Below, one piece after another: positions 1 through 64,000 of a DNA stretch of 64,000 bases. Positions within the stretch are counted from its first letter, which is position 1, and each line of letters starts with the position of its first letter. Origin of the DNA: Botryllus schlosseri (taxonomy: Eukaryota); assembly GCA_051294905.1 (NCBI GenBank), contig CM119371.1, forward strand, positions 40,984,001 to 41,048,000, in the 5' to 3' direction. The notes below the pieces were generated by a model, which saw nothing but the letters and a program-made list of their open reading frames with translations, did not search any database and was not told where the DNA came from. The position numbers and the translations under genes are program-made.

Positions 1-75
1 CCTCCTTCCATACTGTTGTTCCAGTATTTACGTTGGGATGTTACCATGATAGGAAATGTTTTTGTTTCCATTCAG

Positions 76-3000
76 ACACCGGTAATATGGAAGTTCTTTA
101 CAAGTACGGCAGCGAATATCAGAAAGAAAAATGGCTGAAGCCATTGCTGGAAGGGGAGATCAGGTCTGCGTTTTGCATGACAGGTTTGTGTCATTTTGTG
201 ATTGCCAATTGCGCGATTCAATTGTCAGTAGAAGCTCATAGCTTCTGTTCGCCGTAAAATTTCACAAAGCTAGTTAGTGGTACCGTAATGGAAAATCGCA
301 ATGTACACATAGCTGTTACTGTGTTTGCTGTGTGACGCACCAAATACTAGACCTTGGTAGTTTAGTTAATCATTTGCCAAAACACTGATGCAGCGTTATT
401 GCGTTCATGCATGATAGCCATGCCAGAAAAGTGATTTTCATTGCATTTCAGCCAAATTGCTTCAAATGACACCAACTGGCCGTAGTGATAGTCTCAATGT
501 TTGGAAATAATTGTAGGCTTATTTTAACACTGTAAAATAGAATCTTATTAGCCGCATTGCCTCCTTACTTAGCCTTGCAACACAAACTCTGTGACCCCTG
601 ACCTTAGTGTATTGTGGTCTTGGCAAAATGTATGATTTCATCAATGACATTGGCAAAGTGTATCATGACATTGTCAATATATACATTATACACATCCTCA
701 TTTGACTGATAGGCTTACAACCAATCAAAAGTTTAGAATCTTGGAGGCGACAAGGGCTGATCTCAATAATTCGAGCACTCGATCTTGGTGATATGATCGT
801 TGATGTACCATGTTCTTTTCAATACTCTGCTTGTCGCTGACGATTACTCCTTGCGAGTGTCAGGCGAAAATATTTGTGCTTATCTCAATGCGAATATATT
901 ATTTGATAGCAAATAATTTGCGTCTCAATTCAGAACCGGACGTGGCGTCAAGCGATGCTACTAACATGGAACTGTCCATAATCCCAGACGGAGATTATTA
1001 CATTGTCAACGGCAAAAAATGGTGGAGCAGTGGTGAGAATAATGTAAACCCTCTATATCGTATTTGATAAAATAATATTTATAGTGTTCGGTAATAATGA
1101 AAGAATTTCCCACCGTAAATACTATTTTTTCAACCACAAAATTTGTACCGAGTAAATTCGCTTCTGCGTTTCAGAATCGAGCCAAATTTGTTAGGCCTAT
1201 TCATCGTTTCTTAGACATCCTAACAATTTCATGGTGATATTTGAAAAAAGTAATTATTTTTATGCAGTAAATCCAACATACCAATGATTCTACCGGTTGG
1301 AATTGAGCAAACTTCATAGGGTGACCAGCAGGGTTGTAATGACTCGAGTCATGACTCAACTCGAGTCCGACTCGAGTCACATTTTTCAGATAACTCGACT
1401 TGACTCGAGTCATTTTCTCAAAATACGGAAATGACTCGACTCGAGTCAATTTGTGTATTGACTCGACTTGGACTCGAGTCATTGCGCATGACTCGAACCA
1501 AGTCATATGACGGGAGACTCAGAAGGCCAAGACCGACGTTTCATTGTAATTTCGAGGAATAGTAAAGTAATCACACTATTGTGATTTCGTCTATTGGTAC
1601 TGGTACTTGAAAATGCGTCCAGAAACTGCTAAAACTGACGAAAATTATAATATTATAAATGCGAACCATTCGATATCACCAAACAGAGTTATAAAAAGTG
1701 GATTTGTAAGCCTTTAACTGGAAACTGGGCAGTCAACACAATGACTTGGACTCGACTCGAGTCATAATACCATGACTCGGACTCGACCCTCTGCTCGGTG
1801 ACTTGGACTCGGACTTGACTCGGTTGTGAATTGAAAATGACTCGACTTGACTCGAGTCAAAACTATAAAACTGAGATTGACTTGTGACTCGGAGCATTGT
1901 GACTTGGTTACAACCCTGGTGACCAGTAAAATTTGAATTTTTTTTTTCAAAAAATCACAAACACCAATGCTTCCACTGGATGGAATTGAGGCAAATTTGA
2001 TATGCACCATTAATTAGACAACCTAACAACTTCATGGGGTTCCCAGTAATTTTGAAGCATTTTTATTCAATAAAAGCAAACTAGAAATGGTTCTACTCGT
2101 TATAATTAAGCCAGATTCGGTTTGTATCGTTTTTTTTTAGACAACCTAACAATTTCATGGTGTAGCCAGCAAAATTTGAAAAAAAAGCTATTTTAATTCA
2201 ATAAATCCAAAACCGCAATGCTTCTACTGGCTGGAATTGAGCCAAATTTGTTTTGCGTCGTTTTTTAGACCACCCAACAATTTCATGGGCTAGCCAGTGA
2301 AATTTGAAAAATATTTATTATTCAATAAATCCTAAATAGCAATGCTTCTACAGGTTGGAATTGAGCCAAATTTGTTGTGCATTGTTTTTTATCAAATAGC
2401 CAGTATAATATGAAAAAAGTTATTTTTAAGCATCCCACTTGTAGTTACAAAGAAAGAAATTCTGACTCTAGCATATGATTTTGTTCAGGTGCGGGTGACC
2501 CCAGATGTAAGATTGGCATTGTCATGGGCCGTACCCCAAACCGAAACAGGGGCAGACATCAGTTACATAGCATGATTGTGGTGCCGTTCGATAGCCCGGG
2601 TGTGAGGATCATCAGACCGTTGAGTCTGTTTGGATACTTGGGTGAGTGAAATTAAGAATTATAAGTTATTATGAGTCGAGAATATGAATCGATGAGAAGT
2701 TCAAGTTTGAGATTTAGCATAAGGAATATCAAAAATTGTTTGCTAGAAGTTGTGGGCCTATTGCGAATGAAATGTTTGGTGATCCAAACTATTGCTTTTT
2801 AACTCAATTATGACCGTGATTGGTTAGTCTGATGCAAAAGTTGTCTAAAATCGATCGATCTTGATTCGTGACCCTTTACTCAAGACTCTCGTACTACAAC
2901 GAATTTACCATAATATGTATTGTAAGTACTGCAATTCTTAATAGGGCCAGATTTCGTTAAAATACGGTACTAGTCTCTTCTTTTCTTTCGTTTTTTCAGG

Positions 3001-6000
3001 CCAAACTACTTCGTTAGGACAACCAGTTCCAACATGAAATGAAGATAAGTGGTACAATTTTAAGATAATGTGGGAACACACGTAATTTGCATACGTTAAG
3101 TCAAAATTAAGTTTGTTGAGGTCGAAAAAAGTCAAGATTTTGATTTTTAGGTTTAAAGTTGCCCTACTAATGTAATATGTTGTCTATGACAATGTCAAAT
3201 ATTCGGTCGAGTACAATCGATATTTCCATTTCAGACTATCCTCACGGACATATGGACATGGAATTCAACAACGTTCGCGTTCCGAAAGAGAACTTAATAC
3301 TCGGCGAAGGCCGAGGATTCGAAATAGCCCAAGGCCGCCTTGGTCCTGGCAGAATTCACCACTGCATGAGATCTATCGGTAAGAAATGAAAAGAATATGC
3401 ACGCTACTAGAAAAAGGGTGGGCGTACCAAGCAACTGTGTTTTTCCCAAAACGTTGCGATAAAAATACTGCCACTCAATTCCAAGAAAAGAGTCCTGAAA
3501 GTGAATCGTTAATTAGCAAAACCTACACTAGCACTGGAATAAGGAAGAAGTTCTTCGTTATTGATCACCCCCCATAGCCGGACTTTTACAACTAGATAAT
3601 TCCAGGTAATCTAACTGTAATGTAATTTGTGAAATGTTTCTACGCTCTAATGCAGGGTTTGCCAACTCAAAATGGGTCGCGGGCCAATGTTCAAGTTTCG
3701 TAGAGGCCGCATAATATCAATATCGAGATAAAATCGGCCACACTGTTTTTCTTCTTTTATGACCAAGTCATTGTGTTGACTGCTCAATTTCCAGTTAAAG
3801 TCTTGTTAAACCCACTTTTTATAACTCTGTTTGGTGATATCGAATGGTTCGCATTTATAATATACTAATTTTCCTCACTTTTAGCAGTTTCTGGTCGCAT
3901 TTTCAGTACCAGTACCAATAGACGAAATCCCAATAGTGTGGTTACTTTTCTATTCTTCGAAATTACGATGAAAAGTCGGCCTTGGCCGTTTGAGTCTTGA
4001 GCCGTATGACTTGGTTCGAGTCATGCGCAATGACTCGAGTCTAAGTCGAGTCAATACACAGATTGACTCGAGTCGAGACATTTCCGTATTTTGATAAAAT
4101 GACTCTTGTCAAGTCGAGTCTTCAGAAAATCTCGACTCGAATCATTACGACCCTGGCGACGGGCATTTGGTTGCCACAAAAGAAATGATGTTCTATAAAA
4201 GAAATACAAATACAACAAAAATATCATGATCATCAGTTTCATTCTTATTTTGAACTATGACCTGCGCACGATACTTGGAAACACTTATCAGCGACTAAAG
4301 AATCTATATTGGGGTTAGCTAGAAAAAAATATGATGTCGCAGGCTGTATGTTAGTAACCCCTGCTCCGATATAAGAATGAACTTTGATGGATAAGATCTG
4401 AACATTAATCAATTTCCAAACTTTGCTAATTCTGTAAATCTCATCTAATTTGGAAAAAAATGTGGTGCTATAATTCTAATTGTAATCTACTTTGGGAAAA
4501 ACTGTATAGCTATAATTCCAATTCTAATATCCTTTAAAAAAGCTTACAATTATTTTGCTTTCCAACTCTCCTGTTTTCGTTTATCAGGCCTAGCCGAACG
4601 TAGCGTTGAGTATTTTCTGCTCAGATCGAGTCAGCGAAGGGCCTTCGGCAAACGTCTAATCGAACACGTAAGTTTACCTTTGCTTTTTTTATGAAGATAA
4701 CACCAATTTATGCAATTGTCTTCAGCAAGTTAACCAGCACCATTTAGCGGAGATTCGTATCGAAATCGAACAGGCCAGACTTTTAGTGCTGAAGGCCGCC
4801 CACGTAATAGACCAGAATGGTTCGAAAGCTGCTCGGAAATTGGTTTGTATTATTTTCATTTGATGCTGGATATCCTCAATCAGTTCATATAGACCAGTGG
4901 TTCCCAACGTGGGCGATATCGACGCGTTCAAAATATGAATGAAACTGTTGACCATGTATTTTTGTTGTATTTGCATTCTTTTATTATATATCATTTCTTT
5001 CATGGGTTATAATGACTCCAGCCAAGATTTTCTGAAGACTCGACTTGACAAGAGTCGTTTTATCAAAATACGGAAATGTCTCGACTCGAGTCAATCTGTG
5101 TATTTACTTGACTTTGACTCGAGTCATTGCGCACGACTCGAGACTCAGACGGCCAAGACCGACTAAGAGCTTCAGATAGGGAAGTTTTCAGTAATTGCGT
5201 CCAAAGAAAGAGGCTAATTGCTGGCACGTTGGACATTCTACTAAAGACAAAGCTCGATGGGGTTGTATGCTGGTAGAACCCTTTCATTGGAATGCACAAT
5301 TGTCAATTACCGACTTTGAGAGCTCGCTGAGTGCTGCATTCAGTATAATGAGCTATAGGTTGAGTTTTATGTACGCCTTTGGTTAGGGTTACCATATTTT
5401 GGAATCGGGAAAGAAGGACACTTACGAAATTTTTCCCACTTCCGAGGTCTGTTGACTAAAATAATATCAACTTTCTGGCTCAGCTCCCGAAATAGCCGCC
5501 GGACCGTTACTTCAGTGCTGATTTACTGTCTCTCAGTCGAATTTTGCTCAATAACCAAAATTCTCAAAAATGAGGACTAAATCGCGAAAAGGACATTTCC
5601 ACGAGGACGTATCATGTATGGTAACCCTATAAAATGAGCTCTAGGTTCGAGTCTTATATAGCCCTACGACATTGAAACCAACCACGACTATGGCATTGTG
5701 AGAGCGTCTGCATTATTAGACTAGGTTCTCTGCTACTGCAAAGTTCCAGTTTTCTACTACTATTCAGATAACAGCACCTGTGGCCAGAACTGCTATTGAG
5801 ACCATAATATGAATGCAGGTTATCAAAGATAAAAAAACGTGACACTCCAAATATGTATCCAATCCACCCGGTGAAATTTTGAATTTATTATAAAAAGATA
5901 TTTTACCGGCTACCGCAGAAAATTTATACGCAGTTATAAAAACAATGTAACATACGCGACGTAATCACAATCCATGCACCAAAAAGTAAAAACACTGCAT

Positions 6001-9000
6001 TCAGTTTTTCAATGGAAATAAAGGGTGACTGTATTAATCATTCAGTAACAATTCGTTCATCAGATTTAGAGCTCTCGCTTTGAATTCGCATTTCTTCTGT
6101 AACGGCAACGACTTCAGGTCAGCATGCATGCTCAGCAGAAACAGCTCGTCACAGTCCGCTTTATTGGAGGGAATAGGCTGAGGCTCGGTAACAAGTTGGC
6201 TATAATCATCCTCGTTTGCAGCCCTTTTCCGTTTTTTTGCTTTTCTCGGCAACGTGAGAGTAGGACTATTATCTGTTGATCCTAGAACATTGAATTGCAT
6301 GAATTTCGGCCTCATCAAACACAAGATTTTATTTTTAACTAACCATTTGGTGAATATGATGTCGAGTTCATTGAACTTTGTGCAGTCTCCTCCCGATAAT
6401 CGTCTGCTGTAAAAACTGGAGTCAAAACAGTTTCTCCACTGGCGTCGAAGAAACCGGAATCGGTGCTGCTTGGAAGTTGTGGTTTAGATTGACCTTCACT
6501 GACGTCCAAATTCGATGTGGATCTGAATGGAGCCATTTAGGTGTAACTGCAATGTCATGAATAGAGCGATGCTTTTGACATGCCGAAATTGTAGAGTTAC
6601 GTCAAAAAATTAGAAAGTTTTTTTGGAACCAGCATTTTCTTTGTATCGTAGATGTTTGCACTGTCGGGGAACTTATCATTCAACACTTGTAGCCTATTTT
6701 ATAGGCCTTTCGTTGTAGGCGGCTCATAATCTGCTCATGATGATTCTTACACACGGGTAAATGAATCAAATAGCCTGACATGGTGCTAAGCTCAACATAC
6801 CACAATATCCTAACTGAAGCAAGACTGTGTGGACATTGGTTCTTATATCAAGAAGCGCATGATAAAAATTGTGATGCAGACAACATTATCAAAATGAAGC
6901 AACACGGTTTGTCACCAGCAGTTTACATTCAACTTGAATGTTGACAAGTCAACAACTGCTGCTGTCGAACGTTCGTTCTCCATTCTTGGCAAGCTACTTG
7001 TAAGGACAGACACTTTCTACCTGACAATGTAGGGAAGTATCTTCCGTTGCACAACAACAAATTTTATTTATTCCTACCACAATGCCCGAAGTAAATAATG
7101 GAATTCTTCATAGATCTGGATCAAAAATTTGTCTGTTTTAAGACAAAAAAGTTTTTCAGGCCAACCTACTTCATAGGGACAGACAGCTACTTATTTACAT
7201 GAGGTCCACATTTAGTCAAAATTATGTTTTTTTAAATTCCAGGAATGTCATAATTTGATTTTTTAGGTCAAAACCTTCCCCTTTTTCTGTCCTAGTAGTA
7301 AATATTCAAGGCTTCAGAGCTTACTTTCGACTTTTTGTGAACGGTCGTCGACTTTTTGTGAACGGTCGCAGGAATGACATTGTCGACAGCAAGGGCCACG
7401 TAGGTCTTCCATTTTGCTGTGCTCCTGACTCTGCCTTGATTTCTTTCTTCCTCTCTCGCCTGTATTTATCTCTGAGGTTCTCCCATGTCTTTCGGCATTT
7501 AGCCGCTAAAAATATATGATGAAACTCATGAAATTGAATAAATCAGGGAATTTACAATACCAAATTCATAGTTTCGACGCACCACAAGACTGTGATGTAA
7601 TGAAAAAAAGTATTTGAAATTAGACGCCCCTGTCCTAGGCGATGTAAAAAGGAGGTATGCACACTAAATGAAAAGTAAAAGAAAATAATATAAAAAGAGG
7701 TGGCATATGCTGGAAGGCGAGATAGATATGTCAGGTTGTGCAAGGGATGACTGTTATTGATTCAGTGGTATTTGATATCTTTTTATGTTTAGGATTAGGA
7801 TACGGAATCTTTTGACTTGAGCAGTATTGTACTGACACATAATGATAAATGCCTTACCTGAACAACCCACTAACGATGAAATTTTGATCCATGCATTTCT
7901 TTTTATGTTGAGATCCGGATAGTGGCGGTGATCCCAATCATACAAACAAGGGAATTTCTCAACAGCTAACACGAGCTTCTCTTCGTCCATTTCGCGCGCT
8001 CTCATTTCTGACCGACTTGACTGACATGTTAAGTTTGATGATCCGCTAGATTGCGCATATGTGCAAACACGACAGTCACGGTCGGTCGGGCCGGAGGCAG
8101 GAAATTCGATGATACGCTTGGTGCCGCAAATAACTTTATAATAAATAATAGTAATAACAGCCCAGCACCAGTGACAGAAAACGAACAAGTAAAAATTCTG
8201 TTGGATGTACCAGTTATAACTGACCGCGAAATCAGGAGCAACCGCCCGGATATAATCGTCAAACTAAAAAAGAAAAGAGAATGCTTATTCATTGAACTGG
8301 CTGTCCCAGCTGATCACAAGTCACAACCTACTGCAAAAAGAATCAGAAAAACTATAGAATGTAAACGTGGAATGGCAGCGACCGATTTTGCAGCTTCGTT
8401 CCGCTTCACTGAAGCTTTACTCGGACTTATTTTACGGCAGCTACAGTAGGATTTATGGCAATCCAAAAGTTGTCTTCCAGAGCTCAGAACTTACTGAATC
8501 TGGTCTTGATCGAAAGCTACTGTCGCACTGATTCCGAAAATATCAATCAAAATACGATCAGGCTCCGTACTTAGATGATAAATCACCCTCAACATCTAAA
8601 ATCTGCATTGTTCAGAACAATCGGATGAACGCAAAACAATGACCACAACAATGACCCATTGCGGCTCTTCAATTGTTCGGACAATGCCGATAATTCAGAC
8701 TTGAAGGGCGAATTCTAAGCGGCCCAGTGCCTGATCATATTTTCATTTACATTTTCGGAGTCAGTGTGACAGTAGCTTTCGATCAATACCAGATTCAGGT
8801 AATTCTGCGCTCTGGAAGACGACTTTTGGATTACCATAAATCCTACAGTAGCTGCCGTAAAATATGTCTGAGTAAAGCCTCAGTGAAGCGGAACGATGCT
8901 GCAAAATCGGTCGCTGCCATTCCACGTTTACATTCTATAGAAAAACACTCCAAATACGCAGAGCTCAAAATGGAATGTGAGAAAATGTGGCGATGCAAAA

Positions 9001-11234
9001 TAAACATTGTACCGATAGTCATTGGTGCTACAGGGGTCGTGAGCAAAAACTCGTGAGACATATCCAACAAATTCCGGGTAACGTTCGATTCGACATGATC
9101 CAAAAGATCACATTATTGGGCACTGTGCACATTCTTCGGAAGGCCTTGAATGCACCACTGGACTAAAATTACACTTGTGAATGACAGCATAATTTCTGTA
9201 ATTTCGATTCTTCATCTTCAATCATCTCTACCTCTGCTCTGTAACCCTTGCCAATTCTTCTTCTGCTGCAATTCTGTAATCTGACTTCTCCGTGTATTGC
9301 ATAAGAATAACAATTTGAATGTATTACTGAAATTTTAAAAATTTACTCCAATCTCGCCATTTTCCTTTGGGGGCAGGTTGCTCCCCGGATTATGTGTGTA
9401 TCTACCAGTTTTACTGTAAATAAAGAATATAATAATAATCGTCGGATTATATTTTCGTCTGAACAAGACACGCACAATGTACAATCCGATGTAATGAACA
9501 GATAGGAGGATGTTGAACGATCATGCAGATGCGGTCTTTTGAACTGGCATCCACCTCGGCCTAGTGCCCGATGTCACAGTTCCTTTTTCGATGTCTCTAT
9601 TCCGCGGTTCTTTCTTGCTCTTTCCATTCTTTGTGGGTGCGCTCTTTCACCGGGGAAGTGCGGTACGGCGAGTTGCCGTGCAGAGAGTCCTTAAGGCAAA
9701 AACACTATAATGAATATTTAGTGCGAATCGGCGGACCTCTGCTGTTCCTTTCCAAGCACCAATTCAGAAATGCGAGCCTTCACCTTGGAAAGTGTCACCC
9801 TATTGTTCAATCGAAACGCAGGCGTGATACCAATTGCAAATGAGTTTGTATAAGTATTGGACTGGATCCGGATTTTGACAGGATTATTTGGGTCACCGCA
9901 TTGGAGATACCCAGCCGGTTTTTTTTTCGGACTCTGAATTTACAATTACCAGCCGGGCCATGCTTGGTTCCGTTGCCGAAATTTGGGGATCCGACCATCT
10001 CTGCTACTGATCCGCCCTATTTACCTGCAACCAATGATCGACAAGGCGAGCGCATCAACACAAATCATATCTATGAGACTATAGTGTGTGTTTTGACTTC
10101 CACGGTACCCTTGATACTGTATCATGGAACACTGGTTTGAGAACCACTGTGTTAGATGTTAGACACATTAAGTGCCTTACCCCGTAGTCAACTGTGTCTT
10201 ACAACAGAATTCGCTATGGACAATGAGCATTTTATGTTTTCCAGATAGCGATGATCAAAGTCGTAGCGCCGCGGGTGATGAAAAATGCAGTCGATAAAAC
10301 TATTCAGATTCACGGAGCAGCGGGTGTATCGCAAGACTTTCCTTTCGCGCAATGGTACGTTTTATAATAATACTAATTTAATATAATAATAACTTATAGT
10401 TCTGACTATACTAATTCCATTGATGATATCATCATTTCAAAACACCACAAGACTGCAATACAATAAAAAGATAGAAAGGTGTGTCGAAACGACTTGGAGT
10501 AGTCTCTGGAAATCAGATGCCCACCTAGGCCTACGCGATGTAATAAGAGGCATTCGCAATTTGCACATTGCGCACTGGATGGAAAGAAATAAAGGCTATA
10601 TTGACTAGTGATGAGAATGAATGGTAGACCTACATGTGTCGTTAGGCGAGTTTGTTTGTCAGACCGAGATCCGGTAATCTTGATGGCTGACTAGTACTAG
10701 CAGTCAAAGTCAGAGAGCAACGGGTCTAGTCCGAGTCGTAACGTTGGGATAGTCGGAGTGTTCGCTGGTCATTGTCGAGTTCAAGTCAGTTTCAACTCAT
10801 GTTCTTGAAACTGTTGGGTGCTATCGAAGGCCTCATATTAGTGATATATAGGCTAGTCAGTCTTCTCACTCTTAACATGTTTATTCAAACGGATAAGACA
10901 GTTTGGGGCTTATTTTTCAAGTATTGGTCCTGATACAAGGGACCTCAATCATGTCATTTAAAATATCTCAAGTGTGGCGAGCGCGAGATAGCGGAGTGGT
11001 ATAATCCACAGCTGCAACACCATTGGGTTGAGTTAGTGCATTTAAGCAAAAGCTACTTGACTATAGTAAAGTCCTTCGTTATAGACCGTCTCCGATGATA
11101 ACTAGAATACGAATTTTCTTGTCAGGTTTGCTGGTGCACGCATACTACAAATTGCCGACGGTCCTGACGAGGTGCACTTGAGTATGATCGCGAAGATGGA
11201 GATTATCGAGCAAATGAGAATGGCCAAGCTGTGA
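76..11234 (+). CDS. ACAD11: Acyl-CoA dehydrogenase family member 10/11-like, 3' part (5' end lies upstream of the window)
   Basis: Phase-consistent GT-AG exons 76-183, 934-1032, 2489-2641, 3235-3378, 4588-4667, 4726-4842, 10245-10354, 11126-11234. They encode [101 protein letters not shown]. These motifs are typical of ACAD10/11; the terminal AKL favours ACAD11, but ACAD10 vs ACAD11 is not certain. Confidence 0.93.
1100..2430. repeat. Tandem ~120-bp subrepeats of a dispersed palindromic non-autonomous element family (family C)
   Basis: Unit ..TACTGGTTGGAATTGAGCCAAATTTG..AGACAACCTAACAATTTCATGG..GCCAGTAAATTTGAAAA recurs several times and is split by the MITE at 1329-1918. Related sequence at about 16500-17050, 26370-27530, 47960-48320, 53170-53280 and 58920-59220. 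Boundaries approximate. Confidence 0.75.
1329..1918. mobile_element. hAT-type MITE (family A, rich in GACTCGAGTC subrepeats)
   Basis: TIR CAGGGTTGTAA..TTACAACCCTG with a perfect 8-bp TSD GTGACCAG (1321-1328 / 1919-1926). Confidence 0.92.
5185..5760 (+). pseudogene. Heavily degraded PIF/Harbinger transposase remnant (copy 1)
   Basis: Nucleotide similarity to 12238-12560, e.g. shared AAAGAGGCTAATTGCTGGCACGTTGGACATT, CCCTTTCATTGGAA, TTTGAGAGCTCGC and ATGAGCTCTAGGTT. Interrupted by a hAT MITE at 5384-5629. Ends approximate. Confidence 0.75.
5384..5629. mobile_element. hAT-type MITE (family D, TAGGGTTACCATA ends)
   Basis: Inverted ends TAGGGTTACCATA..TATGGTAACCCTA. Same family at about 17100-17424, 18300-18560 and 19474-19884. 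Confidence 0.75.
6034..7990 (-). CDS. MADF-BESS DNA-binding protein, copy 1 (246 aa), nested antisense in the ACAD intron; Harbinger ORF2-like
   Basis: Exons 7990-7858, 7505-7325, 6522-6344, 6281-6034 (741 nt, phases 1/2/1, all GT-AG). MADF motif [36 protein letters not shown]; basic KAKKRKR; BESS-like [24 protein letters not shown] at the C-terminus. An alternative in-frame ATG lies at 8005. Confidence 0.85.
6949..7060 (+). pseudogene. hAT transposase C-terminal dimerisation-domain remnant inside MADF intron 2
   Basis: Translates [17 protein letters not shown] then, after a frameshift, [19 protein letters not shown], matching the hAT S..ERSFS motif. A more degraded paralogue lies at about 14450-14545. 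Confidence 0.65.
8162..9439 (+). mobile_element. 5'-truncated RLE-type non-LTR retrotransposon (R4/Dong-like) 3' end
   Basis: [44 protein letters not shown], then after the inserted [49 protein letters not shown]. This is the RPD..D/E restriction-like endonuclease C-terminus. (AAT)-rich sequence flanks both ends. Confidence 0.8.
8352..8940. mobile_element. Foldback MITE with ~190-bp terminal inverted repeats, inserted in the RLE coding region
   Basis: CTATAGAATGTAAACGTGGAATGGCAGCGACCG.. at 8352 is mirrored by ..CGGTCGCTGCCATTCCACGTTTACATTCTATAG ending at 8940. Superfamily not assignable. Confidence 0.85.
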
Positions 11235-11819
11235 ATTTTCTTCAATCGAAATTGATACCTTTCCATCGTTTATCTACGTTATGGTGCTACTATGCCCTTT
11301 TATCGTGATAAGTCGGTCGTTAATTAGTCCGAAATGGTTAAATGACATTTTTTGACTTGAGAATCGCCTTCGATGTTACTGCCGATACTCTTTATTCACG
11401 CTCCATCTAATTATTGTATTATTCATAAATTAATGAGCTATGCAATAACGTTCGTAATATTTCAAATTTATTATCAATGCGCGGCAAATACAATATATTC
11501 ATCCATTGATCTTTCGGTTGTGTCATCTCAGAATTGGCTAGGATTCTGAGCCAATTAACGTGCCTCATAGCCTTGGGGGTGGATACCCCTAGAATTGGGA
11601 AATCAGTGTAGGCTACATGTGCAAAGATGTCTGGACATTCTGTGGACCCCTGTCAGAGCTGTACAAAAATGACCGAGTTCAACCTCTACATCTGCCACGT
11701 GGGCACTGGTAGCAGCATATGGGCCCCTCGAAACTTTTCAGGCATCAACCCAATGAGATATAGGTGTGGCAGCTCCAGATGCTGGGAATTGCCTGGTATT
11801 GGGAATTTGGCCAATATGA

Positions 11820-13135
11820 ACAAACCCATACGCGCAGCTGAACGTTTAGGATCAACTTCAACATTTCTTGCAGCCGGAGATTCTTATCAAACTATCGGCG
11901 CATCATTTAGAATTCCTCCGCCAACCTTGGCATTGATAATGCTAGAAACCTGTTTGACTATGTCGGATATAAACTTGACCAGAATTTATGCCCGTTCCTG
12001 ACAGAGAAATGTGGAAGAAAAGAGCCGCCAAGTTTTGTGGTGTTTGCCGTTTCCAAATTGTATCTGCGCAATATATGGACAGCATATAACCATATGAGCA
12101 GTGAGCACCAGCTAGAAGCGGAAGCATGTTCGTTAACTACAAGAAATATTTCAGCACCATATTCTCATGGCAGTTGCTGATGCTGAGTTTTGGTATATTA
12201 CGGTGGATATCGGATTAAGTTTTGGAAGAGCTTCATATCGGGAAGTTTTATGTGAATGTGTCCGAGGAAAGAGGCTAATTGCTGGCACGTTGGACATTTC
12301 GCCGTCTGTTGAATTAAGTAATAATGGTCTTATTGTAATAGTTGGTGAAGAAGCTTTCCCGCGAAAGACAAAACTTGATGTGGTCGTATTCTGGGAGATC
12401 CCTTTCATTGGAACGAGTTTTGAGAGCTCGCCGAGTGGTGGAGAATTCATTCGGTATGATGAGCTCTAGGTTTAGAGTCCTGTACAGACATTTGTCATTG
12501 CAGCCTGACCACGACGATGGCATTATGAAAGCGTACACATTATTGTACAACTTTCTCCGTTACCGCAAAGATCCAGCTTAATATTCAGATGTTGAAGATC
12601 ACAACACATTTGGCCAAAACATGCTACGCCGTGTCGGCAGGCGTTCTGCCAGTGTTGTAAAAGAGTATCAAGTCAATCTCACTTTCATAGTTTTGACTCG
12701 AGTCATTTTCAATCAATCACCGAGTCCAAGTCAACGAGCAAAAGGTCGAGTATTAGTCCGAGTCATGGTATTATGACTCGAGTCCAAGTCATTGTGTTTA
12801 CTGCTCAGTTTCGAGTTGAAGTATTTTTATAACTCTGTTTCGTGATATCGAATGGTTGGCATTTATAATATACTAATTTTCCTCACTTTTAGTAGTAGTA
12901 TTTTCAAGTACCAGTACCAATAGACGAACGAAGCCATAGTGTGGTTACTTTACTATTCTTCTAAAATTCAATGAAATGTCGGTCTTGGCCGTCTAAGTCT
13001 TGCTCTGAATTCCAAGTCGAGTCAATACACAGATTGACTCGAGTCAAGTCCGTATTTTGAGAACATGACTCAAGTCGAGCCATTACAACCCTGCGTTCTG
13101 CCAATCCTGCCATTGAAGTTAGAGACACATTCGCA
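11820..13135 (+). pseudogene. PIF/Harbinger DDE transposase (HARBI1-like) pseudogene, copy 2
   Basis: Frameshifted segments AERL..FLAAGDSYQTI..FRI, EFMPVPDREMWKK, FPNCICAIYGQHI (DG>YG), SGSMFVNYKKYFS, LMAVADAE..VDIG, IVGEEAFP (GD>GE), RARRVVENSFG..SRFRVL, LYNFLR, and RRSA[MITE]NPAIEVRDTFA. Multiple frameshifts and stops; two catalytic Asp residues lost. Confidence 0.9.
12650..13093. mobile_element. hAT MITE family A inserted in the transposase 3' end
   Basis: CAGTGTTGTAA..TTACAACCCTG with 8-bp TSD CGTTCTGC (12642-12649 / 13094-13101). Confidence 0.88.
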
Positions 13136-13522
13136 GGTCATAATTATGAATGTAGACTAGGGCTGTTGAAACAACCTATTTTTTTCAAATCTTGCAGGTT
13201 TCAATACAATATCCATTGTAAAATAATATTTACTGAACTCTAAGACTTTTCGGGTGCCTCTTTTCAAGAGTTGACGGCACACCTACACACACACACATCT
13301 TGCAGGTTGCCTAAAAACAAAACACGACAAATTTGAATCCATTCCAACTGGTAAAATTTTGAATTTTTTATAAAAATATTTGATTTTTTTTTCAATTTTA
13401 CAGGCACCCCATGAAATTGACACGATGCAAAACTATACCGCACAGATATATAATCACAATCCATGCACCAAAAAGTTGATAACTGCATCCAGTTATTCGA
13501 AGGAAATAAAGGTCACACTGCA

Positions 13523-15688
13523 TTAATCATTCAGCAGCAATTCGTGCATCGCATTAACGACCGTCCTTCTGAATTCCCATTTTTTCTGTGTCGACAATGA
13601 CTTCAGGGCAGCGCTAAAGCTCAGCAGGAACATCTCGTCAGGGTCTGCGTTCTTGGCGAGAATAGGTTCTGTCACATTGTTCATAGCACCGACAAGTTGG
13701 CTGATATCATCCTCGTCTGCAACCCTTTTCCGTTTTTTTGCTTTTCCGGGCAGCGTGAAGATAGGACTGTTATCTGTTGATTCTGAAAATTGCATCGCAT
13801 GTAATTTAGGCATCATCAAACATACCGGGACCGGTGCCCGTTTATTTTTTACCAACCATTTGATAAATGTGAAGTCAAGCTCTTTGAACCTTCTCCAGTC
13901 TTCTGCTGAAAATCAGCTGCAGTGCCACTATTGAGAACAGGAGTCAGAACTGTTTCTCCGCTGGCGTCGAAGAAACCTGAATCAGTGCTGCTGAACCGTG
14001 GTGTAGATTGACCTTCACCAACGTCAAAATTCGATGTGGATCTGAATGGAGCCATTTAGGTGTAACTGCAATGTCATGAATAGGCCGATTTTTTTGGCAT
14101 GTCAAAATCATAGTGTTAGGTCAAAAAATTGATGACAAAGTCGTATCGTAGAGATGTTTGCACTGTCGGTGAACTTATCATTTGACATTTTACAGCTTGT
14201 AGCCTAGCTTACTTTATAAGCCTACCGTTATAGACGGCCCATTACCTACTCATTGTGAATCATAAACGGTCAAATTAAACAAATAGGCTGACTGAAGTAA
14301 ATAAATAGGTTGACTGAAACAAATAGGCTAACTGAAGGAAGACTGCGTGGGCAGTGGCCATTGGTTCTTATATCAAGAAGCGCATGATAAAAAATTGTGG
14401 GGACAACATTATCAGAATCAGAATTATCAGTGTACGTACAACTTCAGTATCGCTAGCCAACAACTGCTGCCGTCTTGGCAAGCTACTTGTAAAGACACTT
14501 TCTACCCGAGAATGTAGGAGTGTATCTTTTGTTACTCTACAACAGATATTAAATATGCTACCATAATGCGCGATGTAACAATTGGAATTTTTCATAGGTC
14601 CACATAGGTCGGTTTTCAAGACAAAAAAGATTTTTCAGGCCAACCTACTTCGCAAGGACAGACAGCTCCTAATTTACATACACAAGCCCAAAATTTGGTC
14701 AAAATCTTCCCACTTTTAGGTCCTAGTTGTGAATATTCAAAGATTCACAGCTTACTTTCGACTTTTTGTAAATGGTTCCAGGAATGACATTGTCGACAGC
14801 AAAGCCCACGTAGGTCTTCCATTTCGCCTTGCTCCAGACTCTGCCTCGATTTCTTTCTTCCTCTCTCGCCTGTATTTGTCTCTCAGGTTCTCCCATTTCT
14901 TACGGCACCTTGTCACTAAAAATATATCATTCAATACACCACAAGACCGCGATACAATGACAAGATGGACTTGGAGTATAGTCTTCCGGAATCAGACACC
15001 CACCTGGCCTAGGCTACGTAAATAGGAGGCATGCACACTGAATGAAAAGTAAAAAAAGATAATATAAAAGGACAGGCGACAAAATCAGGTGGCATGTGTC
15101 GGAAGGCGAGATAGAAATTTCAGGTCTTGGGAGGGCTGAGGCTGACTAGTGGCAAGTAATAATTCAGTAGAAATTGTTGGTATTTCGACTTGAATGTGGT
15201 CTGTGGACATGCTCGACGACTATATGATAGATAAACTGCATTCCCGGCATATTTGATAGAGCGATAGCGATGGTCTTTTACGTCGACCATGCAGCATTCA
15301 TTTTTGTCGCTTGCTTTTATGCTATCCTTTTTCACCACTTTCATGATATCCTTTTTATCCAATGCATCTTAATTTACATGCTGTAGGCCAAGGTGGGTGT
15401 CTACTTCATTAAAAGTCGACTCAAGTCGTTTCGGCACCCGCCTATCTCTTCATTATATCGCAATCTTGTGATGTGTTGATTTGATGAAAATTTTATAAAA
15501 TGATGATCATGAACAGTATTGCAATTGCACTGACACATACTAATAAATGCCTTACCGGGGAAGCCCATTAACCATGAGACTTTTTTCCACGCGTTTTCTC
15601 TTATGGCTGCATTTGAATAGTTGAGGTCATTCCAATCATACAAACAACGGTATTGCTTAACAGCCAATACAAGACTCTCGTCGTCCAT
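13523..15688 (-). CDS. MADF-BESS DNA-binding protein, copy 2 (245 aa); Harbinger ORF2-like
   Basis: Exons 15688-15556, 14915-14756, 14041-13857, 13782-13523 (738 nt; same intron positions and phases as copy 1; GT-AG). [47 protein letters not shown]-like DPDEMFLLSFSAALKSLSTQKKWEFR. Confidence 0.85.
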
Positions 15689-15894
15689 TTCGCGCGCTCG
15701 AATGAATGTCACTGACTGACTGACATGTTTGATGATCCGCTAGATAGCGCAAAAACGACAGTCGCGGTCGCGTTGATTCATCAAGGGAGAGAGATACGAT
15801 ATTCTTTTTCGCATGCACCATCGAGATGCTTTGACGACGGAGTTGCGATACGGCCCTGAGTTCATCAAGTCTGCGTCCCCGTTTTTTTCTCCTC

Positions 15895-16008
15895 CATGCT
15901 ATCCGTGATTGCTGCGGATACCAATTTTCGAGTCTTTGGTATAACCGGGGATCGAACCCACAACCTACCGATCGAGAAGCCGGACGCATAACCATTACAC
16001 TATCTCGC
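15895..16008 (-). mobile_element. tRNA-derived SINE head
   Basis: Minus strand reads GCGAGATAGTGTAATGGTT (A box)..GGTTCGATCCCC (B box), followed by non-tRNA ATACCAAAGACTCGAAAATTGGTATCC. No proper acceptor stem. 3' extent uncertain. Confidence 0.7.
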
Positions 16009-18120
16009 AAGGTAATGGAGCCACCCCGAAATAGCCTTCAAAGTCTGAAAATCAGCATTGTTCTAACTAAACAATCGCAACGACGCAGCACAATGACCGT
16101 AACAATTTTTATCAGTTCAATTCACCACAAAGACTGCTATACCATGCAAAGATAGGACGGCAAACGACTTAATGTGAGTAGTCTTTGAAATCAGACACCC
16201 ACCTGGGCCTATAGGCGATTTAAATAAGATACGTGCACACTGGATGGAGAGAAATAAGAGATAACATAAAACAACTTGTGATGAAAATGAGTGACGCATG
16301 TGTAGATAAGCGAGGCTCATATACGTCAGGTCGTGTTATTGTAATCTTGAGGGCTAACTGGTAGGCCTACTGGTCCAAAATCAAGTCAGGGAACAACGTA
16401 TCGAGTCCAAGTCACATTTTTGAAACTCTCGGGTCATATCAAAGGCCTTGCATTCACATTATACTCATTTTCTGGTTCCCAAATGAGCAATAGCAAGGGG
16501 ATGTTCAAAAATAACTTTTTTTCCGGATTCCATCCATTCGCACTGATTAAATTGTCAAGGTTACACTAAAACGCTGCACGTCAAGTTTCGTTCAATTCTA
16601 ACAAGAATACGCCGCCGCAGAGCCAATTTGAATTTTTGATTTATTATGAGAAATTAAAAAAAAAAATCACATTTTTCTGTCAACGCGATAAAATTGTTGA
16701 GTTGTCTTCAAAAACGATGCAAAACAAATTTGACTCAATTCCGACCCGTAGAGGCGGAGTTCTTTATAATTTTTCATAATAAATTAAAAATTAATCATAA
16801 CCAGTGGTTTTCATCCGCTAATGGCATATTCTACTCTGTACAAGCCAGACTCGGATAAAATTTACAAATTACATTCGTCAGAGGTAGCGCGTGAGCACTG
16901 TGCAGTAGGGCTGTTCAAAAATAACTTTATTTCCGGATTCCAGCCATTCACTGATTAAATTGTCAGGTTACCACAACAAAGCCTGCATACCAAATTCGGT
17001 TCAATTCTAACAAGTCTAAGCTTCCGCAGAGCCAATTAATTTTTATAATTTATTACATAAATTTTGAAAAAAAATTACAAATTTTTGAAGAATTCTCAAA
17101 AATCGGTGAATTTTTCCCACTTTGTGATCGGTTGACTAAAAAAATCAACTTTTCGCTCAGAGCTCAAAATAACCTTTTCTTCTCCACTTTTCTAGGTGGT
17201 TGACTAAAAAAAGGTCAACTTTCCACTCCGAAATACCCGCCGGAGCTTCACTTCTGTGCTAATTTACGGCATATCACTCGCATTTTGCTCTAAATGTGAC
17301 CTAAATTTTCAAAAAAAGAGGACAAAATCTCAAAAAAGAGGACAAAAGTGCGTCATCCGAGGACACTTTCAAAGAAGTCAAAAAAGAGGACAAATCTTCT
17401 TAAAAGAGGACGTATGGTAACCCTACCGATAATGCAATAAGTATTCTCGCTTCGACGAACTTACGCGTAAGCTTCACCCTCCCTCGCTGCGCATACATGT
17501 GCATAGACAAACAGTCACTAAAATTTGACGTATGTAAGCAAGTAGTGGGGAATCTCGGACGACTGGGGCCGCGCGCCGCACTATCATGTAAAACGGAAAA
17601 CTGTCCGCGGGTCGGACAAAATCCCTTCGCGGACCGGATCCGGCCCGCGGGCCGTATATTGTTCGCCCCTGTACTAAACCCTATGAATTGATATCTTGGT
17701 GAATTTGGGGTACCGGGCTTATCGAACGCCTTGAAATCTTAATTGAGAATCGCACCGTGTGTTGCTTGATCAGAGATAAGCAGACGGTGGCGCCTGTATG
17801 ACAAATCCACATTGTCTTCGTCATTATTGGCGAGAAATGGCTTTGAAGCTACATTGCTATCGTTAAAATAGATTCATTAAATGCGATGCATTCCTTGTAT
17901 ACGTGAATGAATGGGCGAATAATGTATCGATTCAGCAATCAGGCCCGCCAAGTTCTTAGTTTTCCTATATCCGGCCCGCCGACTGGAGAAGTTGCCCGCC
18001 CCTGGATTAGGTAGTGCGTTTAAGCAAACCTTACTTAATTACCTCGAAATAGTAAAAGTCCTTCGTTATTTAGACCGTCTCTGATAATAAGTAGAGTAGG
18101 CTTACGAATATAATTGTCAG

Positions 18121-18235
18121 GTTTGCTGGTGCACGCATAGCCAATTCCAAATCGCCGACAGCCCGGACGAGGTACACTTGAGTATGATCGCGAAGCTGAA
18201 ATATTGTCGAGCAAATCAGAATGGCCAAGCTGTGA
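18121..18235 (+). pseudogene. Duplicated, frameshifted copy of the last ACAD coding exon (the following 3' UTR is also duplicated, to about 18800)
   Basis: Aligns to 11126-11234 including the TGTCAG acceptor and the terminal ATGGCCAAGCTGTGA. Carries +5 and +1 nt insertions, and the shifted frame hits TGA before the frame is restored. Confidence 0.9.
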
Positions 18236-19473
18236 ATTTTCTTCGATCGAAATTGATACCTTAATTCTATCGTTTATCTATATAGGTTATGATGTTAGTT
18301 GGTTAGCGCCCAAAATACTGTTTTTTGCTTCACTTTATCAGGTCGTTGACTAAAAATAAGGTCAGCTTTATTATTTCAGTTCCCGGAATACCCGTCTGAG
18401 CGTTCGTTCAGTGCTATATGGTGCCTCGGGGTAGAGATTTGCTCCGTGTTTAACCAAAATTCTCAAAAAAGAGGGCCTTTAGGGGTCCTCGGAGGACATT
18501 TTCAAAAACCCGAAAACGGAGGACAAATCCTCCTAAAGGAGGACGTATATGGTAACCCTATAGCTACTAAATATGCCTTTTTATCGTGATAAGTCGGTCG
18601 GTAATTCGTCCGAAATGGTAAAATGACTTAGGGAATCGCGTTCAATGTTACTACCGCCATTGTTTATTTACGCTCTAATTCTTGTATTATTCATAAATTT
18701 AGCAATGCAATGCAATAACGTTCGTAATATTTTAAATTTATTATTAATGCGCGGCAGATATTAATATCCATTGATTCTTCGTGTAGGCTAATCTTGGAAT
18801 TGGCTATATAGGGTACGAGATAAGATGAGCAACGAGCATATCATTTGTAGAACTCGGTTTGTCTGCCTTGGCGACTTGTATTCTATCCCTTGTATGCCTA
18901 CCATAGGTCTTATAACTGCATAGTGCATATGCTTCAGAAAGTTGCGATTCCATTACTTTCGATTTCGACACGGAGGTTTCACTTTTGTATTAGTGAGGTT
19001 GTGCATTTGGAAGTTTGTCAAATAGTGGTCGTAGTGAGGGTGAGGGTAAAAATTAGTTAGGGTAAAAATTGTTGAGGATTGGCGTTCAGAAATTCACCGG
19101 TACGGGTGACGCATATACGGAGACCCCGTTGTTTTGCACATCAATAAATTTGCCGAGATGGGGTGATAAACTTCCTAGCGCGCAGTAGCCTATAATCATC
19201 CGAATTCGTCGAATATGTTGGCTATTAACATTTGGTTGTTATCATAATCAGCGGTTTTCAATTTCTTCCGCTAATAGCATACTATGGTACAATTGTACAT
19301 TGCACAATGTACAATCGTACAATAGTCGGATAAAATTTACAAATTACATTTGTCAGAGGTAGCGGGTGAGGACTGAGCAGTGAGCAGCCTATGCTACGAC
19401 CCTACGACGCAATGTATATCTGAATTTCACGCCTTTAAATAGTCTGGCACAAGTATGAGAATAGAATATATGT

Positions 19474-19884
19474 TAGGGTTATCATACGTCCTCTTTTAAG
19501 AGGATTTGTCCTCTTTTTGACTTTTTTGAAAGTGTCCTCGGAGGACGTCCTTTTGTCCTCTTTTTTGAAAATCAGATTTAGAACAAATTGCGAGTGATAT
19601 CCCGTAAATTAGCACAGAAGTGACGCTCCGGCGGGTATTTCGGAGTGAAAAACAGTGATTTTAGCTCTGAGCGAAAAGTTGACCTTTTTTTAGTCATCCA
19701 CCTAGCAATGTGGAGAGAAAAACGGTATTTTGAGCTCTGAGCGGAAAGATGACCTTTTTTTATAGTCAACCGATCACAAAGTGGGAAAAATTAACCGTTT
19801 TTTGAGTAATCTTCTCCGCATTTGCAAGTCTCAAATTTCTGAAAAAGTGTCTTCTTCTTCGATTTCCAAAATATTGTAAGCCTA
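19474..19884. mobile_element. hAT MITE family D
   Basis: TAGGGTTATCATA..TATTGTAAGCCTA with 8-bp TSD ATATATGT (19466-19473 / 19885-19892). Confidence 0.85.
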
Positions 19885-21372
19885 ATATATGTACCACCAA
19901 AACAACCTAGCCTGAAGCGTACTTGACTACGTGAATTGCAGTGGTAAAGCGATATCGTACGATAGTGTGATCGGTTTCTCGATTAGGCCTATATGCCAGG
20001 CAGTCAATATAATTCGGCTCGGGACACGTTAACGGCCTGCAGAGTTCTCGAACTTTCGTCTCCCATCGTATTGAGAACAGCTCAAATCTATTCACTCTGA
20101 TCAATACCCGATATATCTCGTGACTGCGTAACTTGACGTGTCTCATAGCCTTATTACACCATTCTCGGCATCGATCTACGCTGAGATCACGCCATATTGA
20201 GTTTAGTGTCTAGCTGTGGGATATATCGCCGCTATCGTTACAAAAAAACGGCTAAACCTATCGACATTATAGTTACTGGAGACCGATGAGAATGTTTAAA
20301 TATCGCGTGAACCTATATAGAAGTTCTTAGTTACGCTTATGTGGATTTATCATGGTTTTAACCAAGAGCTCTGTGAATTAGATGTTACTAAAAGCAGAAG
20401 TGGTAGCTCAGCCTACAGAATGTTTTCATTCAAGCAGGAAGGCCTTACGCTGTGTCCTTGGAAGCTATATGATTATTTCTATATACAACTGGCCTACGTA
20501 TGTTATAGTTATCGATATTATTTTATCCATCTCATCAGTCATCGGTAGAATGTTTTGGAAGCCATTGTTGTTGCCTCGACAGTGACTAATCAAAAATTAT
20601 GACCATTCGCTTCGCGAATAGCTGTGCTAGATGTTATGCTTCTGACGTTATGAGCCTGTTAAACTCTTGTTGCGAGTTAGATTAGGATTAGTTGTTTTGG
20701 CAGTGTTGCCAGTTGGCGCAACTAGATCATAATGAAAATTTGTTCTCAGCACATTAGATCAGGAAGCACATAGGTGTGTGTGTATTACATCCGAATGACC
20801 CGATGAATTACGTTATCTTGCATTACATTGAATTATTAGGTCGCCAGTCACGTTATATGCTGCCTGGCCATGGCAATAGCCAGTTGTAATGTCAACTACC
20901 ATTCGCCATTTAAGCTACGGTACTAGGCATGCTTCCTTTCCTGTGAACTCAGGTCGAGTATAAAATGGTAATAAAGCAAATATATAATCCCCAATGCCAC
21001 TAAGAATGTCCATGGAAAAGTTTGTATTGTTCGCATTGCTGTCACTTTTGACATAGAATTGTAGACTTTTACAGATTCAACTTGGCATTCCTATGCATAG
21101 AAAATGAATTTTACTTGCAGCCTTATTTCAGCATAGTTCGACTCTTGAAACTTTTCCTCTTATATAGGCCTAGGCTATATAATATATACTATTTCAGTCT
21201 GTTGGCACGCGAGGCCTTCGCGCAGTTGACAACTGAGGTTGAAGCTTTGTAGCTGCTTCCATATCTGTTTCTGTATAGCTGCTGTATGCCTAATTCCGGT
21301 ATTATAATAATTCGAAATTGTTCTTGGTTTTAGAAATTTCCTACACTATAGTGTTGACGTAAAACATAAAAT

Positions 21373-24300
21373 ATGGATTCCTTTATGGGAAACAGACCGA
21401 TTCGTCTGTCTGCGTTGACAAATTTCTCTCAACTGTAAGTTTTGTTACTGGTAAATTTTCTATTGATCGTGATATTGATTACCTATGGCTATACAGTAAG
21501 CTAACTAGCTATCAAGACAGTGTCTTGACCCCTTAAGTATGCGTTTATGACTTTGAATGCTCATATAATTCTTCAAATTTTAACTGCCTGTTCAATGTTC
21601 AAGTTTTGAAGTAAGGCCTATGGGCTATGGTTTTGTTTTAAAAGGCGTATGATTGACTGAAAAGTGTTACTTTTGGATCACACAGCCAGCATATTTCATA
21701 GTCCTTCTTTTTCTGATTGTGTTCTGGACTATTGAGTGTATTGATTTTTGTGGGCATACCTTTAATTGAAAAAAAGTAGGTCCCATGTCTTCCACCTGTA
21801 CTTGATTGTCAAGGGATTTAAATCATACCTTGAGTCTAGATTGGATTTATTGGAGATTTACAACAACCAATTTCAGCATCACTCCATAAAGGAATTGAAC
21901 CCCTCTAATGATTTGCTTGTTACACTGCTGTCCTATGAAAAATCAATAGTTTTGATGCATATCCAGATGATTTTATGCATTCAGACTTAGCCTACACTGC
22001 TGAACATAATGAAATTGAGGATAGTGTGCCATACTTAGTTTGATTTTGAATTTGAAAATGCAAATTTTGTACTAAACCTCGTATTTTCCTTGACTGTTGC
22101 ATTTTTTCAGCACTGCATCGACAAAGAATCATTTGAAAAATGTCTACACTTGTTTGATGATGTCTATGTTCAGCGCGGCGGCTGGAGCATGGCTGAATTT
22201 GAATATGGCTTTCGGACAGGTATGCACCGGTATTGTCAACGGGCATATTGCCAGAAAGTAGGCCTAATGAGCATATTTCTGTAAGATTGTTGATTTGGCA
22301 GACTTAATCATAAATACTCGCAGTCATTTTAGTTTTGTGTATGCTTTGATTGGTAACTATTACTTCGATTAAATATACAATAAATGATATATATTAACAT
22401 GAACCTGAATATTTTTGACTCACAGACGTCAGAGGTAATTGTCAACAACTAGTAGAGAATTGAAAAGAACATTGTATATCAACAATCGTACCAGCAAACA
22501 TCACATCACCGTCATGAAAATTCCAATAATCGAGACTAACAAGATGGCTCAAGCTCAATGTAGACCAACTATATATTTTTTTTCATTAGGCCTATATACG
22601 TACTCCTGGTGGCAATAAATAGGTTAGCTTAGTTTGATCAAAGTCGACTCCAACGAAAGAGTGAGAGGAATCGAGTTGTGAAAATTAAGTGTTTCGGTTC
22701 CAAGAGGCCATGATGGAATTGATTAGGAATGATTTACAATTTTAGTCAAATTCCCAACGTCCAGAGACACCAAGCACTATAAATCTAATATTTAGGCCTT
22801 CTGGGGAACGACATTCTGCGTGACCATATTCATTGAAATTTTCTGAATGCAAGTGCAGAGGCATAATGTGGTCAGAAATCTGGTTGATCCAGTCAAGGAA
22901 AACAGTGATGTATTTTACAACACCCAAAGGCTACGATTCCTCAATAATTTAATAAGATGTAGGTATTTTAGATGATGTAGGCCTACAATCTATATTTATA
23001 TTCTACTATAAATGTTGAGATGATTTGTTGCCTTTGCGCTTTCATTGAACTGTATGTGACAAAGTAACAGATTGTCTCTATCCTGTGTCAACTTCAATAC
23101 TTTCAAGATGTTATGTCAAATTAGCGGTAGCTTCGATGTAACGTTTTGGTTTCTCTGTAACCTAGTCTCATCCTGTTTCCTGGTTTTGTCTTGATCGTGG
23201 GTTGTGTAACAGGTAATGTTCTAGATTTCGGATTTACAAATTGTTAGCACTAGTGGTTTAAAATACGATTTAATCACAATGATACACCTTGGTCCATGCA
23301 CAGAAAATGTGTTTTCTAATTTACTTGACCTCAAAATGGAGCCTACTGAATAATTCTTGTCTGTTGACAAATAATGCTGAAAGCATTTTTGTATCCTTTT
23401 TGCTATGTTTGTAGCCTATATCTGTTAGTTGAAATTCCTCTCCCTCTCACTGGTCTAAAGATACCTATAAACCTATCTATTAAGGTCTCACACAGTAAAG
23501 TATTAGAAGAGCTTCTGAGAGGTACAGAACTTCAACATACAATTGAATAATATATTCATATTGAAATGAACTCGATTATTTTCGGCTGACACTCGTCAGG
23601 GGTGAGGGTGATCAACATCAACTGGTAGAGAATTGGGAATAAAGATTGTATGTCAAAATATTTAATGAGGCGATTGTTGAGAAACGATGTTCTTTTGAAA
23701 TCTCTACTAGTTGCTGACGATTCACTACTGAAAAGTGTCAGCTGGAAATTTTCGGGTTTCTTTCTATAAGAATATATTCTTTCATACAGTATTAAAATAA
23801 CCAATTACCGTAGTGATATTCGGGGTTAGTGAATATCTTGAATTTACAACTAACTTCATATCGGATTTTAAAGACTCTTTTAAAGCATTTCAATAGCACA
23901 AACTAATGCCCAAAAGCTCACTTGTGCAGAATAAGATAATATAGCAGATTATCCACCTATAATGAAAATTGTGTTGAAAATATCACGTCACGTTTTTAAG
24001 ATAACAAAAGCAAGGTAGACAAGGACTGTTGATCCCATGTTTCGCAAATAGGACAAATCCTACATCTTTACTGATTGCAGTCCTTCAATCTCAGCAGATG
24101 AGCCATTTTTTACAGTTGAATGATGTATTTATATTCATCATCAAAAGATTCTCAAACTGACTGTAATTAGGGCCTCGCCATAAAAACACTAGGTACCGAC
24201 CACACATGTAGAATGTAGATGCATATTCAACTGCACGTCACTATCGATATAACCTATCGAATGTAGGGGCCATGGATTTACGGAATTGACTATTGCAACT

Positions 24301-27300
24301 GTGCTAATTGTATGCATAGCCCAGGCTGTGGAATGTGGATTTTCTCTGTAGTTCAGCAACATGAATTGTATTTAAAGTTTTTACCCAGAACATTTCATGG
24401 TGTAAAATCATGTACCAAATTTGTGTTGAAGGGAGGATTCCTGACTGCCATCGTATCCCTGGGACTGATGGTATGGCTCGCCGCTACTCCGCATGACAAA
24501 GAGAACCAAATGAAGAGATTGAGTATTCTTGCGGCCTTCGCAGGCACAACCGGTAAGTTAATTCTTATACCAGTTACAGTTAATTGCATGTCTTGCGGGC
24601 TTATGGCTATTAGAAAATTATTCAAAGCCATGATTCGACTTTGATGTCTCTTTCATATATCAATCGATAAGCCGGATCTGTAAATAAAAGCGTTTTCATT
24701 TCCTGTGTCATTGATGAATTAAGCTCGTGCATTTCAGTGGCATACATTATGAAGCCTGTACCTTTCACACACAATGAAAATATTGCCTGTTTTTGATCAT
24801 TGTCAAATTGGATTAGAATTACCGCAGAATTATAGATACTCAGTTTACTCGCAATCAAATTACATTAAAATTATAGCTACAGTGTTGTTGTTTTTCAAAT
24901 TGCATATGAATTATAATTATAGCTACAGTTTTACCAAATTGAATTAGATTGGAATTAGAAGTATATATAGCTACACAGTTTTTACCAAGTTAGCTTAAAA
25001 TTATAGCTGCACAGTTATTTTCAAATTGGATTAGGATTAGAATTACTGAATTCACAAAATCTACGATTTGAGTTCAAATAAAATCAGTCTTCATTCACCT
25101 GAATCACGTAAGCATAAGAATGGCAAATCTTCGTACACAAAATTAGCTCGTTACGCACTATACACTTCTTCTGTAGTCTTTTCAGAAAAACCCTAAATTA
25201 GATTAGAATTAAAATAATGGTATAAAAACGTTTCGCAAAATATATTACATTACTGGCATTTCAATCTAGTCGGACAACTAGACTTCATGTCTTCCTGTTC
25301 GACGTACCATAATAAGCATTTTCTTATTTACCCTATTAACCGTAACTACAACTATTCCGCTTGGTTTATCCCCAGTATATTGGGGATATGTGGGTTTGTA
25401 GATAGGCCCTCACACTGAATTAACAGTCCATTGACGCTGTATTGCTTTCGTAAAATTTGGTGTACCTGAGCAATACTTAATCGTGTGCATGGCGCTGTGT
25501 TTTTCAGATATATCGACTGAAGTGCGCTTTTGGGGAAGGTAGCTAAGATTACCCTCTGAATGAATAGGTTTTCATGTAATTGCGATGGTTCTGTCTCTGT
25601 ATTCAATGGAAGTTTTTCTCAGGAAGTGACGTTTACAAATTTTGTATTGCTGTTGTGTATACAATCACGGTTGTATGGCGTACCCGTAGAATCGTGATAG
25701 TGATATGATCTTTATTTGCATGAACTGCGCGTTTATTGGCCTTACAACACAGCTCTGTTTATCCGCATGAACTGCGCGTTTATTGGCCTTACAACACAGC
25801 TCTGTTTATTGAAAATAAGACACTTTCACGTTCAATTTAAAACTCAATGGCATTGTTATACTCGCTATTATAGTTACATGACTTTTGATGATTATATTGC
25901 TGATAGCGTTCTGTTCTGTATGCTGTTACAATGTCAAGTCAAGCCCTTTCTCATAAGCCTGAAATTGGCAAATGGCCTGTATGTTTCACACCATATGTTT
26001 CAGTTTCAGGAATACCAGAATGTAGATTAGAATTAAAATAATAGCATACAAACATTTCACATAAAAGATTAGAATTAGAGCAAGGAAACATTTTACAAAT
26101 TAGATTCAATTTAGAGTGAAGAAATATTTCTCGGTTAGAATTAAATTATCGGCATTTTGCTCTAGTTCAGGGGTCGCCAACTCAAAACGACTAGCGGGCC
26201 ACGTTTCAAATTTCGTAGAGGGCCGCAGTACAACGATGTACTCTCTAACGTTGGCGACTGTCACTGTTACCACAACAGAAGCAATAATACTATATAAAAG
26301 TAGTACAAATACAACAAGAAAACTCATGATAATCAATTTCATCATATTTTAAACTGTGCGCTGCGCACTAGGGGTCTTCGAAAATGACTTTTTATCTCAA
26401 ATCGTACTGGCTAGTTGATAAAATTGTTAGGTTACCTAATTCAAGCCTACACACCAAATTTGGCTCAATTCCAACCAGTAGCCGCATTGCTACAGAGGGA
26501 GAAAGTTTCTATTTATTATATGAAAATAAGTAACAAAAAAATTGAAAATTTTCTGTTCACCCCATGAAAGAGGTTGGTTGTGAACCAGGGGTCGCCAACT
26601 CAAAACGGGTCGCGGGCCACTTTTCAAATTTCGTAGCGGCCGCGGGCCGCATGAATTCATAATATCGATATAAAGTAGGCAACCAGGTTTAAAAACCTTT
26701 TTAGACATGTCCCGCTTTATGATACTGAAAATTGTGGTCCTCCCTTATTTTCACAATACAAAATACATTCATAGAGCTAGCAATCCAAACGGATAGTTTA
26801 CTGGCATGGAATGTATGGAATGTTCTATAATATGAATTCGGGACTAGACACAGAGCAATAACTAAAACTATGAACTCGAGGTAAATCGCGCGGAGCGCAA
26901 ATAATTTTTCAGTTGACTGCAGCTCCGCGCCCCCTTCAAATGCTTTCACGCCCCCACAAGGCGACACGCCCCACAGTTTCAGAACCACTGCCCTAAGCCG
27001 TTTTCTAAGCGTCTCGGTCTTGGCAGTATTTCGGCCATTGCAGGTCAATTTCAGCATTTGCAAAATGTTTTCTTAGCTTTCTTCCGAAATCTCAAATCGA
27101 GTCGCGGGCCGCAAAACATGACCTCGTGGGCCGCGTGTTGGTGACCCCTGTTGTAAATAGAAACGATATTCAGCAAATTTGGTTCAATTCCAACCAGTGG
27201 AAGCATAGTTATTGCCGTCGAAAAATTTGTATTTGAATAAAATAGTATTTACGGTGGGCACGCACAGTAAACTGTAATAAATACTTTAAGAATTAGTCAC

Positions 27301-30300
27301 CGTAAATACTATTTTATTCATAATCCAAATTTTTCGACGGCATTTAGATAACTACGCTTCCAATAGTTGAAATGGAACCAAATTTGGTTAACATCGTAAC
27401 ACAAATTTTTATTTTTTTATAATAAATAGAAACTTTATTATCCTGTAGCAATGCAGCTACTGGTTGGAATTGAACCAAATTTGGTGTGTATGCTTTAATG
27501 AGGTAGCCTAACAATTTTATCACGATCACGATAGTTGGCAACGCTTTCTTCGACTAAGCACTGAGGAATCAATATTGCGGCAGGCGAAACACATTAATAT
27601 AGCTGAAAGTCTGTCTCCTAAAACTTGACGATGTCTGGTTCGTTTAACGTCAAGGCAATATGGCAATATGGGCCGGAAAATATGACCTTGCGGGCCGCGG
27701 GTTGGTGACCCCTAGTTAGTCTCCCTTCACTAGCCTTTCTGGATACAATATTGCAATCAAGTTGGAATTGAACCTCACAGAAACATGATCTTATTCTATT
27801 CGTTCATTGCAGGCATCAGCTTGGGACCGCTTATCAATATGACAATTCGTATCGATCCGCAAATCGTCGTGACCGCCTTTATGACATCTTCTGTGATTTT
27901 CGCAAGCTTCACACTGGCGGCTTTGTACGCGCAACGCAGATCTCTGCTCTATCTTGGTGGTGAGTATAATGTCTGGAGCTGAACATTTCGTTTTACGATA
28001 TACGATAAGGTAGTCCTTATGGTACTGTGTTATGGGTTTGCAACCCAGAATGAATGATGTGCTCATACCTATACTGTATTTAAAATTTGCCATCTCCTGT
28101 AGGCCTACTCAGAGAGAGAGAGAGAGAGAGAAATTTATTCATCATATCGCTAAAACAAACACTAAAAATAGCAAAAACTTCAGATTCATGCAGACATGTA
28201 CAGGAAATTTGGTCGCGGCATGATGTTCAAAAACAAACGTGACATGTACAAACGTATTTGTAGGCCATACACAGAATGTATTTGTTTTTTGATCATGAGA
28301 TGAGGCTGCAGCGAATTGATCTGTTGATCATCGAGTTCACTGCAACTGATAGGAGTGAATTGGTTATAAATTGCGTACATCGCATTACAACAGTGAAAAG
28401 TGAGACTGACATGCTTTTGAAATCCTTCGGGAACTTGAAATGCTTTGTTATCTATAGCTGTATTGTTTGAAATGGAGTAGGAATTGCTGACGTCACCGGT
28501 TCTTTAATTTGAGTACGAAAGTTGACTAGCCGACTAATCTCACTTATTTCAATATGAATTTATTATTCAATTGTAAATTGTTCTGTACCTCCATGAAGTT
28601 CTTGATTATTTTATATTTTATACCAGGATTTTGCATGAGCGGATTGAACATGCTTCTGTTGGCGTCGCTTGTGAACATCTTCATGGGTTCGGCAATGCTG
28701 TTCAACTTTAACCTGTACTTGGGTATCGCCGTTTTCTCCGGATTCATCCTCTACGACACGCAGCTGATCGTTGAAAAACACATCAACGGGGACAACGATT
28801 ACGTCTGGTACGTTGCCCGGCGCGGTGCCCGCCAGGGTTACTTAGTTTATGTGTATACAGTGGTGGTGTGAGAACCAAATATTTGGATGATGTGTATCTG
28901 GCCAGACTTGTACAAACTACTGTATTTTCAAAGTGTTCAAGTAGATTCAGAAGTAAAACTACACACTTTTCAGAATTCACAACTAGAACTGCTCACTTTT
29001 TTATCCAGAACTAAAACCTCTGGTTTCAAACCGTGCAACTTGAACTAGAATTAGATCTACTTTAAGAACTCTTAACTAGAACCGCTCACTTTTCAAAACG
29101 TTCAACCAGGACTAGAACGGCCGTAATTCAAAATCTGCAACCAGAGCTCGAGCTGCTCACTTTTGAAAATCCTCAGCTAGAACTAGAACAGAGGTCTCAA
29201 ACTCAAATGTGCTCACGGGCCAATTTCCTACTTTTTGATGGCGCCGCGGGCCGCAGCACCAATAAGGGATTCAATGTATTGCCGTGTAGGCTTTATTTGG
29301 TGGGATCTTGCAGACTGACATTCCACACGCATCGGGAAAGGTGATTAATTATTGTGAATTCACACCTGGCACGAAAAATATCGCACTTTGAAATATTTGA
29401 AAAAAAATTGTTGCAGCAATTATATTCAAAGTATAGTTGTATATTTAGTTGTAGGCACTATGCGAGAGTACAAATGCATCAGGACATCGTAAAATTTGTC
29501 GCTTTGAAATTTTGCAGCTAGCGGACATTTGACGTGTCACAACTATAGGTAGAATATTTTAGAATTTTAAAATGATTGATCTGACATCAGCAGGGTTGTA
29601 ACCAAGTCACAGAGCTCCGAGTCACAAGTCAATCCCACTTTTATAGTTTTGACGCGTCGAGTCATTTGCAATTCATCACCAAGTCAAGTCCGAGTCCAAG
29701 TCATGGAGCAGGGGTTCGAGTCCGAGTGACGGTATTATGACTTGAGTCCTTGTCCAAGTCATTGTGTTGACTGCTCATTTTCCAGTTAAAGTCTTGTTAA
29801 ACCCACTTTTATAACTCTATTTGGTGATAACGAATGGTTCGCATTTATAATAAACTAATTTTCCTCACTTTTAGCAGTTTCCGGTCGCATTTTCAAGTAC
29901 AAGTACCAATAGACGTAATGCCAATAGTTTGGTTACTTTACTGTTCTTCGAAATTAAAATGAAATGTCGGGTGTTTGGCGTCTGAGTCTCGAGTCATATG
30001 ACTTGGATCGAGTCATGCGCAATGACTCGAGTTGAAGTCGAGTCAATACACAGATTGACTCGAGTCGAGTCATTTCCGCATTTTTTTTAGAAAATTACTC
30101 GAGTCAAGTCGAGTCATCAGAAAATCGTGACTCGAGTCAAGTCCTGACTCGAGTCATTACAACCCTGGACATCAGATCATTGGAGCATTAGGCCTACAGC
30201 CTAATTCGGGCATACTCCTGATAAATAGGCTATTGATCATGTCCTTACCAAAGTCAAATTAAATCAGGGTTAGATTTACCTTCGAATATTGGAACAGGTC

Positions 30301-32652
30301 TATAACAACTTGAATATTACGATTACTTTGCCATAGCAATATAAATACTTGAAGAGTTTCTTGGTGGTACGGAACTCAAAGATACAATTTAATAATATAT
30401 TCATATTGAAATAAACCCGAATATTTTTGGCTGACACTCGTCAGGGGTAATCGTCAGCAACTAGTAGTACAATGTTCTTTCCAATTCTCTGCTAGTTGCT
30501 GACGATTACCCCTGACGAGTGTCAGCCGAAAATATTCGAGTTTATTTCAATATGAATATACTATTCAATAGCAATGGAAATGTCCAATCGCCCAAAAATC
30601 CATTGGTGTTTTACGGCTGTGAAGCCTATGCTACGACTACTTTCAACTCGCTACATTTAATTGTCGATGAGAACAGAGAAAAAGATACCCAAGTTCCAAG
30701 ATGACACAGGATTTACCTAACTATACATCAAGGGGCAACACAATTGCAATGGTTGCCATCCGACCTGTTAACGCAAAACAAGCTAATACCTTTTGATATA
30801 TTACTTATTCCCATACCAGTTTGAACGTTTGTTGCGTCCGTGGCTGTACCAAGTCACGGCGTTCCGAGTCACAATAAGTCATTCTCTGATTGTAACGTTT
30901 GACGCGACCCAACTAGAGTCGTTCTTATTTTATCAGTATCACACATTGAGCCCGAGTTCTAGTAATTCTACAAAAGGTCGCGTCCAAGTCCAAATACCAA
31001 TTTTCATTCACTAATCATCAACGCGTCATGTTTTACCATCATAAACAAGTAACGTGACGTAATAGTTGATCTTCCACTTTGTGGTAACTTTCGAAAGTGA
31101 TATGATAGTGAAGTTTGAGGAGCATTTTCAGGCTTCTGGAGTAGTTTTAGAGCGAATTTCCAGTTCTCAAATTCAAAAAAGATAATTGGCAGTTCAATAT
31201 TGTCGAATATTCGAAATCCAAAATGCCGTCGCGGGCCGCACAAAATGGTCTCGCGGGCCGCGTGTTTGAGACCTCTGAACTAGAACTACTCGCTTTTCAA
31301 ACCAATAAAACTAGTACTACTCACTAGAACTAGAACTTTGACTAGAACGACTTCTACACTAGAACTAGAACTACTCATAATACCAATCGTTAGTTGACCT
31401 CTCCGAGTTGATGATTTGGGAAATTCTAATACGTACCTTTTAGTGACAACAGAGAATTGAAAATGAATTTTGGACTATACACAGGGCAATAATTAATAGC
31501 TGGAGGAAAATCCCGCTGAGCGAGAAATCATCAATGGTTGAATAATCTGTCAGAAGTAATCATGTTCAATGGTACCACGTAGCACCAACATATTTTTGCG
31601 AATTTGGTGCCTAACGCCGTCTATTTCTTGAATTGGGCTTGGCTTCAGCATACCTGACCCGAAGCTAAATCAAAAACCAATGGCGCGGCCCCGTTCTAAG
31701 TCGTATAGTGTAAATACTCATTTCTAAGACGAAAAATGCATGATCTAATTAGGAAATATTATATTTCTCCAGGGTTGTAACCAAGTAACAAGTCAATCTC
31801 ACTTTTATAGTTTTGACTCGAGTCAAGTCGAGTCATTTTCAATTCACCACCGAGTCAAGTCCGAGTCAGCGAGCGGAGGGTCGAGTCCGAGTCATTGTGT
31901 CCACTGTTCAGTTTTGAGTTTAATCAGACTTGACCTACTTTATTCAACTCTGTTCGAGTATATAGAATGGCTCGCATTCATTATATCGTAATTTTCCTCA
32001 GTCCTCAGTTTCTGGCCCTATTTGCCAAGTATCTGGGCTGACTTGTAGTGACTTCACTATTCTTCGAAGTTACAAGAAAATGTCTGTCTTGGCCGTTCTA
32101 GTCTCGAGTCTATGACTTGGTTCGGGTGATGCCCAATGTCTCAAGTACAAGTCAAGTAAATACACAAATTGACTCGAGTCGCGTCATTTTACACATTTGA
32201 CAAAATGACTCAGTCAAGTCGAGTCACCAAAGATCGTGACTCCAGTCGAGTCATTACAACCCTGTATTTCTCCATAACATTGTGTCTTGCTACGCGATCT
32301 GCACAGATGCTTGACAGACAGACCACAAAAGCGTCGACTAACATCTATTCTACACTCATTCACCAATTACTCCTAATTCAGAGACATATTTTGATCGGTA
32401 CAAGGTCCGATATCAATCACAATCTAGCTCGGTGCATGGATGGTACGACGCAGCTTTGATATTTCGAATCGTAGTACAATTCGGATTAGTGCCGTTGTTG
32501 CACTAGAACGTTTCGTCTGTAATGCTAGCCGAAACGCTAATATATCGCTATTCAGGCATTCCGTGGACCTATTCCTGGACTTCATCAACCTGTTCCGTCG
32601 CATCATGATCCTGCTGGCCAGCAAAGACAACGAGAAGAAACGCAGGAATTAG
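21373..32652 (+). CDS. TMBIM6: Bax inhibitor-1 (238 aa)
   Basis: Exons 21373-21434, 22111-22219, 24432-24552, 27813-27959, 28627-28807, 32556-32652 (717 nt, phase-consistent). [104 protein letters not shown]. Confidence 0.97.
23505..23790. mobile_element. Penelope-like pLTR remnant (inverted pair) with a hammerhead-like motif on the minus strand
   Basis: The minus strand of 23570-23604 reads ACCC CTGACGA GTGTCAGCC GAAA ATAA TC GAGT. A degenerate inverted partner lies at about 23705-23760. Same family as 30350-30570. Confidence 0.6.
26168..27714. mobile_element. Nested MITE cluster: hAT (CAGGGGTCGCCAAC) > family C > second hAT copy 26586-27150 > another hAT end
   Basis: CAGGGGTCGCCAACTC at 26168 and 26586; GTTGGTGACCCCT ends at about 27150 and 27714. 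Family C arms at about 26370-26495 and 27440-27530 are inverted. The inner TSD is imperfect (TTGTGAAC/TTGTAAAT); the outer TSD is not evident. Confidence 0.7.
29591..30167. mobile_element. hAT MITE family A
   Basis: CAGGGTTGTAA..TTACAACCCTG; TSD GACATCAG (29583-29590 / 30168-30175). Confidence 0.92.
30498..30541 (+). ncRNA. Putative minimal type I hammerhead ribozyme motif in a Penelope-like inverted repeat (30396-30560)
   Basis: ACCC-CTGACGA(30512-30518)-GTGTCAGCC-GAAA(30528-30531)-ATAT-TC-GAGT: the conserved CUGAnGA/GAAA/UH core with a palindromic stem III. Stem I is ACCC/GGGT in the inverted sister copy and has one mismatch here. Confidence 0.6.
31770..32264. mobile_element. hAT MITE family A
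   Basis: TIRs as above; TSD TATTTCTC (31762-31769 / 32265-32272). Confidence 0.92.
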
Positions 32653-34628
32653 AAATCGCACGCAACTAAACTCGCCCAGAACTTTTAATTTCATGTTTTA
32701 TGTAACTTGTCAATATAGAGAGACAGATACAGTAGCTTAATGCAATCGTATGAGATTTCGATTAAAAAGGCATGTTCACCAAAGAAACCGCCTCATTTGA
32801 CTGTCCAATACGTAATAGTTTGCCTGCCTTACGCTAGTAGCTTAGCGACTCACTGATGTAATTGTGGTGTTTCTAATTCCTATGTCTGTCCCGTTGGAGT
32901 ATTTCAAGTCGATATATATTGAGAGAAATGCTTAGTACAGGAAAACCGCGTGGGACCGGTGTAGATTTGATGAAATGGATTAGGTAGGTCCTGTTATTTC
33001 CCTTTCGCAGTGAAATTGCGTAGTCAGACTTGTGTGATTGATTATTAGCCATTATTTACCCGATTTTTTCTGATTCATTTTAAATCGATCTCTGTTTCAA
33101 CCAATGTAAATCTGGTCTGCACAAATACATGCTAACGGGTGTGATGATTATTTCGTGCGTTATTCATGCACTTGGGGTAGGGATGGGATAGTAAACCGGT
33201 GTCCAAGTTAGTAGGCCTATGTTGGCGATCAATATCTGTCGTTGTAAAGTAAATCGTAACGTTTATAATAGTGGCTACTGGTCGGGAAAATGGCATGGAG
33301 ATACTAGGATTTTGCATCGGCATTGACAGGAAGCCGAGTTGTGTTGATAGTCTACTTTCGAGCGCTTAAAATCTCTTGGATTTGGATTGATACCCCGATT
33401 TGCACATTTAGGACAGTAACTGAAACATGTCAATCAGGGGAGGGCAGATTTTGCAGTCGACAGGCTTGATATGGGAAAATGAAGTGCTTGGCAGGTCGGA
33501 TTCCCGAATCGATGCATTAAACGCGGATTTATCCAGTCATCCACCTTTACAAGGAATCTTTCCTATGGAATTCCAAGTTTTAAGACATAGAGACCAAAAA
33601 TTATGTACTTCAATATAGCTGTTGAAGTCAATGAGTTAATTGCCTAATTTTATTTGAAATTTGTTTTATCCTGGATCATTATAAGTTTTAGGAACGTGCT
33701 TCGCGCGCGGTCCTTGAAATCGTCTTGCGTACCCCGGATTGAAAACCACTAATATAGAGCTAGCGGTCATCCCAACCCAACCCTCCCAGACTCCCAGCAC
33801 CTTGATCAATGATCCTCACGCATACGAACATAAGCCTCTTCTTCCGACAAGGTCTGTCGTAGGCCTGCTATTCATACATGGGGGACACGGCGAGCAGCAG
33901 GTTGGTCTACTCGTGTGCTTGTCAACTCCAAATCGTCAGCTACCTAATTTCGGGTGGTTCAGTCGTATATCGAGGTTGACAGACTGGAAGTTGATTATGA
34001 TCTGTACAAGAGTTATAGAAACGCGTCAGACAGTAACTGATTGTACGTACATGTACTGTAGCCTACATTAGCCTACGCCTACACGTTACACCTCACATGT
34101 GTAATTTGTTTATGCTCGACCAATGTGCGATCAGTGACGGTGATGTAGCTAATCTGAATTTGGCTGTCCGCGCCCTACACTGAGCAAGATTAGGCTGTCC
34201 AATCCAAGGCAACACAGAAACTGGATGAATGGTGAATCCACTGAGACGGGATGAATTGCTAGTAGATTAACTTACTTTCGACTGAAAACACAACAATCTA
34301 GCAAACTTTAAATTGAAGTAAAAACACTATAGAGATAAAAACAACTACTATGACTATATAGCCTATAGGCCTATATTATGTTGTACAAATAGGCGTATTT
34401 TAGATTCAAGAGCTTCGCATTTCATCTCGGCTGTTTAATTTAAAACAAGAAATTAGTTGCAAAACTTGAGAGACATGCAGCATGAATAATGGCTAGAGAC
34501 AATAATCTTCACCAGTTACTTGATGTTGGATATGGCTCATGGCCCGGGGATGTCTCATGTTCTACCTACATCAATAGCAATATATAACCGATGCTTCTTG
34601 TACATCATATACAAGCAGTTAGTTATAT

Positions 34629-35569
34629 TCAAACGAAGGTTTCTTGACTTTCGTCCAATGTGTCTAAACGCCAATTTGTTTCCTCCGCGATTGACTCTAG
34701 TCTGTTATCCACGGTAACTTCGCGGTTTGTTTCCACCAAATTCTGTTTAATAAATAGGAATATTTATGTGAGCCCTATCTTAAACAAGCAGCTTCTCATA
34801 CATACCGTCGCAACACGCTTCGATTTGCGAGTTGAATCAATTTTGCAGTTTATTGGCTCGCATTTTTCCATTAAGATGTACACTGCAATGAAAAGTACCA
34901 CGACCAGAAGAACATATGCCCTGAAAGACATTCGTAATCATCAGTGCTGCATACAGCCATTGCATAGACGCAGGTGGGTGTATTGCAAATATTCCAAGTC
35001 GTTTCGACACCTCCCTATCTTTTCATTGTATCGCAACTTGTGATGTACTGATTTGATGATTTTTTTATTAATAAACTAAACTGAACTGCTTATAGTAAAT
35101 AATAAATTAACACAGAAGCAGGGTGTAGAAGTAGATATCGGGAGATAACCTACTCCTGAAAGAGATATATAGGCCTACCGGACCAACTTTAACTACGTAG
35201 CCTACTTTATGAAGTGACATCTATATGATGGTGTAGCTGTAGGTGAAATTTCATAACGTGATTCGGTAATCTCAAAAGCAAACTATTAGGCCTGTTCATT
35301 TGTGATACACTGCCAAGTGTCAAGTGTGTCATGTCATGTTCACTAAACGTTTCGAAAATCTCCATTGTATTCGAAATTCTTGTAGGGCTATACATTGCTG
35401 TAGTAGCCTATACGCTTGCACTGTAGCCTTCATGTATAATAACGTGACTCCTAATGATGGATCAAGAAAAGTTCTTGTTCTCATACCCAATAATCATCTG
35501 AATTCCTGGAGGAAAGGCGGCCAATCCGTTGTATTTGATGACATGTCCGGCTTCTTCAGTTGTTGACAT
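34629..35569 (-). CDS. Uncharacterised 103-aa single-pass membrane protein with C-terminal class I PDZ-binding-like motif
   Basis: Exons 35569-35487, 34920-34806, 34742-34629 (83+115+114=312 nt). Donors GTATGA and GTATGT; acceptors TCTTTCAG and TTAAACAG. Protein MSTTEEAGHVIKYNGLAAFPPGIQMIIGAYVLLVVVLFIAVYILMEKCEPINCKIDSTRKSKRVATNLVETNREVTVDNRLESIAEETNWRLDTLDESQETFV*. Confidence 0.72.
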
Positions 35570-36774
35570 AGTCCCGAAAATTGTATACTATAATACTAGC
35601 TACTATCTGTTATATTAGGAGAATAGCCTTCCATTCTGACTTAATGATCGTCTGATAATTACTATAACTCTCTATGACAAAGCTGGATCACCCCTGTTTT
35701 TAAAATACGATCGTAAGACACGAAAGAATTTCCTACAGTATAACCAAAATTACAACTGATTCCGCAAAGGAATGTGTTGAACACGGCCAAGATATCAGCC
35801 ACCCCGCTCTATTCTCAGCTCGGTGGATGACTCCGAGATTCTTGTCTGAAATACAGCCGGGAGATGAATGCTTGCAACTGTCTCTAATACTCACTACCCA
35901 GCTATCTGTGCGATTTCATGGATTTAAATCATTGTACTGTATTCGCGATAAGATAAGTTATCTTGCCGCAGTCGCGACGTGACGAGGCTACTGTGATGTC
36001 TTTAGGTTTCGATTTCCAGTTACGGCGTCAAATGATAGTGGCATTCTATTATATCTGTGCACAAGAACAAACAATAATAGTAAAGACGATACAAAACATA
36101 GTGAATCGGGACTTATTGTGGTTGTCTCTTTCGTATCATAAGGGAGCTCTTGATATGGATGGTTGCCCGACGTTTGATCATGCGACATAATGAAAACAAC
36201 GTCTTCAGTTGACGGGCTGACGATGCATATGCCTTCAAGACTACTGGATCACGACCTAGCATATCGATCTCACCTTCCGCCACATGCCACTTTATTTTGC
36301 CGCTTGCCTTTTATATTTTCAGTTTACTTTTCATTCGGCGTGCTTGCCTCTTTTTTACATCGCCTATATTCGGAAACTAGAAAATTTTCAGCTTTTCCAA
36401 ATCAGATTAGAATTAGAATTATAGCTACATAGTTTTTTTCGAAATTAGACTAAAATTAGAACTATATACCCACAGAATTTTTTTTTGGCAAATTGGATTA
36501 GAATTACTGAATTTGCGAATTGGACATTGAATGGAATTTATATTCTCATAAGGACGAGAATAATAAATGACTGTACTATAGCGTATGGCACATTTCGCAC
36601 TATACAGTTTGAATAGCATTTTCAAGAAACCAGTAATTACGTTAGACTTAAGGGGACTAGCAACCCAAAAAAAAAAACAATTTTCGACTTTTTTTTTCTG
36701 GTAGGAAATATTACCATTGTAAATGGTAAAATAAAATCTGCTGTCACATGACAGCTATATGACAGCTATGTGAC

Positions 36775-37027
36775 AGTTATCGGACGAAACATGCGATCTT
36801 TTAGTTGGAACTTGGAAAAAAACACCCCCCCCCAATTTTCAAAGGAAAATAAACTTGAAATTTAGCAGTTTTTAGTAATTGTTTGGGTGAGATAAGGCCA
36901 TGAGGTGCGCACCTTATCTCACCCAAACAATTACTAAAAACTCCTAAATTTCAATTTTATTTTCCTTTGAAAATTGGGGGGGGGGTTCAAGTTCCAACTA
37001 AAAGATCGCATGTTTCGTCCGATAACT
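36775..37027. repeat. Near-perfect ~120-bp-arm palindrome
   Basis: AGTTATCGGACGAAACATGCGATCTTTTAGTTGGAACTTG..GGGTGAGATAAGG is mirrored by CCTTATCTCACCC..CAAGTTCCAACTAAAAGATCGCATGTTTCGTCCGATAACT, with a ~14-nt centre. Confidence 0.92.
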
Positions 37028-37338
37028 CATTAAAATATATGGTTTGACCGTTATAAAATACATATATATTATCTCCGGGTACAATTTTGTTAGATTGTTG
37101 TCAGTTGTTATTCCAGCATTCTGGCACTCATTCTTATCATTAGATCGGTAACGCTTGTTCATTGACTTTTTACGGTTCAAATGTTTGATAGTCGTTTTCT
37201 CAATTATAAAATTGTGTTAGATCGCATCACGGTAAACCAAAAATTTGTATGAAATATTTGTCGTAAACGTGTCACTCAAGGTTTTTTGAAAAGCTACAAT
37301 TCAGACCTGTGCTATGCTAAAAGTTCTTAGCCATAGGT

Positions 37339-38845
37339 CAGGGGTTCTCAACCCGCGGCCCGCAGACGATTATTTTGCGGCCCGCGACATCTTTCGTTAT
37401 AAACACAATTATTGCTGACACGGTAGTCTATTGTAGCAAATTAATTTAGATACTTGGCTCCGTCCCTGTTTCGTTTGATTACTAATTTTTGAATGCAGTG
37501 GTTCTCAAACTGGGAGGCGCGTCCCTTAGGAGCGTGAAAGCATCTGAAAGGGGTGCGACGCTGCGGTCAACTGAAAAAAATTTTCGCGCTGCGCGCAATT
37601 TGTCTTCAGTTCATAGTTATTTCTCTGTGTATAGTCCGAATTTCATATTTGAGAATTCTCTCATCAACATCAGTCACAAACCTTCCATGCCATCAAACTA
37701 GCCGTTTGTAGCATTCTGGTTGCATTTTGTAATATGACGATAAGGGGGCACGAAATTATTCTCTTTTAAAAAAGGGGGTGTGTCTGAAAAAGTTTGAGAA
37801 CCACTGCTTTAATGTACTCTCGTTTCTTGATATATGCTCGACTTCAGATTGTTATTGTTTTGAATCGGTATTCTGCTGGACTCTGGTTCAAGGAAATCCC
37901 GCTACGTAGTTGGTCTGCAATTTCAAAGAGTGTTTGACTCACTGCGAACGGTTGTTGAGATTGCCGACGACGTTACAGACGCATCGTTCAAAATTACTTG
38001 GAATATCGCTAAATCCTAGAAATCTGCTACAGAAGGTGCGATTTCAATAAGACCTTAACATACTGTGCGAAAATTTGCTGTTTCAGGAACTTAGCAGCAT
38101 GACAAATTTCGAAGATACAGTCGTCTGATTCAATCGTGTCAAGACGAGTTACGTCAATGTCAGTCGGTCGCATGTTCTGAAACACGTTGCCGCGTATAGC
38201 CTGCTTTAACCCAACCTCGGACAAATCCACCGACATTGCATAACTAATTATCAGAGTGGACAATATGCGGAGGAAATGCTGGCTGGGCAAACGTGGTGAG
38301 GGGACCAGCGAAAAATATCAACTTGACAAAGCTAACTCTGTAACTGTTGATGTAGGGTCCCAGGCATGAAAGGAATGGAGAATGGTTGATTGGTTTGCTC
38401 AAAAATGGTCCCGAACGCCAGAGTTCCTCTCATATCACTCATAGCTCAATGTGATAATGGCCTCTGTAACGCCAAATTTACTGTAATTTTATAATTGCTC
38501 ACTCAAGCATTGAAACAGCGAGTTCGGTTCTCTGGTGGAAGGGTTTTGAGTTGCAGATACCGACTTGGCAATGAATGCAATGCACGCTCCATGAAGGGAT
38601 TTAATTGCGCCGCTAGAAGATACATATTCTTACAATAAGCAGCAGCTGCAAACTTAAGAACGCTGTCCATTGATGCTTTATAATGCATAAAAATGTACTA
38701 AATGCCCGTATACGAGTGGTAAATAGGCTACAGTAGCCTAAATTTAATTGTAGCCCACAAATACACGGTAATATTGTTATGCGGCCCGCAGCGTCTTTTG
38801 CTGTTAAAATGCGGCCCGTTACACAGGAGAAATTGAGAACCCCTG
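37339..38845 (+). mobile_element. Internally deleted Buster/Charlie-type hAT element
   Basis: CAGGGGTTCTCAA..TTGAGAACCCCTG with perfect TSD CCATAGGT (37331-37338 / 38846-38853). Internal remnant at 37954-38162, VTDASFKITWNIAKS*KSATEG..ISKIQSSDSIVSRRVTSMS, resembles Buster/GTF2IRD2-type transposases. Confidence 0.82.
37496..37806. mobile_element. hAT MITE nested in the Buster-type element
   Basis: CAGTGGTTCTCAAACT..AGTTTGAGAACCACTG; imperfect TSD TTTGAATG/CTTTAATG. Confidence 0.8.
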
Positions 38846-40727
38846 CCATAGGTCAACCATGTCAAGAGGTACAGAACGTCACAGTAAACTTACAGCAAAT
38901 GTATGACAAAAATTATGATTTTTTTGAATTTTTGAATTTCGAAATGAAATTTCTCCGAGATGGGTTGTACATAACCCTTGAAATTTTAGCATAGCACAAC
39001 GCTGTCCTAGTACTTCCTAAAGAAGGCGTTAGATCGGAAAAAATGGCTTCACAATATCGAGATTATGCATTCCCCGTGTCGGTGCATTTTCTGTCCTTGA
39101 AATCCAAAAAAATCCACAATCTGCAGGGTCGAACGAAAAATTTTGATTTTTTGTTTATAGCATAGCGACATCTAGCGACTGTGAAAATTTCGTGGTGATG
39201 GGGGTAGCCATCCGAAATTTAGGTTTTTGGGATACTAGTCCCCTTAAAATCAGAGCACATAAAAGCATATTTCACTAATTAAATTCGAAGATGACCGGCA
39301 TTGCGCACTAATTAATCCAAGTCTGTTCGGCACCATCGCAACAATCGTCGAAGCAGATTTCAGCCGACATGTGTTAGTCGTGGTCATTTTCGGCCAAGGC
39401 TTATAGGGTCGAACCGGATTTTGAAAATTGCTAGTTTTAGTTCTAGTTGCGCAGTAAAAAAAATAGGTGACGAACAACCACCTCTAAACTGTGCGCTTGC
39501 ACGGTCGCGCTCTGCTTTTAAAGTCGCCGCGCACGGAAAAACGTGTGCCACGCACAAGAATGCCGAAGTGATGACTTTTTTTTAGTTGTTGCGCTGTTTT
39601 CCAAGGGACGGCGCCGTGAGTTGGTGAGTGCGTACAGACTCGCGAAAAAGTAGAGGGAACATTGCTGACAACTAGAAAACACGTGTCGTCGTTTGGTCAT
39701 CCTCAGTCAAGTTCAAGTTCAAGTTTATTCATACAATTTCATGAACTTCAAGGTCACCTGACCATGATTTGACCGACCACACCTATCAACAAATGCCTCA
39801 TTTATTTTCATCGCTAGTCATTTAATGTTATCCTTTATTTCTTGCCGGATTTCAATACTGCTCCAAGTCGTATCGGAACCCTCTTATCTTTTCGATATAT
39901 CGCAATCTTATGGTGCTTTGATCTGATGCAAATTTCAATAAAAAGATTGATTGATTAGCGCGAATCGTGATGCCGGTGTTCTGTTGTGTGATGTTCTTGC
40001 AGAAGTGAGTTTTCTGGGTCAAAACCCCTGCCATTACATGTTCGTTCATGTTCAGTTCATGTGAAAAGCCGATCCGATAAGTGGGTTGCGACTTGCGATT
40101 GCAAATATATAAAGGTTTGACAGACAGACAGATTCTTTATTATTTTATGCAATGCGAGTTGACACAAAGACGACTCCAAGTCGTTTCGACACCTTGCTAT
40201 CTTTTCATTGTATCGCAGTCTTGTGGTGTTTTGAAATGATGAAATGAAATTATTAATCTAAGAAAGAACTGAACAAATATTTAAAAAAGATACGACCACA
40301 ATGTGGTCTTCGAGCCAGCTGTAGTCATGGATGAATGATGGACCATCAATAATATCATATTACTGTCAGTAGTCGCGAGCTGTTCTAATTCTGAGCATTT
40401 TGGAAACCAAGTAGTTGCACAGCACAGGTATGAGCTAAGTTTTACAAGACGTGCTTTCGTAGTAGTACCAAAATTCTGTAGCGACACGCGCCAGCGATCA
40501 TCAACAGTGCAACCTTGATGCAGGTATTTTCACTTTCACACAAACGCAATGTGAGATCTTCGAAGAATTCAGCAAATCTTTTATCGTGGTTCATATTTGT
40601 ACCACGAGAAACAGCAGAACCCTGCTTATGTTGGCAATGGTGAGTGATTGTTGTTGAGTGCGGATGAATACATTGCTAGTCACGAGTTCAGAGTTCTCTC
40701 TACGTCTAGCTAGCAAACAACAAACTC

Positions 40728-40737
40728 ATGACGTCAT
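40728..40737. promoter_or_regulatory. Palindromic CRE/ATF site in the probable Rab5 promoter region
   Basis: ATGACGTCAT at the start of the long repeat-poor stretch preceding the Rab5 coding exons. No transcript evidence. Confidence 0.3.
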
Positions 40738-43700
40738 CGACTAGGAGGTGATCAGCTGAAGTCGATAAAGTATTTGGTGGCGTGATGCGAGTCGTAGAAT
40801 GGGTGATAGGAATGTTATTTTTTGTCGCGTATCCACCAAGTTGAAACGTTGCCTTTGTTCACTCCGCTGTAATTTTAGCCCAGCATCTCAGCTCCGATTG
40901 ATTCTCGTTTATTTCGTACTCAGCAGTTGTTCGTAACGGGAATGCACGATTGAAATTGGATATCAAGTTCGAGATGATATTCGCTTTTGCACTGGCTACA
41001 AGCATATTGCGACGGAGATCTTGTCATTATATTTTGTTTTACAAGCTGCTAGATCAAGATTGATGATTCATGAGTCTTGTTGAAGCTTTGACTCTTTGTT
41101 ATGTAACTTCGAGTTTCGATTGTGAATGGTTAATACAAAGTACCGTATCTTCGAATTTAAAATATGGATCAATGATGTAGTTTGGATAGAGTAGGATCGG
41201 GGTCTAATCATAATATCAAGACTCTACTAATCTACTGTAACTTCCAGTTTTATCTACTCATGAATAGGATTCATGTTATCATATGTCATACCTTGTATAT
41301 AGATGTTCCTGCTTAGTTAATGCCAAGCTGTTGTCTTTCGTACAATGATCAGAGCTTGAACATATCACCTTGTGAGAAAGAATTGCTGCAATCTACTGCT
41401 TGAGACCATTTGACTCAGCCTAGCCAGACAGGAGATGATTAGTTAATTTGACATTCTTCAAATTCGATTGAATAATATAGTGTGAAGAAACCCAAATATT
41501 TTTGTGAAGGGTAGTCGTCAGAAACTAGTTTAGAATTGGAAAGAACATTGTATATCAGCAATTGCATCAACCAATATAATAGGCTTACTGGCATGAAATT
41601 TCGAATAATCATGGCAGTCAGATACACAGTGATAGATATACGGTACAATGGTTTTTCTTTCTATTCACTACTATATATACTTGCTGAAGGTTGTCAACCA
41701 AAATATTCCTTGTGGTTTATTTCAATATCAATATATATTATTCAACTGTATATTGAATTTCTGTACATAGGCTACAAGGCTGACTAGATGATTGAAAAAA
41801 GTTGTCGGGGCTTGTTCGCTCTGTTACTATGAGTCATACTTCTGTCCAATGTGTTGATTTTTACTGTCAATTGCGCTGTGGTAGAGCTGGAATGGCTTGA
41901 TTTTGCGATATACCGGCCTCACTGGTACCATTTCAGTGGAAAATTGAATGATGTTTGCATATTAAAATAGCCCATATTTTTGGACTACACTCAAACTCAT
42001 TTCAATATGAATATACTATTCAATTGTATATTGAAGTTCTGTACCTCCAAGAAACTCTTCTTATATAGGCCTAATATTCAATTGTCTGGAAGTCGTCTTT
42101 CTCGCCAAGATATATGAGCAGTCTCAGGGTTAGATATTTCATCTCACTGCCAAGTTTGCTCTGAGCCATAGGGATTCTTAACATGAAGCTCAATATTTGT
42201 GGAAAAGATACCAAATTCCAACCTGGTACTGCATGCTTACCTGTGACCACAAATTATCCAGAATTCCTCGATTGCCATTTGTAGCAATAAGTTGTCATGC
42301 AGGGTGTTTTCAGTAACTAACACTCATGGATGCTGGCCAGTCTTTTTGCGAATACCTGGACCTTTTTTTTGTAACTGCTGAACGTATCTGTTATTCGGGA
42401 CATTGTTTCATTATGGTACCTGTAAATTGTCAGTGACTTATCGTTATTTAAATAGAGCTGACTTTACTTGTGTGAATATGATATGTTGGATATTATACCA
42501 GACAATTGGAGAGTTGGTTGTTATTTTGGTAGTTCCACCAAGCTGCACAATTGCGAGCCTTGTCTTCTAATGTAATTGTGCCACTTCGAAGCAGTTCATA
42601 GACCAAAATATACTGTTTTTAAGGATGAGTTCCAAGTCTTTGTGTAAATCTGTAGTCTTTGTTCAAATGTTAACATCGTAACTAAGTCTTGACCCAATCT
42701 AAGTTTTGGACTGACAAATAAGCGTTAGCTGCTGATCAAACAATAAATTTCTCTTTGAAAAAATGATGAAAACTGCTCGGACATAGATATCGTCTGTATA
42801 ATGAGCATTGTAAATATTGATGTGTTTTGAATTCTATTTTTGAAGCCAGAATTAAAATTTCTGTGTAGCGCTCATCGCTACTGATGTAGTTTGAAATGTG
42901 GTTTGATTGATCAATGTAATTAAAAGTTCTTTTTCATTCACAAAATTGTTGTGTGACTCTGGCTAGCTTCGGGTTTTAATATATATATTTACGTAATGAA
43001 TATATTGTATATTTAGGTCTCCTCTGCTATAAGGCATTGCCTCTTGTATTGCCGAAATATTGAGCATTGTTTCACAGAACTGAAAGTGTACCAGCATCGA
43101 TCACGGTAGTGTGGAGTAGTGTATTTTTAGTTGCTGGTAATCGAGGATGTACCATTTCACATACATGTTTAATAACACTCCTATTCCTTTGCTTTCAAGC
43201 CTTTACAACTTCCTGCCGTGTAGATTCCAGAATGATATCATAAATTCCAACGTAACACTTCGAGTTTGCCGTAGATTTCATTATTTGACTCTTCGTTTGT
43301 GTTTGTTTCCTGGTACCTTGTATATTATAGATAACCGTATCAATCAGGTTGACGTCAGACTGTCGTCAGTGTTCATTAGGTCAGTTCAGTGTCTGCGTGC
43401 ACTTACTAGCTATGTGTGAGACTGTGTTTATTCAGGCAGCAATAATTGTTCTAAAAGTTTATCTCATCAATAGTGACTTGCTTGATTTTAAAGATGACTT
43501 ATGCACAAAATGTAATCTTCTGTGCTACCAGAGTATAGATGTGATTCAGTTGATTGCATAATGTGTCTCCTGGTGTAATAGTCATAGATATAGGTGACTT
43601 GATCATGATATAATGTTATATGTTTCATTAAATGGTTTAGAAACCTTTCTGAGTCATTGCTAAGTTCTTTCATTGACCAATTTTGGTGATTCCTGGCGTT

Positions 43701-44394
43701 TTTATTGTGATGTTTTAGTACTGGACTCTTTGTTAGTAGTCCCTATGTAGAAGTTTTTATCGATTTAACAGGTAGTGCTGTTTAAAAATGGAGAATTTTC
43801 GTCGATCAGTAGTTGAGAAAGTGTGTCAGTTGTTAGTGACAGAATTTGAATGGTCGGTTGGTGTCGTATTTTGCAAAACACTGTCAGTGACCTTTATTAG
43901 AGTATGCTTTCGATTAGTGATAGGGTAGTTGTAGGAATTAAGTGTATTTGAAGGGTAGATCTAATTCGAGCCTTGACCATCGTAGCATCGGACACATTTA
44001 CTATATATACTCCAGGTAATAGCATCTTAATGTATATTTTGGCATGTAATACATATACTGTTCCAGTTGATTAGCTGCCACTCCATGCATTGCATAGTGC
44101 TTTATGCAAACACCGTGGCTTTGATGCAGTCATTAAATATGCAGTGTGAATCCATCTTTCTGGCATGAACTAGCATTAAATCCTAATGTCACACGACTAT
44201 TTTTGGAGTGTACTACTGTAGATATATTGTGTGAATACTGCAAGTGTTTAGAACACTATTTTTAGGTGTTGAAAATTCAATTTTTAAGTATCAATTTTTA
44301 TCATTGCTCCTTCAAATTGATTATTGCTACTGTGCGGCAGAGCGAGCCCGCTCTAAAACAGTTCGTTCTTTTCAGAATATACATTTTTGTAGGT

Positions 44395-44536
44395 ATGTTA
44401 ACTAGACGCACACCACAGGGACAGCTTTCTCGATGTAAATTAGTGACACTGGGGGAATCGGCAGTTGGAAAAAGTAGTTTGATAGTAAGATTTGTGCAAG
44501 GACAATTCAATGATTATTTAGCACCGACCATAGGAG
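44395..44536 (+). CDS. RAB5: Duplicated alternative first coding exon of Rab5 (exon 1a)
   Basis: ATG 44395, [47 protein letters not shown]+G, donor GTGGGA at the same phase-1 position as the canonical exon. Acceptor TTTTCAG|AATAT (exon from 44376) parallels TTTCTAG|AATAT (46173). Confidence 0.75.
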
Positions 44537-44827
44537 GTGGGATGTTTTCAATTTATATACTTTCTTGATAATATCATTTCAATAGTAATGCATGTTCAAT
44601 TGTTCATAAGAGTTGTAGCCAGACTTCACTTGGTCAGTAGTAACGAATGGCACAGCCGCTTTATGGCACACTTGATTGTGTATTAGACTGTGATTTGCTT
44701 TAATGGACTATAGTATGCCAGCTGTGTAGATTTATATATTTGAAGATGCTCGCAGCACGAGCAGTGTGGCAAAAAAGTATTTTTCTATACTGCAACTAGA
44801 ATCCCATATGACTCTTTTCTGCTTTAA

Positions 44828-44927
44828 AGGGGCACTGCACTCTGAAGAAAACGGCTGCGGCCAAATTTTTTTTCTTCGTTTTTCCCTTCAATTTGAGACC
44901 ACATCATTTTTGGAGTACAGTGCCCCT
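44828..44927. mobile_element. 100-bp Kolobok-like MITE
   Basis: TTAA-AGGGGCACTGCACTC..GAGTACAGTGCCCCT-TTAA. Confidence 0.75.
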
Positions 44928-46219
44928 TTAACTCAATATTTCATTAATGATGGAGAAAGGCTTATATGTCAGCTCAGTTTAGTTTATCTTATTAAGAATT
45001 TCATCAGTTCAAAACAAGTTTGTGATGAAATGAAGAGGTAGGAAGGGGTCATGTGAGTGACTTGGAATAGTGATTCAGTCAAACTCTCGCCTTTGCTTAC
45101 AGATAATAAGAAAGAAGACTATTGAAGGATGAGACTTTCACAGTGAATGAAAAGAGCCAGAATATGCCATGATATGTACTTGCAATAAAAATGAAGGGGC
45201 CTCTCTCAATAGGCGTGTATACTGTCAAGTAATAATCAAGCGCAGGCTAGTATGTGGCAGTGGCATCCATTCTTTTTGCACATGGTCGCTTTTTATCAAT
45301 CAAGATAAATTAGACTGGTGATATGATGAGCGGACATCATACATCATTATACCAAAGACCATTTCGGTCTGTCTTTAACGATATTCATTTGTTGAAAGTC
45401 CCTCATGCAGGAAAGGAAAGGACGTAGTATATTTTTGTCCTTGATGCAACTGAGTGTAAATAACAGCTTTACAGTCATGAAATTTATTGAAGTTTTTGAA
45501 TAATACAAATTGTTGAGTGCTCCAAACAATGACTCTATATTTTCTAAAGAACTGTTTGTGTGGCATGTGAGGGCAGCGAATATAAATTGGGTCTGCATTC
45601 AGTATTCATGCACAATTGGGATGATTCCCTTTGTCTTATATTGTTGAGAAGTATTCATGTAACATACAATTTGCTACTATGGTTAGGAGAGGTTATCGTA
45701 ACTTGCTGCATGGTATGGGTAATGTGTTGCTGTAAGTTGTGGCAGATAGCCGGTGTAGTACTTCAATGTTCAGTTCAATGATATGTTCATATTGAAATAA
45801 ATCCCTAATATTTTTGGCTGACACCCCGTCACCTGAAATTTTTCGAAATATATTTTATTGTAGCCTACATAAATTTGGAAATAATCTGAGATGGTGTGGA
45901 GACGGATTGAAAAGTTCTTTGCATGTTGACGTGGAATTACCCCTGGGTCTGGTGTAGATAGCTGGGTACAATGTTCTTACTAGTGCTACTAGTTGATGGC
46001 AAATGCCCATGTATTCAGCCGAAAATTTTTGGGTTTAGTTCAATAGGAATATAATATTCTATTGCAGTCTATTTAAATGGCTTGAACACTATTGCTAATG
46101 TGATTCAGCTGCAGCAGTATACTAGGCCTATATATTTTTCGACTTCCGTGACATTATATTTGTCCTTTCTAGAATATTTATCATTATTATAATTGAACAG
46201 TTGGCTCCGTTTTATAAGA

Positions 46220-49200
46220 ATGTCTACCAGAAACACACCGCAGCGACCAAACGGCCCGGGCGCGCCAGGGAAGATCTGTCAATTTAAATTAGTATTACTC
46301 GGAGAATCGGCGGTGGGGAAAAGTAGTTTGGTATTGAGATTTGTTAAAGGACAGTTTCACGAGTATCAAGAATCAACTATAGGAGGTGAGAGAATTTTTT
46401 TATTTATATGTACGATTTGTGTCATTATTATCATACCACTATAATACCTATATCATTCCAATGGGTGTTCATGAAGTATTTTGATTACTTGCACGTAACA
46501 CGCATTTTTGTTATGTCAACTTCATCGTAAACAAGTGCATCTTGTATGTTGGAGCAGTAGTATGTGGTATATCCCAATTTTAGAATTTTTGCTCGCTCAA
46601 TCGTGAATACCAAACTGTCGTTCCGCAAATGGAGTTTTCAGCCAAGTTTAGCTCTGCCTATAACCATGATTTGTTTCTGGAAGAGTAGCAACACCAAATT
46701 CTGTCTTTTATGCCCAGTTCGTGTCACAGATACATGATTAATGACATAATACTATCCTCGCACCCTATGTCTGTTTATATATTCATGTTTTCCATCTAAA
46801 TATTGTAATTTAAAAATGATTTCGGTTTTGAGTGTTTCTGTCCTAGCCAGAAAAGTGAAAGCCCTATGTGCAATTGATAATTCATGACTATCAAGTGCGC
46901 CTGCTACCAATCTGTGTTTCACATCTGATCCACAGTTGCTGCATAAAGTCTGTCAGCCTGGTGATTCATTTAAAGTACCGGTACCTGGAACTCAGGAGCT
47001 ATATACATTGATTCATTTTGATAAGCATGCCTGCCTCCGTCATTTCGACACTGATCTCACACTCATGATTTGGTATATTTTTACATTATAGTTAGCTAGC
47101 TAGTAGCTACTTATAGGTTATGTCACAATCATTGTAACCTCTTGTGACAGAGTGTCACAATAATGAATGTTGTAAGCTTGTATTCTACAGCTTGAAGCAT
47201 GAATTTGAGTTTATTAGATATAGCTGATAAGTCTAGCAAAAATGACTATCATAGGGCCCGCCTGAAGACCTCTTGTGGAAAATTTGCTATTTAGTTCTGA
47301 TACACCATCTAATATGACCATTGATCATGAACAAAATACATGTTTAAAACTAGCGTGTCCAAAATGCGATGTATTCCAAAGGCTGTTATGTTCATAATTT
47401 TGTAGCTGTGATATACAATCGTCGCATGTAATATCATGACTGTCCTTGGAATTTGGCTGGCTAGTCAAACTTATCACATCCCAAAGTCGCTGATGCTAGC
47501 AATTTTCCACTGTTTACTTGCTAGGAAACCAGCCAGTGATGCCATTCTTTGCATAGCTCCTGTGTCATAAATCCATGTTTGACTGTTTCATTGTGCTGCT
47601 AAAGATATTCCCTTCAATAGAAGCAGCTAGGCCTTATTACTGAAGTCAGTTTAATTATAGTGCAATGGCTCTCCACGTATTTACTTCTGCAATGTATTGA
47701 TCCTGCCTGATTGCAGTATGAAGATTCTTGATTGATGTAATATTCATCATCGTGTGTCCCTATGTCAATTAATTCTCATGGGTACAATTTTATGAAATTG
47801 TTGGTTTTGACAAGAACTTTAGGTACCGCAGTATTGCAGAACATCATTTTAATTTGAATATTTAGTTTGAAGCTATAACTTTTGGTTTTTGTCACTTCCC
47901 ACAAAATCCTTGTTTGTCCTATTTGTAAGATAGTCTTTATAGTGGTAAGCCGACGGCTAGGGCTCTTCAAAAGTAACTTTTTCTGTCAAATTTCACTGGC
48001 TGACTTGACGATTGTCAGGGTGCCTAAAAAACGGCGCACAACAATCTTCGCTCAATTCCAACCTATAGAAGCATTGCTATATAAGGAACAAGTTATAGAT
48101 ATATTTAATAGAAATACCTAAAAATATTTTCGGATTTCACTGGCTACACTATGAAATTGTTAGGTTGTCTGAAAAAATGATGCTCAACAAATTTGGCTCG
48201 ATTCCAACCAGTAGACGTGAAGTTATTGAGGTACAGGATTTTTGGTTTGAAAAAAAAACAGTATTTACGGTGGCAAACTCTTCATCATTTATTATGAATT
48301 TACCCACCTTAAATACTATGATTTAAAATCCTAAGTTTCTGGCATTTGACAATATTGTTGATATTGACAATGTTTGGTTTGGCTTATCAGCAGATCAGGG
48401 CTGTGCGTTTAATATGTATTTTGTAGTTTCATCAGCCAACTTGGATCGTGCTGATTGATTTTTATTACCCGTATGGGCCATATGTTTTGTTGATGTCTGT
48501 GCTCGAAGGAATGAATGTTAACAATATCAAAACTCCATAATCCATTTGCTTATTATGCGCTGATACTGTTCCAGCATAAGATTATATGTTTCACTCAAAA
48601 AATTCCTGCTCCTGATAAAGGTAGCTTGTCAAAATCGACCTGTGCTTTTTAGAGTTTTGAGAACATTTTATAAGCCAAGTTCTATACTAGTGCTACTAAA
48701 CGAGAGAGGTATTCGTAGAGTGCATAATGTAGAACTCTCACACAAAGAAATCCCCCATAATATGACTCCGTTCACACTTCCTTAAACACTCATTATATTG
48801 GATAAGAGATGATTGTATGGATATGAAGAGGCTAAGCAATATGAGGCAATCCCTAATGCTATTGACTGTCCCTTCATAATGTCGATTGCCCGACAGATTT
48901 GTACAGTAGCCTGTCTAATAGGCCTGTAGCTTAAATCATGGACTGGTTCATCCATACATCCTGTCTAGTATCGTATGTAGAAAACAAAATTACAGTCACC
49001 AGGCTACTCATCTATTTTTAATCAGCCCATCTTTTAATCAATTGTAGATGCCAAGTTTCTTCGATTACAGACTGTGTGTTTATGGTGAAACGCTGCCACT
49101 GCCATGTTTTGATAGTGTCATCGAAATTGTTGAGAAAAAGCGGTCACTCGTGGCTTGTTTGAAAGCAGACATCTCTGTCGCCGTGAATAGCGCATACTTA

Positions 49201-52200
49201 TTCACACTAGGTATACGTTGTGGACTCTATAAGCAAGTAACCAAAACTTGGTCCATTCTTACACAAGGTTACCTCGTCATCTTGATAATATACACTCTTG
49301 CTTACCCTGCTCTCATCTTGCTTCGTGGCATAGTTGGTTAGGTGTTAAAATTCTGAATCCAACGCTATATTACTTGTTGGTTTCGCATCCCGATAAGGTC
49401 GTGTTTTAGAGTTTTGAAAAGTGAAGCAGAATTTTCGGAAAAACCTGCAGGTGCCAGCCGGCTCTTCGAAAATAATAATGGCTTAATCTTAATGGCAATT
49501 AATTCAGTGCTTGAAAAATCATCCAGACTCGAATCATTGAGCCTAACACTAACTGTTTATGTGAATGATATGATAATGATATAATAATTTATTGAGCACA
49601 GAATATAGCAATATGTCATCTCTACACTAGGGCCCTGGCCCGTACACAAGGGTCGCATTAAAACACAAGTATAATGATATATGGTTTGTTTTTCAGCTGC
49701 GTTTTTGACGCAAACCGTTTGCCTACAAGACACCACCGTAAAATTTGAGATCTGGGACACGGCGGGCCAGGAGCGGTACCACAGTCTGGCGCCGATGTAC
49801 TACCGAGGAGCACAAGCCGCCATAGTCGTATATGACATCACAAATCCGGTAATATTTTCGAATTCGTATTACTTTCGTCTCTGTGATGGAGTCGTACAAC
49901 TGGAAAATCTTCAGCTGCTCCAAATTAGATTACAATTACGATTACCTAACTCACAAATACTTGAAAATTGAATTCAATTTCGAACTGAAAAGAAAGTTCA
50001 GTAAGTATCAAATCAGAGAAAAGGTCTGTACATTTGGTTTGGTTTGCAATATACTACAGTCATCCAGTAGCATTTTCGATGGCTAGAGGTAATGCGCGAT
50101 TGGGAACAAACATGAAGAAAGGTTTATTTAAAGTTTTTGGTCGAGGGAGATTTTTTTCAAGGCTTGCTGTACCCATGTATAATACGCACCCCCTATTTTA
50201 GGGCAAAAAATCGGTAAATTTTGCGCATTATACATGGAAAATTACTGTAATCTAATTAGGAAAATTAGGTTATTTACAAGAAAATCAAAATCGACCCAGA
50301 ATGCCATTTTTGGCAACAGTATTAGTATGCACTACGCATCTTCGAACTGAGAATTGACACCTCAATTTGATGATAGGTTTGATGCTGTATATGTGTAATG
50401 CCTGATTTTACGGTTATATCGATGTTTGTGCATGAGAAAAACCTGTTAAAAAACACACTCGAATTTGACTGTTGCATTTGTATTGTAAGAAATGCCATCT
50501 TGCTCTCTGCTAAGATTCTAGTATGGTGTGAAATGTCGCTAAATTGCAATGCTGTAGTCCTCTTATCATTCACATATTACCAGTTTCGAAGAAGGTGTAT
50601 TGTAGGCTACTTTATTACAGTAAAGCACTTGCGGCATATCAAAAAGTAGAACATGAACAGTATTGCATCAGAAACTGTCCTAAATTGCGATCTAAACTTA
50701 TACCGTAAATCAGTTGAAATTAGGCGTTTAATTTCTCTTATTAATGAATAAATTTTGTAGAACCATTGCAGAATCACTTTGAATGGGTTGTTGACATGAA
50801 CCGTTTCGCACTTCAATATAATCAATATCACAGTATGACTTTGTGGCATGTGCTGCACTCAACTACAGGCCTACACAACACACAGGGGCTATAGCTTTGA
50901 AAATATAGTTGAATAGGAGTTGTATTCCCAGGCCTGCTTCATAAATAGCCCGGAAGTTTCAGTACAGTAGCAAATTAGAAGGTATATATTGCAACGGAGA
51001 CGGAGACGTGTAATTCCGAAATTATTTCCACACTCAATCAATATATGGATTTATTAGGCACTGGGGCTTCTTACACTGCATGGATCTGGCAAATACTGGA
51101 CAGAAATAGATTGAAAGCCTTTTTAGGCTATATTATTTATAAACGATCCAAGTTGTTGAATGAATACCTAATATAAATGGATTAAAGGCCCTGTGCTCAA
51201 CCGACACATAATATGACAACTTTGCAGTATCATGGTGTGAATGCCACACAGTAAAGTATCTGTTCGGTCATAATAATGTTCGCTATTCCGATGTAGTCAT
51301 CCGTGAAGAATATATATTGCCCACAGGAGTATGGTACAGGTTAATCATTACTGGCGAGTATTACATCATCGGTCATAATGCTTCTGTGCGTTGTGGCTCA
51401 ACTGTGTGGCTTATAACTGTGATAAGCATCTTGATGATTGAAGTATATTCAAGTAACCATTCTGTGGTAGTATCTAACTAGATGCTCATTCATTAATTTC
51501 TATACATTATCAGGAAGTTTTATTGTGCTGACATGGTAAATCTGGATTGTATGCTAGTCCAAGTTTCGGTTATGGTTTCTTCTGCACATCCTGATTATCT
51601 GTACATGAATATTATAACAGCTTCTCGGATGTACAGAACTTCAATACCGTACCGTATATAATTTAGTAGTACTTTCATATTGAAATATGCCTGGATATTT
51701 TTGGGTGATGTCGTATTTGGCGATACGATTGTTGATATACAATGTTCTTTCCAATTCTCTGCTAGTTGCTGACGATTACCCCTGACGAGTGAGGGCCGCT
51801 CAAAAGCACTTCGCGGGCCGTATGTTGCCCGTCCCTGGACTAGAGCATAACTCTATCACATTTTTTAATTAAAATAGAGCACGTTTTGTATTATCATATT
51901 ATTGAAAATTATGGATCAAATTCTGCCATCGGCTATCTATATTCTTAACTCCCTACCTTTAATTTCGATATGATTACCTTTTATGCGACCACAAAGAATA
52001 GCCTATAATGGCACTTCTACATCATATTAAAGATGATTTTGTGTTTATTCGACTATACCAATTTCATTGCACTTCATAGCAACTAACGCTTTGCTTCATT
52101 TTTCCTATGCTGTGATACGACTTATTTAAGTTTAGAGCTTTCTACAGTAATATAAATTGACTCTTAGTTGGCAAGAAGCGTATCATTTTGGTGCACATTA

Positions 52201-55200
52201 GTCCTAGCTCTCACGTCGGACACTTTTATGTTATTTGAAAATGCCGCAATCTTGTGTTGTTGTGAATTAGAAAGATATTTCAACTACTATGTTACATATA
52301 AATATATACAGAGAAGAGAGAACCAATCTTTGCATTATTCTGACCAATACGATTGCAATGGAGTCTAAGTATTGATACAAAGATCATGATGGTGCCGATT
52401 TTGTGAATTATAAGCTCCAAACTACTGTAGGTAGCATAGCAGTATGATAGCAAGTAGAACTTGGTTCCATTTCAATAATGCCTCTGGGCGCAATTTTTTA
52501 AGGATGAAATCATTGGAATGCCTGGGAGACACAAGTTTTCCGAGCAGAATTGTTGGTCAAGAAACTTGTTAACTTGAGGTCATTTTGCTGTATCATGATA
52601 TGATCGTCATGATGATGACTCATGATTACTGTAACTTTAGAGTTACCTCTCAGCAACTAGGTTGTATAATAATGGCTTGCCACTAATCATGATTCAGAAA
52701 TGTGCCGACGTTAATTGATCTACAAAATATTTTGACATGTCCAAAGTCTAACTAGCAACCTTTCAGAAGTTTTCTGGCTGGTGTACATAACTTGTTGAAA
52801 AGCTTGATCTGACTTGAAATTTGTGATGTTTTTAATGTATCCCCTTGTCTATTTTATTGACTCAGTACAGCTGATTGTGACTGGAGTATTGAAGTAGTGT
52901 CAGAGATTGGAATTAGAAATAGAACTACATGGTAGAGTATAATTATAATTATAGCTACACCATGATTTTCAAATTAGATTCGAATTAGAATTAAAGCTAT
53001 ACCATGATTTCCAAATTAATTAGGATTAGAATTATAACTACCGTATGCAGTTTTTCAGATTAGATTTGCATTACAATTACTGAATTTGCAAATTCAATCG
53101 AGTTAAGTACATATCAAATAACAGCTCATTCACATAAGCATGAATATTTCAAATGTCTGTACATCGCTCTTCTGTAGCAATGCGGCTACTGGTTGGAATT
53201 GAACCAAATTTTGTGTGTAGGCTTTTTTTAGCAAGTAGCGTGTACGATTTGAGAAAAAAAGTCATTTTTGAAGACCCCTAATGAGCACCCGTCAGACAAG
53301 GACGTATCTTGAATTCTGCTGGTTATATACTCCTATATATCGTCTCTGTGAAGAGTAAATCTCGACACAATTTTACTAACATCAAAATAACGGCTTATAG
53401 TTAAGTACAAATTGCCATAATTCCAATACTACTCGACGTATAATCCCAGCAAACTTGTTCATTAAGTGCTGGGATGTATGGAGAGCTATCACATAACGAC
53501 ATATTAGTATGTTGTAGTCATGATTTGCATTTTCAGTTTATTTCAATTGATAGAACTTGCCAATCTGCGTCTATCAATGCTAAAACCACCGATAGAGAAT
53601 CCATAGAAGTCTGCGTGCATGCTTTTGAAATATCTGGATGGTGATGTCCAGAGGTATAGGCTGGCTACTTTGACATTTTCATTATAAGTAGCCTGCCCGA
53701 GTGTTTTAATGCGACCCCGTTCATACTCAACAACTGTCCTAAACTGCCGTCTTGCCTTGCAGGAAACGTTCACGAGGGCCAAAACGTGGGTGAAAGAACT
53801 GCAACGACAGGCCAGCCCCAACATCGTCATAGCTCTGGCCGGGAACAAGGCTGATCTTTCAAATAAAAGGATGGTTGAATTGGAGGTTGGTGGGCCTTGG
53901 TCAAGCGTACACCGCAATCTAGTATCTAAAATGATAGCCTGTGCCCAGAGTTGGAAGCGGGAAAATTTTCGGCTGATCCAAATTAGATTAGAATTAGAAT
54001 TATGGCTGAGTTGTTTTTTTCTTCAAACTAAATTGGAATCAGAATGGTAGCTACACAATTTTTTCCAAATTATATTAGAGCTAGAATTAGAATTATGGCC
54101 ACAGTTTTTTCCAAATTGAATTAGAATTATAGCTACACTATAATTTCACAAATGAAATCAGAATTAGAATATAGCTGCACAGTTTTGTCCAAATTTGATA
54201 AGGATTAGAATTGTTAGAACTATAATATAGCTAAACAGTTTTGTCCAAATTAGATTAGAATTAGAATTGTGGCTAAATTTTTTTTTCCAAATTCGATTAG
54301 AATTGAAATTATCGATGGCTACACAGTTTTTCCTATCAAATTAGAGTATAACTAGAGTTGTGGTTACATGGTTTTGTCCAAATTAGATTAGAATTACAAT
54401 TATAGCTACGCCTAATTTCCAAATTAGACTAAAACTACAATTATGGCTACACAGTTTTTTCCAAATTCGATTAAATTCAGTTTTGTCCAAATTAGATTAG
54501 AATTAGAATTGTGGCTAAATTTTTTTTCCAAATTCGATTAGAATTAAAATTATCGATGGCTACACAGTTTTTCCTATCAAATTAGAGTAGAACTAGAGTT
54601 GTGGCTACATAGTTTTGTCCAAATTAGATTAGAATTACAATTATAGCTACACCTATTTTCCGAAATAGACTAGAACTATAATTATGGCTACACAGTTTCC
54701 CAAATTCGATTATATTCAGTTTTGTCCAAATTAGTTTAGAATTAGAATTAGAGCTACTCATTTTTCTCCAAATTATACAAGAATTGGAATTTTGACTCGG
54801 GTCATTTTATGTATCGACTCGAGACTATGACGGCCAAGACTGACATTTCATTGTAAGAGATAGTATAGTTACCACATTATTTCGTCTATCAGTCCGGAAT
54901 GAACTGAAAACTGAACAGTTAACATAAAATTTGGACTAGAACTCGAGTCAAAACACTATGACTCGGACTCAACCAGGGTTGTAACCAAGTCACAAAGCTC
55001 CGAGTCACAAGTCATTCACACTTTTATGATTTTGACTTGAGTCAAGTCGAGTCATTTTCAATTCACCACCGAGTCAAGTCCGAGTCCGAGTCATGGTATT
55101 ATGACACGAGTCCGAGTCCAAGTCATTATGTTGACCGTTCGGTTTCCAGTTAGAGTCTTGTTAAACCCACTTTTTATCACTCTGTTTGGTGATATCGAAT

Positions 55201-58200
55201 GGTTCGCATTTATAATATACTAATTTTCCTCACTTTTAGCAGTTTCTGGTCGCATTTTCAAGTACCAGTACCAATAGACGTAATTCCAATAGGGTGGTTA
55301 CTTTACTATTCTTCAAAATTACAATGAAATGTCGGTCTTCGCCGGCTGAGTCTCGAGTCCAAGTCGAGTCAATACACAGATCGACTCAAGTCGAGTCGAG
55401 TCATTTCCGTATTTTGAGAAGTTGACTCGAGTTAATTCGAGTCATCAAAAATTGTGACTCGAGTCATTACAACCCTGGACTCAACCCTCTATTCACTTAC
55501 TTTAAACTAGACTTGACTCGGTGGTGAAGTGAGAGTGACTTGTTACTCGGAACCTTGACGAACAGACTAGGACTTTCTCACATTTTGTATTTTCGAGTCA
55601 TTTGTCCCGAAACTTATAATACTGTGTGTATTTGGGGCTGCTCCCAAGCACTGCTGCATTATGCCTTGTAAAAGATCACATAGCTATATGCGAATGTACA
55701 AATTGCCGTATGCATGACTGATTGTCATGTTACTAACCGGCACAGGATTTTGCTGATGCCGTTTGCATGTGATATTAGGATAAATTATGCTTCTGTATTC
55801 AAAACTGAAAATCCAGCGTCGCCACTTTCGGCAAACGCTCTATTATTGTGACGTGACAGTTAGTCACCGAAGAGGTATGAAAGCTGCGATGACTATCGAA
55901 CGTAGATCTACCATATGCGGACATGCATTTGATTTCCTGTGGAACAAATGATAAAGCAATGCGCATTGCCGGTTTTTACTGTGATTCTGAAATCTACCTG
56001 AAGGTTGTACGCCTGCCTGATGCAGTCTTTGGCAACCAGACAATTCTAATTGCATGATTAGAGCGAAAAAAGTCGTGAAACTATGTGAAACTATTCTCAT
56101 ATACGGTAATTTAGAAAAAACTGAAGCTATCATTCTAATCTAATTTAGAAATCATGGAGTAGCTATAATTCAAATTCTAGTCTAGAAAAAAACTGAATGT
56201 GCGATGCTATGAAAATGCTATTTATTGTAATTCTTGCCTAATTTAGAAATCATGATGTAGTTGCAAAAGATATACCGTAATTCTAATTCTATTCTAAGTT
56301 AGAAATCTCAATGTAGGTATTGAAGCTATAATTCTAATATAATTTAGAAATCGTGGTGTAGCTATAACTATAATTATATTTCTAATCTAATTTAGAAATC
56401 ACGGTGTAGCTATTTAAGTCAATTCTAATCTAATTTGGAAGTCATGGTGTAGCTATAACTATAATTATAGTTATAATTTAATTTGGAAAAAAACAAAAGC
56501 TACCGGTATAATTCTAATTTTAGTCTAATTTGGAAAAAAGTGTGTAGCTATAATTTTAATTTTAATCTAATTTGGAAAAAACTGTCTCGTTATAATTCCA
56601 ATTGTAGTCTAATTTGGCAAAACGTGTGTAACTATAATTCAGATTTTTATCTATTTTGGTAAAAAGTGTGTAGCTATAATTCTAATTTTAATCTGATTTG
56701 GAAAAAAAACTGTGTTGTTATAATTCCAATTCTAGTCTAATTTGGAAAAAAATGTGTTGTTATAATTCTAATTCTAGTCTAATTTGGCAAAAAGTGTGTA
56801 CCGGTACCGGTAACTATAATTCAAATTTTATTCTAATTTGCAAATAATGATTAGCTGTAATTCAAATCTAACTTGGAAAAATCTGTGTATCTATAATTCT
56901 AATTCTAAACCAATTTGAAAAAAAAACTGTGTAGCTATAATTCAAATTCTAATCTAATTTGAAAGAGAAAACTGTGTGCTATTATTCTAACTCTAGGCTA
57001 GTCTAATTTAAAAAAAAAAGTTGCTAACCACCCATTATGCAAGCCGTGTTTATGGTGTGTGAAGCACGATCATCACCGCGCATTGTCAGGCCTCGCCATA
57101 ATTTGTAAACATGGTTTTGCCACAGAATTATTGTGTTCCAAATAATTTTTTTAGTATGCCATGCGTAAAGGATAAAAGTTTGTGACCTTATCAAATGTCA
57201 GATTCGAAACGTTCTTCAATAGTGTACATGTGGTAGTGCAAGTTCTGACAAGTCGTAACCTCATGGCATATCGTGACTATGTGCCGCATTATGTAATGTA
57301 GTTTGAATCTGTTATGTAACTTGATATTTACAGCTGACACATTAGCCAAATTGGTCTGTAATCGTGCCAATATTTACAGCTTGTTTGCGATAATAATTTC
57401 AATTTCGGAATGGTTTTGTGAATCGTAGCCTAGGTGGTTGAGAATTGGTTGATTGTGTAGTCTCCATACTCTTCCTATGTAGCAAATTTCCTTTAAAATA
57501 TCTTTTTACGCTGTTAGGCTTCGATAATCTCATTTATTCAAAATCAATTTAGGATCTGTTATTTTGATGCTATTTTTAGAATGTTTTCTTTGCCTTGAGA
57601 ATTCTGTATGTCATTTCTCTGTGAGATGCCCTGAATTTAATTGGATCATCCCGCCCAATATCTAATGCTAATCTTGTTTGAAGTAGAGAGTTTTATACAA
57701 GAGGCGAATCGCCACCTGTCTGAACTTAGACAACAATATCTGGCGGTGATATCTTCTACTGCAGTAGGCCTACAGACTTGGACAGTTAGATAATTTTAGT
57801 TGTGTAATTATGAATGTTATCCAGTGTAGTGGTAATCGCGATAATAGGGCACATCTATCATGTGTTATGTTCCGATAAATCTCTTCATTGCTCGTATTTT
57901 GTCGCAGGAAGCACAGGCGTACGCTGAAGAGAATAGCCTGCTTTTCATGGAGACGTCAGCAAAGACAGCAATGAACGTTAACGATATATTCCTTGCCATA
58001 GGTAAGCTGCTACGGTGTGCCGGTTGGTATGCCCAGTGTGTGTCTAATCGTAATCTAACTCGACATAACTGTGTTTCTGCTAATCTCCAACCGATATGAG
58101 GTTGGTAATTCTTGATTGTGGCCGCTGGTAGAGTACTGAAACAGAGTCTCATAATCACCCATGTGCGAACTACTGGATTAATTTTGTGACTACCTAACTA

Positions 58201-59446
58201 AAACACAGCTAACTGATAGCTGGTGAAATTCCGCAACTAGAACTAGAACTATGGTACTTGAAGAACAATAATCTGTCACCGCCAGACTAGGAATATTGAT
58301 CTACATTATCCGAATGCATCCAGATGCAGAGGTATATTTCATGTCCGGGCATAACGATGGCTGTGAAGCTGTTTCACAAATATGCCTTAAACTAGATGCC
58401 GTATTTCTTTTTTATATTGACCGAATATAATATTGCTACAGTGGGCAGATCTCAAGGTTGTAACCAAGTCACAAGTCAATCTCACTTTTATAGTTTTGAC
58501 TCAAGTCAATTCGAGTCATTTTCAGTTCCCGTCAAGTCCAAGTCACAGTGTTTTGACTCGAGTCCGAGTCTAAGTCATTGTGTTCACCGTTCAGTTTTGA
58601 GTTCAATCCTGTTCAATCCACTTTTTTAACTCTTCACGAGTGATATAGAATGGCTCGCATTCATGATATCGTAATTTTCCTCAGTTTTAACAGTTTCTGG
58701 CTCCATTTTCCAAGTATCGGGACTGATGCACAGAATGCCAATAATGTGGCGACTTTACTATAGCTCAAAGTTACAATGAAATGTCGGTCTTGGCCGGTCC
58801 TAGTCTTGAGTCGTATGACTTGGTTCGAGTCATGCACAAAGTCTGTAGTACAAGTCGAGTCACCGAAAAATCGTTACTCAAGTCATGTCAACCCTGGTAG
58901 ATCTATAAAAAATAATTGAGAATTTGCCACCGTAAATACTATCTTTTCAAGTCCAAGATTTTGTACCCCACTAACGTGGAAACTTGGTTGGAATTGACCG
59001 GAATTGTGCATCGTTTTTTCAAACAACCCAACAATTTCATGGGGTAGCCAGTAAATTTGAAACAATTTCATATTCATTTTTATTAAATAAATCCAAATCT
59101 TTTTTCTTTTATAGCAATGTTTATATAGGTTGTAATTGAGCCAAAATCGGGTGCTGCGTTTTTTTTCAGGCTACCCAACCATTTTATCAAATAGCCAATA
59201 ATTGAAAAATAGTTTATTTTGATCAGGTTATCGATATTGGTTCAAAAATCCGATATTGGCCAGGCTCTAGTTGTGATAAATGTTTTTGTAACGACTTTTC
59301 ATGACGAAAGTCCTAAATCTTTGCGTTTTCCAGCCATGAAACTCCCGAAAAACGAGCAGGGCCCGAACGCCAACCGCCAACGTACCGTAGACCTCAACGA
59401 GAGAGAGCAGCGAAGCGAATCCAAGGGCTGCTGCGGAAGCAACTGA
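46220..59446 (+). CDS. RAB5: Rab5 small GTPase (215 aa)
   Basis: Exons 46220-46385, 49697-49848, 53763-53885, 57908-58001, 59334-59446 (648 nt). [67 protein letters not shown]. Confidence 0.98.
53970..54790 (+). repeat. ~40-bp minisatellite array with a ~240-bp higher-order repeat
   Basis: Monomer approximately TTCCAAATTAGATTAGAATTAGAATTATAGCTACACAGTTTT; 54236-54477 is repeated at 54478-54716. Smaller clusters at about 4440-4530, 24830-25230, 36390-36530 and 52900-53100. Confidence 0.9.
54974..55477. mobile_element. hAT MITE family A nested inside an older, oppositely oriented family A copy (about 54793-55560)
   Basis: TIRs with TSD GACTCAAC (54966-54973 / 55478-55485); both flanks are family A sequence. 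Confidence 0.88.
56100..57020 (-). repeat. Inverted array of the same ~40-bp minisatellite
   Basis: Repeats of TGTGTAGCTATAATTCTAATTCTAATCTAATTTGGAAAAAA, the reverse complement of the 53970-54790 monomer. Confidence 0.9.
58453..58896. mobile_element. hAT MITE family A
   Basis: CAAGGTTGTAACC..TCAACCCTG; TSD GCAGATCT/GTAGATCT (1 mismatch). Confidence 0.85.
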
Positions 59447-61825
59447 ACCGACTGAACATGAGACAGAAGTACACGAAAATAGATGAAAGACTCGAACATT
59501 TTCCCCCGCCCCCCATTTCTTTTTAAATATCTGTTGCATATACCACTCTACAGCGAGTAATCGATGGAAAGCCTACCGGCTTTTGTGATGACCCATGTGT
59601 GATGACATAATCTCCGATCGGAACCCGCGTGGGGCGCATTACTGTGTGATTGGTGATCATACCAGATATAATTTTGGTAGTCTAAGAATCGAGTTTTGTG
59701 GGAATGATTTAAAAAACGAACGATATTAAATCTCAACCCTCGAATGACCTGTTTAGTGGTCGATGTAGGCTGGTACTTTAACGGTTACTCTGACATTTGA
59801 GCATGCGACACAAGGTAAACGCGACAAGGGTTGTCAGTGACATAGATCGAAAGCTAAGGACCAGAAACTTTCGAGTATTGTAGTCCGGCCCTAACACCGT
59901 CTGTTCACAGCCTTTCTTGGTGAGATGATGACAAAAAAGTTGAAAAAAATGAAGGAAAAGTAGTTCTATAAAACTTCGCCCATCACAAGTAGGAACAAAT
60001 CCTAGAAATATGGACATTGTAGTTTTGTTAGACATCACCCTTCCAAATAGGGCATCATGACAACCCTACGTACGCCTGTCGAGCATATGGCTTGTAACGT
60101 AAAACTAACACCGCATTGAACCCTCACCTTAAATCTTACCCTAAATTAACCCAGATGTTCTAGTATCGCATGCTCATATGTCCACGGACTGGCTGATGTC
60201 CAGGGATGGAGTGCGTAAATGAAATATCAAAGTTAAGATTTATATCACAATTTGTGCTTGACGATTATTTTTAGTTGTGTGTTTTCCTTTTGGAACGTAA
60301 CGGCCGTTTGAATTTGATTTCTAATCTGCTTTCGCGAAGATGTGTTCATTGTCGTATGGCTCTGTACCTTCTGAATGGCGTTGAAATGTTGTTCTCTTTT
60401 GGATAGAGTTAACTGGGTAGGCTTATGTTGCTTTTTCCACCACAAGGTATCTGTTTGATTGATATGACCGCTATTTTGCGGTCTTAACAATTAATTTCGA
60501 ATGGTTTCAAATGCCTTTGTTGTATGCAAACTAATTCTCAAAGTTAGAATATGATACCGGCCCGTAAATTTGAATATCAAGTTCTGAAATCAACTCCGGT
60601 GTGTGATTATATTGCTTACGTTACGACAATATCCGATAAATTGGCCATAAGCATTCGATGCTTGGTCGATACATTTTTCCTGTACTCTTGAAGGGTCACG
60701 TCTAAAGTTAAGAGTGCAATTAGCAGAGTGACAGCTTTTCTTCGATTGTTATTTTGTTATTATCATTTTGTCGTTGATGTTATCAGAATATTGTCCATGT
60801 GAACCGCGTCAACTCGTAAAAGAGTTGAAAAACCTCATTCGTAGATTGGTTGATGTCGGATTCAGCATATTAAATATTGGAGCCTGTGTTTTGATGCAAT
60901 AATCATCAGGAAAACTGGCTGTTTTCGTGCGAAAATCAAACTACGATTACCATCCATTGCTACGAATTGCGTCGTCACTCATATATACCTAGCCGCAAGT
61001 TTGTGTCGAGATGAACGCGCGAAAGATTTAGCTTTCTGTTGATATATATTATGTTCCCGTGAACAGCTCGGTGAAATGATTTGCTCGGTCTGTTGATGGT
61101 ACCACCCCCCGTACGTGTTCTTGTATTGATTTTGTCGAATGGACGTCTCTCTGTGTATAATGAATGACCATACATTTGCAAATAAATCGTTGAATATTAT
61201 CTTGAAAGGGGGTTTGTGCTCGGGATTTGAGGGCGAGGAGAAATAGATGTGTAAATTGGGATGTATCACACATCCGTGCGTATGGTTTCTGGAATGATAA
61301 ATCCGGCGTTATGTTAGCAATATCCGTAGGAGTATAACGGTGGACACTGCCATTATATGATGTATCGGAACGTATTGAAGTATGGGTCGCGACCCAAACA
61401 TGGGTCGATAAGGGTGTAAACTTGGGTCGCGAACGACCAAAGCGCTTGCTAAATTTCTTACAACAAAATCTCTTCGCGCGATATCCTGCGTTTGGTTTGA
61501 GCATATGCAACGTCACTGTGTTGAGTAGGCCTACTATGGCAAGAAAAACGGAGAAAAGTTACTACAATGGCGTGATAATGAAAATGTGGCGACCGTTGTA
61601 TTACACAAATTGGTTTCATTTCATGATAAGGTTTGTCTGGATATGTCTAACTCATGCGGGCAATACTCTGGCAGGGTAGATGGAAGGAAAAGGCGCGGCC
61701 GTAACTGCCACGTCCGATATTTTTAATACGCACAATCTACAGAACTGAATCAAGTTTATTCGCAATTGTGAAAGAGCAGAATATTCCTAGTATTGCTTAA
61801 CGCCGCCGGAGACCGTTAGGCTGTC

Positions 61826-63593
61826 TTAGTCTAGGAGTGTGCAGCGGTATTTCGTGACCGCGCCAGGACACTTGAAGAGTGAAGACATAAACTTTTGGCC
61901 TACGTGTGTCTGCGGCCAAAATGCGGTGATAAAAACGCAGGATAAACGCGATAAAACCATGGTCCAAACTAACCGTTGCCGGTTGGCCAAAACCTCCAAT
62001 ATTGATATGACCTGTCTCCGAAATGGTCGGCACCGAATACTCCCGTCTTTGCAATCGGAGCTCTGCAATGTTGCCCCAAGAGGAAAATAATGAACCCCGC
62101 GATTTCAAATCGCGTGCGTCAAAAATGTTTCATAGAACTGCATTGTGCACATCTGGCTGTCTGCGCATTCTCTGTTTGATACACGCGTCGTAAACACGTG
62201 GCATATACTGACATATATAGTCGATGCGTGAAGCTTGGGTCGCGAGATGAAAAATATCCCAGATTTGGGTCACGGTCTAAAAAGTTTAAGAACTTCTGTG
62301 ATAGATGGTAGAATAAGTGTAGTTGTGAGCAGAAAATTGTCAGCTTTTTAAATTAGATTCGAATTACAATTAACTGAATTCGCCAACACTCTAATTATAT
62401 TGCGAATCAGAAATAAACACAGTTCCGTTCATACCAAATCAGAATTGAATCTCATGCTAATGGCAAACGCTGTATAGGCTAATGACTCGCAACCCCGAAT
62501 CTGACTCTAGTCGCGATTTTCTTTGTGACTCGACTCGACCCAATCTGTGTATTGTCTCGACTTGTACTCGAGTCATTGCACATGACTCGGACCAAGTCGT
62601 ATGACTGGAGACGAGGGTGGTGAAGACCGACATTTCATTGTAATTTTTAATAAAATAGTTACCGCACTGTTGGTATTTTGTCTATATTTGGCTGGTGCTT
62701 GAAAATGCGACCAGAAACTGTTAAAAGTGAGGGCAGTTAGTATATTATGAATCTGTTATGAATGCGAAGCACCAAGTACAGTTGTGAAAAGAGTATATGG
62801 TTTAACAAGACTTTAATTCCAGACCGAACAGTCAACACGATGATTCTTAATAAACTGAACTGACTTGGACTCGCACTCGAGTCTCAACACTATGCCTCGA
62901 CCCTCTGCTCGCCGACTTGGATTCGGTGGTGAATTGAAAATGACTCGAGTCAAAACTATAAAGTGAGATTGACTCGTAACCTTGTGACTTGGTTGCAACC
63001 CTGTAAATGCCGGTACAACAAGCTTGGTTTGTTTCGCACTGTACCGACGCGGTAGCATTTTCAGAAGAACCAGAAATTGTATTAAAATTAGAACATTTAA
63101 ACTTGTTTTTAGCAGTAAACCTACAATACTTCAATATTGCAACAAAGATTAGGTTGATTATTGCCAAATTTAATCCACTCGATGTTTTCCTATATTGATT
63201 ATGATTATCATCCGGAGGGAACGTCAGTAAATATACGCGTAACAAAATTTAATATAGACTACCTTTTCAGTTACTTTTCGATGGACAAATATGAGCTTTC
63301 TGGTAACTTTATCAGTTTACCTGCTGTAGAAATTTGTTTTTTGGACCCGTCATCATTCATTGCAAAGGCCATGTGTAAATCTAACGCGGTGGAGAAGATG
63401 ATGACGTGATGTGGTGCATTGAATTGGTGTGACAACATGGATATAAATATTTTGCCTTTTGGTAATTTAATGTAGATTTCACGGACTTCTTACGAATGGC
63501 GACGATAGCGAAAACTGGAAATTCATCATTGCCGCCGGACAATGATGAGGATGTGTAATCTGTTTTCAATAAATTGAAAGTGTCCTCCGACAT
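61826..63593 (-). CDS. Candidate small spliced gene or 3' exons of an unknown gene (tentative)
   Basis: Phase-compatible GT-AG chain 63593-63494, 63380-63321, 62062-61974, 61909-61826 (333 nt, 110 aa). The last intron is 64 nt, like other short introns here. No recognisable domain. Confidence 0.3.
62478..63003. mobile_element. hAT MITE family A (degenerate left end)
   Basis: GACTCGAGTC subrepeats and right end TTGCAACCCTG; colinear with 1329-1918. Confidence 0.8.
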
Positions 63594-64000
63594 GAGATAA
63601 GATAATCGTCAGATTATATTTTTATCTGAACAAGACACACACAATGCGATAAGACACAATACGATGTATTCAGACTTGTACAAACTGCCCATTTAGTTAG
63701 TTGATGGTCAACTAACTAACGGTTTTTGAGTAGTTCTAGTTCTAGTTGCGGATTTTGAAAATTGAGTAGGCCTTTAGTTCTAGTCTTAGTCGCGGATATC
63801 GAAAAGTGAATATAGTTTACAGTTTTATAGTTGCAGATTTCGAAAATTTAGTAGTTCTAGTTGCACATTTGAAAAATAATAATAGTTGCCGAACAACTAG
63901 AAAACACGTGTTGTCGTTTTGCGTGAATTGCTGAGATGCCGGTGTTCTGTTGAATGATGTTTGTGCAACAATTGCTCGCTCAGAGCCATCATTGCTAACA

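Follow-up and report, generated by a model that had tools for sequence, protein, structure and literature searches.

A probable young domestication of a Harbinger MADF-BESS gene, likely copied together with its host locus, in Botryllus schlosseri

The vertebrate host genes NAIF1 and MSANTD1-4 arose from the second, Myb DNA-binding gene of Harbinger transposons (PMC9392472), and such Myb-only domestications are already published, the kind of event being well described. Like the two Botryllus schlosseri genes analysed here, they come from the second Harbinger gene and are expressed, and MSANTD1-4 have no transposase partner; they are under purifying selection, of which there are signs between the two B. 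schlosseri copies but not in the listed variants of copy A. However, their age is 430-500 million years, and they are under strong constraint and have orthologues across species (PMC9392472), whereas the B. schlosseri genes are weakly constrained and still adjoin their broken cognate transposase. NAIF1, furthermore, has HARBI1 as its partner (PMC9392472), of which our window holds no intact counterpart. BESS is not mentioned in the available text of that article. In insects, PIF elements gave rise to the co-domesticated pairs DPLG7-DPM7, APLG1-APM1, APLG2-APM2 and LPLG2-LPM2; there, as here, a MADF gene and the transposase gene belonging to it lie side by side where the element inserted, without terminal repeats, but both genes were kept, whereas only the MADF-BESS gene was kept in the window (PMC9710019). 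According to the available sections of that paper, the survey began from transposase matches, with MADF-only cases outside its target, and a domesticated PIF gene is recognised by an intact coding region, the lack of terminal repeats and target duplication, purifying selection, and synteny and exon structure preserved across species (PMC9710019). The window genes have intact coding regions, and neither terminal repeats nor a target duplication were found around them.

Two further systems resemble the locus. ADF-1L of the miiuy croaker is likewise a lineage-level MADF gene assigned to Harbinger, without a working transposase, that acts as a regulator; its function has been tested (KAT2B recruitment, 7SL), whereas the regulatory role of the window genes is predicted, and its origin was taken from flanking sequence, the evidence of origin being stronger for the window genes (PMC11893794). 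The Drosophila MADF-BESS family (Adf-1, Dip3, Stonewall, CP60 and Clump), whose members act as activators or repressors or assist transposon silencing, shows the same N-terminal MADF domain, long linker and C-terminal BESS motif and a duplication-driven expansion (PMC10573801, PMC13404825). No link to a transposase remnant is described for it in the available parts of these papers, and the likeness seen with the window genes is one of architecture. One other survey excluded MADF genes for having no transposase domain, as its available text states (PMC10027918), and no comparable sea squirt case was found in the literature searched.

We analysed a window of 64,000 nucleotides of the B. schlosseri genome (GCA_051294905.1, contig CM119371.1, positions 40,984,001 to 41,048,000), which contains two minus-strand MADF-BESS genes. 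Copy A (6034..7990; exons 7990-7858, 7505-7325, 6522-6344 and 6281-6034; 246 aa) lies antisense inside an intron of an ACAD gene, and copy B (13523..15688; exons 15688-15556, 14915-14756, 14041-13857 and 13782-13523; 245 aa) lies downstream of the 3' end of the same gene. As the initial annotation had reported, both genes retain four exons and open reading frames, with GT..AG borders in all six introns, and their exons 1-4 differ in length by multiples of three (0, 21, 6 and 12 nt). In exon 3, the 6 nt result from two gaps, of 9 nt and 3 nt, that partly offset each other, and a perfect, in-frame 21-nt tandem duplication was indeed seen at 7327..7368 in exon 2 of copy A. The MADF profile PF10545 matched exons 1 and 2 with 25.9 and 37.3 bits in copy A and 30.5 and 37.8 bits in copy B, and the BESS profile PF02944 scored 35.9 and 27.4 bits, respectively (Atlas 0.92), above the curated Pfam cut-offs of 22 and 21 in both copies. 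With MADF at the N-terminus and BESS at the C-terminus, both copies have the domain layout of a MADF-BESS protein. A word-index protein search, which is a weak type of search, returned no homologues of exons 1 and 2 of copy B.

Each gene stands tail-to-tail with a plus-strand Harbinger transposase remnant, and the damage first ascribed to these transposases (frameshifts, lost catalytic Asp residues and MITE insertions) was borne out. Remnant A (5165..5800) consists of the 3' part only and carries a 60-nt deletion, frameshifts, a stop and a MITE with 13-nt inverted ends (5384..5629), while remnant B (11810..13150), the N-terminus of which was not recognised, has at least five frameshifts and a tail split by a hAT-type MITE with an 8-nt target duplication (12650..13093). 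Their longest stop-free stretches are 73 aa and 129 aa, respectively, and the MADF-BESS frames remain open, in agreement with the claim that the transposase alone was lost. The residues that we take to be catalytic, by general knowledge of DDE transposases, are changed in remnant B from Asp to Tyr at the first position and from Asp to Glu at the second, with the Glu kept; in remnant A the first-Asp region is missing and the 60-nt deletion covers the second Asp. The motifs concerned recur among the 21 long relatives, being seen in 20 and 18 of them. Neither remnant preserves an open frame for a transposase in which D, D and E are all intact, and neither is an intact transposase-derived partner gene of the kind found in co-domesticated pairs.

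The proposed Harbinger origin was supported by the relatives of the remnants. Remnant B matched the reference protein P0006 (tblastn E 1.7e-25, across at least five frameshifts) and locus L009 (tblastn E 4.6e-27), the frame of which reaches 108 bits with the profile PF13359; the window's own transposase piece reaches 19.2 on this profile, under the cut-off of 24.8. The reference set left out P0002-P0004, P0002 being an unrelated repeat protein, and P0001 is internally repeated. In a comparison set of 80 Harbinger loci (L001-L080), a minus-strand MADF/BESS-like partner was detected in 34, against 0 in the reversed-query control, and 13 of these 34 have the tail-to-tail, convergent layout of the window; the comparison loci also resemble the window in the approximate position at which exon 1 stops and in their C-terminal BESS. 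MADF-BESS partners are thus ordinary Harbinger cargo. The window copies differ from this set in having neither a plus-strand frame of at least 330 aa, present at 21 of the 80 loci, nor the long inverted ends and duplicated TAA that two of the loci show. Indeed, eight end-pair searches around the two copies found no Harbinger-type terminal repeat pair or TTA/TAA target duplication, although old, decayed ends could be missed. At 4895 and 10149 stand hAT-like ends in inverted orientation, between which copy A would lie; a carrier element formed by them was considered and rejected, as their flanks show no 8-nt duplication and the inner sequences differ.

The host gene is of the ACAD11 type (best PDB match ACAD11, E 4.5e-7), and the window holds its 3' part on the plus strand (4600..11540), with one exon ending at 4667 and others at 4726-4842, 10245-10354 and 11126-11234, followed by the 3' UTR; its three GT..AG joints were seen in RNA. 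Copy A is nested in the intron 4843-10244, a feature that the initial annotation had missed. The last exon and 3' UTR recur as a broken duplicate (18004..18857, plus strand) with +5 and +1 insertions and a 263-nt insert, and a composite of two different adjoining repeats in unit 1 (10396..10848) recurs in the same order at 16057..16472, marking the duplication. Collinear homology at offsets of 5.6-7.7 kb extends over the transposase, the MADF-BESS gene, the composite repeat and the ACAD exon with its UTR, and the same-order duplicated host DNA diverges by 0.13-0.47. Repeats common to both copies lie in introns 1 and 2, which agrees with the earlier remark that the MADF introns had gathered repeats; the apparent conservation of intron 2 (77-84%) was not taken as constraint, since this intron holds a repeat with a depth in the thousands and diverges like other non-coding parts. 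Furthermore, both remnants share a +1 frameshift (12366..12381, plus strand, with its counterpart near 5242-5257), where the spacer measures 22 nt in both remnants and 7 codons in every relative that has the motif (55 of 55).

Because of the collinear homology, the shared +1 frameshift and the shared intron repeats, the two copies likely go back to a single Harbinger insertion and a later tandem duplication of ~7 kb in the host, which the initial annotation had also overlooked and which most likely came after the breakage of the transposase. The statement that the host had retained only the DNA-binding partner, twice, therefore stands as to the partner kept and the transposase lost, but not as to "twice", as a single insertion was most likely duplicated along with a host exon. 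Local hopping of DNA transposons is common, and the stretch from the copy B start codon to the composite repeat cannot be aligned with its unit 1 counterpart, as might be expected if related active subfamilies had inserted twice, independently of each other, and the purifying selection dated from transposon life. However, a shared frameshift could not have been inherited from two active lineages, the intron repeats are shared, host DNA was duplicated in the same order at the divergence given above, and the transposases would then have decayed separately while the partner genes did not; this already disfavoured origin is extremely improbable.

About 100 bp above its ATG, the upstream DNA of copy A is replaced by an insertion, likewise missed at first, which an endonuclease motif leads us to liken to the endonuclease-coding terminus of a non-LTR retroelement (8090..9166, plus strand). 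This fragment gave no Pfam or PDB match and is split by a palindromic MITE (8352-8940); an empty form appears in all four RNA runs. Beyond it, no homologue of the copy B upstream DNA was found in unit 1 (best score 30; shuffled maxima 24-29), and no tRNA genes were found within the window.

Expression was assessed from raw RNA reads in four runs of four studies, and both copies proved to be expressed, as attested by spliced joints and own-strand reads. Four of the six introns were seen spliced (introns 2 and 3 of copy A, 1 and 3 of copy B), and in the stranded run X14 the signal opposite to ACAD was 51.4 vs 0.37 for copy A and 5.67 vs 0.55 for copy B, as compared with 0.19 vs 22.8 for the ACAD UTR. 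Copy A was the more highly expressed in all four runs, copy B being unread in run X16 (0.04), and the transposase B bin gave 0 to 0.5 across all runs, the longer remnant being nearly unread. Run X20 had 4-14 reads at the copy A listed sites and 0-2 at ACAD coding sites, indicating that copy A is transcribed also where ACAD is unread. In X16, 11 of 13 copy A variants occurred in all reads and two in about half, and contig depth was 30-99 for the copies, 106 for ACAD and in the thousands for repeats; the variant pattern and the depth fit one diploid locus per copy. Single or low copy number is a usual criterion of domesticated genes. A copy A length variant of +3 nt, in frame, was present in run X2.

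Active Harbinger elements are also transcribed (PMC9179366), so that expression alone is no proof of domestication. The genes might instead benefit transposons, as helpers of Harbinger copies that, although non-autonomous, remain mobile or aid relatives in trans, with the reads coming from close copies elsewhere: MADF-BESS is normal Harbinger cargo, the Myb-like protein is required for transposition (PMC9392472, citing Sinzelle 2008), and a close paralogue could supply reads at 93% likeness. We consider this very unlikely, given that terminal repeats and target duplication were not found, that a host exon was co-duplicated, that variants are those of one diploid locus at a depth near that of ACAD and unlike that of repeats, and that an immobile copy gains nothing by helping others.

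The preservation of the reading frames argues for retention by the host. Of 46 indels in the co-duplicated neighbouring DNA (2,049 aligned bases), 35 break the frame, vs none of the four indels in the coding sequences of copies A and B (12.2 expected, P 5e-6; Fisher's test, p 0.006), which also contain 0 stops vs ~6.9 expected under neutral decay. With ~12 frameshifts and ~7 stops expected and none seen, the open frames exceed chance. The codon-model dN/dS between the copies was below 1 (0.54, p 0.003) and lowest in exon 2 (0.34), three of the four exons and the BESS region not being significant alone; as dN (0.21) about equals the intron-2 divergence (0.18-0.27), the ratio rests on dS (0.39). 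Positive selection in exon 1 was unsupported (dN/dS 0.60). The constraint on amino acids is weak, at a modest 0.54 vs ~0.07 in ordinary genes (PMC9392472). Between RNA and window, copy A showed 10 non-synonymous and 3 synonymous coding variants among those listed (40 of 583), which is the neutral ratio, as against 1:5 in the ACAD control (Fisher p 0.04), and in 7 of these 10 the read allele equals the copy B residue. The X2 contigs differ from the window at 16/449 bases in copy A and 6/478 in copy B. The expectation of a dN/dS below 1 was accordingly upheld, but the constraint is modest, and the present constraint on copy A looks relaxed.

These variants and contig differences, together with a dN/dS of 0.54, the average expected if selection constrained one lineage and left the other free, would suit another history, in which the host has or had a use for only one of the copies, probably B, and the other is a transcribed passenger drifting to a pseudogene with no frameshift yet, perhaps since the insertion upstream of A. 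However, a lineage free throughout would be expected to carry ~6 frameshifts and 3 stops, of which copy A has 0, both of its known length changes (21 nt and 3 nt) are in frame, and it is the better expressed copy in every run; such a history is unlikely, though not negligible. The explanation that we favour, with some confidence, is that the two MADF-BESS genes are one copied Harbinger insertion, the DNA-binding gene of which was likely kept by the host as a predicted DNA-binding, dimerising regulator.

Judged from the domain, both copies are predicted to bind DNA sequence-specifically, and copy A has a basic stretch, KAKKRKR, starting at residue 178. In structure modelling, the pairing of BESS A with BESS B scored 0.44 (best of three controls 0.00), within a range (<=0.60) that holds only 5 of 78 solved microbial pairs, yet each of the 4 mismatches, out of 180, that passed. 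The runs agreed in no less than 97% of contacts, with partner pLDDT of at least 75. The pairing mark is reached by 51/78 solved and 2/108 mismatched pairs in the microbial calibration and by 39/65 solved and 2/126 unrelated pairs in the eukaryotic one. These models hint at a possible dimerisation of BESS A with BESS B; a structure search found no solved BESS-like structure.

In the favoured history, a Harbinger element with a MADF-BESS partner would have entered the ACAD11-type intron in antisense, the nesting being observed and the origin suggested by the relatives. The transposase, whose lesion is seen, would next have been frameshifted and the element ends lost, before ~7 kb, from inside the transposase to beyond the ACAD 3' UTR, would have been tandemly duplicated, as the collinearity suggests. 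Decay affected both copies of the transposase and the spare ACAD exon, whereas the two MADF-BESS frames remained open, and both genes are now transcribed, each from its own strand, copy A even where ACAD goes unread. The proteins may then enter the nucleus by the basic stretch, contact DNA via the conserved third MADF helix, probably at motifs like the ends of the ancestral element, and pair through BESS, and would serve as transcription or chromatin factors. It is doubtful, but conceivable, that the two proteins bind to the termini of related Harbinger elements and MITEs and disarm the partner proteins of active elements by pairing with them through BESS, the copy A variants then reflecting diversifying selection in an arms race; if true, this would give a direct view of MADF-BESS regulator families being born from Harbinger elements.

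The locus is probably a young domestication seen at an early stage, of a kind already known; what the analysis adds is the nesting of copy A in an ACAD11-type intron and the likely descent of both copies from a single insertion through a host tandem duplication. MADF genes have expanded in several animal lineages, and their transposon origin is hard to prove without a transposase domain; in this window the cognate transposase, broken, still adjoins the gene. Among the three coding sequences that were probably duplicated together in the host, the MADF-BESS gene alone is intact in both copies, providing a built-in control for early domestication.

Copies A and B, the MADF-BESS genes at 7990-6034 and 15688-13523 on the minus strand, each have four exons and encode 246 and 245 amino acids, respectively, when spliced by coordinates. 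As the initial annotation described, the splice sites are intact (GT..AG at all six introns), neither frame contains a stop, and length differences between the copies are multiples of three. The four coding gaps (21, 3, 9 and 12 nt) are all in frame, the 21-nt gap being a perfect tandem duplication. Both proteins exceed the Pfam curated cut-offs for the MADF and BESS domains, carry a basic KAKKRKR stretch, and share 66% identity over 238 aligned residues. Intron 2 ends in the same 41 nt in A (6523-6563) and B (14042-14082), which may be a signal for splicing or the trace of gene conversion.

The plus-strand Harbinger transposase remnants A and B lie tail-to-tail with these genes, and the frameshifts, lost catalytic Asp and MITE previously ascribed to them were all recovered. 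Remnant B aligned to residues 23-237 of P0006, a Harbinger relative used as reference, with at least five frameshifts; Tyr replaces the first and Glu the second of the catalytic residues, which we take to be Asp, Asp and Glu, and the final Glu is retained. Remnant A retains a 3' piece, in which 60 nt across the second Asp are deleted, and carries more frameshifts and one MITE. Furthermore, the spacer measures 22 nt in both remnants and seven codons in 55/55 relatives, these being the ones among 80 loci where the motif was found. Since this +1 frameshift is common to both remnants, the transposase had most likely been inactivated by the time A and B split.

The 80 loci are the best of 401 confirmed by scanning metagenome contigs with a transposase alignment. 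Minus-strand matches to the A/B proteins occurred at 34 of them, although many contigs stop too early for a partner to be visible, and the reversed-query control gave 0. Thirteen were tail-to-tail, in 14 the later exons preceded the transposase, 6 showed exon 1 only and 1 was otherwise arranged; Pfam confirmed MADF or BESS for 25 of 27 tested frames from 20 partner-bearing loci. A MADF-BESS gene is thus a usual cargo of Harbinger elements, and there is nothing new in the architecture as such. In L011, L017-L020, L024 and similar loci, where exon 1 lies downstream and the remaining exons upstream, the transposase seems to lie within intron 1 of an antisense MADF-BESS gene, a nested arrangement unlike the tail-to-tail one. 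Eight end-pair searches around our locus detected no Harbinger-type paired terminal repeats; a reading of A and B as selfish helper genes appears improbable.

The host ACAD11-type gene (ACAD, plus strand; best PDB match ACAD11) has its last exons at 10245-10354 and 11126-11234. An RNA joint connects 4842 to 10245, so A and remnant A lie antisense within an ACAD intron, and B sits immediately 3' of the gene. Two collinear units, at about 5165-11600 and 11600-18860, share the order of transposase, MADF-BESS gene, two different adjoining repeats, and ACAD last exon with 3' UTR, as well as repeats in introns 1 and 2 of A and B. The second last-exon copy is disrupted by +5 and +1 insertions, and non-coding divergence is 0.13-0.47, varying with segment and aligner. 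A single Harbinger insertion followed by host tandem duplication would have given A and B; two separate insertions, which would have to account for the shared host exon, are very unlikely. Later deletions have to be assumed, because neither the penultimate ACAD exon nor 9160-10245 has a recognisable counterpart in unit 2, and the transposase of unit 1 is missing its initial portion. Inverted hAT-like 13-nt ends at 4895 and 10149 enclose almost all content of the A-bearing intron, with no matching 8-nt duplication in their flanks.

If A and B arose from one insertion, their split came after it, and the duplicated neighbours can serve as a control. Across eight co-duplicated segments, either non-functional or non-coding, the strictest aligner gave 46 indels in 2,049 aligned bases, 35 of them frame-breaking, versus 0/4 in the coding sequences (expected 12.2, P 5e-6; Fisher p 0.006). 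Likewise, none of the 149 differences created a stop, against about 6.9 expected. A codon model gave dN/dS below 1 between the copies (0.54; dN 0.21, dS 0.39, p 0.003), as did counting methods (0.42-0.65); exon 2, which holds the third MADF helix, was lowest (0.34) and the only one of four significant alone. However, dN is close to intron-2 divergence (0.18-0.27), so amino-acid constraint is less well supported than frame constraint.

Both copies are expressed. Reads from X2, X14, X16 and X20, four RNA runs from four studies (4 of 24 listed), were placed on 4600-18900 at 93% likeness. Splicing was seen for A intron 3 (9 reads in X16, contigs in X2) and intron 2 (X2), and for B intron 3 (5 reads in X14, also X2) and intron 1 (X2); joints for A intron 1 and B intron 2 were absent among the 15 of 136 listed. 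Reads of A and B in X14, a stranded run, were opposite in strand to ACAD, and depth over transposase B (11755-12231) was 0-0.5 in 4/4 runs. As X20 gave 4-14 reads at each listed A site versus 0-2 on ACAD coding exons, transcription of A is not a side effect of that of ACAD. Reads of B occurred in X14 and X2, were few in X20 and were lacking in X16. Some A reads may come from a highly similar paralogue elsewhere; in X16, 11 of 13 listed A variant sites differed in every read and 2 in roughly half of them, resembling ACAD sites and not a diverged family.

Several repeats adjoin the genes. A plus-strand fragment at 8090-9166, presumably a retroelement-like endonuclease, lies head-to-head with A, 100 bp above its ATG, and is interrupted by a 590-nt palindromic MITE; its MITE-free form in 4/4 RNA runs indicates a multi-copy family. 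Directly upstream of B, a tRNA-like, presumably SINE-like repeat (15857-16010, minus strand) has high RNA depth, and ARAGORN called no tRNA there. X16 depth peaked at 9370-9846 (about 90 on each strand), where reads match partly and continue into other sequence, indicating an abundant repeat.

Elsewhere in the window, a diverged, open copy of the first coding exon of a Rab5-like gene precedes the real exon by 1.8 kb (44395-44540 and 46220-46388, plus strand; 74% DNA identity, Pfam Ras matches in both); it may serve as an alternative first exon or result from a further local duplication. The Rab5 introns hold degenerate tandem arrays of a ~42-nt unit (52930-57020), to which copies elsewhere are related, at 4409-4551, 24800-25050 and 36370-36530. 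A Bax inhibitor-1 family gene occupies 24200-28900 (plus strand; PF01027 at 27734-27982 and 28530-28871).

Variation in A runs against constraint: among the 13 coding variants listed (from 40 of 583 variants and 12 of 34 indels), 10 were non-synonymous and 3 synonymous, the neutral share, versus 1 and 5 in ACAD (Fisher p 0.04, variants listed). The read allele matched B's residue at 7 of the 10, so either the A haplotype in the window is privately changed or other haplotypes were converted by B. One X2 form of A has one additional codon with the frame kept. No variant among the 40 of 583 listed fell in the B coding sequence, and X2 contigs differed from the window at 6/478 bases in B (two contigs) and 16/449 in A. 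Copy A may be relaxed, or diversifying; that one copy is useful while its twin drifts is a less likely alternative.

A and B have intact frames, splicing, own-strand transcription and decayed partners, and retention of both by the host as predicted regulators is the reading we consider probable. The proteins would enter the nucleus, bind DNA and act in regulation. In the available text of PMC9392472 (citing Sinzelle 2008), the Harbinger Myb-like protein binds element ends and recruits the transposase, and in that of PMC10573801, BESS forms homodimers and further contacts. Folding BESS A with BESS B scored 0.44 versus 0.00 for the best control, a weak signal, since at or below 0.60 the mark was met by 5/78 solved pairs and all 4 passing mismatches (n=180); without alignments, contact agreement was 97% and pLDDT 75.

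According to the available parts of these sources, Harbinger second genes were domesticated in vertebrates (NAIF1, MSANTD1-4; PMC9392472) and one fish (PMC11893794), and in insects, unlike here, together with the transposase (PMC9710019); one Drosophila MADF-BESS protein aids transposon silencing (PMC13404825). The literature covered, mostly open-access main texts, contained no case in which the dead cognate transposase had stayed beside the gene and a host duplication provided a control, and no sea squirt domestication of this sort. This kind of event is already known, and A and B would be a further instance, with an unusually well documented origin.

Follow-up and report, generated by a model that had tools for sequence, protein, structure and literature searches.

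Small proteins of the KCNE, SMAGP/glycophorin C and cortexin kinds, which expose their N-terminus to the outside, are near 100 residues long, carry no signal peptide, cross the membrane with one helix and often finish in a PDZ-type end. In MAP17 (PDZK1IP1), a single helix binds SGLT2 and the last four residues bind PDZK1 (PMC10803289, PMC5896160). The transmembrane adaptors LAT, NTAL and PAG/Cbp are described as having a short outer part, one helix and juxtamembrane cysteines, followed by a long tail with several tyrosine motifs, and the C-terminus of PAG, VTRL, is likewise a PDZ ligand (PMC4861716). Class I PDZ ligands follow the C-terminal consensus S/T-X-hydrophobic, as in GluN2, which ends E-S-D-V (PMC4564177). 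Myomixer, another single-pass microprotein that is hard to detect by homology, was reportedly not found in tunicates (10.1101/2021.07.24.453587).

Here we describe a gene of the ascidian Botryllus schlosseri located in a stretch of 64,000 nucleotides (contig CM119371.1, positions 40,984,001 to 41,048,000), hereafter the window. Invisible to the listing of open reading frames, it was readable from the raw sequence and then confirmed by RNA. This spliced, thinly covered gene would encode a 103-residue single-helix protein whose short N-terminus is predicted to lie outside, a new candidate among the poorly catalogued small single-pass proteins of the sister group of vertebrates. MAP17, together with SMIM24/MARDI, is the closest functional model: these proteins are likewise small, with a helix followed by a cysteine and a four-residue C-terminal PDZ ligand. 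However, MAP17 is described as ending in STPM and as having a potential signal peptide, whereas our protein ends in ETFV and has no hydrophobic stretch before residue 23. It differs from the KCNE, SMAGP/glycophorin C and cortexin proteins in that none of its 103 residues forms part of an N-glycosylation sequon. The likeness to the LAT/PAG-type adaptors stops at the tail, which here counts 58 residues and no tyrosine, the only tyrosines being at positions 13, 30 and 42; it therefore offers no SH2 docking, and the suggestion that the protein is an adaptor fails in the transmembrane adaptor (TRAP) sense, there being no tyrosine after residue 42. The Myomixer motif AxLyCxL, as given in the source cited above, is also absent, the two cysteines being flanked by K/E and N/K.

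Gene model and transcription

The gene lies on the minus strand, and its three coding exons, joined in phase, give 103 codons and a TGA, with a product ending in ETFV. Coding exon 1 (35569-35487, 83 nt) holds codons 1-28 and is followed by intron 1 (34921-35486, 566 nt, GT..AG), inside which lies a repeat copy at 34990-35071. Exon 2 (34920-34806, 115 nt) holds codons 28-66, including most of the hydrophobic helix (to 34869), Cys48 (34862-34860), Cys53 (34847-34845) and the basic patch RKSKR (34829-34815). Intron 2 (34743-34805, 63 nt, GT..AG) is in frame and contains a TAA, which is why the gene is missing from lists of open reading frames. The coding part of exon 3 (34742-34629, 114 nt with the TGA) holds codons 67-103, with ETFV at 34643-34632. 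The three-exon minus-strand model put forward in an earlier note, with its two in-phase introns (566 and 63 nt, both GT-AG), assembled exactly as claimed. Among donors 35480-35494 combined with acceptors 34912-34929 for intron 1, no pair tried other than the one first proposed gave GT-AG. The start codon (ATG, 35569-35567) has an A at -3, and 21 nt 5' of it lies a TAG in the same frame (35590-35588), again in agreement with the note. This TAG falls inside the covered exon 1 (35487-35606, including a 37-nt 5' UTR at 35606-35570), so a longer N-terminus is ruled out for the covered isoform. The 3' UTR (34275-34628) is polymorphic and extends at least to 34275 in a contig of run X2, which reads through an ATTAAA at 34439-34434. 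We consider the gene very probably real.

Transcription was assessed on sequencing runs, four of the 24 listed, one per study, being aligned to positions 32400-44600. In the run search no listed run was recorded as RNA, seven contig runs contained 0.05-0.07 of the words, and the RNA status of X2 and X6, which come from two studies, was a guess ('RNA?'). Run X2 yielded a contig of 723 nt (depth 21.1) that aligned to 34742-34275 from contig letter 239, and the remaining 238 letters correspond to exon 2 (115) plus about 123 letters of exon 1. The X6 contig, 453 nt long and at depth 9.92, aligned to 34469-34742 and left 182 letters, 115 plus 67. The contig pieces of both runs ended at 34742. In X2 and X6 alike, a variant at 34871, with depths matching those of the contigs, was separated by 50 letters from the end of a piece, which places this end at the 34920 acceptor. 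Depth arithmetic over the bin 34435-34841 gave 304 covered letters in X6, for an expected 310 less a 6-nt UTR deletion if spliced and 373 if unspliced, and 338 in X2, for an expected 344 if spliced and 407 if unspliced. Cover of the exon 1 bin was 121 letters in X2 and 66 in X6, in agreement with the leftover record lengths.

From the piece ends and the depth arithmetic, the X2 and X6 contigs follow the exons and skip both introns, and for this reason both runs are likely RNA. The donor of intron 1 was placed by these lengths and by its GT. Spliced transcripts had been named as the check on this gene: intron skipping is supported by the contig arithmetic in two studies, and neither joint of the gene is among the 15 joints listed out of 156, all of which come from repeats. 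Raw reads of an RNA run from a third study (X14, about 13% read) gave a thin signal, six reads at 34871 and two at 34672, so that the three exons are seen to be transcribed and spliced in contigs from two studies, with thin raw reads in a third. Another raw-read RNA run (X12, about 6% read) gave no reads in the bin 34435-34841, though the BI-1 end was covered. The libraries gave no strand signal, and it was the splice sites that gave the strand.

In X2 the contig started within about 3 nt of an acceptor-like AG at 35608-35607. This AG may serve trans-splicing, which has been described in B. schlosseri (PMC3691228), or exon 1 may come after an unseen non-coding exon. A separate 267-nt contig of X6 (depth 5.4, 19 other letters) was located at 35730-35984, roughly 120 nt 5' of exon 1. 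It had no evident donor at its end and is possibly an outron or a more upstream portion of this gene's transcript.

Search for relatives

All homology queries were single-exon pieces of 27-57 residues, the helix being split between two exons. In a collection of 5.8 billion sequences, the exon 2 piece gave eight candidates among proteins of 78-2000 residues, none of them at E up to 10, and the exon 3 piece gave five candidates among proteins of 71-2000 residues and no match. Exon 2 had no match at E up to 0.001 among 1.84 billion representatives, and its frame was confirmed in none of the 599 metagenome and none of the 47 viral contig pattern matches. No paralogue was found in the window. The literature search returned no description of such an ascidian gene, which supplementary gene catalogues may nevertheless list. 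The earlier statement that no family can be assigned thus stands for sequence searches, within the reach of exon-wise queries of 27-57 residues. The product is predicted to be a small single-pass membrane protein without an assigned family, and its combination of one helix, two cysteines, a basic patch and a PDZ-type end is a frequent one.

The foremost alternative is that the protein belongs to a known small family (MAP17/SMIM24, KCNE, SMAGP/glycophorin C, cortexin or another SMIM) and has diverged rapidly, a rather unlikely reading which is compatible with our preferred one. Queries of this length are too short for a sensitive search in 1.8-5.8 billion sequences, and the host's own BI-1 is likewise absent from the collection, with a best match of 85%. 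However, no exon queried separately reached the Pfam cut-off, the best being FrpC (E 0.046, 13.8 of 25 bits), and none of the Pfam models of KCNE, SMAGP/glycophorin C, cortexin or other SMIM appeared at E up to 10 with separate exons. Exons 1, 2 and 3, each queried separately, gave no Pfam or PDB match to MAP17 or SMIM24. In the PDB sequences as a whole, exons 1 and 2 had no match at E up to 10, despite the deposited SGLT2-MAP17 structures, and one chance match pointed to PHAX (E 0.16). The ESM Atlas, searched with exon 2, gave no usable match, which again speaks against a diverged relative, although Myomixer provides a precedent for a microprotein escaping BLAST (10.1101/2021.07.24.453587).

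Architecture, orientation and possible role of the protein

Residues 23-45, which span the exon 1/2 junction, are uncharged, and their best 19-residue Kyte-Doolittle mean is 3.03. No other segment of the 103 residues is comparably hydrophobic, which leaves a single helix of 23 residues, assembled across the junction as the note had proposed. Its description of the remainder was equally accurate: Cys48 and Cys53, RKSKR at residues 59-63 (14-18 residues from the helix), an acidic tail (10 acidic and 3 basic residues in 66-103) and the terminal ETFV are all present. The helix contains no small-xxx-small dimer motif, and an amphipathic tail helix is poorly marked, the hydrophobic moment reaching at most 0.46 in windows starting at 66-93. 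An internal repeat in the tail was rejected, 367 of 2,000 shuffles scoring equally high. Single-sequence AlphaFold2 modelled exon 2 as a helix over its residues 2-18 followed by coil at a pLDDT of about 52, and exon 3 alone as one helix with a mean pLDDT of 88.7. With a tiny outer domain, no tyrosine in the tail and no catalytic part, the protein has only two evident working surfaces, the helix and its final residues.

Uncleaved signal anchors are 19-27 residues long and cleaved signals 7-15 (PMC2139883). With its start at residue 23, its length of 23 and the apparent absence of a signal peptide, the segment 23-45 corresponds to the definition of an uncleaved single anchor and fits it better than a cleaved signal. 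Long hydrophobic anchors favour an N-out orientation (PMC2139883, PMC13220792). Charges gave a mixed picture. The cytosolic side of human single-pass helices carries on average +1.3, +2.0 and +2.2 within 5, 10 and 15 residues (PMC13220792). Here the net charge over the same distances was -1, 0 and +1 on the C side and 0, 0 and +1.5 on the N side (His counted as half). The difference, C minus N, was thus -1, 0 and -0.5, and it became +3.5 at 20 residues, the only distance at which RKSKR tips the balance to the C side. Counting lysines and arginines within 15 residues gave one on the N side versus four on the C side. The K+R count and the helix length lean toward the positive-inside, N-out arrangement claimed earlier, whereas the net charge up to 15 residues from the helix does not favour it, nor does an N-glycosylation sequon mark the N-terminus as being outside. 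Given a long and very hydrophobic helix, an N-terminus of only 22 residues and basic residues mostly on the C side, we predict an N-out/C-in topology, which seems to us fairly probable.

The opposite orientation would make of the protein a type II precursor, with the N-terminus in the cytosol, a Cys48-Cys53 disulfide loop outside, a KR cleavage freeing a 40-residue acidic, helix-prone peptide, and ETFV present by chance. The charge difference of 0 to -1 at 5-15 residues agrees with it, as does the cysteine pair, five apart and just past the helix. The dibasic KR at 62-63 is of the kind that forms the convertase cleavage consensus, but a K and not an R stands four residues before the cut, so that the furin consensus is missed. 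The confident helix of exon 3 counts weakly in favour of such a peptide, since for short peptides a single-sequence prediction frequently falls back on a helix. Among human uncleaved single-pass anchors, N-in proteins with a long tail (477) outnumber N-out ones (304), but N-in anchors carry a mean of about +2 before the helix (PMC13220792), versus no K or R at all in the 10 residues before ours. The strict E-T-x-V ending, moreover, is rare by chance. Altogether we regard this C-out precursor as unlikely.

If the protein is N-out, ETFV becomes a candidate cytosolic class I PDZ ligand. T-F-V stands directly before the TGA and matches the sequence definition of this class, as had been pointed out. 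Endings of the form E-[ST]-x-V occur in 2 of the 5,672 stop-terminated genomic segments of the window, one of the two being this gene, while x-[ST]-x-V ends 55 and the looser x-[ST]-x-[VIL] 282 of them (5%), figures to be read with the motif having been picked post hoc.

Returning to the N-out reading, the translated protein would probably be inserted as an uncleaved signal anchor, N-terminus out and C-terminus in. Its cytosolic ETFV may then bind a class I PDZ domain, with Cys48 and Cys53 possibly palmitoylated, a step that we hold as plausible though short of probable. More speculatively, and with rather low confidence, the helix might make the protein an accessory subunit by binding a polytopic channel or transporter, in the manner of MAP17 on SGLT2, though it is no MAP17 itself. 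By analogy with MAP17, we tentatively propose that the microprotein could be an N-out membrane partner tethered to PDZ scaffold proteins through ETFV. Such an accessory role, if true, would parallel MAP17 or KCNE in a lineage-specific way and imply an ascidian channel or transporter regulated in this way. A bolder and somewhat doubtful possibility is an ascidian-specific, possibly de novo microprotein under selection, which would be either an independent MAP17/KCNE-like PDZ-linking subunit or, in the opposite orientation, a precursor cut at KR to free a signalling peptide of 40 residues, as yet undescribed. The surprise is modest, the architecture being a common one.

Coding potential, allelic variation and genomic surroundings

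The coding potential was evaluated on the 703-nt spliced model and on 10,000 dinucleotide shuffles of it. The 103-residue frame is the longest of the six sense ATG frames of at least 15 residues, and no upstream ATG is present in the 37-nt 5' UTR. A frame of at least 103 residues appeared in 39 shuffles; it was combined with a hydropathy of at least 2.0 in five, and with 3.0 in none. Frames of at least 60 residues with a hydropathy of at least 3.0 were likewise absent from all 10,000 shuffles, and none of the 690 genomic stop-to-stop segments of at least 40 residues reached 3.0. GC content by codon position was 0.50/0.35/0.45, versus 0.32-0.38 in introns and UTR, which is coding-like. We strongly infer that the frame is translated, since the mRNA contains no longer one, no ATG comes before it and it lies well outside chance expectation.

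Alleles were compared between the contigs and the reference letters. Nine differences were listed in 160 nt of UTR versus two in 229 nt of exons 2 and 3 (p=0.009, with 474 further table rows outside the list); this contrast weakened to p=0.12 when restricted to sites equally distant from contig ends, and to p=0.78 supposing that exon 3 contains all four of the X6 differences outside the list. Both listed coding differences, M45V and W90L, are non-synonymous. The X6 piece is free of indels from 34742 through the stop, leaving the frame intact, and all nine of its gap letters are in the UTR. X2 showed a 1-nt (+1) offset, located only to between 34672 and 34621. It may fall in the last 14 codons, which would cost this allele its ETFV, or else among the first seven bases of the UTR. 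The allele data favour coding, but weakly.

These data bear on whether the gene could be young or weakly constrained, that is, a transcribed and possibly translated membrane peptide with no fixed function. The exon-wise searches without homologue, the low depth, the two non-synonymous alleles and the possible X2 frameshift would all suit such a gene. Its clean three-exon structure and a helix assembled in phase from two exons would not, nor would the X6 frame kept intact while the UTR carries indels, with fewer listed differences in the coding sequence than in the UTR; we consider a young gene improbable. A non-coding transcript with a chance open reading frame is very improbable in view of the shuffles and of the absence of any Rfam match within the gene. 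The same absence rules out a snoRNA host or structured RNA, all ten Rfam matches in 33000-37000 being below threshold and located on an inverted repeat at 36828-36990.

On the plus strand, the gene is flanked by BI-1 (Pfam Bax1-I) and by a Rab gene (Pfam Ras), called Rab5 in the earlier note, a name that fits its sequence. The gene is convergent with the former and divergent from the latter, as stated in the earlier note and right by strand, the first Rab exon being more than 8 kb away. This adjacency carried no functional information that could be shown. No overlap with BI-1 was seen, cover on the BI-1 side being about 1 in the bin 33621-34027 and the microprotein contig ending at 34275. The BI-1 exon was 85% identical to an unnamed protein, 73% to BI-1 of Styela clava and 61% to BI-1 of Clavelina lepadiformis (four matches from 22 candidates). 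On this one exon the host would be an ascidian, probably close to Styela. None of the matches is near enough to be its own BI-1; its proteome is therefore probably missing from the collection, and the absence of the microprotein there carries no message about annotation. The first coding exon of the Rab gene occurs in two plus-strand copies, 44416-44558 and 46266-46409, with 74% nucleotide identity, and the upstream copy has changed residues after the P-loop. Low-depth X2 contigs (2.5-4.3) on 43960-44231 and 44259-44537 stop at the donor of this upstream copy, which does not imply splicing.

Upstream of the gene, a minus-strand stop-to-stop frame of 86 codons at 35988-36248 has a short hydrophobic run, no Pfam match and no RNA support seen; it is probably due to chance. 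Next to it, a degenerate stretch at 36250-36366 is 72-79% like 15010-15129 and 7636-7740, which adjoin MADF exons, and is probably the relic of a mobile element. The window contains two minus-strand pairs of MADF and BESS genes (Pfam), 7754-8263 with 6034-6483 and 15401-15739 with 13523-13912. They flank a decayed plus-strand stretch at 11612-12469 which has no Pfam match and which resembles a Harbinger-type transposase. A near-perfect inverted repeat of 253 nt at 36775-37027 is MITE-like and gave only sub-threshold Rfam matches to miRNA hairpins. Finally, copies of a dispersed repeat, each about 80 nt long and very deeply covered by reads, were found at 34990-35071, in intron 1, and at 39861-39947, 40165-40245, 10426-10508 and 15412-15504.

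Follow-up and report, generated by a model that had tools for sequence, protein, structure and literature searches.

Few Rabs are as conserved as Rab5, the master switch of early endosomes. A genome search recovers a single Rab5 gene in Botryllus schlosseri; in the stretch of DNA analysed here (the window, 64,000 nucleotides), the first coding exon of that gene is accompanied by a second, homologous exon lying upstream—does this gene make one Rab5 protein, or two? Our tentative answer, which we rate at somewhat less than an even chance, is that the upstream exon (1a) arose long ago by tandem duplication of the canonical first coding exon (1b) and has been kept by selection as an alternative first coding exon, either seldom used or confined to particular cell types or stages.

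Exon 1a as a tandem paralogue of exon 1b

All exons of the gene lie on the forward strand. The canonical exon, 1b, occupies 46173..46385, with its ATG at 46220, 55 codons plus one base, and the donor GAG|gtgaga. Exon 1a occupies 44376..44536; its acceptor AG is at 44374-44375, its ATG at 44395, and its 47 codons plus one base end at a donor GT at 44537-44538 (GAG|gtggga). Exon 2 (49697..49848; AAFLTQ...DTAGQE...YDITNP) is common to both forms and holds the acceptor that exon 1a would need; its end at 49848 is a small correction to the earlier description. Exon 3 (53763..53885; ETFTRAK...GNKADL...VELE; donor GAG|gttggt) is defined by sequence together with an RNA junction. Exon 4 (57908..58001), which falls outside the read-mapped stretch, and the last coding exon (59334..59446; ..MKLPKNE...KGCCGSN; stop at 59444-59446) are placed on the basis of sequence. 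The coding lengths come to 215 amino acids with exon 1b and 207 with exon 1a, the same two product lengths that the sequence-only reading of this DNA had given. The motifs DTAGQE, GNKADL, ETSAK and CCGSN are all encoded by exons 2-5; hence the 1a form would have a complete G domain and a CC prenylation tail only if the predicted splice from 1a to exon 2 occurs.

The translation of 44395-44535 is a stop-free run of 47 residues (MLTRR...GESAVGKSS...APTIG), and that of 46220-46384 is the canonical 55-residue Rab5 N-terminus. The two exons match by blastn (E 1e-24, 132/182) and by tblastn (E 8e-15), values that rule out chance similarity, and share an ungapped repeat of 137 nt at 72% identity, the copies being 1.85 kb apart. 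In the 33-codon core from KLV to TIG, 24 residues are identical, 10 of them encoded by synonymously changed codons, and nine are replaced, five of these in the segment before the switch I Thr (HEYQES>NDYLAP)—every one of these counts reproduces those of the earlier reading. Nucleotide differences in the core are distributed 7/3/14 over codon positions 1/2/3. Over the whole of exon 1a, 17 of the 47 residues differ from 1b, and the sole indel is an in-frame gap of eight codons (a 24-nt difference in coding length). The P-loop GESAVGKSS is unchanged residue for residue despite synonymous changes, and the switch I Thr is intact, as had been claimed. Core GC3 values of 0.27 (1a) and 0.30 (1b) give no usable contrast in codon composition.

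Exon 1a is thus a true tandem paralogue of exon 1b. The exon copies are 72-73% identical, while homology in the flanking introns is faint (z 3.3 and 2.4), the upstream-flank alignment at z 2.4 being reached in 13 of 500 shuffles. A remnant of the duplicated segment lies upstream of exon 1a on the forward strand at 44242..44260; it pairs with 46075-46093 at 79% identity and a spacing of 1833, which shows that the duplication extended beyond the exon. The window contains no second copy of any other Rab5 exon; the duplication is therefore limited to exon 1, and a second full Rab5 gene copy is ruled out. A search of 37000-60000 against Rfam gave no match.

By family, exon 1a is a Rab5 exon with a changed surface. 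It scores 36 bits against the Pfam Ras model PF00071, compared with 39.1 bits for exon 1b and a cutoff of 21.6, and carries both the P-loop pattern GxxxxGK[ST] (GESAVGKS) and a switch I Thr (..APTIG) that lines up with the Thr in the STIG of Rab5A/B/C. Its best relatives among solved structures are Rab5C/B/A (E about 1e-9), followed by Ypt51 (4.5e-6) and Rab31 (9.5e-6); within its own genome the nearest relative is exon 1b (63%), with other Rab loci at 50% or less. Both comparisons place the 1a peptide nearer to Rab5 than to other Rabs, and yet it lacks the canonical Rab5 residues of alpha1 and switch I, which end in [FY]QES. All 33 core residues of exon 1b match human Rab5C, so all nine core replacements fall on the 1a lineage.

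Splice signals, reading frame and substitution pattern

The signals that define the two exons are closely alike. The acceptors read ...tcttttcag|AATAT for 1a and ...cctttctag|AATAT for 1b, and both donors (GAG|gtggga and GAG|gtgaga) are in phase 1. Exon 1a therefore stands as the earlier reading described it, an open and spliceable paralogue with its own ATG, a homologous acceptor and a phase-1 donor, and the pair has the anatomy of tandem-duplicated exons: adjacent and homologous, they share a phase and keep both their reading frames open and their splice signals intact. That reading had also called the 1a donor, GTGGGA, weak. The sequence is as stated, but the concern is eased by the constitutive exon 3, which uses GAG|gttggt, a donor that looks at least as weak as that of 1a.

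The two exons cannot both serve in one productive message. Read into the 1b acceptor, the 1a frame continues as G|AA TAT TTA TCA TTA TTA TAA and ends at the stop at 46190-46192, in the 5' UTR part of exon 1b, six further codons on and 27 nt ahead of the 1b ATG. This bears out the claim that 1a-to-1b splicing runs into a stop, and it means that a productive mRNA carries either 1a or 1b; it also means that inclusion of 1a before 1b would add an early stop upstream of the main open reading frame, as a poison exon does. We considered docking and selector RNA pairing around exon 1b as well, and rejected it—the inverted repeats there (45255-45272/49087-49104 and 45338-45352/49669-49683) are short, AT-rich and, by a rough estimate, about as many as chance would supply.

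The substitutions speak to the history of exon 1a. Between the copies, pairwise dS is 0.97-1.33 (saturated) and dN is 0.14-0.21, so that dN/dS is 0.21 for the 47 codons and 0.11 for the 33-codon core. We simulated neutrality by letting 1a evolve neutrally while 1b accepted synonymous changes only, with nine divergence values and 20,000 runs each. An open frame, at least 30 of 47 residues identical and at least 12 identical residues with synonymous changes occurred together with a probability of at most 0.0106 (the maximum over the nine divergences), and adding a kept ATG and AG/GT signals lowered the maximum to 0.0026 (0.26% of runs); exon 1a was flagged for looking intact, so these probabilities overstate the case. 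The data are reproduced when the 1a lineage is given an omega of about 0.45 at t 0.4-0.5. Purifying selection is thus evident on both copies, with the 1b core invariant to human and 1a under a relaxed omega of about 0.45. For a large part of its history, exon 1a was maintained as coding sequence. With few replacements and saturated synonymous sites, the pattern speaks for a second isoform rather than a pseudoexon long dead; the same omega also fits a period of constraint followed by recent death.

Transcripts, databases and rival explanations

RNA evidence comes mainly from X12, a bulk run and the sole raw RNA run covering the gene, of which about 6% was read. The junction from 1b to exon 2 (46385->49697) is carried by 21 reads in X12 and by spliced contigs from X4 and X6; that from exon 2 to exon 3 is carried by five reads in X12 and one X4 contig. 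As mapped, the joints lie at 46383->49695 (cut +2) and 49847->53762 (cut +1). The contigs that carry 1b-2(-3) have depths of 143 (X4) and 47 (X6), and in the X6 contig 20 unplaced letters precede 46171, which indicates that the 1b acceptor is in use. Another run, X16, barely covers the gene and has no 1b-to-2 reads; hence it is uninformative.

For exon 1a the picture differs. The predicted junction 44536->49697 is absent among the 15 of 435 joints listed for X12, our one informative bulk run, though those listed include joints of only 4-5 reads; the junction 44536->46173 is likewise absent among the same 15. The X12 bin that contains exon 1a has a mean depth of 1.33+1.99, against 14-22 reads at 1b positions, and an inverted-repeat element at 44824-44931 is 25-31 reads deep. 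This element can explain all the depth in the bin, and coverage of exon 1a itself in X12 is probably about zero, at most a few percent of that of 1b. No RNA run is listed as containing the sampled words of 44376-44536. Among runs of unrecorded kind, the share of the 15 sampled 1a words present is 0.73 in X4, X5 and X6, 0.53 in X7 and 0.40 in X8. The 1a-bearing piece of X4 and X6 is not among the 16 pieces listed (there are 15,792 further), and both runs assemble low-depth intron sequence, so their 1a words say nothing about splicing. The expectation of 44536->49697 reads was thus not borne out among the joints listed for X12. The broader claim of one locus with two Rab5 isoforms keeps its support from anatomy, spliceability, frame logic and substitution pattern, and has against it RNA that gave only the 1b-to-2 joint; it is still plausible.

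The protein database searches yielded no exon of the 1a type. A phmmer search with 1a against 1.84 billion representatives returned 609 matches, and the 26 fetched of the 150 listed were all canonical Rab5 first exons, though the 50% clustering of the representatives would conceal a copy of the 1a type. Neither L-A-P before the Thr nor the T of KLVTLG occurred in any of these 26 top matches; a few have one N or one D in common with 1a. A homologous-protein search with 1a gave six candidates, none of them scored, and the same search with the 57-residue read-through open reading frame gave no candidate. The protein search with 1b gave 4282 matches, of which the best reached 89%; as there was no match at 100%, the species' own proteins are apparently missing there, and the lack of a 1a isoform in that set therefore means little. 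A metagenome scan for 1a found two loci, both of them other small GTPases. The open-access literature that we searched contains no report of a duplicated or mutually exclusive exon in Rab5.

The main rival to a living alternative exon is that 1a was long a coding alternative, has recently been silenced and is now unspliced, its decay only begun. This is a serious possibility, although on balance we doubt it. It would account for the missing 1a junction and the near-zero 1a coverage in X12, for the use of 1b in the X4 and X6 contigs, and for an omega of about 0.45, the value expected from a mixture of constrained and neutral phases. Nine of 33 core residues have changed in 1a while its partner stayed identical to human Rab5C, and the protein databases searched yielded no isoform of the 1a type, weak negatives as these are. 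Timing tells against it: in the simulations, the chance that the open frame, the ATG and the AG/GT signals all survive neutrality is 0.20 at a divergence of 0.1 and has dropped to 0.05 at 0.2; any neutral phase of exon 1a must therefore have been short. With divergence since duplication of at least about 0.4-0.5 per lineage, the window for a dead exon that looks intact is a short one. The single indel is moreover in frame, and the RNA sampling that speaks for silence is thin, coming from one informative bulk run.

We regard as improbable a purely regulatory role, in which 1a is included before 1b in some transcripts as a poison exon or upstream open reading frame that lowers Rab5 through transcript decay or blocked translation, its peptide being functionless. 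The early stop in the 1a-to-1b join and the working 1b acceptor in the X6 contig suit such a role; but an exon of this kind leaves its residues unconstrained, yet neutrality reproduced the data in at most 0.26-1.1% of simulations, the P-loop was retained through synonymous change, and the 44536->46173 joint did not appear among those listed. Least probable is a by-product that never functioned and has drifted neutrally since duplication, intact by chance or through gene conversion from 1b: 1a did draw notice precisely for being intact, and the spacing of the copies permits conversion, but the simulated maxima are low with or without the signals, and conversion would have wiped out the synonymous differences too, which are instead saturated while dN is small.

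The predicted second Rab5 and known duplicated exons

On our preferred reading of a selected alternative exon, the 1a donor (44536) would join exon 2 (49697), skipping 1b. The two homologous AG|AATAT acceptors could be the point of choice, with either a non-coding exon further upstream or a spliced leader as the partner; that 1a enters any mRNA is predicted from its signals and frame. The 207-residue product would have switch II, the G3-G5 motifs and the prenylation tail as in canonical Rab5. It would differ in its N-terminal peptide, at four positions of strand beta1 and helix alpha1 (L25T, V37I, L38V and K42Q, numbered as in human Rab5A, via alignment), and at five of the six residues preceding the switch I Thr. 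In effect, the swap would exchange the N-terminal peptide together with the end of alpha1 and the first half of switch I, with switch II, the interswitch and the membrane anchor staying as they are, and the altered surface may change the choice of GEF, GAP or effector. Taken in full, the proposal—that a single-Rab5 animal makes two early-endosomal Rab5s from duplicated first coding exons, the minor 1a form being restricted by cell type or stage and meeting different GEFs, GAPs or effectors—is conceivable but rather doubtful.

Swapping of tandem-duplicated exons is already known in small GTPases, namely RAB6A, RAB37, KRAS and CDC42, and exon 1a, if real, joins them. RAB6A and RAB6A' differ by three residues; the exon swaps of KRAS4A/4B and CDC42 alter the C-terminal membrane-targeting region. 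One study names RAB6A, KRAS and CDC42 as tandem duplicated exon events, and KRAS and CDC42 as conserved ones (10.1101/2023.04.29.538821). The RAB6A case resembles ours in being a Rab gene with a tandem duplicated coding exon and isoforms that differ by few G-domain residues (10.1101/2023.04.29.538821). In contrast, both RAB6A isoforms are expressed and conserved across vertebrates, whereas only 1b appears in RNA at the Rab5 locus; the RAB6A exon is internal, whereas Rab5 1a opens the coding sequence with its own start codon and runs through the P-loop into the first half of switch I; over a third of its residues are changed.

RAB37 offers a closer structural likeness. In its description, the identical residues of the homologous exon pair are mostly interior and the differing ones form a surface patch, read as permitting different partners (PMC8373072); exon 1a also keeps the P-loop and core and places its changes on the alpha1/switch I surface. 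The same description presents the RAB37 event as ancient, annotated and common to vertebrates and invertebrates (PMC8373072), while the second Rab5 isoform is a prediction from the DNA sequence. KRAS4A/4B and CDC42 are, in the study cited above, small GTPases diversified by exchange of homologous exons (10.1101/2023.04.29.538821), and the evolution of RAS membrane targeting is the subject of a further paper (PMC9882654). Unlike them, exon 1a swaps the N-terminal nucleotide-binding and switch I segment.

If expressed, the 1a variant would be a natural specificity experiment on which regulators and effectors read the surface leading into switch I, and would show how an animal with a single Rab5 diversifies endosomal identity; if silent, 1a is a clear case of an alternative exon caught soon after its loss. 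The vertebrate Rab5A/B/C proteins have near-identical G domains and divergent N-termini and are thought to share out endosomal tasks. A choice between 1a and 1b, if true, would be the splicing-based counterpart of that gene split: it too would yield Rab5 proteins with divergent N-termini, and the 1b core matches Rab5C. The vertebrate proteins, however, come from separate genes that keep HE[FY]QES before the Thr, whereas exon 1a alters that segment within one gene.

A Rab5 gene with a duplicated first coding exon

The Rab5 gene in the window has six exons, all on the + strand. The canonical first coding exon, 1b (46173-46385, ATG at 46220), is followed by exon 2 (49697-49848), exon 3 (53763-53885), exon 4 (57908-58001), and the last coding exon (59334-59446; C-terminal ...KGCCGSN and stop). 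Exon 1a (44376-44536, ATG at 44395) lies 1.85 kb 5' of 1b, separated from it by an intron of 1636 nt. Tentatively, we read 1a as an alternative first coding exon that selection has maintained and that is rarely or restrictedly used; that it is a recently silenced relic is a possibility we hold lower but take seriously. Readings other than the four weighed here jointly have a small chance.

The anatomy given in the sequence-only reading was reproduced. Exon 1a has 47 codons without a stop, GESAVGKSS and the switch I Thr are present, the acceptors are homologous (...cag/AATAT in 1a, ...tag/AATAT in 1b), and both donors are phase 1 (GAG/gtggga and GAG/gtgaga). Over the core—the 33 alignable codons KLV..TIG—the copies share 24 of 33 residues, 10 of those 24 despite synonymous changes, and 5 of the 9 replacements fall within HEYQES>NDYLAP. 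The N-terminal tails also align (MLTRRTPQ.. in 1a, MSTRNTPQ.. in 1b), with a single in-frame gap of 8 codons; from sequence, use of 1b yields 215 aa and use of 1a would yield 207 aa. The donor of constitutive exon 3 (53883-53891) is itself the unusual-looking GAG/gttggt, which shows that the gene tolerates donors that look weak.

Upstream, 39001-41000 is CpG-rich (observed/expected CpG 1.0-1.4), and a stretch at 39480-39630, ending in GTGAGT donors at 39616 and 39624, is a candidate promoter and non-coding exon 0 of Rab5. A GT..AG joint at 37331-38847, skipping 1515 nt in two contigs of set X6, indicates a spliced + strand transcript 5' of Rab5 that may belong to a neighbouring gene or represent 5' exons.

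Origin and selective history of exon 1a

Exons 1a and 1b match over 132 of 182 nucleotides (blastn, E 1e-24; tblastn, E 8e-15), and a repeat search returns the pair as a 137-nt ungapped copy at 72% identity. A second duplicated remnant lies upstream (44242-44260 and 46075-46093, 79%) at the same spacing as the exons, and the flanks, 300 nt per side, keep faint similarity (z 3.3, reached by 5/500 shuffles, and z 2.4, by 13/500). The two are an old tandem segmental duplication spanning exon and flanks, the flanks since nearly randomised. No second copies of exons 2-5 were found in the window; exon 1 alone is duplicated. In the whole 495-Mb genome, 1b is the closest of 30 matches to 1a (63%), and no other Rab locus exceeds 50%. 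Of the 18 matches to exon 2, a single locus is at 100% and the next reaches at most 67%, hence one Rab5 gene and no retrocopy. Several Rab-like loci elsewhere (C12:15215457, C12:14661622, and C8:12478172 on other contigs of the assembly, among others) sit in long open frames of 243-278 aa, which suggests intronless Rab genes or retrogenes.

By Nei-Gojobori, 1a against 1b gives dS 0.97, dN 0.205, and dN/dS 0.21 over all 47 codons, and dS 1.33, dN 0.144, and dN/dS 0.11 over the core—estimates with saturated dS, only 47 codons, and an ancestor approximated by 1b. Since 1b and human Rab5C do not differ anywhere in the core, every core replacement falls on the 1a side, and the pairwise ratio makes 1a look better conserved than it is; we therefore simulated a neutral 1a beside a 1b allowed synonymous changes only, taking base frequencies from the local introns, setting kappa to 2, and making 20,000 runs at each of 9 values of t. 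An open frame with at least 30/47 residues identical and at least 12 of the identical ones synonymously different arose with a probability of at most 0.0106 (t=0.2), and of at most 0.002 at t of 0.35 or more; keeping the ATG and the four AG/GT bases as well lowers the neutral maximum to 0.0026, all of these being figures on which ascertainment bears, 1a having been chosen for its intact look. That 1a was never functional is thus very unlikely. In simulation, the data are matched when omega on the 1a lineage is about 0.45 and t is 0.4-0.5. An unconstrained exon keeps frame and signals with probability 0.20 at t=0.1, falling to 0.05 at t=0.2. We read 1a as having probably been under relaxed coding constraint through most of its history, and any neutral phase as short; a relic would fit if silenced recently. 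Gene conversion does not account for the 1a/1b pattern, since the synonymous differences, which it would have removed too, persist.

Exon 1a exceeds the Pfam Ras threshold (36 bits vs 21.6), and among solved structures it is closest to Rab5C/B/A (E about 1e-9), with Ypt51 and Rab31 behind. Against 1.84 billion representatives, phmmer with 1a gave 609 matches; the 26 sequences retrieved out of 150 listed all represent the canonical Rab5 first exon (60-71% identity), and 0 of these 26 has L-A-P before the Thr, or the T of KLVTLG. Word-based protein searches with 1a found no match, a weak negative. With 1b there were 4282 matches, of which the top one reached 89% and none 100%, so the species' own proteome is apparently absent from that collection. 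Sea anemone Rab-5B (180/213 identical) is the nearest of the retrieved full-length proteins that carry a name. The database negatives for a 1a-type exon are weak.

RNA evidence across the locus

Two raw RNA runs (X12, about 6% of it read, and X16) and two contig sets of unrecorded kind (X4, X6) were aligned to 37001-57000. The first coding exon in actual use is 1b: X12 has 21 reads joining 46385->49697 and 5 joining 49848->53763, and X4 holds a 472-nt contig of 1b-2-3 (depth 143). A 1519-nt X6 contig (depth 47) begins with 20 unplaced letters and continues with 46171-46383, then 49695 onward; the 1b acceptor is thus used, joined to an exon or leader further upstream that was not observed. The X6 contig with 1b spliced to exon 2 continues into intron 2, as pieces 49695-50076 and 50252-51027. 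Intron retention or abundant pre-mRNA in X6 would be the cause, and accounts for the assembly of intron sequence, 1a included, in that set.

The proposal of two isoforms stood as to 1a anatomy, frame, and splice signals, but its joint of 1a to exon 2 (44536->49697) was not among the 15 joints listed of 435, X12 being the only informative raw run. No listed joint leaves 44536 or enters 44376, and those listed include joints of 4-5 reads. X16 hardly covers the gene. The X12 bin containing 1a has a mean depth of 1.33+1.99, all of which can be accounted for by a small palindromic element in the 1a-1b intron (44824-44931; 19-nt arms, 95% complementary, 70 nt apart), 25-31 reads deep at 44883 and 44917. 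As 1b positions are 14-22 reads deep, 1a would be at most a few percent of 1b in X12. These data count against 1a as a major isoform; rare or restricted use lies outside their reach.

The element dominates read depth in the 1a bin; it draws high depth from many contigs in all four runs and is therefore a dispersed MITE-like repeat. Two copies of a dispersed repeat (41997-42060 and 51722-51791) show backward joints (51791->41997, with 100 X12 reads) and numerous loose ends, which look like the product of an abundant repeat transcribed at other loci rather than of a rearrangement at Rab5. At 45413-45446 (34 nt), several hundred reads continue into unrelated sequence on one side and poly-T on the other; the stretch is probably a fragment similar to the 3' end of some abundant minus-sense transcript with a poly(A) tail, or of a retroposon.

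Exon choice and the predicted variant

Among small GTPases, exchange of tandem duplicated exons is established in RAB6A, RAB37, KRAS, and CDC42 (10.1101/2023.04.29.538821; PMC8373072), and in RAB37 the residues differing between exon copies make up a surface patch (PMC8373072). Full-text searches of open-access papers yielded no report of a duplicated or swapped exon in Rab5. If real, the swap would add Rab5 to these GTPases, and is of moderate interest because Rab5 is otherwise so invariant.

Mutual exclusion of 1a and 1b would be set by frame—as the earlier reading had it, a transcript joining both stops at a TAA (46190-46192). The same stop would suit a poison exon or uORF, which we consider improbable. 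Neither donor resembles a U12-type donor, and with a 1636-nt intron no sequence feature sterically enforces the choice; the repeat search found no convincing case of selector pairing around the two exons.

In human Rab5A numbering, by alignment, the 1a changes are L25T, V37I, L38V, K42Q, H46N, E47D, Q49L, E50A, and S51P. They lie in strand beta1, at the end of helix alpha1, and in the run into the Mg-binding Thr52, a Rab subfamily-specific region (SF2 in the scheme of Pereira-Leal and Seabra). Ras, Rap, and Rheb normally have Pro immediately before this Thr of switch I, in line with a Ras-like sequence from a metagenome scan that reads YPTIE; folding and nucleotide binding are therefore predicted for the 1a variant, which would show a different surface beside switch I. 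Shared exons encode the IGAAF motif, switch II, and the tail.
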